From IMG/VR virus record IMGVR_UViG_3300021976_000030, positions 1-45,891 of that record: 45,891 nucleotides of DNA. One strand, written 5' to 3'. The notes beneath the pieces are model-generated. The model was not told the origin of the DNA and ran no database searches. It saw only the letters and a list, made by a program, of their open reading frames with translations. Of this stretch, positions 1 to 45,891 are shown piece after piece; position 1 is the first letter of the stretch, and each line of letters opens with the position of its first letter. Position numbers and translations under genes: made by a program. This DNA is from a virus (Duplodnaviria > Caudoviricetes).

Positions 1-6
1 GGGGTT

Positions 7-46
<40 letters not shown>

Positions 47-131
47 TTATAAAACCTCATACCCTACATCCACCCTCCATACCCTGTATAGTCCGCTCGA
101 CACTAGAGACACTTGTCCCCTAGACCAGAGT

Positions 132-156
132 TAAGTCATTGATAGTCAGTCACTTA
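132..156. promoter_or_regulatory. TAAGT-N15-ACTTA inverted-repeat site (copy 1)
   Basis: TAAGT CATTGATAGTCAGTC ACTTA; same architecture as 45769-45793. Function unknown. Confidence 0.55.
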
Positions 157-262
157 GCCTCTTTACGCTCTGTCGCTACCCTGCTCTACTCTGCTTCCAC
201 CCTGCCTAATGACCTTCTGAGGAAGCACGATAAACTATTTACAATCACTTCGCACAAGGGAC

Positions 263-291
263 TTGACATTAAGAACGAGCTATGAGATAAT
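263..291 (+). promoter_or_regulatory. sigma70-type promoter
   Basis: TTGACA (263-268), 17 nt, GATAAT (286-291) with TG extended -10, 80 nt upstream of ORF 372. Confidence 0.8.
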
Positions 292-371
292 TCCCTAGTC
301 GAGCCGAGCACCTAGTCCAATCCCGGCACAAGGGAACACCGGCAAGCTTAAACATTAAGAAAGAGAATAAA

Positions 372-821
372 ATGCCAAAGAAATCAGAACCGAAGAATGT
401 GGGTAGTTCAGCAATTAATGGTGTGGCTGTTGATTTGCTGGAACTTGCAGCTAAGACTAAGGATGCAGATAAGAATGAAACTGCATTTACCTATCAGTTT
501 CCTTCCTTCAAGTCTGAGGTTACTGTTGAGGATATGGTAAAGGCTCTTACCTATACCAATTCTAAGAAGGAAGTTATCAGCGGCGTTAGCGTCCTGCGCG
601 ATTATGTCAACACAGCGCTTAAGAATGAAAAGCGTAGTTCTAAGCTTGCTGAGATTAATGGCATCCTGAAGCTTAGGGAAGATCCTGAAGCTGCTATTAA
701 GGCAATGGTGGATCAAATGGTTCTGGCCTATGGTGTTCCGCGTGAAATGGCTGAGGCTAATGTGCGAGCGCTTATTGCACAAGGCTCAGTCGCTAAGGAA
801 GCTTCCAGTCCTGCGGCGTAG
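372..821 (+). CDS. hypothetical protein, putative immediate-early stand-alone gene
   Basis: 149-aa ORF with purine-rich RBS, its own promoter and terminator, and no TTA codons. Confidence 0.8.
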   Translation: MPKKSEPKNVGSSAINGVAVDLLELAAKTKDADKNETAFTYQFPSFKSEVTVEDMVKALTYTNSKKEVISGVSVLRDYVNTALKNEKRSSKLAEINGILKLREDPEAAIKAMVDQMVLAYGVPREMAEANVRALIAQGSVAKEASSPAA

Positions 822-840
822 ACTCTAACGAGTTTAATAA

Positions 841-879
841 ACCCTAGCTATCCGTATGTGGTAGCTAGGGTATTTTTTT
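841..879 (+). terminator. Rho-independent terminator
   Basis: ACCCTAGCTA / TAGCTAGGGT stem followed by a T run, just after the ORF 372 stop. Confidence 0.85.
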
Positions 880-975
880 GTCTATTATTTATTATCGATT
901 ATCGATTATCTATGAGCCTATACAATGCCCAACGTTTGATTATTATTTCAACTAGGGTAAGGACTAGGGAGGCAT

Positions 976-1006
976 AAAAAAAGAGCCTAGCAGGGATACT
1001 AGGCTC
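976..1006 (-). terminator. Rho-independent terminator (minus strand)
   Basis: GAGCCTAG / CTAGGCTC stem preceded by A7 on +, downstream of ORF 1032-1301(-). Confidence 0.8.
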
Positions 1007-1031
1007 ATATAGAGGCAAGCTGAGAGAATGC

Positions 1032-1301
1032 CTATCTAGTGAATGCTCCACACTTATGGTTAGTGCAAAGTCCATCATCATTTACGAATTGCTTGCAGTC
1101 CGAGCACCTGGGATACTTGCAGGAGAGTTTAGTTGTGCTCGTCTCTCGAATGGTGGCTGAGATAACGTATGAGTCTACAGGCAATGCAGCGCCTGAGTTT
1201 AGTATCTCCACCATAGTCTTAGAATCCTGATTAGTGTAAAACTTCATAGATACGATTGTCTTAGTGTAGGTATTCTTAAACATTGTACTTTTTCCTTTCA
1301 A
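1032..1301 (-). CDS. small protein with C-terminal Cys cluster (putative Zn-binding)
   Basis: CSDC...CTNHKC motif; part of a tightly packed minus-strand trio. Confidence 0.6.
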   Translation of the reverse strand: MKGKSTMFKNTYTKTIVSMKFYTNQDSKTMVEILNSGAALPVDSYVISATIRETSTTKLSCKYPRCSDCKQFVNDDGLCTNHKCGAFTR

Positions 1302-1527
1302 GCTTGATACCAGTGTGAAACTTAAGCATTAGCTCAGTAGCTATTCTGGCAGCGCCGAGGATTGATGTATCCGAGATATACTCATCACACTGACAGGATG
1401 AGTATGCTATCTCCTTATCGTTGTAATCTCTCAATTCTACTACGACATAATATTTCACAAAACCCCCATCATGCAAGCTATGGTGAACAGAGAGAACAGC
1501 AGGAGGAAACCTCCAACGAAGCTCCAA
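1276..1527 (-). CDS. hypothetical protein
   Basis: ORF track; packing with neighbours; true start may be internal. Confidence 0.55.
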   Translation of the reverse strand: MELRWRFPPAVLSVHHSLHDGGFVKYYVVVELRDYNDKEIAYSSCQCDEYISDTSILGAARIATELMLKFHTGIKLERKKYNV

Positions 1528-1534
1528 TCATCTT

Positions 1535-1786
1535 TCATTTTGATACCTCGGAAATTCTCACACTTACCAGTCCATTCATTCGCAGTGAATCAACGTAAGC
1601 CTGTGCAGCTTCCTTAGAATCGAAGCGTGTAGCACAGGATGAATGATTAGGCGTAAACTCAGGCCGAATCCATGATTTAACTGAGCGCCGTCCGTTCAGT
1701 GTCACTGTGTATTGTGCGATAAACTTCATATACAGCCTACCTTTCATAGCTACCATAATCAGTAGCCTTATCATTAGAGCATACAT
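1535..1786 (-). CDS. hypothetical protein
   Basis: ORF track; likely start at MKFIAQ after an AGGT-type RBS. Confidence 0.55.
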   Translation of the reverse strand: MYALMIRLLIMVAMKGRLYMKFIAQYTVTLNGRRSVKSWIRPEFTPNHSSCATRFDSKEAAQAYVDSLRMNGLVSVRISEVSK

Positions 1787-2040
1787 AGTATTAGCGTGCG
1801 TATATTTATTTTATACGTATGTATTCTATTCATTTCACACAACTATGCATAATAATCCTACACATACCATATCCCCTCTTAGGGTCCCATAAATCGCTAA
1901 ACCTTTAGGTATAATTCTCACTCACTCTTAAAACATTATGAACTTTATAATAATATTTAGGTACCATCTATATGTATAAAAGTAGGTATCATCTTTTCAC
2001 TACGCTCAATTTCAATCTTATTACGATTGTAAAGACCCAG

Positions 2041-2070
2041 TTGACAGGCTAGTACAATGTATGGTACAAT
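2041..2070 (+). promoter_or_regulatory. sigma70-type promoter for packaging/structural operon
   Basis: TTGACA (2041-2046), 18 nt, TACAAT (2065-2070) with TG extended -10. Confidence 0.7.
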
Positions 2071-2198
2071 AGGGTAGGTCCTTTTAGGGTCAACCCCTTT
2101 ACACTCTATTAATTATTTATTATCTAGTATTAATTTAGTATACTATTGTACTTAATTATTCCTATGCCTATTCTATTCTTATCTTTAGAGTTAAGACT

Positions 2199-2750
2199 AT
2201 GTTAATAATTTCTGAAGAACAATTCTTAAAAGAACTATCTCAGTCTAACTCTAAGTCTATGACTATTGTCGAGGAACTTAATAAGGTTCCTGAAGTAGTT
2301 GAGATGGAGAATGGAACATATGATACCTTCCGCAAGCCTGCGGGTATACCTAACATTCCAGATGAGCTTAAGCCTATCATTGGTAGTCTAGCTAGTCTTT
2401 CTACTCATGAGGAAGTATCTGAAGCTTTTGGAGTATCTAAAGATACAGTAAGTAACTTAGCTAACGATAATCATAAGAACTCAGAAGTAAGTGAACGGAA
2501 AGTTAATATATTAAATGCAATAAAAGATAACATTCAATCTAAAATAGGTTCTTGTGTTGAGTTCTTAGAAATTTCCAAAGCTATGACTCATAAAGAACTA
2601 TTAGGAACTGCTGAAAGTCTTAGTCGAATTCATCGTAACATCAGTCCAAATGCAGCACCAGAGGTAAATCAAAATGCACAGTTTGTATTCTATGTTCCAG
2701 AGCGGCAGAATAAAGTGGAAGATTATACTATTATTGATGCTCCCGTCTAG
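2199..2750 (+). CDS. HTH protein, putative terminase small subunit
   Basis: HTH-like HEEVSEAFGVSKDTVSNL followed by a helical region; first gene of the operon containing TerL. Confidence 0.45.
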   Translation: MLIISEEQFLKELSQSNSKSMTIVEELNKVPEVVEMENGTYDTFRKPAGIPNIPDELKPIIGSLASLSTHEEVSEAFGVSKDTVSNLANDNHKNSEVSERKVNILNAIKDNIQSKIGSCVEFLEISKAMTHKELLGTAESLSRIHRNISPNAAPEVNQNAQFVFYVPERQNKVEDYTIIDAPV

Positions 2751-3111
2751 TTTATATGCTCAAGAAGTTCCACGTGGACCTGTGGATGTTACCATGAAAG
2801 TAGAATGGAAACTTCCACTTAACATGACTGCGCCGGAAGGATTACTGTTTGAACCTAGACTTAGGGATTCTAGTACTCCTACATTTGTAGCTCTTACTAA
2901 CTTTACTTGTTCCCCTCCAACTGTTACTGCTCCCAATGCAGTATGTCGTGTTCCATTGACCCCAGCCTTAGTTACTCAACTTAATGTAGTTGGGAAACAT
3001 AATCTAACACTTGCTTTATTTCGTAGCGATGTTGGAGAGTCATTGCTATCTACCCCTTTTTCCTTGACCAGTCCGGTGGATGCACCTATCAATCTACTAA
3101 TTATCAAGTAG
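2674..3111 (+). CDS. secreted beta-rich (Ig-like) protein; candidate -1 frameshift extension to 3245
   Basis: KWKIILLLMLPSSLYAQ signal-peptide-like segment, Cys pair, slippery C CCT TTT at 3054-3060. Confidence 0.6.
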   Translation: MHSLYSMFQSGRIKWKIILLLMLPSSLYAQEVPRGPVDVTMKVEWKLPLNMTAPEGLLFEPRLRDSSTPTFVALTNFTCSPPTVTAPNAVCRVPLTPALVTQLNVVGKHNLTLALFRSDVGESLLSTPFSLTSPVDAPINLLIIK

Positions 3112-3247
3112 GTGCAATTCTAAATTTATCAGCTTCATCATTCACAGCAATGCAGACTACATTATCTAGACTTGCATTGTGGGATTTTAAGGCTGTAATT
3201 CAAACTAAGACTGGTCAATATCAACTAACTGCAGTTTGTAAATAATT

Positions 3248-4681
3248 ATGATTCCTTTTAATACACCAAACTCAATGTATCCAGATGTGACTATCTCAGG
3301 AAGGTCATGTGCATTAAGTACTATTGAGAGTAAAATTTATCTTAACTTTGATCCTACTCCCATTGATACTCCATTATTTAATGATAAGTCTGAGGATGTA
3401 TTATTCTTACGTAATCACATTTATGATGATAAGTATTACTTAGGTGGTAAGGGACATTTTAGTGGCAGCGCGTGGTTATTTGATTACTCTAGGTATAAGT
3501 GGTATCACTTTGGTCTAACTGGGACTAATCGCCCGGTAGCTTTCTTTGGACCTTATGCCTTTATCTGCAGGAATAACTTCCTAATTGAAAGACTTAATCT
3601 AGTTACCTTAAAGATTGATAATCAAATTAATGGATTAATTGGAGTTAATGGTATTCAATGTATCACTGACTCTGGTAAGATTATCTCAGGTGACTCAGTA
3701 TATGATGGTCATTTAAATCCTAAGATTAACGTAGCTGAATACACTAAGTTATATGACTCCAATGGACAAGATGAAGTAATCATTGGACAAGGATATAATG
3801 GTGGATGTATAGTCGTATTTGACAATGGTTCTCAGCGTAGAGTATTAGAGCCTGGTAATTGTAGGTTCATTAATTCATACCGTAAGAATCTAGAATTTGC
3901 TGTAGCTATATCCAAACTCTCAGAAGGTAAATCTAAGACTATCAGATTTAGTAGGTCTGAACTTTATTCTTTACCTCTTGAGAATGTTATCATATTACCA
4001 CCAATCATTATTCCAGACCCTCCTAAGGATAATAAAGTGATTAATGAATCAGTCCTTTTAACTATCTTCTCTAATTCATATGTTGGTCTAGAGAATAATG
4101 ATGAATCTAAACGTAAGTTTATCTTAGCATTCTGTTCTTACGTAAATGGTATTCGAGGGAATAATAAGTTAGGTGGTAAAGCTCGTGAAGGATTAGGAGA
4201 GCCTAGTAAAGCTACCATTGGATATTGGATTAATGGTGATGGTCCTAGTTCTCCTACTGATGGAATAATGGATGTATTTCAGTTAGTATCAAGTTCAGGA
4301 TTAGTATCCTGGGATACACGAGCTGAGAGTGGTGATCCACTCTATAAGAATATATTTGGGCGCTTCTTTCCTGTGGGTTCTAGTGTAGTTATTCCACCTA
4401 TTGAAGAACCACCAGTTAATAATACAGACTTAGAAGTTAAAGTTAGTGAATTAGAAAATAAGTTAAATAATGCTTTAACGGCTATTAAGTTCTTAGTTGA
4501 TATGACTGTTAAGGTTGGAGATCAGATTACATTACAGACTGAGAAGGGTTTCTACTTATGTCCCGAAGGTAATGGATTAGCTCAGGATTTAATGGACCCA
4601 ATTCTCAGACAGTCAGGTAATGTAACTGCAAGTCGAACTAAAGTTGAAGAATATGAAACCTTAAAGGTTGGTAGAGGATGA
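3248..4681 (+). CDS. multidomain protein with Pro-rich linkers, coiled coil and C-terminal fascin-like (beta-trefoil) repeat
   Basis: C-terminal ITLQTEKGFYLCPEGNG...VTASRTKVEEYETL resembles the fascin repeat consensus. Confidence 0.55.
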   Translation: MIPFNTPNSMYPDVTISGRSCALSTIESKIYLNFDPTPIDTPLFNDKSEDVLFLRNHIYDDKYYLGGKGHFSGSAWLFDYSRYKWYHFGLTGTNRPVAFFGPYAFICRNNFLIERLNLVTLKIDNQINGLIGVNGIQCITDSGKIISGDSVYDGHLNPKINVAEYTKLYDSNGQDEVIIGQGYNGGCIVVFDNGSQRRVLEPGNCRFINSYRKNLEFAVAISKLSEGKSKTIRFSRSELYSLPLENVIILPPIIIPDPPKDNKVINESVLLTIFSNSYVGLENNDESKRKFILAFCSYVNGIRGNNKLGGKAREGLGEPSKATIGYWINGDGPSSPTDGIMDVFQLVSSSGLVSWDTRAESGDPLYKNIFGRFFPVGSSVVIPPIEEPPVNNTDLEVKVSELENKLNNALTAIKFLVDMTVKVGDQITLQTEKGFYLCPEGNGLAQDLMDPILRQSGNVTASRTKVEEYETLKVGRG

Positions 4682-4983
4682 CAGCTCCAGAATGGGTTTT
4701 AATTATCACTACAGTCTTTACTGGTATTGTTGGAGTAATCACAGCTTTTAAGTCTAATCAAACTAAGAATGCTACTAAAGAGAATAGTGAAAAGTTAGAT
4801 AATGTTCACGTTAAAGTAAATGGTAATTTTGAAGAGATTAAGAAACAGAATATTCATCTACAGCGAATGTTAGTAGAACTCGTAGCGTATGTTGACCCTG
4901 TGGTATATGAGAGAATTAAGAATAAGATTCTCTCAGAAGAAAATGTAAGTAAGACTAGACGTAAATTTGATTTAGGAGTTTAA
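4678..4983 (+). CDS. membrane protein with one N-terminal TM helix plus coiled coil (holin-like)
   Basis: WVLIITTVFTGIVGVITAF hydrophobic helix; ATGA overlap with upstream gene. Confidence 0.5.
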   Translation: MTAPEWVLIITTVFTGIVGVITAFKSNQTKNATKENSEKLDNVHVKVNGNFEEIKKQNIHLQRMLVELVAYVDPVVYERIKNKILSEENVSKTRRKFDLGV

Positions 4984-4984
4984 A

Positions 4985-5203
4985 ATGTTAACTGTTGGAA
5001 AAATTACTAAGCTTGTGCGTGACCGTGGCTTTGGATTCTCTGAAGATGAAGCTGGGCAATTATACTTCTTTCATTATTCTTCTATTGACCCTAGGACTAG
5101 AGTTAAGTTTGAAGATTTAAATGAAGGAAACTCAATTCAGTTCATTGCAGAACCTAGTGAAAAAGGGCCACGAGCTAAGCCACGTTCTTTAAGCTTAGTC
5201 TAA
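4985..5203 (+). CDS. cold-shock domain protein
   Basis: RNP1 RGFGF, RNP2 FFHYS and C-terminal KGPRA; 72 aa. Confidence 0.9.
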   Translation: MLTVGKITKLVRDRGFGFSEDEAGQLYFFHYSSIDPRTRVKFEDLNEGNSIQFIAEPSEKGPRAKPRSLSLV

Positions 5204-5379
5204 TGGAAGCTAAAGTCATAGGTAAGATATGTAGAATATACAGGTCTACTTGTGATTGTTGTGGTTGTAGTACTAAGTTGGGAGATATAATTATATTAAC
5301 TAAATCTGGAATAATTACATGTAAGCATACGCATGGACAATTCAAAGGACGTTTACTTAAAACTCCGAAAATCAATTAG
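5203..5379 (+). CDS. small Cys-rich protein (58 aa; below ORF track cutoff)
   Basis: MEAKVIGKICRIYRSTCDCCGC...CKH; TAATG overlap with the CSP stop. Confidence 0.5.
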   Translation: MEAKVIGKICRIYRSTCDCCGCSTKLGDIIILTKSGIITCKHTHGQFKGRLLKTPKIN

Positions 5380-5530
5380 GTTATTAAGGCTCAATGGTAG
5401 TCATAATGATTTAGTCTTGGAAGAGTTGAGTAATATTGAGATAGATAAGCTGGAACGAGAGTTAGCAAATAGAATAGATAATTATATGGCTGATAGGTAT
5501 AGGATACATAACACTAAGAATAAGAAATGA
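5333..5530 (+). CDS. hypothetical protein
   Basis: ORF track; ATGA overlap with terL. Confidence 0.5.
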   Translation: MDNSKDVYLKLRKSIRLLRLNGSHNDLVLEELSNIEIDKLERELANRIDNYMADRYRIHNTKNKK

Positions 5531-7164
5531 GTAAGACTACATGGGAACCCTTCCTGAAGCAGAAGGAATTTCTAGACCTGAGCTTTAAGATAAGGGAGGC
5601 CCTTTTTGGGGGCGCTGTAGGTAGTGGTAAGACTGAACTTCTTATCATGCTACCTATAGCTTATGGTTTCCATAAACATCCTAATCATAATGGAATCTTA
5701 TTTAGAAAGACTTATCAGCAGCTAGAAAAATCTATCATCCCTCGTGCGATGAAGATTTATAAGAAAGCCCTGGGTGCAAGTTGGAATGGAACTACTCGTT
5801 GCTGGACATTTCCATCTGGAGCTAAAGAATATGTAGGTTATCTTGAAACGGAACAAGATGCTCGTGACCATGATACTAACGAATATAATCTTGTTCGGTT
5901 TGAAGAATTAACACAAATTCAAGAGTTTTGTTACAAGTTCATTACTAATGCACGTCTTAGAAGTGTAATACCTGAGCTTCCTGCAATGAGTAGGAGTGCA
6001 AGTAATCCTGGTGATATTGGTAATGATTACGTAAGAGATTATTTTGTTAAGCCTAATCGTAAGGGTGGCGCAGTTATTAGGTCTGCTATAACTGGTCAGC
6101 TACGTTACTTCTTACAAGCTACAATATATGATAATCCACTCTTATTAAAGAATGACCCAGAATATGTGAAGATGCTTCTTGGCTTACCTGAAGCTGAGAA
6201 GCGCGCGAAATTATATGGTGACTGGTGGGCTTATGCTGGTGATGTATTCAAGGAATTCCGTGGTCAACATTTTGGTGATGAGCCAGAGAATGCATGTCAC
6301 GTAATTGATAAATTTGATATTCCATCATGGTGGCCTGTTGTACTAGCGATAGATTGGGGTTACAGAGCACATACATGGGCTGGATGGTTTGCTATCTCAC
6401 CAGAGGGTAGAGTTTATTTATATCGAGAATACTTTGTAAATAAGACTACTATTGCTAAGTGGGGAGCTGAGATTTGTAGTTTAAGCCAGTATGAAATAGC
6501 TAATGGTCAACTTCGTTCAGTCGAATTAGACCCATCAGCTTGGCAAAAAAGAGGAACTGAGAAAGATATTTGGCAACAGTTCTATGATGCTACAGATCAT
6601 ACTCTTAGACCACATCAGGCTGATAATGGTAGGGTTCATGGTAAGCAAGTAATACATGATATGCTACGTTGGGAGCCACGGCCGCCAAGATTTGTTGTAG
6701 ATGCTAGTAAGTATGATGCGGAATTAGCTCAGAGAATTATTGCTGATTATGGTTTACGAGCCTATAACAACTACTTAGCTCAGTTTCAACCTGATAAAGC
6801 TGAAGGACCAATTCCACGTTTACAGATTTTTAACACATGCCCGCATGTCATTGAAGCGATTGCAGCTTGTAAGTATAATGATACTGGTAAGGGAAATGTT
6901 GAAGATGTGAAAGAGTGGGAAGGTGATGATCCATATGATGGATTAAGATATGGAATCACAGCTGTAGATAGGTATCTAAACGGAGTAAGTAGGGAAGCTG
7001 AGGAACGAAGGGTAATTGATAATGTTATTAAAACACTTACAGAGACTGGTGACCAAACTGCTTTCTATCGTAAAATGGAAGCAATTGAAGCAAAATTACA
7101 AGGAAAGAAGCCAGTACGACGTGGTGGATTTAACTCCAGAAAATCCTACTATCGAGCATCTTGA
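5527..7164 (+). CDS. terL: terminase large subunit
   Basis: Q-motif PFLKQKEF, Walker A GGAVGSGKT, Walker B RFEE, motif III ASNPG, nuclease AIDWGY and DDPYDGLRY. Confidence 0.95.
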   Translation: MSKTTWEPFLKQKEFLDLSFKIREALFGGAVGSGKTELLIMLPIAYGFHKHPNHNGILFRKTYQQLEKSIIPRAMKIYKKALGASWNGTTRCWTFPSGAKEYVGYLETEQDARDHDTNEYNLVRFEELTQIQEFCYKFITNARLRSVIPELPAMSRSASNPGDIGNDYVRDYFVKPNRKGGAVIRSAITGQLRYFLQATIYDNPLLLKNDPEYVKMLLGLPEAEKRAKLYGDWWAYAGDVFKEFRGQHFGDEPENACHVIDKFDIPSWWPVVLAIDWGYRAHTWAGWFAISPEGRVYLYREYFVNKTTIAKWGAEICSLSQYEIANGQLRSVELDPSAWQKRGTEKDIWQQFYDATDHTLRPHQADNGRVHGKQVIHDMLRWEPRPPRFVVDASKYDAELAQRIIADYGLRAYNNYLAQFQPDKAEGPIPRLQIFNTCPHVIEAIAACKYNDTGKGNVEDVKEWEGDDPYDGLRYGITAVDRYLNGVSREAEERRVIDNVIKTLTETGDQTAFYRKMEAIEAKLQGKKPVRRGGFNSRKSYYRAS

Positions 7165-7483
7165 GCATCCTAAGAAGATAGACTATTGGTATTTTGCTCA
7201 TACTGAGAAACTTCTTCATGGACAGATAGCATTATTAAGGCACGAACTAAGTGTAAGACAGTCCGAGCTATCCGAGCTAACTAAGCTAATTCATACTCCT
7301 GAGGAAGTTCATATTAAACCTGATAATGAGCGTGCGACAATGCCAGTAGGTAAGATGGCTAATCCCGCTAGGAAGTTAGCTGAGATGGAAGATATTGAGC
7401 GCCGTAGATATTGGGAAGATCAAATTAAGCTTAGAGAATCTATAAAAGAAACTGAAGGTAATATCATTGAGGCTGAGTCTTGA
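7016..7483 (+). CDS. hypothetical coiled-coil protein (true start probably ~7120-7160)
   Basis: ORF track; fills the gap between terL and the next gene. Confidence 0.55.
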   Translation: MIMLLKHLQRLVTKLLSIVKWKQLKQNYKERSQYDVVDLTPENPTIEHLEHPKKIDYWYFAHTEKLLHGQIALLRHELSVRQSELSELTKLIHTPEEVHIKPDNERATMPVGKMANPARKLAEMEDIERRRYWEDQIKLRESIKETEGNIIEAES

Positions 7484-7809
7484 GTACTCAGTTAGAAAAG
7501 GTTAGAACTATGGCAAAAATGAGAGGCTTACTTCCTAGAGTATCTGGTAGTGCAGGTAGAGTTAAAGACGATGAAAATAAAATGGAGTCTAGAAGGAATG
7601 AAATGATTCGACGTAGAGGTGAAACTTCTGCTAGAGGTGGAAGTCAAGATGTTAATCTATCTGACCCTAAAGCTGGTAAACCTATGGGAACTATGACTAA
7701 AGGTGATACTAGTTATACAGTTATGGGTGGAGATAATGAAGATCCTAGGTGGAATGAATACTATAAGGACCAAATTAAGTCGAAGAAAGTCAAAGGCTTA
7801 GGCAAATAG
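7480..7809 (+). CDS. hypothetical basic protein
   Basis: ORF track; tight packing before the portal. Confidence 0.6.
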   Translation: MSTQLEKVRTMAKMRGLLPRVSGSAGRVKDDENKMESRRNEMIRRRGETSARGGSQDVNLSDPKAGKPMGTMTKGDTSYTVMGGDNEDPRWNEYYKDQIKSKKVKGLGK

Positions 7810-7811
7810 AT

Positions 7812-10175
7812 ATGTTTCCACCTACTGAAGCTACTCAGGGTATTCCACAAGATATCCAGACTGAACCAGAGGCACCTACATTACCGCCTCCAATGAATCA
7901 GTCTGTTGATACTAAACCTGAGAGTGATGATGAAGGTGATGAAGAATATGTAGACCCTTTGGATGGAGAGGAAAGTCTACAAAAAGCAGTCATGGATATT
8001 CTTCATGACTTCGACCTTATTGAGGAGACTACTCGTAATTATAATATTAGAACTTATAAGAAGTGTGAGAATTACTGGCATCATATTCAGAATAACTATT
8101 GGTCTGAATATGCTGGTGATTGGAGAACTCCGGCGCAGTTCTTTGAACAGAATCCAGATCAGCCATTCTCGGATGTTGATTTAAAAATTACTAATATCTA
8201 TCGTGCACATGGTGAGTCTATTGTAGCAGCTCTATCTGTCAAGCCTCCATCTGTTAGGTTTTTTCCTAATGATGCTGATAGACCTGAGGATATTACGAGC
8301 GCTAAAGCTCACAGTAAAATTGGTAAGATGATTGAGCGTCAGAATAAGGCTAAGCTCCTTCTGATGCGAATGATTTATATCTTATACAATCAGGGATTCG
8401 TTGCAGTTCATAACTACTCTCATGAATCTGAAGAATATGGAGTAGTTCAGAAGCCTAAGTATGGGAAGAAGAAAGTTCATTACTCTAAAGCTCTATGTGC
8501 CGTATGTGGAGAAACTCTATCTGAAGAAGGTCCAAGTGATGAAGTTATTAAGGAACCTTCGGTAGTTCCACCTACTGTATGTCCAACTTGTGAGAATGAA
8601 GTTGTTCCATTATTTGAGAGCACTGAGGATGAAGTACGTTATCAAGATGGAACTATTAATAAGTCTAAGTGTAGACAGAAGTTAGTTCCCTATGGTCCTC
8701 TTAATGTTAAGGTTTCATCTTACGCTTATGATCAAAGAAGCGTGGGAATACTAGTTCTAGATTCTGAGCAAGCTTATGCTAAGGCTCAGGATATGTATCC
8801 TAATATTGCAGATAAGATTAGGCCAGGAACTTTAACTAATGATACTAGTGTAAGTGCTAGGACTCCTAATACTGTAGTAGATGCATATACTAAGAATAAC
8901 GTAACTGTTCGTCAATTCTGGTTACGCCCCTGGATGTTTAATGCATACACTAAATCAGGAGATCCACATGAAGATGCAATAGTACAGGCACTGAAGAAGA
9001 AGTTTCCCAATGGCGCTTGTATTCATGCTGTTAATGATTTGTATGCTGAATCTCAACCTGAATCATTAGATGCAGCTTGGAGTATTTCTTTCAATCCTAT
9101 GAGTCGTTATATCCACTCTGACCCCATTGGGTTAGGAATGTTGGATATTCAGGATATGAAGAATACTCTAGTTAATTTACAGGTTCAGTCAGTTGAATTT
9201 GGTATTCCTGAAACTTTCGTTGACTCAGAGATTTTAGACTTAGAAGCATATGCAAAAAATAGGGGAGGTCCAGGAATGACCTTTCCTGTTAAAGTTCCAA
9301 TTCCAGGTACTGCGATAGGTAATTACTTCTTCTCAAATAAGCAAGCTACGCTAACTGATGAAGCCGGTAGATTAGAGGATAGAGTTGATGCGTCTGGTCA
9401 ATTTATTTCTGGAGATTATCCTAGTATCTACGGTGGTCCTAATTCTGGAGATACTGCTGCTGAATATTCTATGTCCAGACAGCAAGCCCTTCAAAGACTT
9501 AGCACCACATGGACTATTCTCGGATTCTTATGGGCAGACGTTATCAAGCGCTCAGTTGAAGGATACATAAGTAATCTAAAAGAAGATGAATATTATGTAG
9601 AGAAGGAAGCTGAGAATTTTATTAATATCTGGATTAAGAAGTCAGAACTAGCTGGTAGTGTTGGAGAATGTTATCCTGAGGAAAGTGAGCAGTTTCCAAC
9701 ATCCTGGGCACAGCAACGTGAAGTAATGATGCAGTTAATTACTATGCAATCTCCCTTAATGGAAACTGTAATTGCTGACCCAAATAATAGAACTGAAATT
9801 GCTAAGTTACTTGGATTAGAGGCACTTTATATTCCTGGTGAACAAGATAGAAGGAAGCAGCTTGATGAAATCTCAGTCTTAGTTCAGGCTGAGCCAATTG
9901 ATACTGGTATAGTTAATCCTCAGACTGGACAAGCTGATTTACAATCTACAATTCAACCAGAGAAAATTGACGACCATAGAGTTCATATTGATACAGCTAA
10001 ACATTGGATGAATAGTGAAGTTGGTCAGTATTATAAAGAGAATAAACCAAGTCGTTACTTAAATGTTATGCTTCATATGGAAGCGCATGAAATGATGGAA
10101 CAGGCTATGATGATGTCTATGGGTCAAACAGGCCCAGGACAACCAGAACCTACAGCGGGGAGTGGAGTAAATTAA
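7812..10175 (+). CDS. portal protein (podovirus/P22-like) with CxxC...CxxC insertion
   Basis: Size and position after terL; NIYRAHGESIVAALS...P; DIQDMKNTLVN; C-terminal DDHRVHI and Q/M-rich tail. Confidence 0.85.
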   Translation: MFPPTEATQGIPQDIQTEPEAPTLPPPMNQSVDTKPESDDEGDEEYVDPLDGEESLQKAVMDILHDFDLIEETTRNYNIRTYKKCENYWHHIQNNYWSEYAGDWRTPAQFFEQNPDQPFSDVDLKITNIYRAHGESIVAALSVKPPSVRFFPNDADRPEDITSAKAHSKIGKMIERQNKAKLLLMRMIYILYNQGFVAVHNYSHESEEYGVVQKPKYGKKKVHYSKALCAVCGETLSEEGPSDEVIKEPSVVPPTVCPTCENEVVPLFESTEDEVRYQDGTINKSKCRQKLVPYGPLNVKVSSYAYDQRSVGILVLDSEQAYAKAQDMYPNIADKIRPGTLTNDTSVSARTPNTVVDAYTKNNVTVRQFWLRPWMFNAYTKSGDPHEDAIVQALKKKFPNGACIHAVNDLYAESQPESLDAAWSISFNPMSRYIHSDPIGLGMLDIQDMKNTLVNLQVQSVEFGIPETFVDSEILDLEAYAKNRGGPGMTFPVKVPIPGTAIGNYFFSNKQATLTDEAGRLEDRVDASGQFISGDYPSIYGGPNSGDTAAEYSMSRQQALQRLSTTWTILGFLWADVIKRSVEGYISNLKEDEYYVEKEAENFINIWIKKSELAGSVGECYPEESEQFPTSWAQQREVMMQLITMQSPLMETVIADPNNRTEIAKLLGLEALYIPGEQDRRKQLDEISVLVQAEPIDTGIVNPQTGQADLQSTIQPEKIDDHRVHIDTAKHWMNSEVGQYYKENKPSRYLNVMLHMEAHEMMEQAMMMSMGQTGPGQPEPTAGSGVN

Positions 10176-10179
10176 TCTT

Positions 10180-10599
10180 ATGAGAAAGTATATTAAACAC
10201 ATCACATGGATTCCATTAATTTTCGGGCTAGTCTTAATATCTTATGATACGACTAAAGCTCAAATTACTAAGAATCAACCTTGGGCTGCGCAGGTAACTC
10301 TAGCTGCGGGAGATACTACTAAAACTCTATTAGCTGCACCGGGAGCTGGTAGAACTACAGTAGTTACTAGTTTAGCTTGTACTGTAGGTTTAGCTGCTGC
10401 ACAAGTTGTGACAGTTGCAGGTGGAACTAGTACATATCTAGTTATTGGAGCTTCTGCACCATTGGCTACTTATTTTACACCTGATATGGTTTATGGTTTA
10501 GCTGCGCCAGTTAATACAGCCATTATCATTACTCCTGCGGCCGCTGGTCCTATTGTATTCTGTATTGCTGAAGGTTATTATACTACAACTGGTGTCTAA
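10180..10599 (+). CDS. signal-peptide-bearing beta-rich protein (possible virion accessory)
   Basis: Basic N-terminus, hydrophobic stretch, TKA-Q cleavage-like site; Ala/Thr/Val-rich body. Confidence 0.55.
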   Translation: MRKYIKHITWIPLIFGLVLISYDTTKAQITKNQPWAAQVTLAAGDTTKTLLAAPGAGRTTVVTSLACTVGLAAAQVVTVAGGTSTYLVIGASAPLATYFTPDMVYGLAAPVNTAIIITPAAAGPIVFCIAEGYYTTTGV

Positions 10600-10612
10600 T
10601 TAATTCTGGAGA

Positions 10613-11833
10613 ATGATAATGGCTGATGAACTTAAAGTTGAAATTAATCCTGATTTGAATGATGAGAAGTCTGACCTCGACTTATTGAATGATGATACTA
10701 AAATTCCTGAAAAGGAAGAAGAAGTAAAATTAGATGATAAGGAAGATATACTCGAAACTGAGGAAGAGGATGAAGATAAACTGGAAGTTGAGGAAGATAA
10801 TGAGGATGAAGAAACTGAAGAGGAAGAACTTCCAGAAAGTAAGTTAAGGCCATCTCTCAAAACTATGACGGATAAGTTTCCGGATCTTCCTAAGATTCTG
10901 AAAGCTTTTCCTCAGTTACGTGATGCATACTATCGTGAAGGTAAGTTTACTCAGATATTTCCTACAGTTGAAGATGCTACTCAGGCGAGTGAATTAGCTG
11001 ATACATTCCAGGAATTTAACGAACATTTTATTAATGGTAGTTCTAAGGAACTTTTAGCTGCTTTAAGCCAGAATAATCCTGATAGCTTAAAGAAGTTAGC
11101 TACTAATTTTCTACCTACTCTTAATGAACTGAACGCTGACTTATTCTACGATGCAATTATTCCTAGTATTAATAATGTAATCCGCAACCTTCACACAACT
11201 GGTGAGAAGGAAAAAGATAATAACATGATGGGAGCTGCTAAAATTCTTAGCAAGTTCTTACATGGAACATACGATATTCCAATTCAAGAAACTAAGAAAG
11301 ACCCTGAGATTGAGCGTGAGCGTAAGAAATTAGACGATGAGCGTAATACAGTTGAACGAGAGAAATATGATGAATTCTCAACAACAGTTCATTCTCGTGC
11401 AAATCGTTTAATGACTAAAGCTATTACAGATGGTTTAGACCCTGAAGGAAGTTTAACAGAGTTTACTAAATCTGCAATTATCGAAAAAGTAATTGATAAA
11501 ATTGGCGAGGAATTAGAGAAAGACCCACAGCATAATAAGTTAATGGAGAAGCTGTGGAAGGGCGCGCAGCAAACGAGATATAAGGGTGAATCAGCAGACA
11601 GATTATTAACCGCGTTCCTGTCACGCGCTAAGCGATTAATCCCTGAAATCCGAGCTAAGTTCAAAGCTGAAGCACTAGGTACAAGTACTAGAAAAGGTAA
11701 TGGTATCGCTAAGACTACTAAGAGGGATGCCACTACTGGAACTAAGACTAGGGAAGTTAATAGTTCAAAGATTCCAGCTAAGACTGATAGGAATTTTTGG
11801 AAGCAAAATTCAGACAGAGCATTATTAGATTAA
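10613..11833 (+). CDS. putative scaffolding protein
   Basis: Very acidic N-terminus, helical body, basic C-terminus; sits between portal and capsid. Confidence 0.65.
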   Translation: MIMADELKVEINPDLNDEKSDLDLLNDDTKIPEKEEEVKLDDKEDILETEEEDEDKLEVEEDNEDEETEEEELPESKLRPSLKTMTDKFPDLPKILKAFPQLRDAYYREGKFTQIFPTVEDATQASELADTFQEFNEHFINGSSKELLAALSQNNPDSLKKLATNFLPTLNELNADLFYDAIIPSINNVIRNLHTTGEKEKDNNMMGAAKILSKFLHGTYDIPIQETKKDPEIERERKKLDDERNTVEREKYDEFSTTVHSRANRLMTKAITDGLDPEGSLTEFTKSAIIEKVIDKIGEELEKDPQHNKLMEKLWKGAQQTRYKGESADRLLTAFLSRAKRLIPEIRAKFKAEALGTSTRKGNGIAKTTKRDATTGTKTREVNSSKIPAKTDRNFWKQNSDRALLD

Positions 11834-11837
11834 TTTT

Positions 11838-11933
11838 ATGGAATTATTATTAATCGGATTATTAGGATATGCATCTCCAGCGATAGGAATTGCATATGTT
11901 AAACTTTGTGAGAAATTGATTGGAAGGAAATAA
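11838..11933 (+). CDS. 31-aa hydrophobic leader peptide coupled to capsid gene
   Basis: MELLLIGLLGYASPAIGIAYVKLCEKLIGRK; stop overlaps capsid ATG (TAATG); fills the intergenic gap exactly. Confidence 0.5.
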   Translation: MELLLIGLLGYASPAIGIAYVKLCEKLIGRK

Positions 11934-13180
11934 TGTTATTAGAAGCACAAATTAGTGGAGCTGAACTTGAAGCAGTTAGGAAGAAGCTTCCACTATTACT
12001 CGAACGTGATGATACTTGGTTCTCTAATGTTGAGAAGAAAGATGTAGAGAAAGTATCGGCGCGAGATATGCGAATTCCACTGGAATTGCGTCCCGGTGGT
12101 AACTTTGGATATTTTGATCCTGATGGTGGAGACTTAGGAACGGGCGATGGTCCGACTATTTCTGCTGCAACTATTGGTACTGTTCACATGAAGTTAGGTG
12201 TTCAGTGGACTAAGAAAGCAGAATGGTCAACTGACGACCAGAGGAAAAGCATTGTAAGTACATTTAAGCATTTAGTTGCAACTGGAATGAAAGAATTTCG
12301 GCGGCAGCTTGATAGTCAGTGTTTAACTGGTGGTGATGGAGCTATTGGAACTATTAGTAACGTAGGAACTGCATTAGGTATTGATACCTATACATTAGGT
12401 TCTGATGGCTTCGGCGCTCGTTTATTACGTTTTGGACAATCCATTAACGTATATAATGCTGCTCTGAGTACTAATCGTACGCTTGCTAATGAACGTAAAA
12501 TTCTTTCTTACGACTTAGCTAACAAGCAGATTACTGTTAATGCAGTAACTGGTGCGATTGCAACTGATAGGATTGTTACTGGTGGACTTTCAGCTACTCC
12601 TGCTGTGGGTTTATTCGGTTTACCTTATCATCACTCTAATGCTTCTACTGGAACATGGTTAGGTTTTAACCGCGCAACTACACCAGAAATTCGAGCAAAT
12701 CGAGTTAATGCTGGTGGTGGTTTAGCGCTTCCTTTTGCACGTTTGGCAATCAATAAGATTGGCGATCGTGTTGGAATGGATACGCAGGTTCAGGTTGAAG
12801 CTTGGATGCATCCATGTCAAAAGCAGGCTTATGAACAGCTTGGTCAACTTGTCAGCGTTATTCAGAAGCAGCCAAAGGATGAGGCGCTTGATTTATTCTT
12901 TGGTGATAATATGCAGCTGGCTGGTGCTCCTATCCGCACACATTTTAGCTGGGATAAGACCCGTATTGATTTTGCTGCTAAGAATCTTTGGGGTCGTGCG
13001 GAAATGCATGAAGCTGACTTCTATGATGTTGGTGGGCGTAGGTATTTTGAATCTCGTGGTGCAAGTGGTGGTGTGGCTGCGAGCCAGATTTTCTATCTTA
13101 GCTCATCCTTTAACTTGTTCCACTCTAATCCAGCGGCAGCAAGCTATATTGATGGATTGACTGTTCCTGCTGGTTACTAA
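11933..13180 (+). CDS. major capsid protein
   Basis: 415 aa after scaffold; strong RBS; G/A-rich HK97-fold-like pattern ending ...SYIDGLTVPAGY. Confidence 0.8.
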   Translation: MLLEAQISGAELEAVRKKLPLLLERDDTWFSNVEKKDVEKVSARDMRIPLELRPGGNFGYFDPDGGDLGTGDGPTISAATIGTVHMKLGVQWTKKAEWSTDDQRKSIVSTFKHLVATGMKEFRRQLDSQCLTGGDGAIGTISNVGTALGIDTYTLGSDGFGARLLRFGQSINVYNAALSTNRTLANERKILSYDLANKQITVNAVTGAIATDRIVTGGLSATPAVGLFGLPYHHSNASTGTWLGFNRATTPEIRANRVNAGGGLALPFARLAINKIGDRVGMDTQVQVEAWMHPCQKQAYEQLGQLVSVIQKQPKDEALDLFFGDNMQLAGAPIRTHFSWDKTRIDFAAKNLWGRAEMHEADFYDVGGRRYFESRGASGGVAASQIFYLSSSFNLFHSNPAAASYIDGLTVPAGY

Positions 13181-13211
13181 GTTTTTATTAACTTAAGAGA
13201 GGAAGAATAAG

Positions 13212-13574
13212 ATGTTAAGGAAAGATAGTATTGCTGCGTTACAGGAAGATAATGTTACTGAAGCTGACTTTCGATTTCTCACTACAATTGGTGGTCAGCA
13301 ACAGTCTCTAGATGGTGGTGTTGTAGCATCATTAGCTGGAGTTTTACCTGCACCTCAGGCTTTTATGACTGTGGTTTCAGGTGCATTAGCTCTCACAGGT
13401 ATTACACTTCCATATCCTACGTTCGCGGGTATGATTTGTTTACTTCCTACTGGTATATTTACTTGGACGGCGGCAGGTAATATTGCAGTAGCTGGAACTG
13501 CTGTTGTGGGTAAGGCTCTTTATTTCACTTACCTTCCTTCAACTGGTAAGTGGTATCCTAGTTATCTCGCATAA
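13212..13574 (+). CDS. putative capsid decoration/structural protein
   Basis: Immediately after MCP; GAGG RBS; small beta-rich protein. Confidence 0.5.
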   Translation: MLRKDSIAALQEDNVTEADFRFLTTIGGQQQSLDGGVVASLAGVLPAPQAFMTVVSGALALTGITLPYPTFAGMICLLPTGIFTWTAAGNIAVAGTAVVGKALYFTYLPSTGKWYPSYLA

Positions 13575-13595
13575 TTGAACTAATGAAAGGAAAGG

Positions 13596-13907
13596 ATGGA
13601 ACTACACATACACATACATAACCCTGATGTAGAAGTTAAGATTGACAAAGTGATCAAAAAACTGGAGACTATAGTGAATAAAGTTGATGAATTGAAAGCG
13701 GAACTCACTGCAGCAAATGAAGTTACGAATGAAATTGCTGTGGATGTTCAGGATTTACTTAATAAGCTGGTTGTTGGTGGACTGACTGCTGCTGAAGCTG
13801 ATGAAGTTAAGGCACAGATTGTTACGCTTACAGCTCGTTTGCGTGCAGTTGCATCACAGCATAGTACGGAACCAGTGGACCCAAACGTCCCTGTCGTTGA
13901 AGGTTAA
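13596..13907 (+). CDS. coiled-coil protein
   Basis: Heptad pattern; AAGGA RBS. Confidence 0.65.
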   Translation: MELHIHIHNPDVEVKIDKVIKKLETIVNKVDELKAELTAANEVTNEIAVDVQDLLNKLVVGGLTAAEADEVKAQIVTLTARLRAVASQHSTEPVDPNVPVVEG

Positions 13908-13923
13908 TTAACTTTTATAGGAG

Positions 13924-14006
13924 ATTCTAACCCTAGCGAAATATTAAAAGTTCCAGTCTGACCAAAAGGACTAGATAGGGTTTAATAAAGTAGCTAGGGT
14001 TAGGAT
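13924..14006 (+). ncRNA. candidate structured intergenic RNA (long hairpin with loop-E-like internal loop)
   Basis: CTAACCCTAGC/GCTAGGGTTAG outer stem, GAAA/AAGTA internal loop, TATTAAA/TTTAATA, AGTC/GACT. Confidence 0.45.
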
Positions 14007-14013
14007 AATTAAA

Positions 14014-14559
14014 ATGCTATCAACTAATGAACTCTCTAACTATAACGATTCATTACTACTCAAGTATGGTAGGATATTTGATAGACCTAAGTATAGAATT
14101 ACATGGTCTACTGAAGCTTTTGAACAAAGATATGTGGAAGGTAAAGAATATATTGGAAATATCTATCTAAGGGATGTTAAGGCTATTAAGGAAATGCCTA
14201 AGTATCCTAGAGATAAAGATAGATATGTCCTAGAGATTTTAGTTGAGATTCCGGCGGCGCTCAAAGATGAGTTAGTGGGAGATAGAGGACTGACCTATGA
14301 GCCTCTCTACTTCTTTAAGAAGAAAGAACAATATATCCAACCTAACTGGTTATTAATTGATTGTATAGCTTGTTTCTCACATTTTCCAATTGTTGAAGCT
14401 GTTGATTCATTAGTGTCACAGTTTATTAAAGCTGATAGGAAAGAATATGAGGAATGCTTAGATATTATTAATGATGAATTACCTGATATGGCTATAGCTC
14501 TTAGGCGTGGACATGCTGCATTTATTGACAGCACTAAGAAATTTCACTTGATTAATTAG
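14014..14559 (+). CDS. hypothetical protein
   Basis: ORF track, 181 aa. Confidence 0.7.
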   Translation: MLSTNELSNYNDSLLLKYGRIFDRPKYRITWSTEAFEQRYVEGKEYIGNIYLRDVKAIKEMPKYPRDKDRYVLEILVEIPAALKDELVGDRGLTYEPLYFFKKKEQYIQPNWLLIDCIACFSHFPIVEAVDSLVSQFIKADRKEYEECLDIINDELPDMAIALRRGHAAFIDSTKKFHLIN

Positions 14560-14568
14560 GAGTATATT

Positions 14569-14790
14569 ATGAATGGTATTGGTTGGGCTATTAAACAGAT
14601 GCAACATGGTTTAAGGGTTTCTAGGTCTGGTTGGAATGGTAAGGGAATGTGGTTAGCACTACAAGTTCCAGATGTTAATTCCAAGATGACATTATCTTAT
14701 ATTTATATGTATACGGCGCAGGGAGATTTAGTGCCTTGGTTAGCTTCGCAAACAGATATTTTAGCTAATGATTGGGATGTGGTGAATTAG
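14569..14790 (+). CDS. DUF2829 / Tad2-family protein (candidate nucleotide-signal sponge)
   Basis: Family signature G.RV.R.GWNGKGMW...PWLASQTDILA.DW. Confidence 0.85.
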   Translation: MNGIGWAIKQMQHGLRVSRSGWNGKGMWLALQVPDVNSKMTLSYIYMYTAQGDLVPWLASQTDILANDWDVVN

Positions 14791-14791
14791 T

Positions 14792-15424
14792 ATGGAACCT
14801 TCAGTAACTATTGTATCGATTCTCCCATACGAAATTTATGACTCGAAGCCTAATCTTTACCCTGGGAACTTTACTATCCCTGCTGGTAATGCGGCAAAGC
14901 CGGGTTTATTGGAAATTGAGCGTTCTACATTTCATATTCCTATGGCTTTTGGCGCTCCTCCTATGCGAGCGCATTCTAGTCCATTTGAAGTAGCTACATC
15001 AGTAGTTAATGATTATGTCGGCGCATTACTTAGTGTTGGTCCTGATACTAAACCTGGAGTTTGGGTAGAAGATAAGACATTTAAGAATTCAGCTTTAGCT
15101 GCAGTTCAATTAGCTGAGAAGATTGCTGAAGTTCTGATTAAGCAGCAGAAGTGGTTCTTTAGCTTAGTTAATTTAGCTGACGCTGAATATAATAAGCACA
15201 AGAATGCAATGGCAATTTCAGACTTTCAGAAGATGGCGGCGCGAGAACTTAATCTTAAGGATAAGCCGTGGCTACTGGATATGTCTCAGCTTGCTATTAA
15301 TAACTGTCCAGCATGTTACGCAGCAATTAATGCTAACGCTATTATTTGTTCGTCTTGTAGGTATGTTATTAAACCGGAACTTTACGATTCCAAGAAATTT
15401 GCAGTCGAGACAAGGGCACAATAG
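14792..15424 (+). CDS. hypothetical protein with C-terminal zinc ribbon
   Basis: CPAC...CSSC near the C-terminus. Confidence 0.7.
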   Translation: MEPSVTIVSILPYEIYDSKPNLYPGNFTIPAGNAAKPGLLEIERSTFHIPMAFGAPPMRAHSSPFEVATSVVNDYVGALLSVGPDTKPGVWVEDKTFKNSALAAVQLAEKIAEVLIKQQKWFFSLVNLADAEYNKHKNAMAISDFQKMAARELNLKDKPWLLDMSQLAINNCPACYAAINANAIICSSCRYVIKPELYDSKKFAVETRAQ

Positions 15425-17281
15425 ATGGCTGGATTACTAGCTAGTGAGATAATGGATGAGGCGGCGTTATTATTAAATGACGCTAGTAGACTCACGTTTA
15501 CATACACAATCCAGATTCCCTGGTTAAAGCGTGCAATTAACCAGTTCACTGATGAACTAGCTGTTAATTCAATCAAGTTACTCAATAAGACTGGCGTTGT
15601 AGTATATCCAGTAGTGGGAGCTACTACGACTATTGCAATGCCACCTGATTGTTTAATTCCTACTAAGCTGGAGGAACGAGCATTAGGTAGTTCTGATGCA
15701 TGGATTCCTATGACTGAAGTAGGAAGTATCAGTGCTAATTCTAACATTGGTCAGAGTTCATTCTTAATTTGGGCATTTCAGGGAACTCTATTAAATTCAG
15801 TTCCAGTTATTGATGTTCCAACTATTACTGGATTGAAGGAAATTAGAGTTACCTATGAACGCTTTCTACCCTACTCTGGTATTACTAGTGCATCAGATTT
15901 TACCACTGCTCTCACAATTCAATCTAAAGGATTCTTAGCATCTAAAGTTGCTGAGTTTATTTCTCGCTTCGTCCTAGCTAATAAGCAACGAGCTGATGAA
16001 TTAAAGCCTGAGAGTGGTATGTGCTTGCATAAGATTGTGCAAGTATGGACTAGGAATAAACAGAATAAACCAGTAAGACATACTAGATTTAATGTTCAAA
16101 CTGATTTCATTCCAGCTACTCCAGTAAGTAGTGGTGGTTCTAGCATAGTTATTAATTCTAATAATATATTAGATTGGACTAATGTAAAGAATGCACCTTA
16201 TAATGCTAAGGGCGATGGATTAACTGATGATACTACAGCTATTATAGCAGCTTATAATGCTACTCCTACAGGTGGAACTCTTTATTTTCCTAAGGGAGTT
16301 TACATCATTACTGGATTAATATGTAATAAGACTATTGATATTAGGGGTGATGGTGCTTATTCAGTTATTCGTAATACTGGAGCTGGGAAAGATGCAATAT
16401 TTTTTGATGGATTAACTATTGGTTATATTATAGCTGCATCTGTTAGAGATATTTCAATTTGTGGTTCGGCTGGAACTAGAGATGGATTAAGGTTATCTCA
16501 AGTTCATCAATCAGTATTTGAGAATGTTAAGGTATGTGGAACTGGAGCTACTGGTTTTCATTTAATGGGTTGTCTATTAAACTCATTTATAGGTTGTTCA
16601 GCTTCTACTAATTTAACTAATTTTAGTGGACTACCTATAGCTGTAATGCAACGTGGTTGGCATTTAGATAGTCAGGTTGGTGGTATTGGAGATAGTAACG
16701 GTAATACATTTACAGCTTGTCATGCTGAAGGAATTACTACTGCACCAGGTATTGGATTTGATGTATATTTCGCATTCGGTAATTCTTTTATTTCATGTAT
16801 ATCTGAAAGTAATACTGTTGGATTAAATCTAGGTCAAGATATTGGAATTGAAGCAACTAGAAATTCGTTTGTAAGTATATATTTTGAAGCTAATGGAACG
16901 AATACTATTGGGAATAGAAATAATAATGCATTTATAGGTAGTTATGATTTAGTTGATTTTGTTAATTGGTTTGGTGATGTAACTGTACAGGACACATTAA
17001 ATTTAGGCGCTACTCCAGCTACTGGTGGAATGGTTAATTTAACTAACAATAAATATATTAGAGCTAGAGGAGTTGCTGGAGGTGGGGCTAATCTTATAGG
17101 AATGGATACTGGTAATGTAATTCTTATTGGTGATCCTAACTTTAGTTTAAGTTTAAATGGTCCCATAGGTTTTTATGGGGTTGCTCCAGTACTTAGACAA
17201 TTATTTCCAACTGGAACTGGTAAGACTGTAGATCAATTAATTACTGCACTTCAACTGTTAGGTTTATTAAGACAAGTATAA
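15425..17281 (+). CDS. head-tail adaptor-like domain fused to pectate-lyase-like beta-helix (tailspike)
   Basis: N-terminal ASEIMDEAALLLND adaptor-like start; NVKNAPYNAKGDGLTDDTTAI...LYFPKGVY beta-helix signature; G/N-rich rungs. Confidence 0.75.
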   Translation: MAGLLASEIMDEAALLLNDASRLTFTYTIQIPWLKRAINQFTDELAVNSIKLLNKTGVVVYPVVGATTTIAMPPDCLIPTKLEERALGSSDAWIPMTEVGSISANSNIGQSSFLIWAFQGTLLNSVPVIDVPTITGLKEIRVTYERFLPYSGITSASDFTTALTIQSKGFLASKVAEFISRFVLANKQRADELKPESGMCLHKIVQVWTRNKQNKPVRHTRFNVQTDFIPATPVSSGGSSIVINSNNILDWTNVKNAPYNAKGDGLTDDTTAIIAAYNATPTGGTLYFPKGVYIITGLICNKTIDIRGDGAYSVIRNTGAGKDAIFFDGLTIGYIIAASVRDISICGSAGTRDGLRLSQVHQSVFENVKVCGTGATGFHLMGCLLNSFIGCSASTNLTNFSGLPIAVMQRGWHLDSQVGGIGDSNGNTFTACHAEGITTAPGIGFDVYFAFGNSFISCISESNTVGLNLGQDIGIEATRNSFVSIYFEANGTNTIGNRNNNAFIGSYDLVDFVNWFGDVTVQDTLNLGATPATGGMVNLTNNKYIRARGVAGGGANLIGMDTGNVILIGDPNFSLSLNGPIGFYGVAPVLRQLFPTGTGKTVDQLITALQLLGLLRQV

Positions 17282-17293
17282 TAGGAGATTAAG

Positions 17294-17686
17294 ATGGACA
17301 CTTTTGATCCAAAGACAGGTTTGATTATTCCTCATAATGAACCTAAAAAGAATGAGCCTATTGTTGAAGCTCATATCATTCAACCTGCTAAGACTGTTGA
17401 TTTGATTGGGGGAGCATCTAATCCTTCAGTACCCACACATGGAACTGTTAAGGATGGTGACTTAGCTAATCAGGATGGGCAATCTATTACACTTCCTGAT
17501 GATGTTAAAAATCAATTACCTAGTGTAATTAAGGAAGATAGTGCTAACATGGTAGTTTATCGTGAGATGTTAGCTAAGGCTCATGATAGTCTTAATGGAG
17601 CACAGTTAGGTGATATTAATCCTGGTCATCCTTATTGGGGTCTTATGAATGCTGCTAGGCAGTATGCAAATGAGAGGAAACTGTAA
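17294..17686 (+). CDS. hypothetical protein
   Basis: ORF track; AGGAG RBS. Confidence 0.7.
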   Translation: MDTFDPKTGLIIPHNEPKKNEPIVEAHIIQPAKTVDLIGGASNPSVPTHGTVKDGDLANQDGQSITLPDDVKNQLPSVIKEDSANMVVYREMLAKAHDSLNGAQLGDINPGHPYWGLMNAARQYANERKL

Positions 17687-18159
17687 TGCCAATTCAAAAT
17701 ATGTTTGCTGCTCTTAAAGTTCAGGCTTTAGCTCAGTTAGCCAACTTTAATGCTGCAACTGTTGTAGTTTCTGGTGATGTATTAGTAGTGCGCCGTAGAT
17801 TTACTCTAGCAGAAGTTAATGCTGGAGCTGTATTACTTCCACCTATCTTTGGAATCAAGTATCGTTTAACTGATGCTAGGATGATTTCTATTGGTGGAGC
17901 TTTTACTACATCTACATTAGTTCGCATTACTGGAACTCAGGCGGCGGCAGTTGTAGCATTATTGGGAGTAGCTATTGCAGCTTTATCTCAATCAGCGGTT
18001 GTACGAGCTGGTGCAGCTAACGCTACAGTATTAGCTGATGGAGCATCATTTATTGAGTGTGATGTTCAGACTGGAATTAACGTAGATAAAACTGGTGGCG
18101 CTGGAACTGTAGCTACAGCAGTTGATGTGGAAGCTTCATTTGTATTAGTTGAGGGATAA
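17686..18159 (+). CDS. Ala/Val-rich structural protein
   Basis: TAATG overlaps on both sides; lies in the tail module. Confidence 0.6.
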   Translation: MPIQNMFAALKVQALAQLANFNAATVVVSGDVLVVRRRFTLAEVNAGAVLLPPIFGIKYRLTDARMISIGGAFTTSTLVRITGTQAAAVVALLGVAIAALSQSAVVRAGAANATVLADGASFIECDVQTGINVDKTGGAGTVATAVDVEASFVLVEG

Positions 18160-20060
18160 TGCCTTTAACCCTTAGGTCATCTCAATGTAGGGGATTTTTT
18201 GATAGGGGGACGCCTGACCAGTGTCCTCCTGGTTATTTATCCCAGTTCTACAATTTCATGGTTAGGAATGGTTTTATTATTCCTAGGCCCGGTATGGTTA
18301 CTCGCCCAGTTGGTAGAACAAAAGTTAATATTCAACATCTATCAATTTATAAACCATCACCCGTAGCTGGCATTGTTACTCCCGCATTAATAGGCCATCA
18401 GGGTGGTGGTCCTCCTGCTATATTTAATATGGATTTAGGTGGAGCAGGAACACTAATCTATAACTCGACGCAGAATTATCATTCATGGATTAACTTCTAT
18501 GGGCGTGGATACTTCTCATTACATGATACTAATGTAGGTAGTGCCACTGAAAATCTTCAAGTTTACGAGGGTGCAGCTACTACTAGGAATGCTGCGGGAT
18601 TAAAACCTGTATCAGCTATGCTTGGAGCTGCAGCAGTTGGTGGAAATTTAGGTGTTGGAACTTACTTAGTAGATGTAGTCTATGTAACTACCACAGGATT
18701 TATTACTAAACCATCTGGTAACGTCTTAGCTAAGAACTGTTTTGGGGGTTATAAAATTGACCTCACAGTAATTCCTATTGGTCCTGCGGGAACCTTTGGG
18801 CGCAAAATTATAATGACTAAGTCTATTCCACTTGGGACTTATACTGGTAATCCTAACGATTATGAATTTTTCTTTGCACCCAACGCTTTCATTCAAAATA
18901 ATGTCGCTACTACTTTTGCACTAAGTGAGTTTGATGGTAATTTAATTTCTAGTTCTGATTATTTATTCAACTTACTAGAGACTATTCCCTCGGGAGTTGG
19001 AGTTGGAGATTATAACTCTCGTCTCTTAGTGTATGGTGAGAATGCTAATCCCTCAATCATTAGAATTAGTGCCCCCGGCGATCCAGAAACTATTGATGCT
19101 ATATCTAACTTACTAATAGTTGACCCATCAGAATCTGATGGTCTTAAGAATAGCGTTACACTGCGAGGTAATCTATATTTATTTAAGTCCTATAGGATGT
19201 ATGTTACATCTGATAATGGTGGTAGTCCATCCACTTGGCAGGTAGATACATTTGATTCAGGTGTTGGAACTGAATGCTATGGAGTTTCTGCGGTACTAGA
19301 TGCCAAGGGAACACATATGAATCAGTATGTAATTGCATCTAGGAGTGGTCTAATCTTATTCGATGGTATACTTAGATTTCCTGAATTAACTTATAATGTT
19401 GAGAATACTTGGAGAGATATAGATCAGGATTTATTCGCACAAGTTGAACTGGTAATGAATCCAGTTAATAAGCATATCTACTGTATCATTCCTCGTAATG
19501 ATGGCTCTCGTACCTTATTGGTCGGAGATTACTCAGAGGGATTAGGATTTGAAACTATTAAATGGTCAATCTGGGAACATGCTAGTGGTCATTCCTTTGG
19601 TGATTTCTATTCTATCGTAACTAGTATTGAAACTGGTGTGCCAGTAATCTACGTTAGCAATACTACATTTGTTGGTTCATTAAATATAAATAATCCATCA
19701 GCGGTTGATTCTACATTTGGATTAGATACAGCATTTCCATGTAAAATGCAAAGTGCACCATTAGTATTTGGTGAAAATGAAATAGGTTATCAAGCTATTA
19801 CTTCAGTTAATCTAATGCAAGCTAATGGTGGACCCGGTGAAATCTCAGTAACTGGAATAAGTTTAAGTGATGTTCCTAGTTCAGTATTATTAGCTGCTAA
19901 TTTCTTTCCGTTTTTATCTATCGGTGGTAAGGCTCAAGGTAAATTTCTATATACTCCATTCTTTGATATGCTACCTGGTATATTAATTAATGCTATCAGT
20001 ACTAGTAAACCTAAGATAATGAAAGTAATTATTGATGGCTATCTAATGGGTGAACAGTGA
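18159..20060 (+). CDS. tail nozzle / DNA-stabilisation protein (P22 gp10 / T7 gp12-like)
   Basis: N-terminal NFMVRNGFIIPRPG; propeller-like YNSRLLVYG...IRIS..GDPE, LYLFK, GVGT. Confidence 0.7.
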   Translation: MPLTLRSSQCRGFFDRGTPDQCPPGYLSQFYNFMVRNGFIIPRPGMVTRPVGRTKVNIQHLSIYKPSPVAGIVTPALIGHQGGGPPAIFNMDLGGAGTLIYNSTQNYHSWINFYGRGYFSLHDTNVGSATENLQVYEGAATTRNAAGLKPVSAMLGAAAVGGNLGVGTYLVDVVYVTTTGFITKPSGNVLAKNCFGGYKIDLTVIPIGPAGTFGRKIIMTKSIPLGTYTGNPNDYEFFFAPNAFIQNNVATTFALSEFDGNLISSSDYLFNLLETIPSGVGVGDYNSRLLVYGENANPSIIRISAPGDPETIDAISNLLIVDPSESDGLKNSVTLRGNLYLFKSYRMYVTSDNGGSPSTWQVDTFDSGVGTECYGVSAVLDAKGTHMNQYVIASRSGLILFDGILRFPELTYNVENTWRDIDQDLFAQVELVMNPVNKHIYCIIPRNDGSRTLLVGDYSEGLGFETIKWSIWEHASGHSFGDFYSIVTSIETGVPVIYVSNTTFVGSLNINNPSAVDSTFGLDTAFPCKMQSAPLVFGENEIGYQAITSVNLMQANGGPGEISVTGISLSDVPSSVLLAANFFPFLSIGGKAQGKFLYTPFFDMLPGILINAISTSKPKIMKVIIDGYLMGEQ

Positions 20061-20905
20061 GTAGTAGAAATTATCCATCCATTTCAACACTAGTTAATGC
20101 TATATCTGGTGGTCTGTCTGATGGACAGGCTTCAGATTTAATGCATAAAATTAGTGATGATTTAGATATGGTCTTTACTCAGATTAATACTGGACCATTA
20201 CCTGCTGTAAGTGGAGCTAATTTATTACATATTAATCCAGTAAATATTGATTCACCGGGTGATAATCCTCCATTAGTTGAAAGTCAGGGTAAAGTAGCAT
20301 TCTTAAATGTTGCTAATATTTTTATTAAAAATCAAGAAATAGATTTAGACCTAGGTCAATTAATTCTTAAAATTACAACTACTCCAACTAAGTTTGGTAG
20401 AGTTCAAACAATAGCCGATGGTAATTTTTTATTTTCATCCAATCTTTCTTGGAGTGGTGCAGTATTTCAAACTGATGCTGGTAATGGTTCTGGTATAAAT
20501 TTTACTGATGAAATTGTTAGAATTAGACAACGTATAGCTGGAGTAGATTATACTCCAATTACTGTTGATGCAACGCGCAGAATTATACTAGGTCATCCAT
20601 TAAACATTAGTGGTGCAGCAGATGAAATACTATTAGCTAATAATAAAGGTATTAGAGCTGCTAATGCTGCCGCTAGTGGTGGACTTGAGATAGCTAGATT
20701 AGATGCTAATAATTTAGTTAATTTAGGTTCCCATACTAATGGAACTGGTGGAGATGGTAATATTTCTATTTCACGCTCAACTACAGCTAATATGCCTACC
20801 GCTGGAGCTACTAGAAATGGAATACTTATCATTAATAGTACAACTAATGAACTATGTTTTTATACTGGTAACCTTCGCTATAAATTAGTTGGAGTTGCAT
20901 TCTAA
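20057..20905 (+). CDS. tail fibre-like protein
   Basis: GPLPAVSGANL fibre-type motif, G/N/T-rich, C-terminal GILIINSTTNELCFY. Confidence 0.55.
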   Translation: MSSRNYPSISTLVNAISGGLSDGQASDLMHKISDDLDMVFTQINTGPLPAVSGANLLHINPVNIDSPGDNPPLVESQGKVAFLNVANIFIKNQEIDLDLGQLILKITTTPTKFGRVQTIADGNFLFSSNLSWSGAVFQTDAGNGSGINFTDEIVRIRQRIAGVDYTPITVDATRRIILGHPLNISGAADEILLANNKGIRAANAAASGGLEIARLDANNLVNLGSHTNGTGGDGNISISRSTTANMPTAGATRNGILIINSTTNELCFYTGNLRYKLVGVAF

Positions 20906-21099
20906 TGTTTAAAGCTAGAATTATTAAGTTATCAATAAGTGCTCATATTATTTATGAAGATAATGATAACGTACTAGGTGAGACTAAGACCGAACCAATT
21001 GATATTTATCGAGGAACGGATATTAATTATGAACTTATTGAGAAAATTGAACAACTTGCACTTCAGGAATTTGCAAGTGGGAGACTTACAAAGGGTTGA
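20905..21099 (+). CDS. small hypothetical protein (possible fibre chaperone)
   Basis: TAATG overlap with the fibre gene. Confidence 0.5.
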   Translation: MFKARIIKLSISAHIIYEDNDNVLGETKTEPIDIYRGTDINYELIEKIEQLALQEFASGRLTKG

Positions 21100-21442
21100 T
21101 GAGATTTACAGAACGCATTATGAGAATGAATTTTGCCTCCCGTCTCTTCATCACACTATTGGGAGTGGCATCATTAGCAATGGTGATGTTATTACTGCTT
21201 TTGGAATGGTCAGATTATATCCGGAAGCTATCATCATAATTGATAAGTCATTAGATTTACAGACTAAAGTTAATTCATTGGAATTATTATATGAACAAGC
21301 AGTTAAGGTTTGTAAGCATAATAATTTTAGTGAGTTAAATGCTCATACTATTGATTCTAAATATAGTAACTTATTAACTAAAAGATTAGGATTCAAGGCC
21401 ATTAAAGGAAACTTATTACAAGTAGGTATTAAAGATGGGTAA
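20978..21442 (+). CDS. GNAT-fold-like protein preceding ejection genes
   Basis: FRNLQVGDLQRV N-terminus and KRLGFK C-terminus typical of GNAT folds; position like T7 gp13; likely start MNLLRK. Confidence 0.55.
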   Translation: MRLRPNQLIFIEERILIMNLLRKLNNLHFRNLQVGDLQRVDEIYRTHYENEFCLPSLHHTIGSGIISNGDVITAFGMVRLYPEAIIIIDKSLDLQTKVNSLELLYEQAVKVCKHNNFSELNAHTIDSKYSNLLTKRLGFKAIKGNLLQVGIKDG

Positions 21443-22382
21443 TGCATCAAAGAATAAGACTAACGACTTACTTGATAAAGAACGTAGCGCATCAAATAAT
21501 GAGTATAATCCTTTAAAGGATGAATCTAGTCGACGTAGCTCTGAGAACTATAATCTAAATCAAGGTAATACTCGTGGATTAACTGATAGGTATACTGATT
21601 TAGCTGATAGTGGTGGATATGACCCTGATACCATTTCTAGAATTAGGGCTGCTGGTTCTGGTGGTGGTGGTCATGTTGATGATTTGGATGAAAGTAGATG
21701 GGGCACAGCGATTAAGGGATATGAGGATTTTGCTACGGGTGGTGGCGGAATTGATAAGGCTGGAATTAGGGCGCGTAGTAATTCTGTTATTCCTTCGTTT
21801 TATAAAAATCTACAGAATGAGCAATCTAGGAGACGACTGGTTAATCCTTATGCTCCAAGTTTTGATGCGGAATCGGCAGCGATGGCTAGACAATCTGGGC
21901 AACAGACTCAGGAAAATGTTAGAAATACAGAATTAGATATTGAGGATCAGGTTAGTAAAAATAAGCAGTGGGGAATTTCAGGGTTAGGTGGACTGCAAAC
22001 TAACATCGCCGGATTAAAACAGCAAGGACAAATCGCTAATGCAGGATTTGCTGATTCGGCTGCATCACGTAAGTCGTCTAGTGAAATGGCAATCGCACAA
22101 ATGGTTGCAGACGGTAAGATGCGTGGTCTTGGTGGATTACAGGGAATCGCTGATACCCAGAATAACAATGCGCTGGCTTATTCCAATCAGCGTTATTCTG
22201 GTACTGGTGATAATCGCGGGCAAAATCTGGATACCATTACTAATCGTCAAAATACTACAAGTCCTTGGGGTACTGTCTTAGGTGCTGTTGGTCAAGGTGC
22301 TGGAGCTTATTTTAGTGGTGGGTCTAGTATTGCAGCACCTGGTGGGATGAAGAAACCTAAGTCATTTGGAATGAGTGCATAA
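21435..22382 (+). CDS. putative DNA ejection (internal virion) protein
   Basis: G/Q/N/S-rich with C-terminal WGTVLGAVGQGAGAYF. Confidence 0.6.
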   Translation: MGNASKNKTNDLLDKERSASNNEYNPLKDESSRRSSENYNLNQGNTRGLTDRYTDLADSGGYDPDTISRIRAAGSGGGGHVDDLDESRWGTAIKGYEDFATGGGGIDKAGIRARSNSVIPSFYKNLQNEQSRRRLVNPYAPSFDAESAAMARQSGQQTQENVRNTELDIEDQVSKNKQWGISGLGGLQTNIAGLKQQGQIANAGFADSAASRKSSSEMAIAQMVADGKMRGLGGLQGIADTQNNNALAYSNQRYSGTGDNRGQNLDTITNRQNTTSPWGTVLGAVGQGAGAYFSGGSSIAAPGGMKKPKSFGMSA

Positions 22383-23544
22383 TATGTTCCCATTAAAATC
22401 TAGACTCAGGAATGTATTTGGTCCTCAAGCTCCTACTGATAGGTCTAATGATAGGAAAATCTTTGGTGAGCAGAAGATTGATAGACCTATTGTTAATCAA
22501 GATACAGTAGATAACGAGGAAGATACTCCTATCAGAGCTGCTGGTAAAAAGTTAATGGGACTCTATTCAGAGAGTAGTCCAGCTAATGAACGCTATACTA
22601 AATACTTAGAAGAACAACCTAGTGAAGCGGATTATGCACCTTCTCGTAAGCGTAGGCTAGGAGGTGCATTAGCTGCTAGTTTAATTGGTTTATCAGACCC
22701 TAAGCTCGGACAGGAAACAGCAGATAACATTATTAATGGGCCCTTTAGGAATAGATTAAAAGATTGGGAACGTCAGAAAGCTCCATTAGCTGCTGCTGCA
22801 AGTGCTGAGAAAGAAGATAGGACTCGTAACATAAGTGCATTAAAGACATTTATTGATTCTGAGCATGTAGCTCAAATGGATAGGTCTTTAATTCAATCTA
22901 GAAATGATAATGCTACTCATCAGAAAACTCTAGAAACTCAAGCTGCTGCAAACGCTAAGGCTGCTGAGGATGATAGAATTCGACGAGATACTGATAGAAC
23001 TACTGATAATACTAGACAGGCAGCTAGAGATAAAGCTGATGAAGAATATAGGAAAAAGACATTAGCTCAGGGTTCTGAACGTATAGGTATAGCAAGAGCT
23101 AACTCAGCTATTTCAGGTCGTCGTGCTAGTGCATATGAGAGTTCAGTTAATGGACTGAATACTTATCGTGACCATCTTAAGAATAAGATGACTACTCTTA
23201 AAGGTGATACACCGGCGGCCCAAAAAACAGCGAGTGAATTAGCACTGCATAACATTATACTTACACCTGGTAATTCTCAGCGCTTCGCTAACTTCTATCA
23301 CGTAGATGAAAAAGGTAAGATTAGTATTGACCTACCTAATAAATCTATGTTTGATTCTGAAGATGATTTTAATAATGATGTAATTGGATATGCTGGATTT
23401 AAGAAGGAGTGGGATACTGAAGTAGCTAAAGTATTGGCTCAGCAACATCCAGTAGCCCCAGATAAAATAAATAATACTCCTCCTCCTAAGCCTGAGAATA
23501 AGAAATACGAAGTTACTCGTAGACCTGTACCAGCTAGTAGGTAA
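22375..23544 (+). CDS. putative DNA ejection protein
   Basis: Helical and charged; position in the ejection cluster. Confidence 0.55.
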   Translation: MHNMFPLKSRLRNVFGPQAPTDRSNDRKIFGEQKIDRPIVNQDTVDNEEDTPIRAAGKKLMGLYSESSPANERYTKYLEEQPSEADYAPSRKRRLGGALAASLIGLSDPKLGQETADNIINGPFRNRLKDWERQKAPLAAAASAEKEDRTRNISALKTFIDSEHVAQMDRSLIQSRNDNATHQKTLETQAAANAKAAEDDRIRRDTDRTTDNTRQAARDKADEEYRKKTLAQGSERIGIARANSAISGRRASAYESSVNGLNTYRDHLKNKMTTLKGDTPAAQKTASELALHNIILTPGNSQRFANFYHVDEKGKISIDLPNKSMFDSEDDFNNDVIGYAGFKKEWDTEVAKVLAQQHPVAPDKINNTPPPKPENKKYEVTRRPVPASR

Positions 23545-23549
23545 TAGTT

Positions 23550-26342
23550 ATGCCAGAATATTACTTAGACATTAAAGATAAAACTACTGGTAAAACTAAG
23601 ACTGTCAAGTGGGATAAAGAACGAGACCCATCTGATGAAGAATTAGAAGCATTAGCTAATACTCCAACTCCCGCTCCATCGTTCGGAAGTAAGTTATTAA
23701 GGGGAGCTAAAACTATGGTGGGAGATGTAGGTAATGCGGCCTTAGGTGCTGGAGAAATGGTTATTAATCCTTGGGGTAAAGCTGCTGATTTATCTAGGGA
23801 TTTATCTATTGAATATGCTAAAGAAGGTGCTGGTTCTGTTGCATTAAGTGGAGTTGAAGCTGTAACTGGATTACCTATTAGACAAACATATAGAGACTAT
23901 CAAGCTGGTAAATATCCTGAAGCTATTGGTCATACCTTAGCTGGTATTGGTATGGGATATGCAGCACATAGGATGGGTAAGTCTGCTAGAGAAGTAGGAA
24001 CTGGAGCTAAGATAGAACCAGTAATAGATACTAATAGAATTCCTGAGATTAATCTAGCTAAGGATGCTGGTAATGGCAAACCTATTGGGCCTGTTATTGA
24101 TACTCCGTTTGAGAGTTTATCTAAGAATCCTGAAACTCCAACTATTGATTTACAATCTCAGCGGTTACAACCTGAATTAAATCTTGAATTTGATCCTAAG
24201 GAAGTTCAACAGACTTTACCATATCGTTATTATAAGGATAGGTATGAAGGTAAGTTTGATGTAACTGGTCCACAACAGCCTGAGCTATTTGATGTTCCAC
24301 GAGCTAATGAAACTGTTGTAACTAGACCTATGGTTCCATCAGAATTAGAACCTAGAATTGCTGGAAGTGATAGACCTACTTGGAGTAGATTTGCTGAACA
24401 GCGTGAATTACCATTAGAGTATGATGTAATAGGCCAAGCAGAAACTAGTGGAATTCCAGAACTTCAGAGGGCTGCTAAACAAGTAGTTGAGTCTGAGGCT
24501 GTTAAGAATGATAAGACTACATTCTCACGCAGTGAAGGTTACAAGAATCCTGACAAGGGAAGAGGAACATTTGGAAATATTCTTGATGACAATTTTAAGT
24601 CTAACTATTCTATGCTTGTTAATGATAGTCCAGCAGGTAAGAAGATTGCAAACCTACTTGATAAATACAGGACTGAGACTGGTAGAACTTCTGGCGAAAT
24701 AAGTGAAAAGCTAAAAGCAGTAGCTAATCCTCTCAATAGAGCTCAGTTTAGTGAATTCCAAACCTTACTAGATAAGGGTGGTATGTCCAATGACCCAATG
24801 GTATCACTTGCATTGGACACTGCGAGGTCTATTGATAATTCTTTTACTCAACGCATTACTAACTCTGGGTTACATCTTAAGGACGCTGAGGGGAATATAG
24901 TTCCATTTACAGGTAAGGAAAACTATTGGCCTAGGATGTATGAACCTTCCATGTTTGCAGATAAGCCAGCATTAATAGAAAGGCTTATTAAGAATGGAAT
25001 GAGTCCTGAGGCTGCTAGTAAAGCTGTCGGAAATATGCGTCGCTTTGGTGAAAGATTAATTGATCCACAGCATCAGCGTGTATTAGACTTACCCGAGCAT
25101 CGTAAGGATTTGGGCGCTTTATTAAAACATTATGATGATATGTCTCATAGGGTTGCAGCTAGTGAAATATTAGGTGTTAAGGATATTGCAGATCCTAATA
25201 GTACTATTAGCCAGCTAGTTACTGGAACTAAAGATGTTGGTAGGGTAACTAAGATTCTCACTCAATATCTTGATAGGGATAGTGGAGTTGCACCATACGA
25301 AGCTGACTTTGCTAAGCAAGTTTCTAGGTTTACTACCCTATTCTATTTATCTAAATTTGCAATATCTAATACTAATCAGATGATGATGACTCCAGTTCTT
25401 ACTAGTTTCTCCACGACAGGTAAAGCATTTAAAGCATTTCTTAGTTCACCTAAGAAAGCATGGAGTAGAGCTGAAGCTCATGGTGCATTACAAACAGTGC
25501 TACAAGAATCTATGAGGGAAGTAGGTGGGGAAAGTACTGTATCTAAGATGTATGGAATCAAAGCATCTGAGGGTTCTAACAGAACTATCTCGGCGATCGC
25601 AGGTGAGTTGTACGTGCAAGATTTGTTTAAGAAACTTAAGAAGAATCCAACAAATCAGAAAATTAGAAAGAGTCTGGAAGATTTAACATTTGATAATGCT
25701 GATGAGTTATTAGCCCAGGATGAACTTACTCCTAAACAAATCTCATATGGTGCGGTTAGAACTGCAGAGAAAACTCAGGGACGGGCGCAATCTTTAGATC
25801 TTCCCTACAATTGGGATAGAAGTCCATACATTAATCTCTTATTACTTTATAAGAAATTTGCATTCGTTCAGGGTAGGTTAATTAAAGATGCCGTTAAGAC
25901 TAATCCAGCGCGGAATATTCCATTACTCCTAGCATTATTTCAGGCTGGTGGTGAAGCTACGGGAGATGCTAAGGCTGCACTCTCTGGTTCAATTACTGGT
26001 GACCCAGGGAAAGCTATTGAGGATAGAGGTCAGTATGTGGGAACTGATTCTAAGGCATTGAATAGAATCATTCAGAACTATGCTGATTCTATGTTCTTAG
26101 GATTGGCTGGTGATGCTATGCAGGCTACTAAGAGTGGAGCTAAGGGATTATATCAATTCGCCGCTGGACCAGTAGCTAGTTTAGGTATTGAGACTACATC
26201 TAATATTAGAGCTGATATTGCTAATCCGCCTAGTAGTATCAACAAGAGTCAAACAGCCCGAGGGTTAGCATCAAGGGTTCCTTATTTTGGAAGTGCTATT
26301 AATCGTAAGATGAGGAATCCAAATCCTAGTGGGATTCAATAG
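23550..26342 (+). CDS. large DNA ejection protein
   Basis: 930 aa, last late gene; C-terminal FAAGPVAS...SRVPYFG pattern of large podovirus internal proteins. Confidence 0.6.
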   Translation: MPEYYLDIKDKTTGKTKTVKWDKERDPSDEELEALANTPTPAPSFGSKLLRGAKTMVGDVGNAALGAGEMVINPWGKAADLSRDLSIEYAKEGAGSVALSGVEAVTGLPIRQTYRDYQAGKYPEAIGHTLAGIGMGYAAHRMGKSAREVGTGAKIEPVIDTNRIPEINLAKDAGNGKPIGPVIDTPFESLSKNPETPTIDLQSQRLQPELNLEFDPKEVQQTLPYRYYKDRYEGKFDVTGPQQPELFDVPRANETVVTRPMVPSELEPRIAGSDRPTWSRFAEQRELPLEYDVIGQAETSGIPELQRAAKQVVESEAVKNDKTTFSRSEGYKNPDKGRGTFGNILDDNFKSNYSMLVNDSPAGKKIANLLDKYRTETGRTSGEISEKLKAVANPLNRAQFSEFQTLLDKGGMSNDPMVSLALDTARSIDNSFTQRITNSGLHLKDAEGNIVPFTGKENYWPRMYEPSMFADKPALIERLIKNGMSPEAASKAVGNMRRFGERLIDPQHQRVLDLPEHRKDLGALLKHYDDMSHRVAASEILGVKDIADPNSTISQLVTGTKDVGRVTKILTQYLDRDSGVAPYEADFAKQVSRFTTLFYLSKFAISNTNQMMMTPVLTSFSTTGKAFKAFLSSPKKAWSRAEAHGALQTVLQESMREVGGESTVSKMYGIKASEGSNRTISAIAGELYVQDLFKKLKKNPTNQKIRKSLEDLTFDNADELLAQDELTPKQISYGAVRTAEKTQGRAQSLDLPYNWDRSPYINLLLLYKKFAFVQGRLIKDAVKTNPARNIPLLLALFQAGGEATGDAKAALSGSITGDPGKAIEDRGQYVGTDSKALNRIIQNYADSMFLGLAGDAMQATKSGAKGLYQFAAGPVASLGIETTSNIRADIANPPSSINKSQTARGLASRVPYFGSAINRKMRNPNPSGIQ

Positions 26343-26406
26343 CTTTAGTTAATCTTTCATATTCTTTCCATGATATATCAAGTTCGTTTCTACCACCAGT
26401 AAATGT

Positions 26407-26447
26407 TACTCTATATCCACCCGAATGTAAAGGTTGGATATAGAGTA
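26407..26447. terminator. 13-bp hairpin at the convergence of the two genome arms
   Basis: TACTCTATATCCA / TGGATATAGAGTA; lacks a clear T tail and lies within a possible 43-aa minus ORF (26326-26457). Confidence 0.5.
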
Positions 26448-26549
26448 CATTATCCATATTAATTATTATTTCATATCCATTATCATTCTTAAAGTTTATT
26501 ATCATCTAACACCTTATCAACTTCTTGAATGAATTGAATTAACTCAGTA

Positions 26550-27476
26550 CTATCTTGTCTTACCCAATGATTTTTTAATTCTGCGATTAGCTGTCTTGCG
26601 ATAGTTTCGTTTAGGAGTGGAAAGTTTTTCTCCTTCGACTGGATTACTGGTAGGTACTCTAGATTTGGCATTAACTAATTCCTGTTCTAATTTAGTAATA
26701 GTAGACCTATATCTCTCACCCAAGCTAAGTAAGTTATCAACTTGATTCTTCAAACTCTCATTAACCCGACTGAGATATTCTTCTGTAGATTCATTAGCTA
26801 ATGTTCTAGGAAGTTCAGTATTATCTTGATTACCTGTAACATTAGTAATGCCTTCAAATTTTACTTCATTATCTCTATAGAAACTAGATGGAATCTTACT
26901 CCAAGACTTTTCTCTACCAACATCTAATCCTTCAATCTTAGGATTAATTCTAAACTTATCATCATGATAAAACTTATCATTATCTTCCTGATGCATTAGA
27001 ACTGCTAATCCCCACATAGCTCCTGCTAAATGGTCATCTTCTTGCATGTATCCAATCATATCAATTCCAACAGCTTTCATATTACAATTATTCCTAACCA
27101 TACTTGCACGAAAGGCATCAGAATATGATGTAAGATGTTCATAGATATGATTTAATACGTCAGATGTAGGTAATCCCTTTTCCCAATTCCCCTCACCATA
27201 TTTAAGAGCGCCGCCACTATATACAGTAGGACCAACACTAGATTGCTGTGGTAAAGGTTCACCAGTAAATCTCTTAGCTAAACGATATAGTGCAGCACGC
27301 GGAATTAAATCAAATCGCATCATCCTAGAACTTCGCTTAGCACCAGTGTTAAACTCTTGCATGTAAAATCTCCATAAATCATTACTAAGACCAGCAGGCT
27401 GACCAACGGCGTAAAATATTCTACGACTAGGATCATTAAAGAATTCAACTTGCTTTGGATGAGGTCTGTATGCCAT
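26550..27476 (-). CDS. dATP/dGTP diphosphohydrolase (DUF5664-like) with N- and C-terminal extensions; second start at 27362
   Basis: TGAKR..RFDLIP...GALKYGEGNWEKG...DHLAGA motifs; GGAG RBS before MQEFNTG. Confidence 0.75.
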   Translation of the reverse strand: MAYRPHPKQVEFFNDPSRRIFYAVGQPAGLSNDLWRFYMQEFNTGAKRSSRMMRFDLIPRAALYRLAKRFTGEPLPQQSSVGPTVYSGGALKYGEGNWEKGLPTSDVLNHIYEHLTSYSDAFRASMVRNNCNMKAVGIDMIGYMQEDDHLAGAMWGLAVLMHQEDNDKFYHDDKFRINPKIEGLDVGREKSWSKIPSSFYRDNEVKFEGITNVTGNQDNTELPRTLANESTEEYLSRVNESLKNQVDNLLSLGERYRSTITKLEQELVNAKSRVPTSNPVEGEKLSTPKRNYRKTANRRIKKSLGKTR

Positions 27477-27687
27477 TCCTCAACTCCCATTTTCTACGTG
27501 CTGTATATCCTGCATTCCAACTATCTATCCTACATCTCCTAATGACTTCCTTAATACTTGTAGTTCCTAACATAGCTACATACTTCTCTATACATTTTTC
27601 CTGACGTTGTATACTAGTAACTTTAGCTCCTTCCCTTCCTAATCTTTGTCTTTCATCCCTTGGTAGGTGACTGAAATTTTTCTTCAT
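27445..27687 (-). CDS. small basic protein with KGG-like N-terminus
   Basis: NFSHLPRDERQRLGREG resembles the KGG motif. Confidence 0.5.
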   Translation of the reverse strand: MKKNFSHLPRDERQRLGREGAKVTSIQRQEKCIEKYVAMLGTTSIKEVIRRCRIDSWNAGYTARRKWELRNGIQTSSKAS

Positions 27688-27895
27688 TCTTTTGATTCTC
27701 TAATAGTTTTTTATAATCTTCATTATCTAATATTACAAACTCTCTAGTCCTACCACCTCTTATCCTTTCCAATTCTCTCATTAAATTATAAACACCATGA
27801 CCAAATGGATGATAACTTTCTACTCTCCCATTGATTCTTTTAGTTAAATCATATACGAAGTGGTCAGTAAATACTACATGTGCTGGTACATTCAT
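27653..27895 (-). CDS. hypothetical protein
   Basis: ORF track; overlaps with neighbours. Confidence 0.55.
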   Translation of the reverse strand: MNVPAHVVFTDHFVYDLTKRINGRVESYHPFGHGVYNLMRELERIRGGRTREFVILDNEDYKKLLENQKNEEKFQSPTKG

Positions 27896-28092
27896 TCTCT
27901 CATTACCCTATCAAGATTAACTAATACTCTCCATTCAGTTTTATCGTAAGTATGTTGATGTTTACCATCCCTAACTATACTTACTGTATCTGATGTATGA
28001 TGAAAGATTAATTCTACTTCATGTCCTGGGCAACCAGTTTGTCGGCAATCATTACAACAGTGATAATTTCTACTACTTCTTTGAGTGGTCAT
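27892..28092 (-). CDS. small Cys/His-rich protein
   Basis: HCCNDCRQTGCPGH. Confidence 0.55.
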   Translation of the reverse strand: MTTQRSSRNYHCCNDCRQTGCPGHEVELIFHHTSDTVSIVRDGKHQHTYDKTEWRVLVNLDRVMRE

Positions 28093-28102
28093 ATAATTAT
28101 TA

Positions 28103-28187
28103 TGGTGCCCCTAACTGGACTCGAACCAGTATGCCTTACGGCGCAAGATTTTAAGTCTCGTGTGTATGCCAATTCCACCATAGGGGC
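28103..28187 (-). tRNA. trnL: tRNA-Leu (anticodon UAA)
   Basis: Acceptor GCCCCTA/TAGGGGC + A-CCA, D-loop GG, anticodon arm CGAGA-CTTAAAA-TCTTG, long variable arm, TTCGAG T-loop; 85 nt. Confidence 0.95.
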
Positions 28188-28195
28188 ATATTTAA

Positions 28196-28747
28196 TTACT
28201 CTCTACACAGTTCTAAATAAACTTCAGCCTCTAATTCTTTCTTAATTTCCTGGTAAGTTTCATCATCTTCCATTTCAATTGATTCAAGTAAATGTTGGAA
28301 TCCTTTCCTAGCTTTTAGATTCTTTAGAACTACTTCAACTATCTTAACTGACTTATCTTTTTCGTGATTCATATTCCCGTTCTCTAAAATCTTGCGTTCA
28401 TTATCTAAGTCTCTATTCAATGCACTATGTTCAGTAAATTTATCTGGATATCTAGCTTTAAGTTTCTTGATATTAACTTCCTGAACTTGCTCGAATGTAA
28501 CTCCTAGAGTCTTAGCAAGTAAAGCTTGATACCAGAATGAATCACCCATTTCCTCGGCTACGTTTACAATATCAATTGGCTTGCCATAGATGATATGTTT
28601 CTTCATAGCATCCATTAGTTCACCAGCTTCAGTTACCATACCCATAGCTGCATGAAGTATCTTTAGAGTAAATTCATCCTGAAGTCTCTCAGCTATCAAG
28701 TCATAATTCGGTGCATCGGTACGATTAGCCTCATTAATATAATTCAT
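28196..28747 (-). CDS. MazG-like nucleotide pyrophosphohydrolase
   Basis: LHAAMGMVTEAGELMD..KK...EEMGD..WY...NIKKLKARYP. Confidence 0.9.
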   Translation of the reverse strand: MNYINEANRTDAPNYDLIAERLQDEFTLKILHAAMGMVTEAGELMDAMKKHIIYGKPIDIVNVAEEMGDSFWYQALLAKTLGVTFEQVQEVNIKKLKARYPDKFTEHSALNRDLDNERKILENGNMNHEKDKSVKIVEVVLKNLKARKGFQHLLESIEMEDDETYQEIKKELEAEVYLELCRE

Positions 28748-28944
28748 AGTTTTGTTTTCTCCGCATAGATTCTTTCAAGTATTATCTCTTGTCTCTCAGT
28801 TAATCCTTTATTAATTTGCATCTTAAGTGAATCAATAAAGTTAGTTTCCCAACTAGTTAATTTATCACTCGCTTCCTCTTCAATAGTTTCTATCCAATCC
28901 TTTAGAATACTAGGTGACTTAGGTTTCCACATTTCACTCATCAT
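28744..28944 (-). CDS. hypothetical protein
   Basis: LTSWETNFIDSL...LTERQ..IL pattern common in small phage proteins. Confidence 0.65.
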   Translation of the reverse strand: MMSEMWKPKSPSILKDWIETIEEEASDKLTSWETNFIDSLKMQINKGLTERQEIILERIYAEKTKL

Positions 28945-29110
28945 TCACCACCCTATGCCTGAGTCTAATGTGAATATCTAATTCTGTTAAACTAAGAAAG
29001 ACTTTACCACATAGTTTACATTCAAGCATAATTATTTACTCCAGCAAATTCTGCAGAAATAATAAAGTACTCCAGTTGGACCTTCCTTACAAACCCATTC
29101 ATGTTTGTGT

Positions 29111-30361
29111 TCATTCTTTAGAACTGTTATGACTGGCATCTCCACCCTTTTTAGCTGCCTTAAATGCTCTATACTTTTCTAATACTTTCTTCGGAACTTG
29201 ATATACATGACCACTACCATGTTTCTCAATCGCTATGAATCCAGCTTCCTCTAGTGTAAGTGAGATAGTAGTCAAATCATTATGGTCAATATCACCTTGG
29301 AATCTTTGTAGTATACTAATCCTCGTAGCATGTCCATCCTTAATTTCTAAGTATTCCATAATCATTGCAGTTTGATTAGCTAACGTAGACTTACCTATTC
29401 CTCGTACTGCTCTAGCTGAGATTTCAACGAATGGTTCGCATAATGATATGGCCTCAATCATATGTTCCATCTTTATAACTAACTCCGTTCCCTCGGATAA
29501 AGCTAGTAGCATAGCAACCTTTAATGTATGGTCACCTATTCTACTGAATGTTCCAGTCTTATCATGAACTTCACTATCTCCACGTTGTACTGGACCGTAG
29601 AAGTTTTGATACCAATTCTCATAGGTTGAAATAACTTCTTCATCTAAACTAAACTCTCCAGTAATTTTACTTATAGCCGTTAGATAACCTGCTAGTTCTT
29701 TAATGTTAGGAACTATACTTGATGGTCTAAGTAATGCATTCAATCGTTTAGGTGCATCAGCACTTACTACGAATGTCCTACCTAAAAAACCACCATACAT
29801 ATCCTTAGCTTCAAAGAATGATTTCATATGTTCATCATTCGTCGCAGCTAAAAATGTAACTGTTGGTTTGTTAAGTTTCTTAACTCCCGATTTCAGGTTA
29901 ACAATCCAACTCCCTTCATTATAATTTCGGTCGTAGAGATTAGTGAGAATAGTTAAAGCTTGTGAATTATTTATAATTGATGCACTTAATTCACCGCTAA
30001 CGATAAATCCTGCAGAATCTTTAATTAATACTTTGCCATTGCCCGAACCTATAGTTGTTGCAGAACCTAAATCGTCTAATATCTTCTCGATACTACCTCT
30101 ACCCGACATTACCCTAGTACAATTAGCTTCTTGTACTATTCTTTCAATTAAACTTACAGGATGAGACTTCCTTGTAATACCAGTCTTAGCTAGAAGTAGT
30201 ACGTAGATATTCGGATAAGTTTTATATTCTTTTGAACTACGTGCTATCCATACATGATCTTTGACTGATGCGCTTAATGCTGCAAGAGCACTCCAAAAAT
30301 AGTAATGTCTTGGAGCCTCATATAATTCTGTCTGGTCCAAGAACGTCTTAATCCAACTCAT
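29111..30361 (-). CDS. DUF3987-like replicative ATPase/helicase with C-terminal winged helix
   Basis: PNIYVLLLA..G..RKS P-loop variant, GS.E, LTNLYD, GGFLGR. Confidence 0.7.
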   Translation of the reverse strand: MSWIKTFLDQTELYEAPRHYYFWSALAALSASVKDHVWIARSSKEYKTYPNIYVLLLAKTGITRKSHPVSLIERIVQEANCTRVMSGRGSIEKILDDLGSATTIGSGNGKVLIKDSAGFIVSGELSASIINNSQALTILTNLYDRNYNEGSWIVNLKSGVKKLNKPTVTFLAATNDEHMKSFFEAKDMYGGFLGRTFVVSADAPKRLNALLRPSSIVPNIKELAGYLTAISKITGEFSLDEEVISTYENWYQNFYGPVQRGDSEVHDKTGTFSRIGDHTLKVAMLLALSEGTELVIKMEHMIEAISLCEPFVEISARAVRGIGKSTLANQTAMIMEYLEIKDGHATRISILQRFQGDIDHNDLTTISLTLEEAGFIAIEKHGSGHVYQVPKKVLEKYRAFKAAKKGGDASHNSSKE

Positions 30362-30533
30362 TCTTTTCTACAATATATATTCTTTTACATTTAGGGCATT
30401 GCAATGCTATATCATTTATTTTCTTTAATTTAGTATTACACCATAGGCATTCCTTCATATTAGGATTTACTCGTTTATCTACATGTAATTGAATATCACT
30501 AAATATTTTTCCCTCCACCCCTAGCACCCCCAT
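30348..30533 (-). CDS. small zinc-ribbon protein
   Basis: CLWC...CPKC; true start probably MKECLW. Confidence 0.55.
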   Translation of the reverse strand: MGVLGVEGKIFSDIQLHVDKRVNPNMKECLWCNTKLKKINDIALQCPKCKRIYIVEKNELD

Positions 30534-30666
30534 ATAACATTTGATCTTTAGATACTATCAATCTAAATCCATCACCATGACAATACCCGCAAGAATATCT
30601 CCTAACATATAATACGAATGAAACTGGAGTCCATCCTACACCACAGCAAAATGGACATATAACCAT
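30499..30666 (-). CDS. DnaJ-type Zn-finger peptide ending in a terminase-like Walker A
   Basis: CPFCCGVG and CGYCHGDG followed by MLYGGARGGGK; ATG 30666 directly after the polA stop. Confidence 0.55.
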   Translation of the reverse strand: MVICPFCCGVGWTPVSFVLYVRRYSCGYCHGDGFRLIVSKDQMLYGGARGGGKNI

Positions 30667-30667
30667 A

Positions 30668-33175
30668 TCATACTTTGGTTCTGGTGTAGAAGGACTTTGC
30701 AATTTCAGCTTCTGATTGTTTAACATCATTAACTAATTCCATCTTTAACATTGGAGAGACTTTATATTTTTTGAGATCTTTGTAGTTCTCTCTGCCAATC
30801 TCAACATCGACTGGTATAACCAACGATCTTCTGGGGATACTGCATCGGCTAAAGTCAATAGGCTGTTCTCCATACTCTTTAATGATTTGATAAGCTTCAT
30901 CAACTTCTTTCTCGGGACAGAGTAACAGTCCTGCATCGTGTGATTCTCCTACAATTCTAAGATATGGTGCATACTTCCTGAGTAATAGTAGAATCCATTT
31001 AGTCTTATCTGTCACACTTTGTTGAGGAATGAAAGCATAAGCTTCTTTCCACATATCTCTATCCCAATCGCCATAGAACTGCCTCTTTGGGAACCAGTTC
31101 TTACCTTCACAAGGAGAACTTCCTGTAAGAAAAAAATCCTGAGACTTAAGAGCCTCTTGAATTCCCAAGTGAAAGACCTCACGTATCCTTGGGGTGTATT
31201 TATGGAATACTTTGAGAAGCTCATTAGCTTTATACTCACTTATCTCTACGTCAATTCCAAACTTCTCTGCGTCAGTATTAATAGTAGTCATACATGTACG
31301 CTTCTGCATATCTAAGTGACCTGCATGGCGTAATGTCTTACCAATAAATCTCTCAGGACATTCATAGCCTAACTTGGATTTACTCCATTTTTCCCAAGTT
31401 CCACCGAATGCCCAAGATGCTGTCATTGCGTGGATATCAATCGTGTCAAAGTCTCTAAGCGTCTTTTCGTCGTCGGCGAGAAGCGAACATACCCTTGCTT
31501 CAGCTTGAGATTGGTCAAAGTTAATAAACACATATCCAGGGTCAGGCACAAACATCGTTCTAATTGCGCCTGCTTCGCCATGTTTGGATAAAGTTTGGAA
31601 TCCAATTCCCATATTGTACGGTCTGATAGGTGGCGCGAGCAACTCATTACTTGTTCTTCTAGTCTCTGTAGCGCATATAAAAACTGACGTTCGCATTCTT
31701 CCATCGTAATCTGTTGGAGATGCTAATGTCGTGGACAATAGTCTCCTCACCTTTCTATCAGCTAGAATTAATTTAATGGCCCGCTTCTGTTCAGGTTTCT
31801 TACAATGATTACCTAGTAAAGCTACGAGAACATCCTCACCAGTTCCAGCTCGAAATGGAAGTTTAAGTTTCTCATACAATGCTAACTGAACTTGCTTAGG
31901 AGATGCTACGTTTACATGCATTCCAAGTATCTGGAATAACTCAATCTCCATCTTAGCTTGTTTCTTACACCACTCATTAATTAATTGTTCTCTAACGCCA
32001 GGATTAATAGCCATACCTACACTCTCCATCTCAGAGTATAAGTAATGCAACTCCATTACAAACTCGTAATAGAAGTCTTTTAGGTCAAGAGATTCAAGGT
32101 CAGATTCAAGAACATTATCAATCTCCAACGTAATAGCTGCATCCTTAGCATTGTATAGCATGAACTGTTGGATGTTAGTCTTGCCATACTTAAATGCTTC
32201 ATACTCAGATTTATAATAAGGCTCTCTAGTATGTATTGAAGTCTGAAATGCGAGCGACTTAGGAAATTCAGGACATACTACATGGCCCTTTAACATTGTA
32301 TCTGACTTGAAATTATTTAGGTATAGTCCTAACTTCTCAAGCTTGGGCCCGTCGTATTTCCAATTCTGTCCTACCTTAGCAATTCTTGCATCATTGTGAA
32401 TCTTATCAATCATTATCCAGAGTCTAGATACATCTTTGATACTTCTATTCTTACCTAAAGGTCCATCAAATAATGGTACACTTACAGCCTCAGATGGATC
32501 GAATGAAAATGATAAGCAGAAGGGAATAAAATTAATCGATTCAATATCCTCAGCTACCCTAGTCTTTTTAGACCACCGATTAAGGAACTGTAAGAATTGA
32601 TTAGAGTCCTCAACTACATGTAAGTTCCTATTAGGTAATCTTAGTTCTCTAAATTCACCCTCTATCATTGCACGCTGTAAGTCATGTTGGAATACAGCTT
32701 TCTCATATGGCTTCCAACTGAATTGACCAGCTTCTCTAGAGTATAAGAATCGTGCTGGATGATAAGTAGCTACAGCTTTTCTACCATAACAACTTAGAAT
32801 ACTACCACGATAATCATCAAGTTTACCAGGTAAGTCTAAAGCTTTATATGCATTCTTACCTAGTATGAGTAAGAGATTAGGATTGAAAGTATTGATTTCC
32901 TCTTTCAGGAATTTAATTTCATCCTCAAACGCTACTCCACTTTCATGCATCTTACCCCAGTCATTATCCTCTAGCTTAGTTTTCACCACATTAGTTACAT
33001 AGCAATCTGTTCTCCAGTTATTATATCCTAATGCTCGTAATGCTTTATCAAGTACGATCCCAGAAGGTCCAACAAACGGTGCAAGTTGTTCTTCTTCATG
33101 TTTACCTGGCGCCTCCCCTATAATCATTACCTTGGGATTTGGACTACCTTTACCCGGAACAAAGCTACCACTCAT
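30668..33175 (-). CDS. polA: family A DNA polymerase with N-terminal family-4 uracil-DNA glycosylase domain
   Basis: UDG: IGEAPG..E...PFVGPSG, TYHPA. Exo: DIE, NWKYD, YNAKDA. Pol: DQSQAEAR, R...K, SHD. Confidence 0.92.
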   Translation of the reverse strand: MSGSFVPGKGSPNPKVMIIGEAPGKHEEEQLAPFVGPSGIVLDKALRALGYNNWRTDCYVTNVVKTKLEDNDWGKMHESGVAFEDEIKFLKEEINTFNPNLLLILGKNAYKALDLPGKLDDYRGSILSCYGRKAVATYHPARFLYSREAGQFSWKPYEKAVFQHDLQRAMIEGEFRELRLPNRNLHVVEDSNQFLQFLNRWSKKTRVAEDIESINFIPFCLSFSFDPSEAVSVPLFDGPLGKNRSIKDVSRLWIMIDKIHNDARIAKVGQNWKYDGPKLEKLGLYLNNFKSDTMLKGHVVCPEFPKSLAFQTSIHTREPYYKSEYEAFKYGKTNIQQFMLYNAKDAAITLEIDNVLESDLESLDLKDFYYEFVMELHYLYSEMESVGMAINPGVREQLINEWCKKQAKMEIELFQILGMHVNVASPKQVQLALYEKLKLPFRAGTGEDVLVALLGNHCKKPEQKRAIKLILADRKVRRLLSTTLASPTDYDGRMRTSVFICATETRRTSNELLAPPIRPYNMGIGFQTLSKHGEAGAIRTMFVPDPGYVFINFDQSQAEARVCSLLADDEKTLRDFDTIDIHAMTASWAFGGTWEKWSKSKLGYECPERFIGKTLRHAGHLDMQKRTCMTTINTDAEKFGIDVEISEYKANELLKVFHKYTPRIREVFHLGIQEALKSQDFFLTGSSPCEGKNWFPKRQFYGDWDRDMWKEAYAFIPQQSVTDKTKWILLLLRKYAPYLRIVGESHDAGLLLCPEKEVDEAYQIIKEYGEQPIDFSRCSIPRRSLVIPVDVEIGRENYKDLKKYKVSPMLKMELVNDVKQSEAEIAKSFYTRTKV

Positions 33176-33365
33176 CTATTGTTACCTTAGTATCTTCATC
33201 AACCTTAGTTAATACAATTGATTCACTATTATGTAGTGAATTCAATAACTCAATTAATACTGATTCTATTTCCTTTGGTTGTTTAACTTTAATCTTAGCT
33301 TCATGAGTAGAACCATCATTAATTACTACTTCATCATTATTATAATCAATTAATATTTCAATCAT
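33165..33365 (-). CDS. hypothetical protein
   Basis: ORF track; tight packing. Confidence 0.55.
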   Translation of the reverse strand: MIEILIDYNNDEVVINDGSTHEAKIKVKQPKEIESVLIELLNSLHNSESIVLTKVDEDTKVTIDEW

Positions 33366-33595
33366 TATTTTTTCTCCAACAATAGTTCTACATTCTTAAA
33401 TAATAGTCCATTACTAGGACCTAATGATATAATCTTGTGATTATTTTTCAGGCCCAATATTGCAATATGAGTAGACTTATTGAATACATATTGACAACAG
33501 TTAGCATATGTCTCAGCATCTACTGGATAAGCTAAGGGCCAAGCAGTAATACCATATCTATCATTAAATTCCTTAATTAGTTCAGTGGCTTTCAT
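33365..33595 (-). CDS. hypothetical protein
   Basis: ORF track; tight packing. Confidence 0.55.
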   Translation of the reverse strand: MKATELIKEFNDRYGITAWPLAYPVDAETYANCCQYVFNKSTHIAILGLKNNHKIISLGPSNGLLFKNVELLLEKK

Positions 33596-33798
33596 GGTTT
33601 GATATTAGCTTTCTTAACATCTAAATCTAGTCCATGATTACGTTTCGTTAGGAATTCTAACAAACAAGAACCACATACATGTAAGTTAGATCTAACATCT
33701 TGTGGTATAATTATACGAATTCTAAATTCTCCCCAAGGTAACTCGAATGAATCACTAGCTCCTGGTTTCTTACACAAATCACACTTAACTTCAATCAT
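33592..33798 (-). CDS. small zinc-finger protein
   Basis: CDLC...HVCGSC. Confidence 0.6.
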   Translation of the reverse strand: MIEVKCDLCKKPGASDSFELPWGEFRIRIIIPQDVRSNLHVCGSCLLEFLTKRNHGLDLDVKKANIKP

Positions 33799-33967
33799 TT
33801 CCTACCCATCTTATCTATAGTTATGAAATATACATCTTCACTCTTTAACCTATTAAGTTTAGTTGGATGAAATTGATAAATATCTAGATGAATTGGATTC
33901 TCTACTATCTTATGTACTCTTTCATATATTATCTCCTTATTAGAATATAGAGTTAAGATAACTCTCA

Positions 33968-34225
33968 TTACTTCCTCATGTAAATTAAAGCTTTAGATCT
34001 ACTCATATTCATTAGCTCTGCATGGTCAGCTAACTTATTAATTAACATTATCATCTCGCTAACATATGCTCTAGAGACATTTAAATCCCGCGCCGTATCA
34101 GCAAATGAATGTCTTGGTTGGGATACGAGACATGAATTATGATAGATGTTAATTGCTACAGCTTTGCGACTCCAATGTATATCCTTATTTATTTCATCAA
34201 TGGTTTTCTGGAGTAGTGTTCGCAT
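33968..34225 (-). CDS. HTH DNA-binding protein
   Basis: SFADTARDLNVSRAYVSEMI. Confidence 0.7.
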   Translation of the reverse strand: MRTLLQKTIDEINKDIHWSRKAVAINIYHNSCLVSQPRHSFADTARDLNVSRAYVSEMIMLINKLADHAELMNMSRSKALIYMRK

Positions 34226-34229
34226 AAGC

Positions 34230-34688
34230 TTATTCTACGACAGTTACATTCTTCTTGAGGAGTTCTACTGTATTCTGGAATGCTTTCTCTAATAGTTCTG
34301 GAGTGAGCTTAAGAGGATAGACTGAACCAGACCTAGCCATACCAGCCATAACACAATCACTAATGAAATCTAGAACGTCTACGAGATTTACATCCTCAGG
34401 AATTCCATCTTCCCGTGTTAGATGATGCCTATTGAGTTTCCTATGCCTATCCCACCATTCATGTTTATCAAATCCAGTAATGAAATCAGCATGGAATGAA
34501 TTAATATCAGTAATTTTATCTGTGTCGTGATTTAAATCAGCATCCCATAGCATAGCTCGAAAGAAATTAAGTGCTTCTCTTACATCTCCAATGTGCTGTT
34601 TAGAACTAGCTAGAAGCTGTTCCTTAGTTACATTCTTAAAATCACAAGTTCTAGTATCTGCTGTCTCACTCTTACGAATCTTAATCAT
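34230..34688 (-). CDS. HD-type hydrolase-like protein (DUF5662-like)
   Basis: H...HDTDK...H..LNRHH...DVLDFISD. Confidence 0.6.
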   Translation of the reverse strand: MIKIRKSETADTRTCDFKNVTKEQLLASSKQHIGDVREALNFFRAMLWDADLNHDTDKITDINSFHADFITGFDKHEWWDRHRKLNRHHLTREDGIPEDVNLVDVLDFISDCVMAGMARSGSVYPLKLTPELLEKAFQNTVELLKKNVTVVE

Positions 34689-34715
34689 AATTTAATCCTC
34701 AAAATATTAAAAGAA

Positions 34716-34783
34716 ATGGGATGGATTTGGGGTATCATGTAAGGAGCAACACCCGTTTATTTTTATATATCACGGCATCCCAT
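34716..34783 (-). terminator. long hairpin / terminator-like element
   Basis: ATGGGATG/CATCCCAT outer stem with inner GGGT/ACCC; T-rich tail on the minus strand. Confidence 0.45.
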
Positions 34784-34790
34784 AATTGAC

Positions 34791-34982
34791 TTACTCTACA
34801 TACAAGTGTGTTCTAACAGCCGCATCCTTAGCTTCAAGTAACTTCCTAAGAGTTACTGTTCGTTCGGGATTTTGGGGGTAATCATGTGCTATCTTATGAG
34901 CTAACTCACAGAATGGTTTAGAGATTGCTTGTAACTTCTCAGGTAGATGTTCATACTTGAAAAACTGTAGCATCCTATCCAT
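34791..34982 (-). CDS. Acb2/Tad1-like helical-hairpin protein (candidate sponge)
   Basis: FFKYEHLP..LQ..SKPF..LA...PERTV.LRKLLEAKDAAVR, a conserved phage family; sponge link inferred from resemblance. Confidence 0.55.
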   Translation of the reverse strand: MDRMLQFFKYEHLPEKLQAISKPFCELAHKIAHDYPQNPERTVTLRKLLEAKDAAVRTHLYVE

Positions 34983-35079
34983 CTTTATTTCCTCTCTACT
35001 AATTCCTAACCAATGAGAAACTTCCTCATGGTATAAGTATCCCCATTGTTGAAGTTTCTCATTCCAAATTGGTATAAGA

Positions 35080-35241
35080 TTAGTCCTCTGTATCTACATC
35101 CTCTGCATCATCTTCATCGTCATACTCATCATCATCTTCAGCATCATCCTCCTCTACAACTTCAACATTATCATCTTCAGGAATGACAACATTCTCGGGA
35201 TTAATTTCTGGACTCGTCTTGTACTCAAAACTATGCTTCAT
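35080..35241 (-). CDS. 53-aa hyperacidic protein (below ORF track cutoff)
   Basis: GGAGA RBS; MKHSFEYKTSPEINPENVVIPEDDNVEVVEEDDAEDDDEYDDEDDAEDVDTED. Confidence 0.7.
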   Translation of the reverse strand: MKHSFEYKTSPEINPENVVIPEDDNVEVVEEDDAEDDDEYDDEDDAEDVDTED

Positions 35242-35274
35242 TGTAGTCTCCAATCAATTAGTTAGTTAAAACGA

Positions 35275-35385
35275 TTATGCAGCCTAACGAAAGATTCAAT
35301 TATCTGGCTTTCGTGCATTTTTTAAGTCTCTTAGAACGTAGACTATGGCCTACTCACCACAATCAAATCGAGTTAGGCTGCATAA
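35275..35385 (-). ncRNA. candidate multi-stem structured RNA
   Basis: 14-bp perfect outer stem TTATGCAGCCTAAC/GTTAGGCTGCATAA enclosing AGTCT/AGACT, CGAAAG/CTTTCG and TGGT/GCCA hairpins. Confidence 0.5.
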
Positions 35386-35393
35386 ATTAAATA

Positions 35394-35801
35394 CTACGCA
35401 TTAGCACCCATCGTAGCTTCATAAGATGCAACACTCATGAAACCATTAGGTGTATTGTAAATCTTCTTATCGTTGGGATTCTCCTTAGGTTCCACAAAAA
35501 TCATGAGTTCCTTATCAGTGAATGCATCAGTATCAAATGCTCCACCATCTTCACCAACTTCTGCGCCACATGCTTCTGCAAATCCCTTAAACGGTCCAAG
35601 GAATTTCTCAGAGAATGAGCAACGCACCGGAACATCCTTTTCAGAACCTTCAATAATCTTACAATAGAACACATAGTTAGTGCTCTGGTCCTTCTTAGAT
35701 GCTTCCACTTTAGGTTCCTTGACAACACACTTATACCAGTCGGCCTTTTCGACCAACTTTGTTTGCATAATGTCGTCACGGTTCAATCGGATAATAGCCA
35801 T
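35394..35801 (-). CDS. single-stranded DNA-binding protein (DUF669-like)
   Basis: WY.C.V......SKK...NY...KIIEG..K OB-fold pattern; near the AAA_24 ATPase. Confidence 0.65.
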   Translation of the reverse strand: MAIIRLNRDDIMQTKLVEKADWYKCVVKEPKVEASKKDQSTNYVFYCKIIEGSEKDVPVRCSFSEKFLGPFKGFAEACGAEVGEDGGAFDTDAFTDKELMIFVEPKENPNDKKIYNTPNGFMSVASYEATMGANA

Positions 35802-35832
35802 TTGATTCTCTCTTTTCTTTAACGTGTTGATA

Positions 35833-35870
35833 AGTTAGTTAGCTCAGTTAGTTAGCTCGAATAGCTCAGC
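35833..35870. repeat. short tandem repeat (AGTTAGTTAGCTC)x2 plus ATAGCTCAGC
   Basis: Read directly, upstream of the SSB gene. Confidence 0.7.
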
Positions 35871-35897
35871 TTGAATCCATCATACCTCCCATAATAA

Positions 35898-36311
35898 TTA
35901 ATTAAGAGTCTTAGATAGTGGATGTAAATTCTTAGGCTCGGATTTACCATATTCAACCACTAAGTTATAAGCTAAATATGCAAACTCAGGCTCAGCACCT
36001 AACGCTAGTAATGCTTCAAGAAAGATACTATCACATAGAGGCTTGATTAAGTTTACTCTAAGACCAGTATCAGTAATTAGATTACCTTGTAATCCTGCAT
36101 CATGTAGGACTGAAGCCCTGTTATACTTATTCGACTTAGGTAATAATCCCCTTAGTATATCTGGTGAACTCATTAAATCAGTTTGAGTACCAGCTTGAAC
36201 TGTGAATGTTCCCTTAAATGATTCAGAGTAATAGATTAGTGGCGCCGCTACAATGAAATTAGTTCCATCTATATCTTCCAGCCATAGCTTAGTTAGGAAG
36301 TCTGATTTCAT
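35898..36311 (-). CDS. DUF1353-family protein
   Basis: TV.AG..TDL.S.P...Y.RASVLHD...DSIFLEAL..LG. Confidence 0.75.
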   Translation of the reverse strand: MKSDFLTKLWLEDIDGTNFIVAAPLIYYSESFKGTFTVQAGTQTDLMSSPDILRGLLPKSNKYNRASVLHDAGLQGNLITDTGLRVNLIKPLCDSIFLEALLALGAEPEFAYLAYNLVVEYGKSEPKNLHPLSKTLN

Positions 36312-36487
36312 TTTAATGTTCCAACTTTCTCTTCCAATAAGTTAGACTCCTCTTTCATTCTATATACTCGCTCGAAATGAACATCAGTAATACATTCATT
36401 TAAAGCTAGATTAGAACCTACTATATTAACTGCTTGCCATTCTTTATCAACTTTAACTATTACTTCCACGGTAATCTTAATTAACAT

Positions 36488-37339
36488 TTATCCCCCCGCT
36501 AAAATCTCAGTTGTAAGTTTAGGCATGATTAACTCTCCAGGTTTAACTACAGGTTTAGGAATATGCTTACTTAATTCCTCAAAGAATACCTTATCAGTGA
36601 AATCAATGTTTAAGGGAAGTGACATAGAAGTCTTAGCTGTATCATTTCCTGAATGTCTAGTCCTAATAGTATAGCTAGGCTTAGAATCAGCACTCATACC
36701 AGGTTTAATATTAGTATGATACATTTCATCATAATATCCTGGTACTTTCTGTCCAGCTTTCTTACCACCCGTCATTAGGTATCTAGCTATGTGAGTCTTA
36801 CCATCATCATTCTCTTCCCTAACTTTAATTACATGCGCCGTTAGGATGAAATTGATTTTCATAGACTTGAGAATTAGAGCATGTTCAACTATGAACTCCT
36901 GGATAGCTGCGCTTTCAGCAGAAAAATCATCAAGAGTATTAACTCTAAATTCTCCTATTGTTCTACCTGCCTTATTTCCTGATTCAGCTTGAGAATCCTG
37001 TTTAAATTCCTTAGTGTTACTAAGAGCGCGGTCAGTAAAGGATGTAAGACTATCCATTACTACATTCTTTAGACCTTTAGGATTCTGTTCGATTAGTTGG
37101 AATTTCTTTCTAAGCTTTGCGAATGAAAAATAGGTATCATATTCCACATTATTAAGTATCTCCGGTCTGTTGATTCTCCTATAATAGTTTGCCACTGAAC
37201 GCATTCTATCCTCAAAATCAAATACGTATGTTGGCCCACTGATAGCGTAGGATATGGCAGCAATCGATTTTCCAGTTCCGTTTTCACCTTTAATAATCGT
37301 ATGGAATACGTCACCAATAATTACATCACTGAGCTTCAT
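36488..37339 (-). CDS. AAA_24 / Sak4-like ATPase (recombination)
   Basis: GENGTGKS, FDFE, VMDSLT, ILTAH, PGYYDEMY. Confidence 0.85.
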   Translation of the reverse strand: MKLSDVIIGDVFHTIIKGENGTGKSIAAISYAISGPTYVFDFEDRMRSVANYYRRINRPEILNNVEYDTYFSFAKLRKKFQLIEQNPKGLKNVVMDSLTSFTDRALSNTKEFKQDSQAESGNKAGRTIGEFRVNTLDDFSAESAAIQEFIVEHALILKSMKINFILTAHVIKVREENDDGKTHIARYLMTGGKKAGQKVPGYYDEMYHTNIKPGMSADSKPSYTIRTRHSGNDTAKTSMSLPLNIDFTDKVFFEELSKHIPKPVVKPGELIMPKLTTEILAGG

Positions 37340-37917
37340 GGTCTACTTCCTCAACTCGCATTACTGCATCCTTATCTAATGCTAATTGTACTGCTTGTTC
37401 CATTTCAGTTTCAAAATCGAAGATTCCCAATACATCATCAACTTTTTCACCACCATAGAATCCAATAGTTAGAACAGTAATTAATTTACGTTTCATTAGC
37501 TTTATCCTTAGAAGACTTATCCATAGCATCTATCTTCTCTAATTCAAGATAGATATTTCTAAATTGCAACCAATCTCTATTAGCATCATGTTGTGTTCCC
37601 CGATGCCATCTAATGAATGCAGTCTTAAGTCTAGCTAATCGAATAGGTTCATTCATTTATTATCTCCTATTTAACACTTCTCTTACCATACGATTGAAAC
37701 ATATATCATCGTCATGTGACATATCATCAGTACTAATCCTTCTCATTTTCTCACCATGCCTAGCTTCTACATGGCATCCTTGGCAAGAATAATTTAACTT
37801 AATCTCACCCTTAATAACAGTCTCATTAATGATAATTTCATATTTCATTTCAGTTTTTCTAACAACTTTTCCAATCCAATATCCCTATTCTTCCATTCTT
37901 CATATCGTCTAATGATA

Positions 37918-38223
37918 TTACTTATGAGAAGTTGTATCATCTTTCAATTCCTCTAAAAATTCAACTACTTCCTTAACTTCAACTTTAGGCTTAGTTGATA
38001 CAATACATTCACTACAATGAACTGTCTCTCGTCTTGCTAGGTCACGTGTAATAAGAAAGTCCTTACCGCAGAATGGACATAGAGCTATCTTATTAATGAT
38101 GAATGCTTCCCTAGTGTAATGAGTACAACCAGGTAGCATACATCTAAATACTACACTCTTAACTAACTTAACTTTCCTATACTGATGAATCTTGTGTGGT
38201 TTGATAACCATTGTTTTTCTCAT
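37918..38223 (-). CDS. zinc-finger protein
   Basis: H.H.Y...CMLPGC.H, CPFC, CSEC. Confidence 0.65.
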   Translation of the reverse strand: MRKTMVIKPHKIHQYRKVKLVKSVVFRCMLPGCTHYTREAFIINKIALCPFCGKDFLITRDLARRETVHCSECIVSTKPKVEVKEVVEFLEELKDDTTSHK

Positions 38224-38236
38224 TTAACACTTGGAG

Positions 38237-38284
38237 AGTCTAGTCCAGTATATAACATTATAGCCAGTGATACTGGACTAGACT
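38237..38284. repeat. 15-bp perfect inverted repeat with 18-nt loop
   Basis: AGTCTAGTCCAGTAT / ATACTGGACTAGACT, intergenic. Confidence 0.85.
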
Positions 38285-38378
38285 ATTACTCCCAACTTAA
38301 TCCTTCTTCATTTTCATCCCATTACAGCAGGGGTCCATATTGGATTTTATTGAGAGTCTCCAACTCTTTGTTGCAAAT

Positions 38379-38618
38379 TCAATCTATACTAATCTTGTAG
38401 AAATATTCTCTATTCATTGCTGGATATTCTACAACTTTACGAGTTGGATGTTCTCTTGCATATTCAGCTTGCTGAGCAATCCATTCCTCTTTAGTTGCTA
38501 ATCCGATAACTACAAATGGTTGTTCTCTATAGTTACCTTCATGGTCTGATAGTTCGCCGTCATTACCATCATATCTCTTACCTATCTCTAGCTTATCTTC
38601 ACTAGACATAATTAACAT
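38379..38618 (-). CDS. hypothetical protein
   Basis: ORF track. Confidence 0.6.
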   Translation of the reverse strand: MLIMSSEDKLEIGKRYDGNDGELSDHEGNYREQPFVVIGLATKEEWIAQQAEYAREHPTRKVVEYPAMNREYFYKISID

Positions 38619-38968
38619 TCTAAGGCTTTTTCCATTCGCTTAGTTAAACTCTCAGCGGCGGCTTCTAGGTGTGGAAGTAATTCCATTCTATGTTTATAAC
38701 CATGTAATCTAATAGTTCTAGTACATTCAACTAATGGTAGAGTTATTTCATTATTATCAGCATTGGTATAAGATGCCATAACTCTCCAACTATCACCAAA
38801 CTTACCATACTTTAAGAAAACTTCATCAGAAATCTTAACTGTAACTGGAACTCCTATACCAATAGTCTTAAGTTCTTGCTCGAATGCTAGTATAGCTGTA
38901 TTCAATAGGTCAGTCACTCTGTTAAGTTCCTGCTTAATCTTAAGTAACTTCTCTACATCATAATTCAT
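38612..38968 (-). CDS. hypothetical protein
   Basis: ORF track. Confidence 0.65.
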   Translation of the reverse strand: MNYDVEKLLKIKQELNRVTDLLNTAILAFEQELKTIGIGVPVTVKISDEVFLKYGKFGDSWRVMASYTNADNNEITLPLVECTRTIRLHGYKHRMELLPHLEAAAESLTKRMEKALEC

Positions 38969-39137
38969 ATTTAATTATTCCTCTATTTTAATACCATTAA
39001 TCATTTCTTTTAGTTCAATGATATATCTCTTAACATGTGATAATTCATTATATTCATCATTAACTAGGATATTCCTAATAAATTTACCCTGGTCAATAAC
39101 TCCATTGAGTTTATCAATCAGTTCAAATGTATTCATA

Positions 39138-39980
39138 CTATTCTTCCTTCGGAGACTCAGGGTCCCAGGGAGCTTCAACTTTATACATTTTTTCGATAAC
39201 TCCTGCTCTAGCTCGTGGATCTACAGAGCATATAGGTAACATTCCACATCCACCATACATACCACACTGAGTACGACGCATGGGAAATGTATTAGTCTCA
39301 AGACAAAATAACATATCCTTAGCTATTCTAGCCGTGTTATGTATCCACTCTTGTTTCTTCTCATCATTGTAGACTAACTTAACTCGTCTAAACTTCTTCT
39401 CAGGTGGATAGCTAGATTGAAAGCCTATCTTATTTACTGTGAGAAAGTTAATACCTAAAACTGTACAGTAGCCGGTAAACTGGTTCTCTGTAGCTAATGG
39501 TTCAAACCATCTATCATATGTCTTATGGTCTACCGCCATTAACGGAATCTCTGGCTCACCAGCTACTGTAACGTCAATCTTACAAACATATAAGAGGATT
39601 AGTTCATCATCCTCATAGATAACTTTTTTATGAATCTTCTCTGTCTCAACAGGTAACCAGCGTTCATTCTGATAATAAGTGAAATACTCACCCATATTCT
39701 CTAGAATGGACATACCCCTCGGGACATCAATAGCATCGTAATGATTAATTCGCGCGCGCCCTAATTCTAATGATTTAATTCTAGCATTCAGCTTATTCCT
39801 GCTAGACTTATATTCATTATAATACTGTTCAATAATATCATGACATAAACTCCCCCGCTGAATAGCATATTTAGATTCTAAAGCTCGCAGATTATGCACG
39901 AACTTATGCTCAAAATCCCTCTCACACTTGGAGAATGAATCTAGAATCTGTGAATCAATCTTTAGAATCTTCTTTGCCAT
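39138..39980 (-). CDS. PD-(D/E)XK Cas4-like exonuclease
   Basis: C..RGSLCH...E...KID...VDHKT...Q...Y...C...C...C. Confidence 0.85.
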   Translation of the reverse strand: MAKKILKIDSQILDSFSKCERDFEHKFVHNLRALESKYAIQRGSLCHDIIEQYYNEYKSSRNKLNARIKSLELGRARINHYDAIDVPRGMSILENMGEYFTYYQNERWLPVETEKIHKKVIYEDDELILLYVCKIDVTVAGEPEIPLMAVDHKTYDRWFEPLATENQFTGYCTVLGINFLTVNKIGFQSSYPPEKKFRRVKLVYNDEKKQEWIHNTARIAKDMLFCLETNTFPMRRTQCGMYGGCGMLPICSVDPRARAGVIEKMYKVEAPWDPESPKEE

Positions 39981-40563
39981 TATTTAATACACTCTCTAAG
40001 TTCTCTAGCTGCTTCTTCAATAGCTTTAGGATCATTATATCTAACATCCCTAGTCTTACCTTGAATAATTACTCCCTCATCATTTACATATGAGAGTCTA
40101 ACCATACCGTTAGGAATACTAAATTGTACTAGTTTCATATATCTTCCTTATCTCCATACTTATCCTTCATGTTCTCTTTCCACTCTGACCTAGGAATTAC
40201 TCGATTTCTTTCTACATAAACTAGTTCACTCTGTAAATCTTCAATCAATCTTCTTAACTGCATAGATGTGATTGGTACACTCAGGGACATTTGTCCTTTC
40301 TTCATTATGATACAGATAGCATCATTTAATCGCGCCGTTCGCAATTCAGTTGTATTAACTTCTAGTAGTAACATTATCCTATCCTAGCTAGTAAATCTTT
40401 CAACTTACCTATTTCTAGTGGGTTAAGGATTATTATGAAAGTATCACCATCTCCATTAACTGTTTTAATTTCTAAATGATCATCATCTAAGTAAAATTCT
40501 ATCCATTCTTCTACATTTCCTAAATTTCTTATTATCTCTAAGTCTGGATTCTTATTCATTAAA

Positions 40564-41031
40564 TTAGCTCGGACTGCTCGGACTGAATACAGCATACTCA
40601 GCTATCCTTCTAGCTTTAAGTCCCTTAGATTGAATTAGGACTCCATTCTTATGAAGCTTATCCCACCTTAACCATTGATTCTCTATTAATTTACCTCTCT
40701 TACCTTGTAGTAATAGCTTAAGTAGAGTACTAGACTTAAATGCTCCAAACCCAATATTATAGACTAGACTAACTAGCGCGTCGGACTCATTCTGAAATAA
40801 GTTCTCATTCCTTAATATAATATCAAGCTTAAACTCAATACCATCACATTCTCTTTTCATCCAAGTATTAGCTTCTAATGTAGAACAAATATCACCTAAC
40901 TTAACTGGCGTTCCATTGGGATAATGAATACAACCATATCCAATAGTAGGTATTCCAGCCTGGTCTAGATATGCTACAGTTCTAAGCTTTTCATATTCTC
41001 GTATGAACTTTAATCCTAATGGACTAATCAT
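40564..41031 (-). CDS. GH24 lysozyme (endolysin)
   Basis: E(KLR)..AY.D..G.PTIGYG, ALVSLVYNIG, SSTLLK, GL..RR..E. Confidence 0.92.
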   Translation of the reverse strand: MISPLGLKFIREYEKLRTVAYLDQAGIPTIGYGCIHYPNGTPVKLGDICSTLEANTWMKRECDGIEFKLDIILRNENLFQNESDALVSLVYNIGFGAFKSSTLLKLLLQGKRGKLIENQWLRWDKLHKNGVLIQSKGLKARRIAEYAVFSPSSPS

Positions 41032-41912
41032 TACTTTATCTCAATCACTAAGATAATCTTATTTTCTTTACTTGTATCAATAAATACTGAATCTATTGGA
41101 ATTAGATCTTCCATTCTCTTATCTGAGATGTGAATTTCCTCATCTCCTAGAGTAGATGGAATCATTTGAATTAAATCTTTGAGTGTCAAATTAATATCCT
41201 TCTACATTCTTAATCTTGAAATAATCAGCTAATGCTACACTCTGTACGAATGATTTAGATACATTAAACCTATTAGCCTCTTGTTCCAGTCTAGAATTAA
41301 TTTCCTTAATTACATGACCATATATTCTTTTTCTAGTTCTACCATTCCTTAGAGGTTTTTGATATCTCATATTATTTAATTAGCTTTAATTATATCTTTA
41401 GCTAGTTTATCTAGAATTTTTAATAGTTTTTTAGTATCAGTTTGCTTAGGCCAAGATTTAACTATTTCAACAATTATCATTCTTTGTTTATCATTTAATT
41501 CCATTTAACTATTCCCTAAATTAGCTCAAACTATTAGCTCGGATTAACGAATGACTCCACTAAATACATGTGGAAAATACTCTCTAGCGAATCCATTAGT
41601 ATGTCCTTCGGTATCTACTGGCATTGCAAATACCTTAGTTTCATTAGAACTGAGATACATGAACTTATAAGGTAGATTCCTGAATGACATTATAATAGAA
41701 CGCTCAGGAACTAACTCATCATTTATATATAGATGTTTATTCACTCTTGATGCTCACATCACATCTTAATTTAGCTGTATCAGAATTAATAGCTCGTTCT
41801 ATCTCCCATGCCATATTCAATACTTCAGTTTTATTTTCAACTTCTCCTTTCAATTCAATCTGTAGTTTAGTTCCATCTGATTTTCGAGTGTAGACTATCA
41901 TTGATATAATCA

Positions 41913-43508
41913 TTAGTTTAGCTTCCATTTAATTCCTGCCCTTTTCTTACCAATCATATCTGCAAGCTGCCTAAATACTTCGCTTTCATTCCATACTACT
42001 TGACTATTACTCATCATACCCGATTTTACAAGCGCTCTTTTACGTTCATTGATTTCCGTCAGCATTTCATCTATAGTACCACCAGCAGTCATATAGGTAG
42101 CTACTACATTATTTCTAGACTGACCAATCCTTCTAAATCTAGCTTCAAATTGTTCTTCATTAGCTGCATTCCACTGTCTTTCCATAATAATGCACTCAGA
42201 ACAATCTTCCTGTAGATTTAATCCTTCACCCGCTGCTAGTGTGCTGGCTACTAGGATTCTATAGGATGTATTTTTATTAAACTTCTCTACTACGTCATTT
42301 AGGTCGAAGTCAGTCATACTTCCTTTAATACGTAGGACTGACCCAAATCCACCCATACGGCACCATTTATCTAGTTCAGTAGTTAGCATATTAGCTACAT
42401 CTTCATGATGTATTGCAATAGCTAACTTTCTACTAGTGCTCATAAGGAAGTCAGTAGCAAAGTCTACAGTATCAGGTATCTTACTAATACCTACAATATG
42501 TCTCATCCTTTGTAGGATTGCAAGTAAATCTGAATTTTGCGCTAGACTAGACTTTTGATCTTCTAACTTATTAACTAAGTAAAGATAATCTGATTCAGCA
42601 TTATTATATGCCTCTGCAAACTTACCTTCTAAGTCTACATATTGAACATCTCTACGTATCCCAATATATGGTATCTGGTCTGATACATCCTGTCTTTCAC
42701 GTCTTAGAACTATCTTACTAGTTAGTCTTTCAAATAATTGCTTATTCTTAAGTCCCATTTCCCTTAACTTACCATTACCATCATAATAATAAGCTATGAA
42801 CTGGCGCATAAACTCTTCACGATTATTAAAATAGTGCGGCGCTAGGATGTTAAGTATGGTGAAATACTCACTAAGCCTATTTTTAAATGGTGTGCCACTT
42901 AATGCAATAATGTGCTCGATAGAGTTATCTTTGATAAACTTTCTAATTGCAATCGTCCTTAATGAGTTCTCATTCTTAATATGCTGGCATTCATCTATTA
43001 CTATGCATTTAATTTCTCCCAGACGTTCAAGAGGATAAGTTCTCATTAAATCCATACTAATAACATAGTATTTAAGTCCAGGAAGTACAGCATGACCCTG
43101 CTGAATAACTTGACTCATAGACTTGTCACACCAGCGATATAATTGCTTGAAAAATTGTAGGGTGAGTTTCTTCTTAACGATAAATAATACTGGATAGCAT
43201 TCGCTATGATAGTGGAGTAAACCTAGAGCTTGAATAGTTTTACCTAATCCCATCTCATCAGCTATGAGACCAGTGCAAGCATTAGCTTCCAGGAATTTCA
43301 TACCTTCAATTTGGAATTGATAGGGTTTATCACCCTCTAATGAATGAAACTCAGAGAACTTATCAACTGGAGTAACTACTACTTCCTTAACTGAGAAATG
43401 CCCACAGCTAAGTATGTAGAATAGCTTTTCATTAGACGTAAACTCTCCAATAGAGCTTACAGACTTAGAGCAGGTGGGACACTTAAATTCTAGTTGAGTT
43501 ATTGTCAT
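41913..43508 (-). CDS. SNF2-family helicase with N-terminal Zn finger
   Basis: YQFQ, ADEMGLGKT, DECQ, LSGTP, GEGLNL, EQFEAR.RRIGQ. Confidence 0.92.
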   Translation of the reverse strand: MTITQLEFKCPTCSKSVSSIGEFTSNEKLFYILSCGHFSVKEVVVTPVDKFSEFHSLEGDKPYQFQIEGMKFLEANACTGLIADEMGLGKTIQALGLLHYHSECYPVLFIVKKKLTLQFFKQLYRWCDKSMSQVIQQGHAVLPGLKYYVISMDLMRTYPLERLGEIKCIVIDECQHIKNENSLRTIAIRKFIKDNSIEHIIALSGTPFKNRLSEYFTILNILAPHYFNNREEFMRQFIAYYYDGNGKLREMGLKNKQLFERLTSKIVLRRERQDVSDQIPYIGIRRDVQYVDLEGKFAEAYNNAESDYLYLVNKLEDQKSSLAQNSDLLAILQRMRHIVGISKIPDTVDFATDFLMSTSRKLAIAIHHEDVANMLTTELDKWCRMGGFGSVLRIKGSMTDFDLNDVVEKFNKNTSYRILVASTLAAGEGLNLQEDCSECIIMERQWNAANEEQFEARFRRIGQSRNNVVATYMTAGGTIDEMLTEINERKRALVKSGMMSNSQVVWNESEVFRQLADMIGKKRAGIKWKLN

Positions 43509-43886
43509 AATTCTGATTCTATGGACTAATAGTTAGTCGAATAGATTAGCTAGGCCAACCAATAAAATACTGCGCTGCTTCTTTCTTTTCCTCAATAGAT
43601 AGAACTTGTGTAAGTCTTTGTGCTGTTTGTTTCAATAAATATAAAGAAACATTACAATTCTCATTACATAGTTTCTTATGCGCGTCGGCTGCATTTCTAA
43701 GATTAATTATTTCTGTTAAGTTAGGACTCATAAATTAAAACCCAGTCTCATCGAGGTGAACTACTCTGTAGTTTCTTTCAACAAATATGGTAGAGTTATT
43801 GATGTAAGAAGTAGCTTCATCAATAGTATTGAATATCCTAGTGAATAGCTTAGTCTCACCATTCACAGTATACATGATACCATACA

Positions 43887-44738
43887 TTATTTAGACTCCT
43901 TATGCTCAGCGCATAGCTTAGAACCATCATTTACCATTACCTTACAGAATTCACATTCTACTGGTATAATAGCTGGCCTATGGTCTGTGCAATAAGATTG
44001 ACCTTGTATTCTAGGATTCTTACAAAACTCACATTCTGTAGGTTGAGTTACTTCAAGACTAGTAGAGCATACCATACAGTTAGTCATACTCTCAGTATTC
44101 ATTGCCTTACACTTAGTACAAATCTTAAATTTACTTACTGGTGTGGAATGCTTACCTAGTCCCATCTCAAAAGTTTGAGCTAACATTTTCTTAATAGCAT
44201 CTGCGGCGTCAGCTTCACTAATTCCAAGCTTACCAAACAATGCAATAGTTTTATCGCCTTTAACTTCTGAGCCAGTTTTAGACTTAGACTTTCTAGAGAC
44301 TTTAGATAGATTAGCTGGATTATAGTCTGGTAATATACGAGACTTCTCTACTTCTACAGTCTTTTTAATCTGATTTTTTAAGACTTCCGCAGCCCAAGAT
44401 TTCTCCTTCTTCTCCCATATCTCGAACGCGAATCCCTCAATAACTCCTGATAAGTATTCAAGTGCTTCCTGAGAAGACTTACCAGCTATAGCTTCTGATA
44501 GTCTCTGAATGTTAGCATTCTGGAAATCTTCAAATGATTTAATCTCAGTCATATCAGTTACCTTAATCCAACTAGTTATATGAGTGTGTATCTCTACACC
44601 ATTAATGACTACTTTAAAAGTTAAATCATCACTTTTACTGGCGCTGGATTCAAAGTATGATGATTTAACTATTGAAATATTCATTATGTTAAATACTGAA
44701 ATTAGACTGAGCATAAGACTTACCGCACGTAGCAGCAA
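43887..44738 (-). CDS. hypothetical protein with three C-terminal zinc ribbons (start probably MNISIV)
   Basis: CTKC..CMVC, PTECEFCK..C..H, PVECEFCK..C..H. Confidence 0.7.
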   Translation of the reverse strand: MLLRAVSLMLSLISVFNIMNISIVKSSYFESSASKSDDLTFKVVINGVEIHTHITSWIKVTDMTEIKSFEDFQNANIQRLSEAIAGKSSQEALEYLSGVIEGFAFEIWEKKEKSWAAEVLKNQIKKTVEVEKSRILPDYNPANLSKVSRKSKSKTGSEVKGDKTIALFGKLGISEADAADAIKKMLAQTFEMGLGKHSTPVSKFKICTKCKAMNTESMTNCMVCSTSLEVTQPTECEFCKNPRIQGQSYCTDHRPAIIPVECEFCKVMVNDGSKLCAEHKESK

Positions 44739-44907
44739 TAAACCAGAATAGATAGTTATTGTAAAGATAATCTACATATGCACTGGCATAACCTATAGAC
44801 TTTCTATCTATATATGCATTCCAATATATTGCAGCGCGCCGCTCATACTCACTAGCATTAGAATCTACAATCCATTCATTCATGTTATTTAATCTCCTGA
44901 TTTGTGA

Positions 44908-44936
44908 AGTATATCCTAGTTAGGTATGAGTGTCAA
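44908..44936 (-). promoter_or_regulatory. sigma70-type promoter
   Basis: TTGACA, 17 nt, TATACT on the minus strand; AGGAG RBS follows for ORF 44689-44883. Confidence 0.8.
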
Positions 44937-45166
44937 GGTAATAAACTTAAACTTAAAGTAAAGAGTATCACCATATTTAACATATTGGATATTCCACATA
45001 CTAAAATCTATTCTCTCTATCACTATCACTATTACTATTAGAGTCAGAGTTAAAGAAACTAACAATGACTAAGTAAAGTAAGAATGGTGCGAAAATCACC
45101 CATTTAAGAATGAACCATATAACTACTAAGAAGTTAATACACTCCATTAGTAGCTGGTTCTTAAGA

Positions 45167-45397
45167 CTAGTCAGGATACTTTTTAATGTATTCCTTATGG
45201 AGTTTTTCAATGTCTTTCTCCGCATTTCTCATTACACTTTCAAGCGCCTGAGCTATGGTCTTACCACTATATCCCGAATGTTTTAAATCTGTTTCATTAT
45301 ATCTCAGAATAGCCCGCATATAGTCATATGTACTTAGCTTCCTATCTACTTGCTTGGCTTTTAATACTTCCAAGTCTTTAGACTCTTGTTCAGTCAT
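45167..45397 (-). CDS. hypothetical protein
   Basis: ORF track; GAGG RBS. Confidence 0.6.
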   Translation of the reverse strand: MTEQESKDLEVLKAKQVDRKLSTYDYMRAILRYNETDLKHSGYSGKTIAQALESVMRNAEKDIEKLHKEYIKKYPD

Positions 45398-45400
45398 TAG

Positions 45401-45706
45401 TTATTCCTCAGATAAGTAATCAGGTTTATCGTTAGCTGGATTATGTGATTTGACTGGCTTATCTTTAGCTTCACTAGAGTATTGATAATTGAATGCTCTA
45501 GTATCCTTCTCCATTACATGATTAGAGCAGACATTCAATACAATTTCTTTTCTATTATGGGAACCTTGTTTAGTTAAGCGCCGGATAACTTTATAGTCTG
45601 CCCTATTATCACAAGACTTATCATTCCAAGTCTTATCCTCGCATGGGATAGATTTAACTCTATGAATAATTATGGTGTTCATGGTTGAATATAATCCTAG
45701 GGTCAT
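45401..45706 (-). CDS. hypothetical protein (Cys/His motif)
   Basis: ORF track; first ORF after the 45820 promoter. Confidence 0.55.
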   Translation of the reverse strand: MTLGLYSTMNTIIIHRVKSIPCEDKTWNDKSCDNRADYKVIRRLTKQGSHNRKEIVLNVCSNHVMEKDTRAFNYQYSSEAKDKPVKSHNPANDKPDYLSEE

Positions 45707-45768
45707 ATAGCAGGCTCAGAGTGCCCTAGAGGCAGTCCCGAGCAGGCTAGGACAGGGGTCAGTCGGCC

Positions 45769-45793
45769 TAAGTGCTTGACTCTGAGGGACTTA
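45769..45793. promoter_or_regulatory. TAAGT-N15-ACTTA inverted-repeat site (copy 2)
   Basis: TAAGT GCTTGACTCTGAGGG ACTTA; shares NN-TTGA with copy 1. Confidence 0.55.
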
Positions 45794-45819
45794 GAGGCAG
45801 TCTCCCCCCTTGCTATGTG

Positions 45820-45849
45820 AGTATACCATAGGCCCTAGCCCCTTGTCAA
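45820..45849 (-). promoter_or_regulatory. sigma70-type promoter
   Basis: TTGACA, 18 nt, TATACT with TG extended -10 on the minus strand. Confidence 0.75.
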
Positions 45850-45891
45850 GCGGGTAGTGAGGGTTTAATGTAGAGGGTTCTATTCTTTTTT

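Follow-up and report, generated by a model that had tools for sequence, protein, structure and literature searches.

The window, which is the whole 45,891-nucleotide stretch of DNA analysed here, is a tailed phage of 45.9 kb and 37% GC that is apparently complete, its contig being broken at a poly(T) tract. The same sequence is present in metagenome runs from soil, possibly the phage's source, and no RNA dataset containing it was found. A structural arm on the plus strand (2199-26342) holds terminase, capsid and tail genes, and a replication arm on the minus strand (45706-26326) holds genes for a SNF2 helicase, an exonuclease, Sak4, a UDG-fused polymerase A, a primase-like protein and MazG, together with a tRNA. 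The island that separates the starts of the two arms contains a block of genes in which no leucine codon is TTA. Comparison with phage records found no cultured relative: none of the 50,697 records matched the capsid or a portal-sized protein, and the terminase and polymerase matched at about 30% only. The principal features are as follows.

263..291, plus strand: sigma70-like promoter of the leader gene (TTGACA, 17 nt, GATAAT, extended TG), 11/12 consensus
372..821, plus strand: conserved leader gene, 149 aa, probably early and highly expressed
841..871, plus strand: intrinsic terminator-like hairpin at the end of the leader transcript
2041..2070, plus strand: sigma70-like promoter heading the structural arm, 11/12 consensus
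2199..2750, plus strand: putative small terminase, first gene of the structural arm, labelled from position only and with no family match found; TTA 6/13
11933..13180, plus strand: major capsid protein (phrog_14242)
28103..28187, minus strand: tRNA-Leu(UAA) with encoded CCA and a cloverleaf fold, inside the replication arm
35394..35801, minus strand: SSB-like gene of a DUF669-related family, with a putative SSB role; TTA 0/4

The tRNA is flanked by genes for a dATP/dGTP diphosphohydrolase domain protein and MazG (26550-27476 and 28196-28747), and the UDG-fused polymerase A (30668-33175) lies nearby; this set could be a sign of nucleotide-pool control or of modified DNA. The structural arm includes a Tad2-like anti-Thoeris domain (14569-14790), and a cold-shock domain gene (4985-5203) stands ahead of the terminase. 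A perfect 22-nt inverted pair (16308-16329 and 20222-20243) lies in the tail-region genes with 3.9 kb between its halves, and could be an inversion site or the relic of a shared domain.

A sequence-only reading of the window had counted about 30 leucine codons and no TTA in four ORFs between 372 and 1786. The recount confirms this, with 30 leucine codons and 0 TTA in the ORFs as given, and the block remains TTA-free (0/28) once starts are corrected and an overlooked 27-aa ORF is added. Elsewhere in the window, TTA is the commonest leucine codon, at 528 of 1150 (0.46) in the 72 other ORFs. The binomial test that the reading had proposed gives P = 1e-8 for the ORFs as given and 3e-8 for the refined block, and P = 4e-5 once conditioned on non-leucine GC3; a run of 29 TTA-free leucine codons was reached in none of 20,000 permutations. 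GC3 is generally raised in the block (0.40 vs 0.23). In-frame TTA occurs 0 times in its 378 codons vs 3.97 per 100 codons elsewhere, and out-of-frame TTA is as frequent in the block as in the rest (4.5 vs 4.45 and 1.32 vs 1.25 per 100 codons). Because TTA is lost in frame only, local base composition is not the explanation, and the small ORFs are supported as real genes.

The same reading had contrasted the block with the capsid gene and other late genes, and had found a single tRNA. The capsid figure stands (12 TTA among the first 22 leucine codons, 17/38 over the whole gene), and the only tRNA found in the window is indeed the minus-strand tRNA-Leu(UAA). TTA is abundant in late genes, as claimed, but it is abundant in replication genes too. 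With gene classes assigned from promoter, strand and function, its share rises from 0/28 in the island through 133/344 in the replication arm to 315/611 in the structural arm (P = 1.5e-4), which makes a temporal gradient plausible.

The remainder of the block is a cluster of small minus-strand genes.

983..1006, minus strand: intrinsic terminator-like hairpin at the end of the cluster
1032..1283, minus strand: 83-aa ORF with a C-terminal Cys/His cluster, corrected start; TTA 0/4
1276..1458, minus strand: 60-aa ORF, corrected GTG start; TTA 0/5
1455..1538, minus strand: 27-aa hydrophobic ORF, overlooked in the sequence-only reading; TTA 0/5
1535..1729, minus strand: 64-aa ORF, corrected start; TTA 0/3

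The 27-aa ORF is coupled by overlapping start and stop codons, and no homologue of the 60-aa ORF was found. Together the four genes shun TTA alone (0/17, expected 7.7) and use ATA (4/13) and AGA (4/12). Their best promoter matches reach just 9/12, and the case for early timing is weaker than for 372-821. Small genes in the island differ from relative to relative, and by the counts of a home-made caller that is error-prone on short ORFs they are TTA-poor without being TTA-free, at 14/77 in relatives with the tRNA and 33/141 in those without. The complete absence seen in the window is therefore not family-wide.

Relatives were drawn from IMG/VR, where 515 capsid matches to this family were found. 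The comparison comprises the window and 31 relatives, 32 genomes in all, from capsid-matched loci: a first set (G001-G019) of long contigs among 80 loci listed, one of them 81% complete, and a hold-out set (G020-G031) of 12 genomes at least 93% complete from 80 further loci listed plus 7, for which predictions were written before the genomes were analysed. Gene calling used a synonym-blind script, which is error-prone on short ORFs. tRNA-Leu(UAA) is present in 15 of the 32 genomes, window included, and in just 2 of the 12 hold-out genomes. Neither a profile search nor intron-aware ARAGORN revealed a missed copy in the other 17, some of whose linear records may be incomplete. On a capsid-plus-terminase tree from a quick search, presence and absence require 8 changes, at least 7 of them forced by supported branches, so that this single tRNA has apparently been gained or lost repeatedly within the family. 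All 15 leucine tRNAs keep an ordinary-looking anticodon loop, judged without a host tRNA as reference, and no promoter motif precedes the window's copy within 110 nt. G016 carries a second tRNA (7345-7420) with a 6-nt anticodon loop that resembles tRNA-Lys(UUU) one T short, a candidate pseudogene or assembly slip.

The leader gene shuns TTA (0/11), ATA (0/6), AGA (0/5) and AAA (1/16), and CTA and GTA as well. It has 34 close homologues besides itself, at 58-76% identity; three intact ones on metagenome contigs have TTA counts of 0/10, 0/11 and 0/10, and a fourth is frameshifted (L085, 312-634). In 23 of the 32 genomes, an iterative, codon-blind profile locates a remote homologue close to the putative small terminase, with TTA at 6/219, or at 11/237 (expected 68) if one off-position match is counted. 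A codon-blind rule based on position and promoter picks a gene in 22 of the 32 genomes, and these picks contain TTA at 2/97 (expected 40) in genomes with the tRNA and at 4/100 (expected 20) in those without. The family is fast-diverging (104-210 aa, 12-24% identity between distant members), with beta strands, a long helix and a helix pair; it has a promoter and a terminator of its own, occurs in either orientation and keeps its position beside one landmark. A promoter motif lies within 300 nt upstream of 20 of the 23 leader homologues, vs 138 of 1773 genes overall. Promoter-like sites across the window number 10, with 9.7 expected by chance, so the promoter case rests on conservation, and 372-821 is probably expressed early from its conserved promoter.

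The leader protein is a candidate host-takeover protein. Sequence searches of PHROG, Pfam and PDB give it nothing above cut-off, and IMG/VR scans with 372-821 or its close alignment gave no match, as did a scan with the polymerase. Its structure model (pLDDT 79, pTM 0.52) has no match in BFVD at E<=0.001 and matches viral clusters at 0.89 in the Atlas. Against PDB representatives, the best alignment (Z 6.7) covers 46 helical residues in a common arrangement and indicates no clear fold.

The SSB-like family behaves as the leader family does, with TTA at 11/223 (expected 65): 5/110 (expected 43) with the tRNA and 6/113 (expected 22) without. A DUF669 match was found in 5 of the 8 members scanned, 2 of them above cut-off, and none in the window's own copy. 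Leader and SSB-like genes prefer CTG, CCG, TCG, CGC, ATC and AAG, a set that fits a GC-rich host and would point to one. Four relatives are themselves 53-57% GC, and hosts may differ among relatives.

Capsid genes follow the tRNA. The window's capsid gene shuns AGA (0/24), ATA (0/21) and CTA (1/38) but not TTA, which stands at the genome average (O/E 0.91). Across the 15 tRNA-bearing genomes, capsid TTA is 150/421 (expected 164) and ATA, AGA and CAA are avoided; across the 17 tRNA-less genomes, capsid TTA is 35/508 (expected 98). The capsid is optimised in its other codons (O/E 0.16 for ATA, 0.26 for AGA, 0.31 for CAA). At matched GC of 0.40-0.46, capsid TTA is 41/193 in 7 tRNA-bearing genomes vs 12/322 in 11 tRNA-less ones (P = 0.004; this and the other P values take related genomes as independent). 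Capsid O/E for TTA exceeds that for ATA, AGA and CAA combined, control codons picked after codon counts were known, in 14 of 15 tRNA-bearing vs 2 of 13 informative tRNA-less genomes, informative meaning an expected capsid TTA count of at least 2.5, which drops four high-GC genomes. Hand-picked neighbour contrasts run in the same direction in 7 of 8 cases, one of them marginal, with G020 unpaired. No capsid-like switch is seen in the terminase, with 210 TTA (expected 216) with the tRNA and 118 (expected 132) without, or in the portal and leader genes. At the level of whole genomes, TTA share in the first 20 genomes follows GC3 (Spearman -0.88), with no significant further contribution from tRNA presence (0.049, s.e. 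0.035).

The hold-out prediction held in 5 of 8 informative genomes. The misses are G020, which has the tRNA and a capsid TTA count of 1/31, and two tRNA-less genomes, G026 (11/27) and G023 (4/30). In the first set the exception is G006 (93% complete), which is tRNA-less with capsid TTA at 12/34 and ATA at 4/28 and could have a missing tRNA cluster or weak optimisation. In G020 the replication arm upstream of the tRNA (about 9000-22200) is also TTA-poor (26/254), as if the tRNA had been gained recently.

A second tRNA repeats the capsid pattern for another codon. Four genomes (G007, G011, G014 and G015), amounting to about three lineages since two are near-identical, encode a CAU tRNA with G3-C70, C4-G69 and C5-G68, which are described as marks of tRNA-Ile2 (PMC1635315); ARAGORN labels these tRNAs Met(CAU), a call that the acceptor-stem marks counter. 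Capsid ATA is 21/91 in these four genomes vs 9/679 in the other 28, and their SSB-like and leader genes have ATA at 0/36 and 0/32. On these counts, capsid genes mostly use TTA or ATA only with the matching phage tRNA.

The codon pattern is frame-specific and conserved, and it covaries with the tRNA across relatives. It is probably explained by graded codon compensation with an early/late split, in which the leader block precedes the build-up of the tRNA and the tRNA makes UUA a good codon late in infection. AT-biased mutation pressure would drive leucine codons to TTA, and a host that is likely GC-rich would read UUA slowly yet unaided. Selection would then strip TTA from genes translated before phage tRNA-Leu(UAA) has accumulated; late in infection the phage tRNA would top up a scarce host tRNA and lift selection against TTA, so that the capsid could use TTA freely and still avoid the remaining rare codons that end in A. 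Such selection, on the efficiency of translation, would act by degrees, with no on/off gate. We infer here the timing of expression, the expression and charging of the tRNA, and the codon usage of the host. The sequence-only reading had proposed that the block is translated first, with the tRNA pool of a probably GC-rich host. The family comparison of leader, SSB-like and capsid genes supports a block suited to a pool that reads UUA poorly, and it links the phage tRNA to TTA in the capsid, the late gene with the highest expression; the reading's idea of timing is partly right. Its further proposal, that most of the phage programme depends on the phage tRNA in the manner of bldA, is not supported, given the TTA content of tRNA-less relatives.

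That proposal amounts to a selected timer, in which TTA would be actively kept in later genes to hold them until the phage tRNA accumulates. Such a timer would suit the larger excess of TTA in structural over replication genes when the tRNA is present (log2 0.58 vs 0.20, P = 0.0017), a difference that other codons do not show, as well as the TTA-specific avoidance in the window's small minus-strand genes and the place of the tRNA inside the replication arm without a promoter motif of its own. We nonetheless regard it as unlikely. In 13 TTA-sufficient genomes among the 17 without the tRNA, 308 of 343 genes of at least 150 aa contain TTA, a comparison that assumes similar hosts. TTA under bldA-type control typically lies near gene starts; in the window it is not 5'-enriched (30/74 within 30 codons of the start vs 362/748 beyond), and in the tRNA-bearing set its 5' share is 0.38 vs 0.41 later. 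In the capsid, TTA is level with the genome average and does not exceed it, which is what relaxed selection would give, and in replication-arm genes transcribed ahead of the tRNA its share is 33-42%. The rise in TTA downstream of the tRNA (12/15) is unspecific, since a polymerase taken as the landmark yields a similar gradient whether or not the tRNA is present (P = 0.57). A related version, a one-tRNA clock in which the tRNA is transcribed as part of the replication arm and TTA, kept high in structural genes by selection, throttles virion synthesis until the tRNA builds, with the Ile2 tRNA as a second, interchangeable key in some lineages, seems to us just as doubtful.

Expression level alone could make the leader and SSB-like genes the most host-optimised and leave the link to the tRNA as a by-product of genome AT content. 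These genes do shun many A-ending codons and not TTA alone, and the genome-level dependence on GC3 reported above agrees; yet an optimised capsid keeps TTA where the tRNA is present, at matched GC too, and capsid ATA likewise follows the CAU tRNA, a codon-for-codon match that largely refutes this account and leaves it quite improbable. It is very improbable that the phage tRNA chiefly replaces host tRNA destroyed in infection, through genome degradation or anticodon nucleases, with TTA use secondary. Replacement would also predict late genes that match the phage tRNA, but one or two tRNAs cannot refill a pool, the carried tRNAs read exactly the codons shunned by early and highly expressed genes (UUA and AUA), and the ordinary-looking anticodon loops of all 15 leucine tRNAs speak against it. 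The sequence-only reading had named local GC content and recent gene acquisition among the things that would overturn it; the matching rival is that composition, or a recent transfer of the block from a donor richer in GC, explains the missing TTA. Two island spacers, 41-371 (GC 0.45) and 45707-45880 (GC 0.56), are GC-richer than other spacers (0.30-0.38), and the small genes vary between relatives; set against this are the normal out-of-frame TTA, the P value that persists after GC3 conditioning, and the age of the leader gene, whose highly diverged members are TTA-poor throughout. Composition and acquisition are thus refuted for 372-821 and barely credible for the block, though either may hold for single small ORFs.

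T4 codon classes were reportedly described by Cowe and Sharp in 1991 and by Kunisawa in 1992. Codon compensation by phage tRNAs is described for T4 and the cyanomyoviruses Syn9, S-RSM4 and S-PM2 (PMC3152331, PMC4810235), and T4 tRNA mutants still replicate (PMC4810235). The present phages share with these an AT-rich genome and a tRNA-Leu(UAA), whose anticodon is in the T4 list and among the six commonest in cyanomyoviruses according to those sources, and as in T4 the tRNA would be helpful, not essential. An intact phage tRNA is present, its cognate codon is abundant in the genome, and capsid codon use covaries with it, with exceptions in G020, G023 and G026. Unlike T4 and the cyanomyoviruses, with their 6-23 tRNAs, the window is a 46-kb phage with one tRNA that some relatives have and others lack, which allows the effect to be followed one codon at a time within a single gene.

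In Vibrio phage 2.275.O and Shigella phage Sf14, early genes match the host pool and late structural genes match the phage tRNAs; replacement of destroyed host tRNA is described for 2.275.O and proposed for Sf14 (PMC12482277), and it is also proposed for mycobacteriophages (PMC10264068). Codon use by gene class shifts toward the phage tRNA here as well, with timing taken from promoter, strand and function; unlike in those phages, which have many tRNAs and are explained by loss of the host pool, one or two tRNAs target single rare codons. Under bldA control in Streptomyces, TTA is very rare and the sole tRNA is host-encoded and limiting (PMC10732093), and a UUA codon is noted in the terminase of phage Hau3 (PMC2000904). 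The codon and anticodon are the same here and gene classes are likewise divided by TTA content, but TTA is the commonest leucine codon and occurs in 25 of 26 large window genes, far from bldA-type rarity, the phage itself encodes the tRNA, and relatives manage in its absence.

Why phages carry tRNAs has been called unsettled after 50 years (PMC10264068, PMC12482277). Tests have mostly set a single phage against its host or relied on many-tRNA phages. Codon compensation and the shift from early host-like to late phage-like codon use are already in print; the one-tRNA form with repeated gain or loss is what occurs here, and the main texts of the open literature yielded no report of capsid codon use that changes as related phages acquire or lose one tRNA. 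A capsid that follows two different tRNAs codon by codon, with early genes that do not, provides a clean comparative test. This family-scale test favours late-stage codon compensation and is scalable across the 515 capsid matches. TTA avoidance also offers a means to flag early genes in an unannotated family, including the promoter-proximal leader protein.

No host was identified by comparisons of the capsid, portal, terminase, polymerase, tRNA, lysozyme and cold-shock genes. The tRNA's best plasmid matches are about 80% identical and of mixed taxa, and the lysozyme, whose gene is located in the replication arm (40564-41031), is 46% identical to those of Acinetobacter T4-like phages. The capsid profile hit three contigs in GTDB genomes, all in unrelated MAGs (Nitrosotalea, Bacteroidetes and Pacearchaeota) and taken as misbinned.

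The sequence-only reading had also placed the first-injected genome end near 1800-2200. Contigs from two runs, a possible source, continue through 1800-2200 without a break and end close to the poly(T) tract, which speaks neither for nor against a terminus there; no terminal repeat was found, and the position of relatives' contig ends relative to the leader gene varies. In 13 of the 32 genomes, the contig ends upstream of the putative small terminase at a distance of no more than 4 kb, and in 7 of these 13 it does so at a poly(A/T) tract. A genome terminus somewhere in the island is plausible, and 1800-2200 would be one candidate position for it.

9..39, strand unspecified: 31-nt poly(dT) tract at the contig break

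This tract and the leader gene are separated by a few hundred nucleotides, and divergent sigma70-like promoters (45849, minus strand; 263, plus strand) bracket the tract. An A/T run of at least 9 nt occurs within 1.5 kb of the leader homologue in 16 of 23 genomes. Poly(dA:dT) tracts are also seen in G002, G003, G004, G006, G008, G011, G012, G031 and others, where they are internal in circular assemblies, and are possibly an origin, entry or packaging signal.
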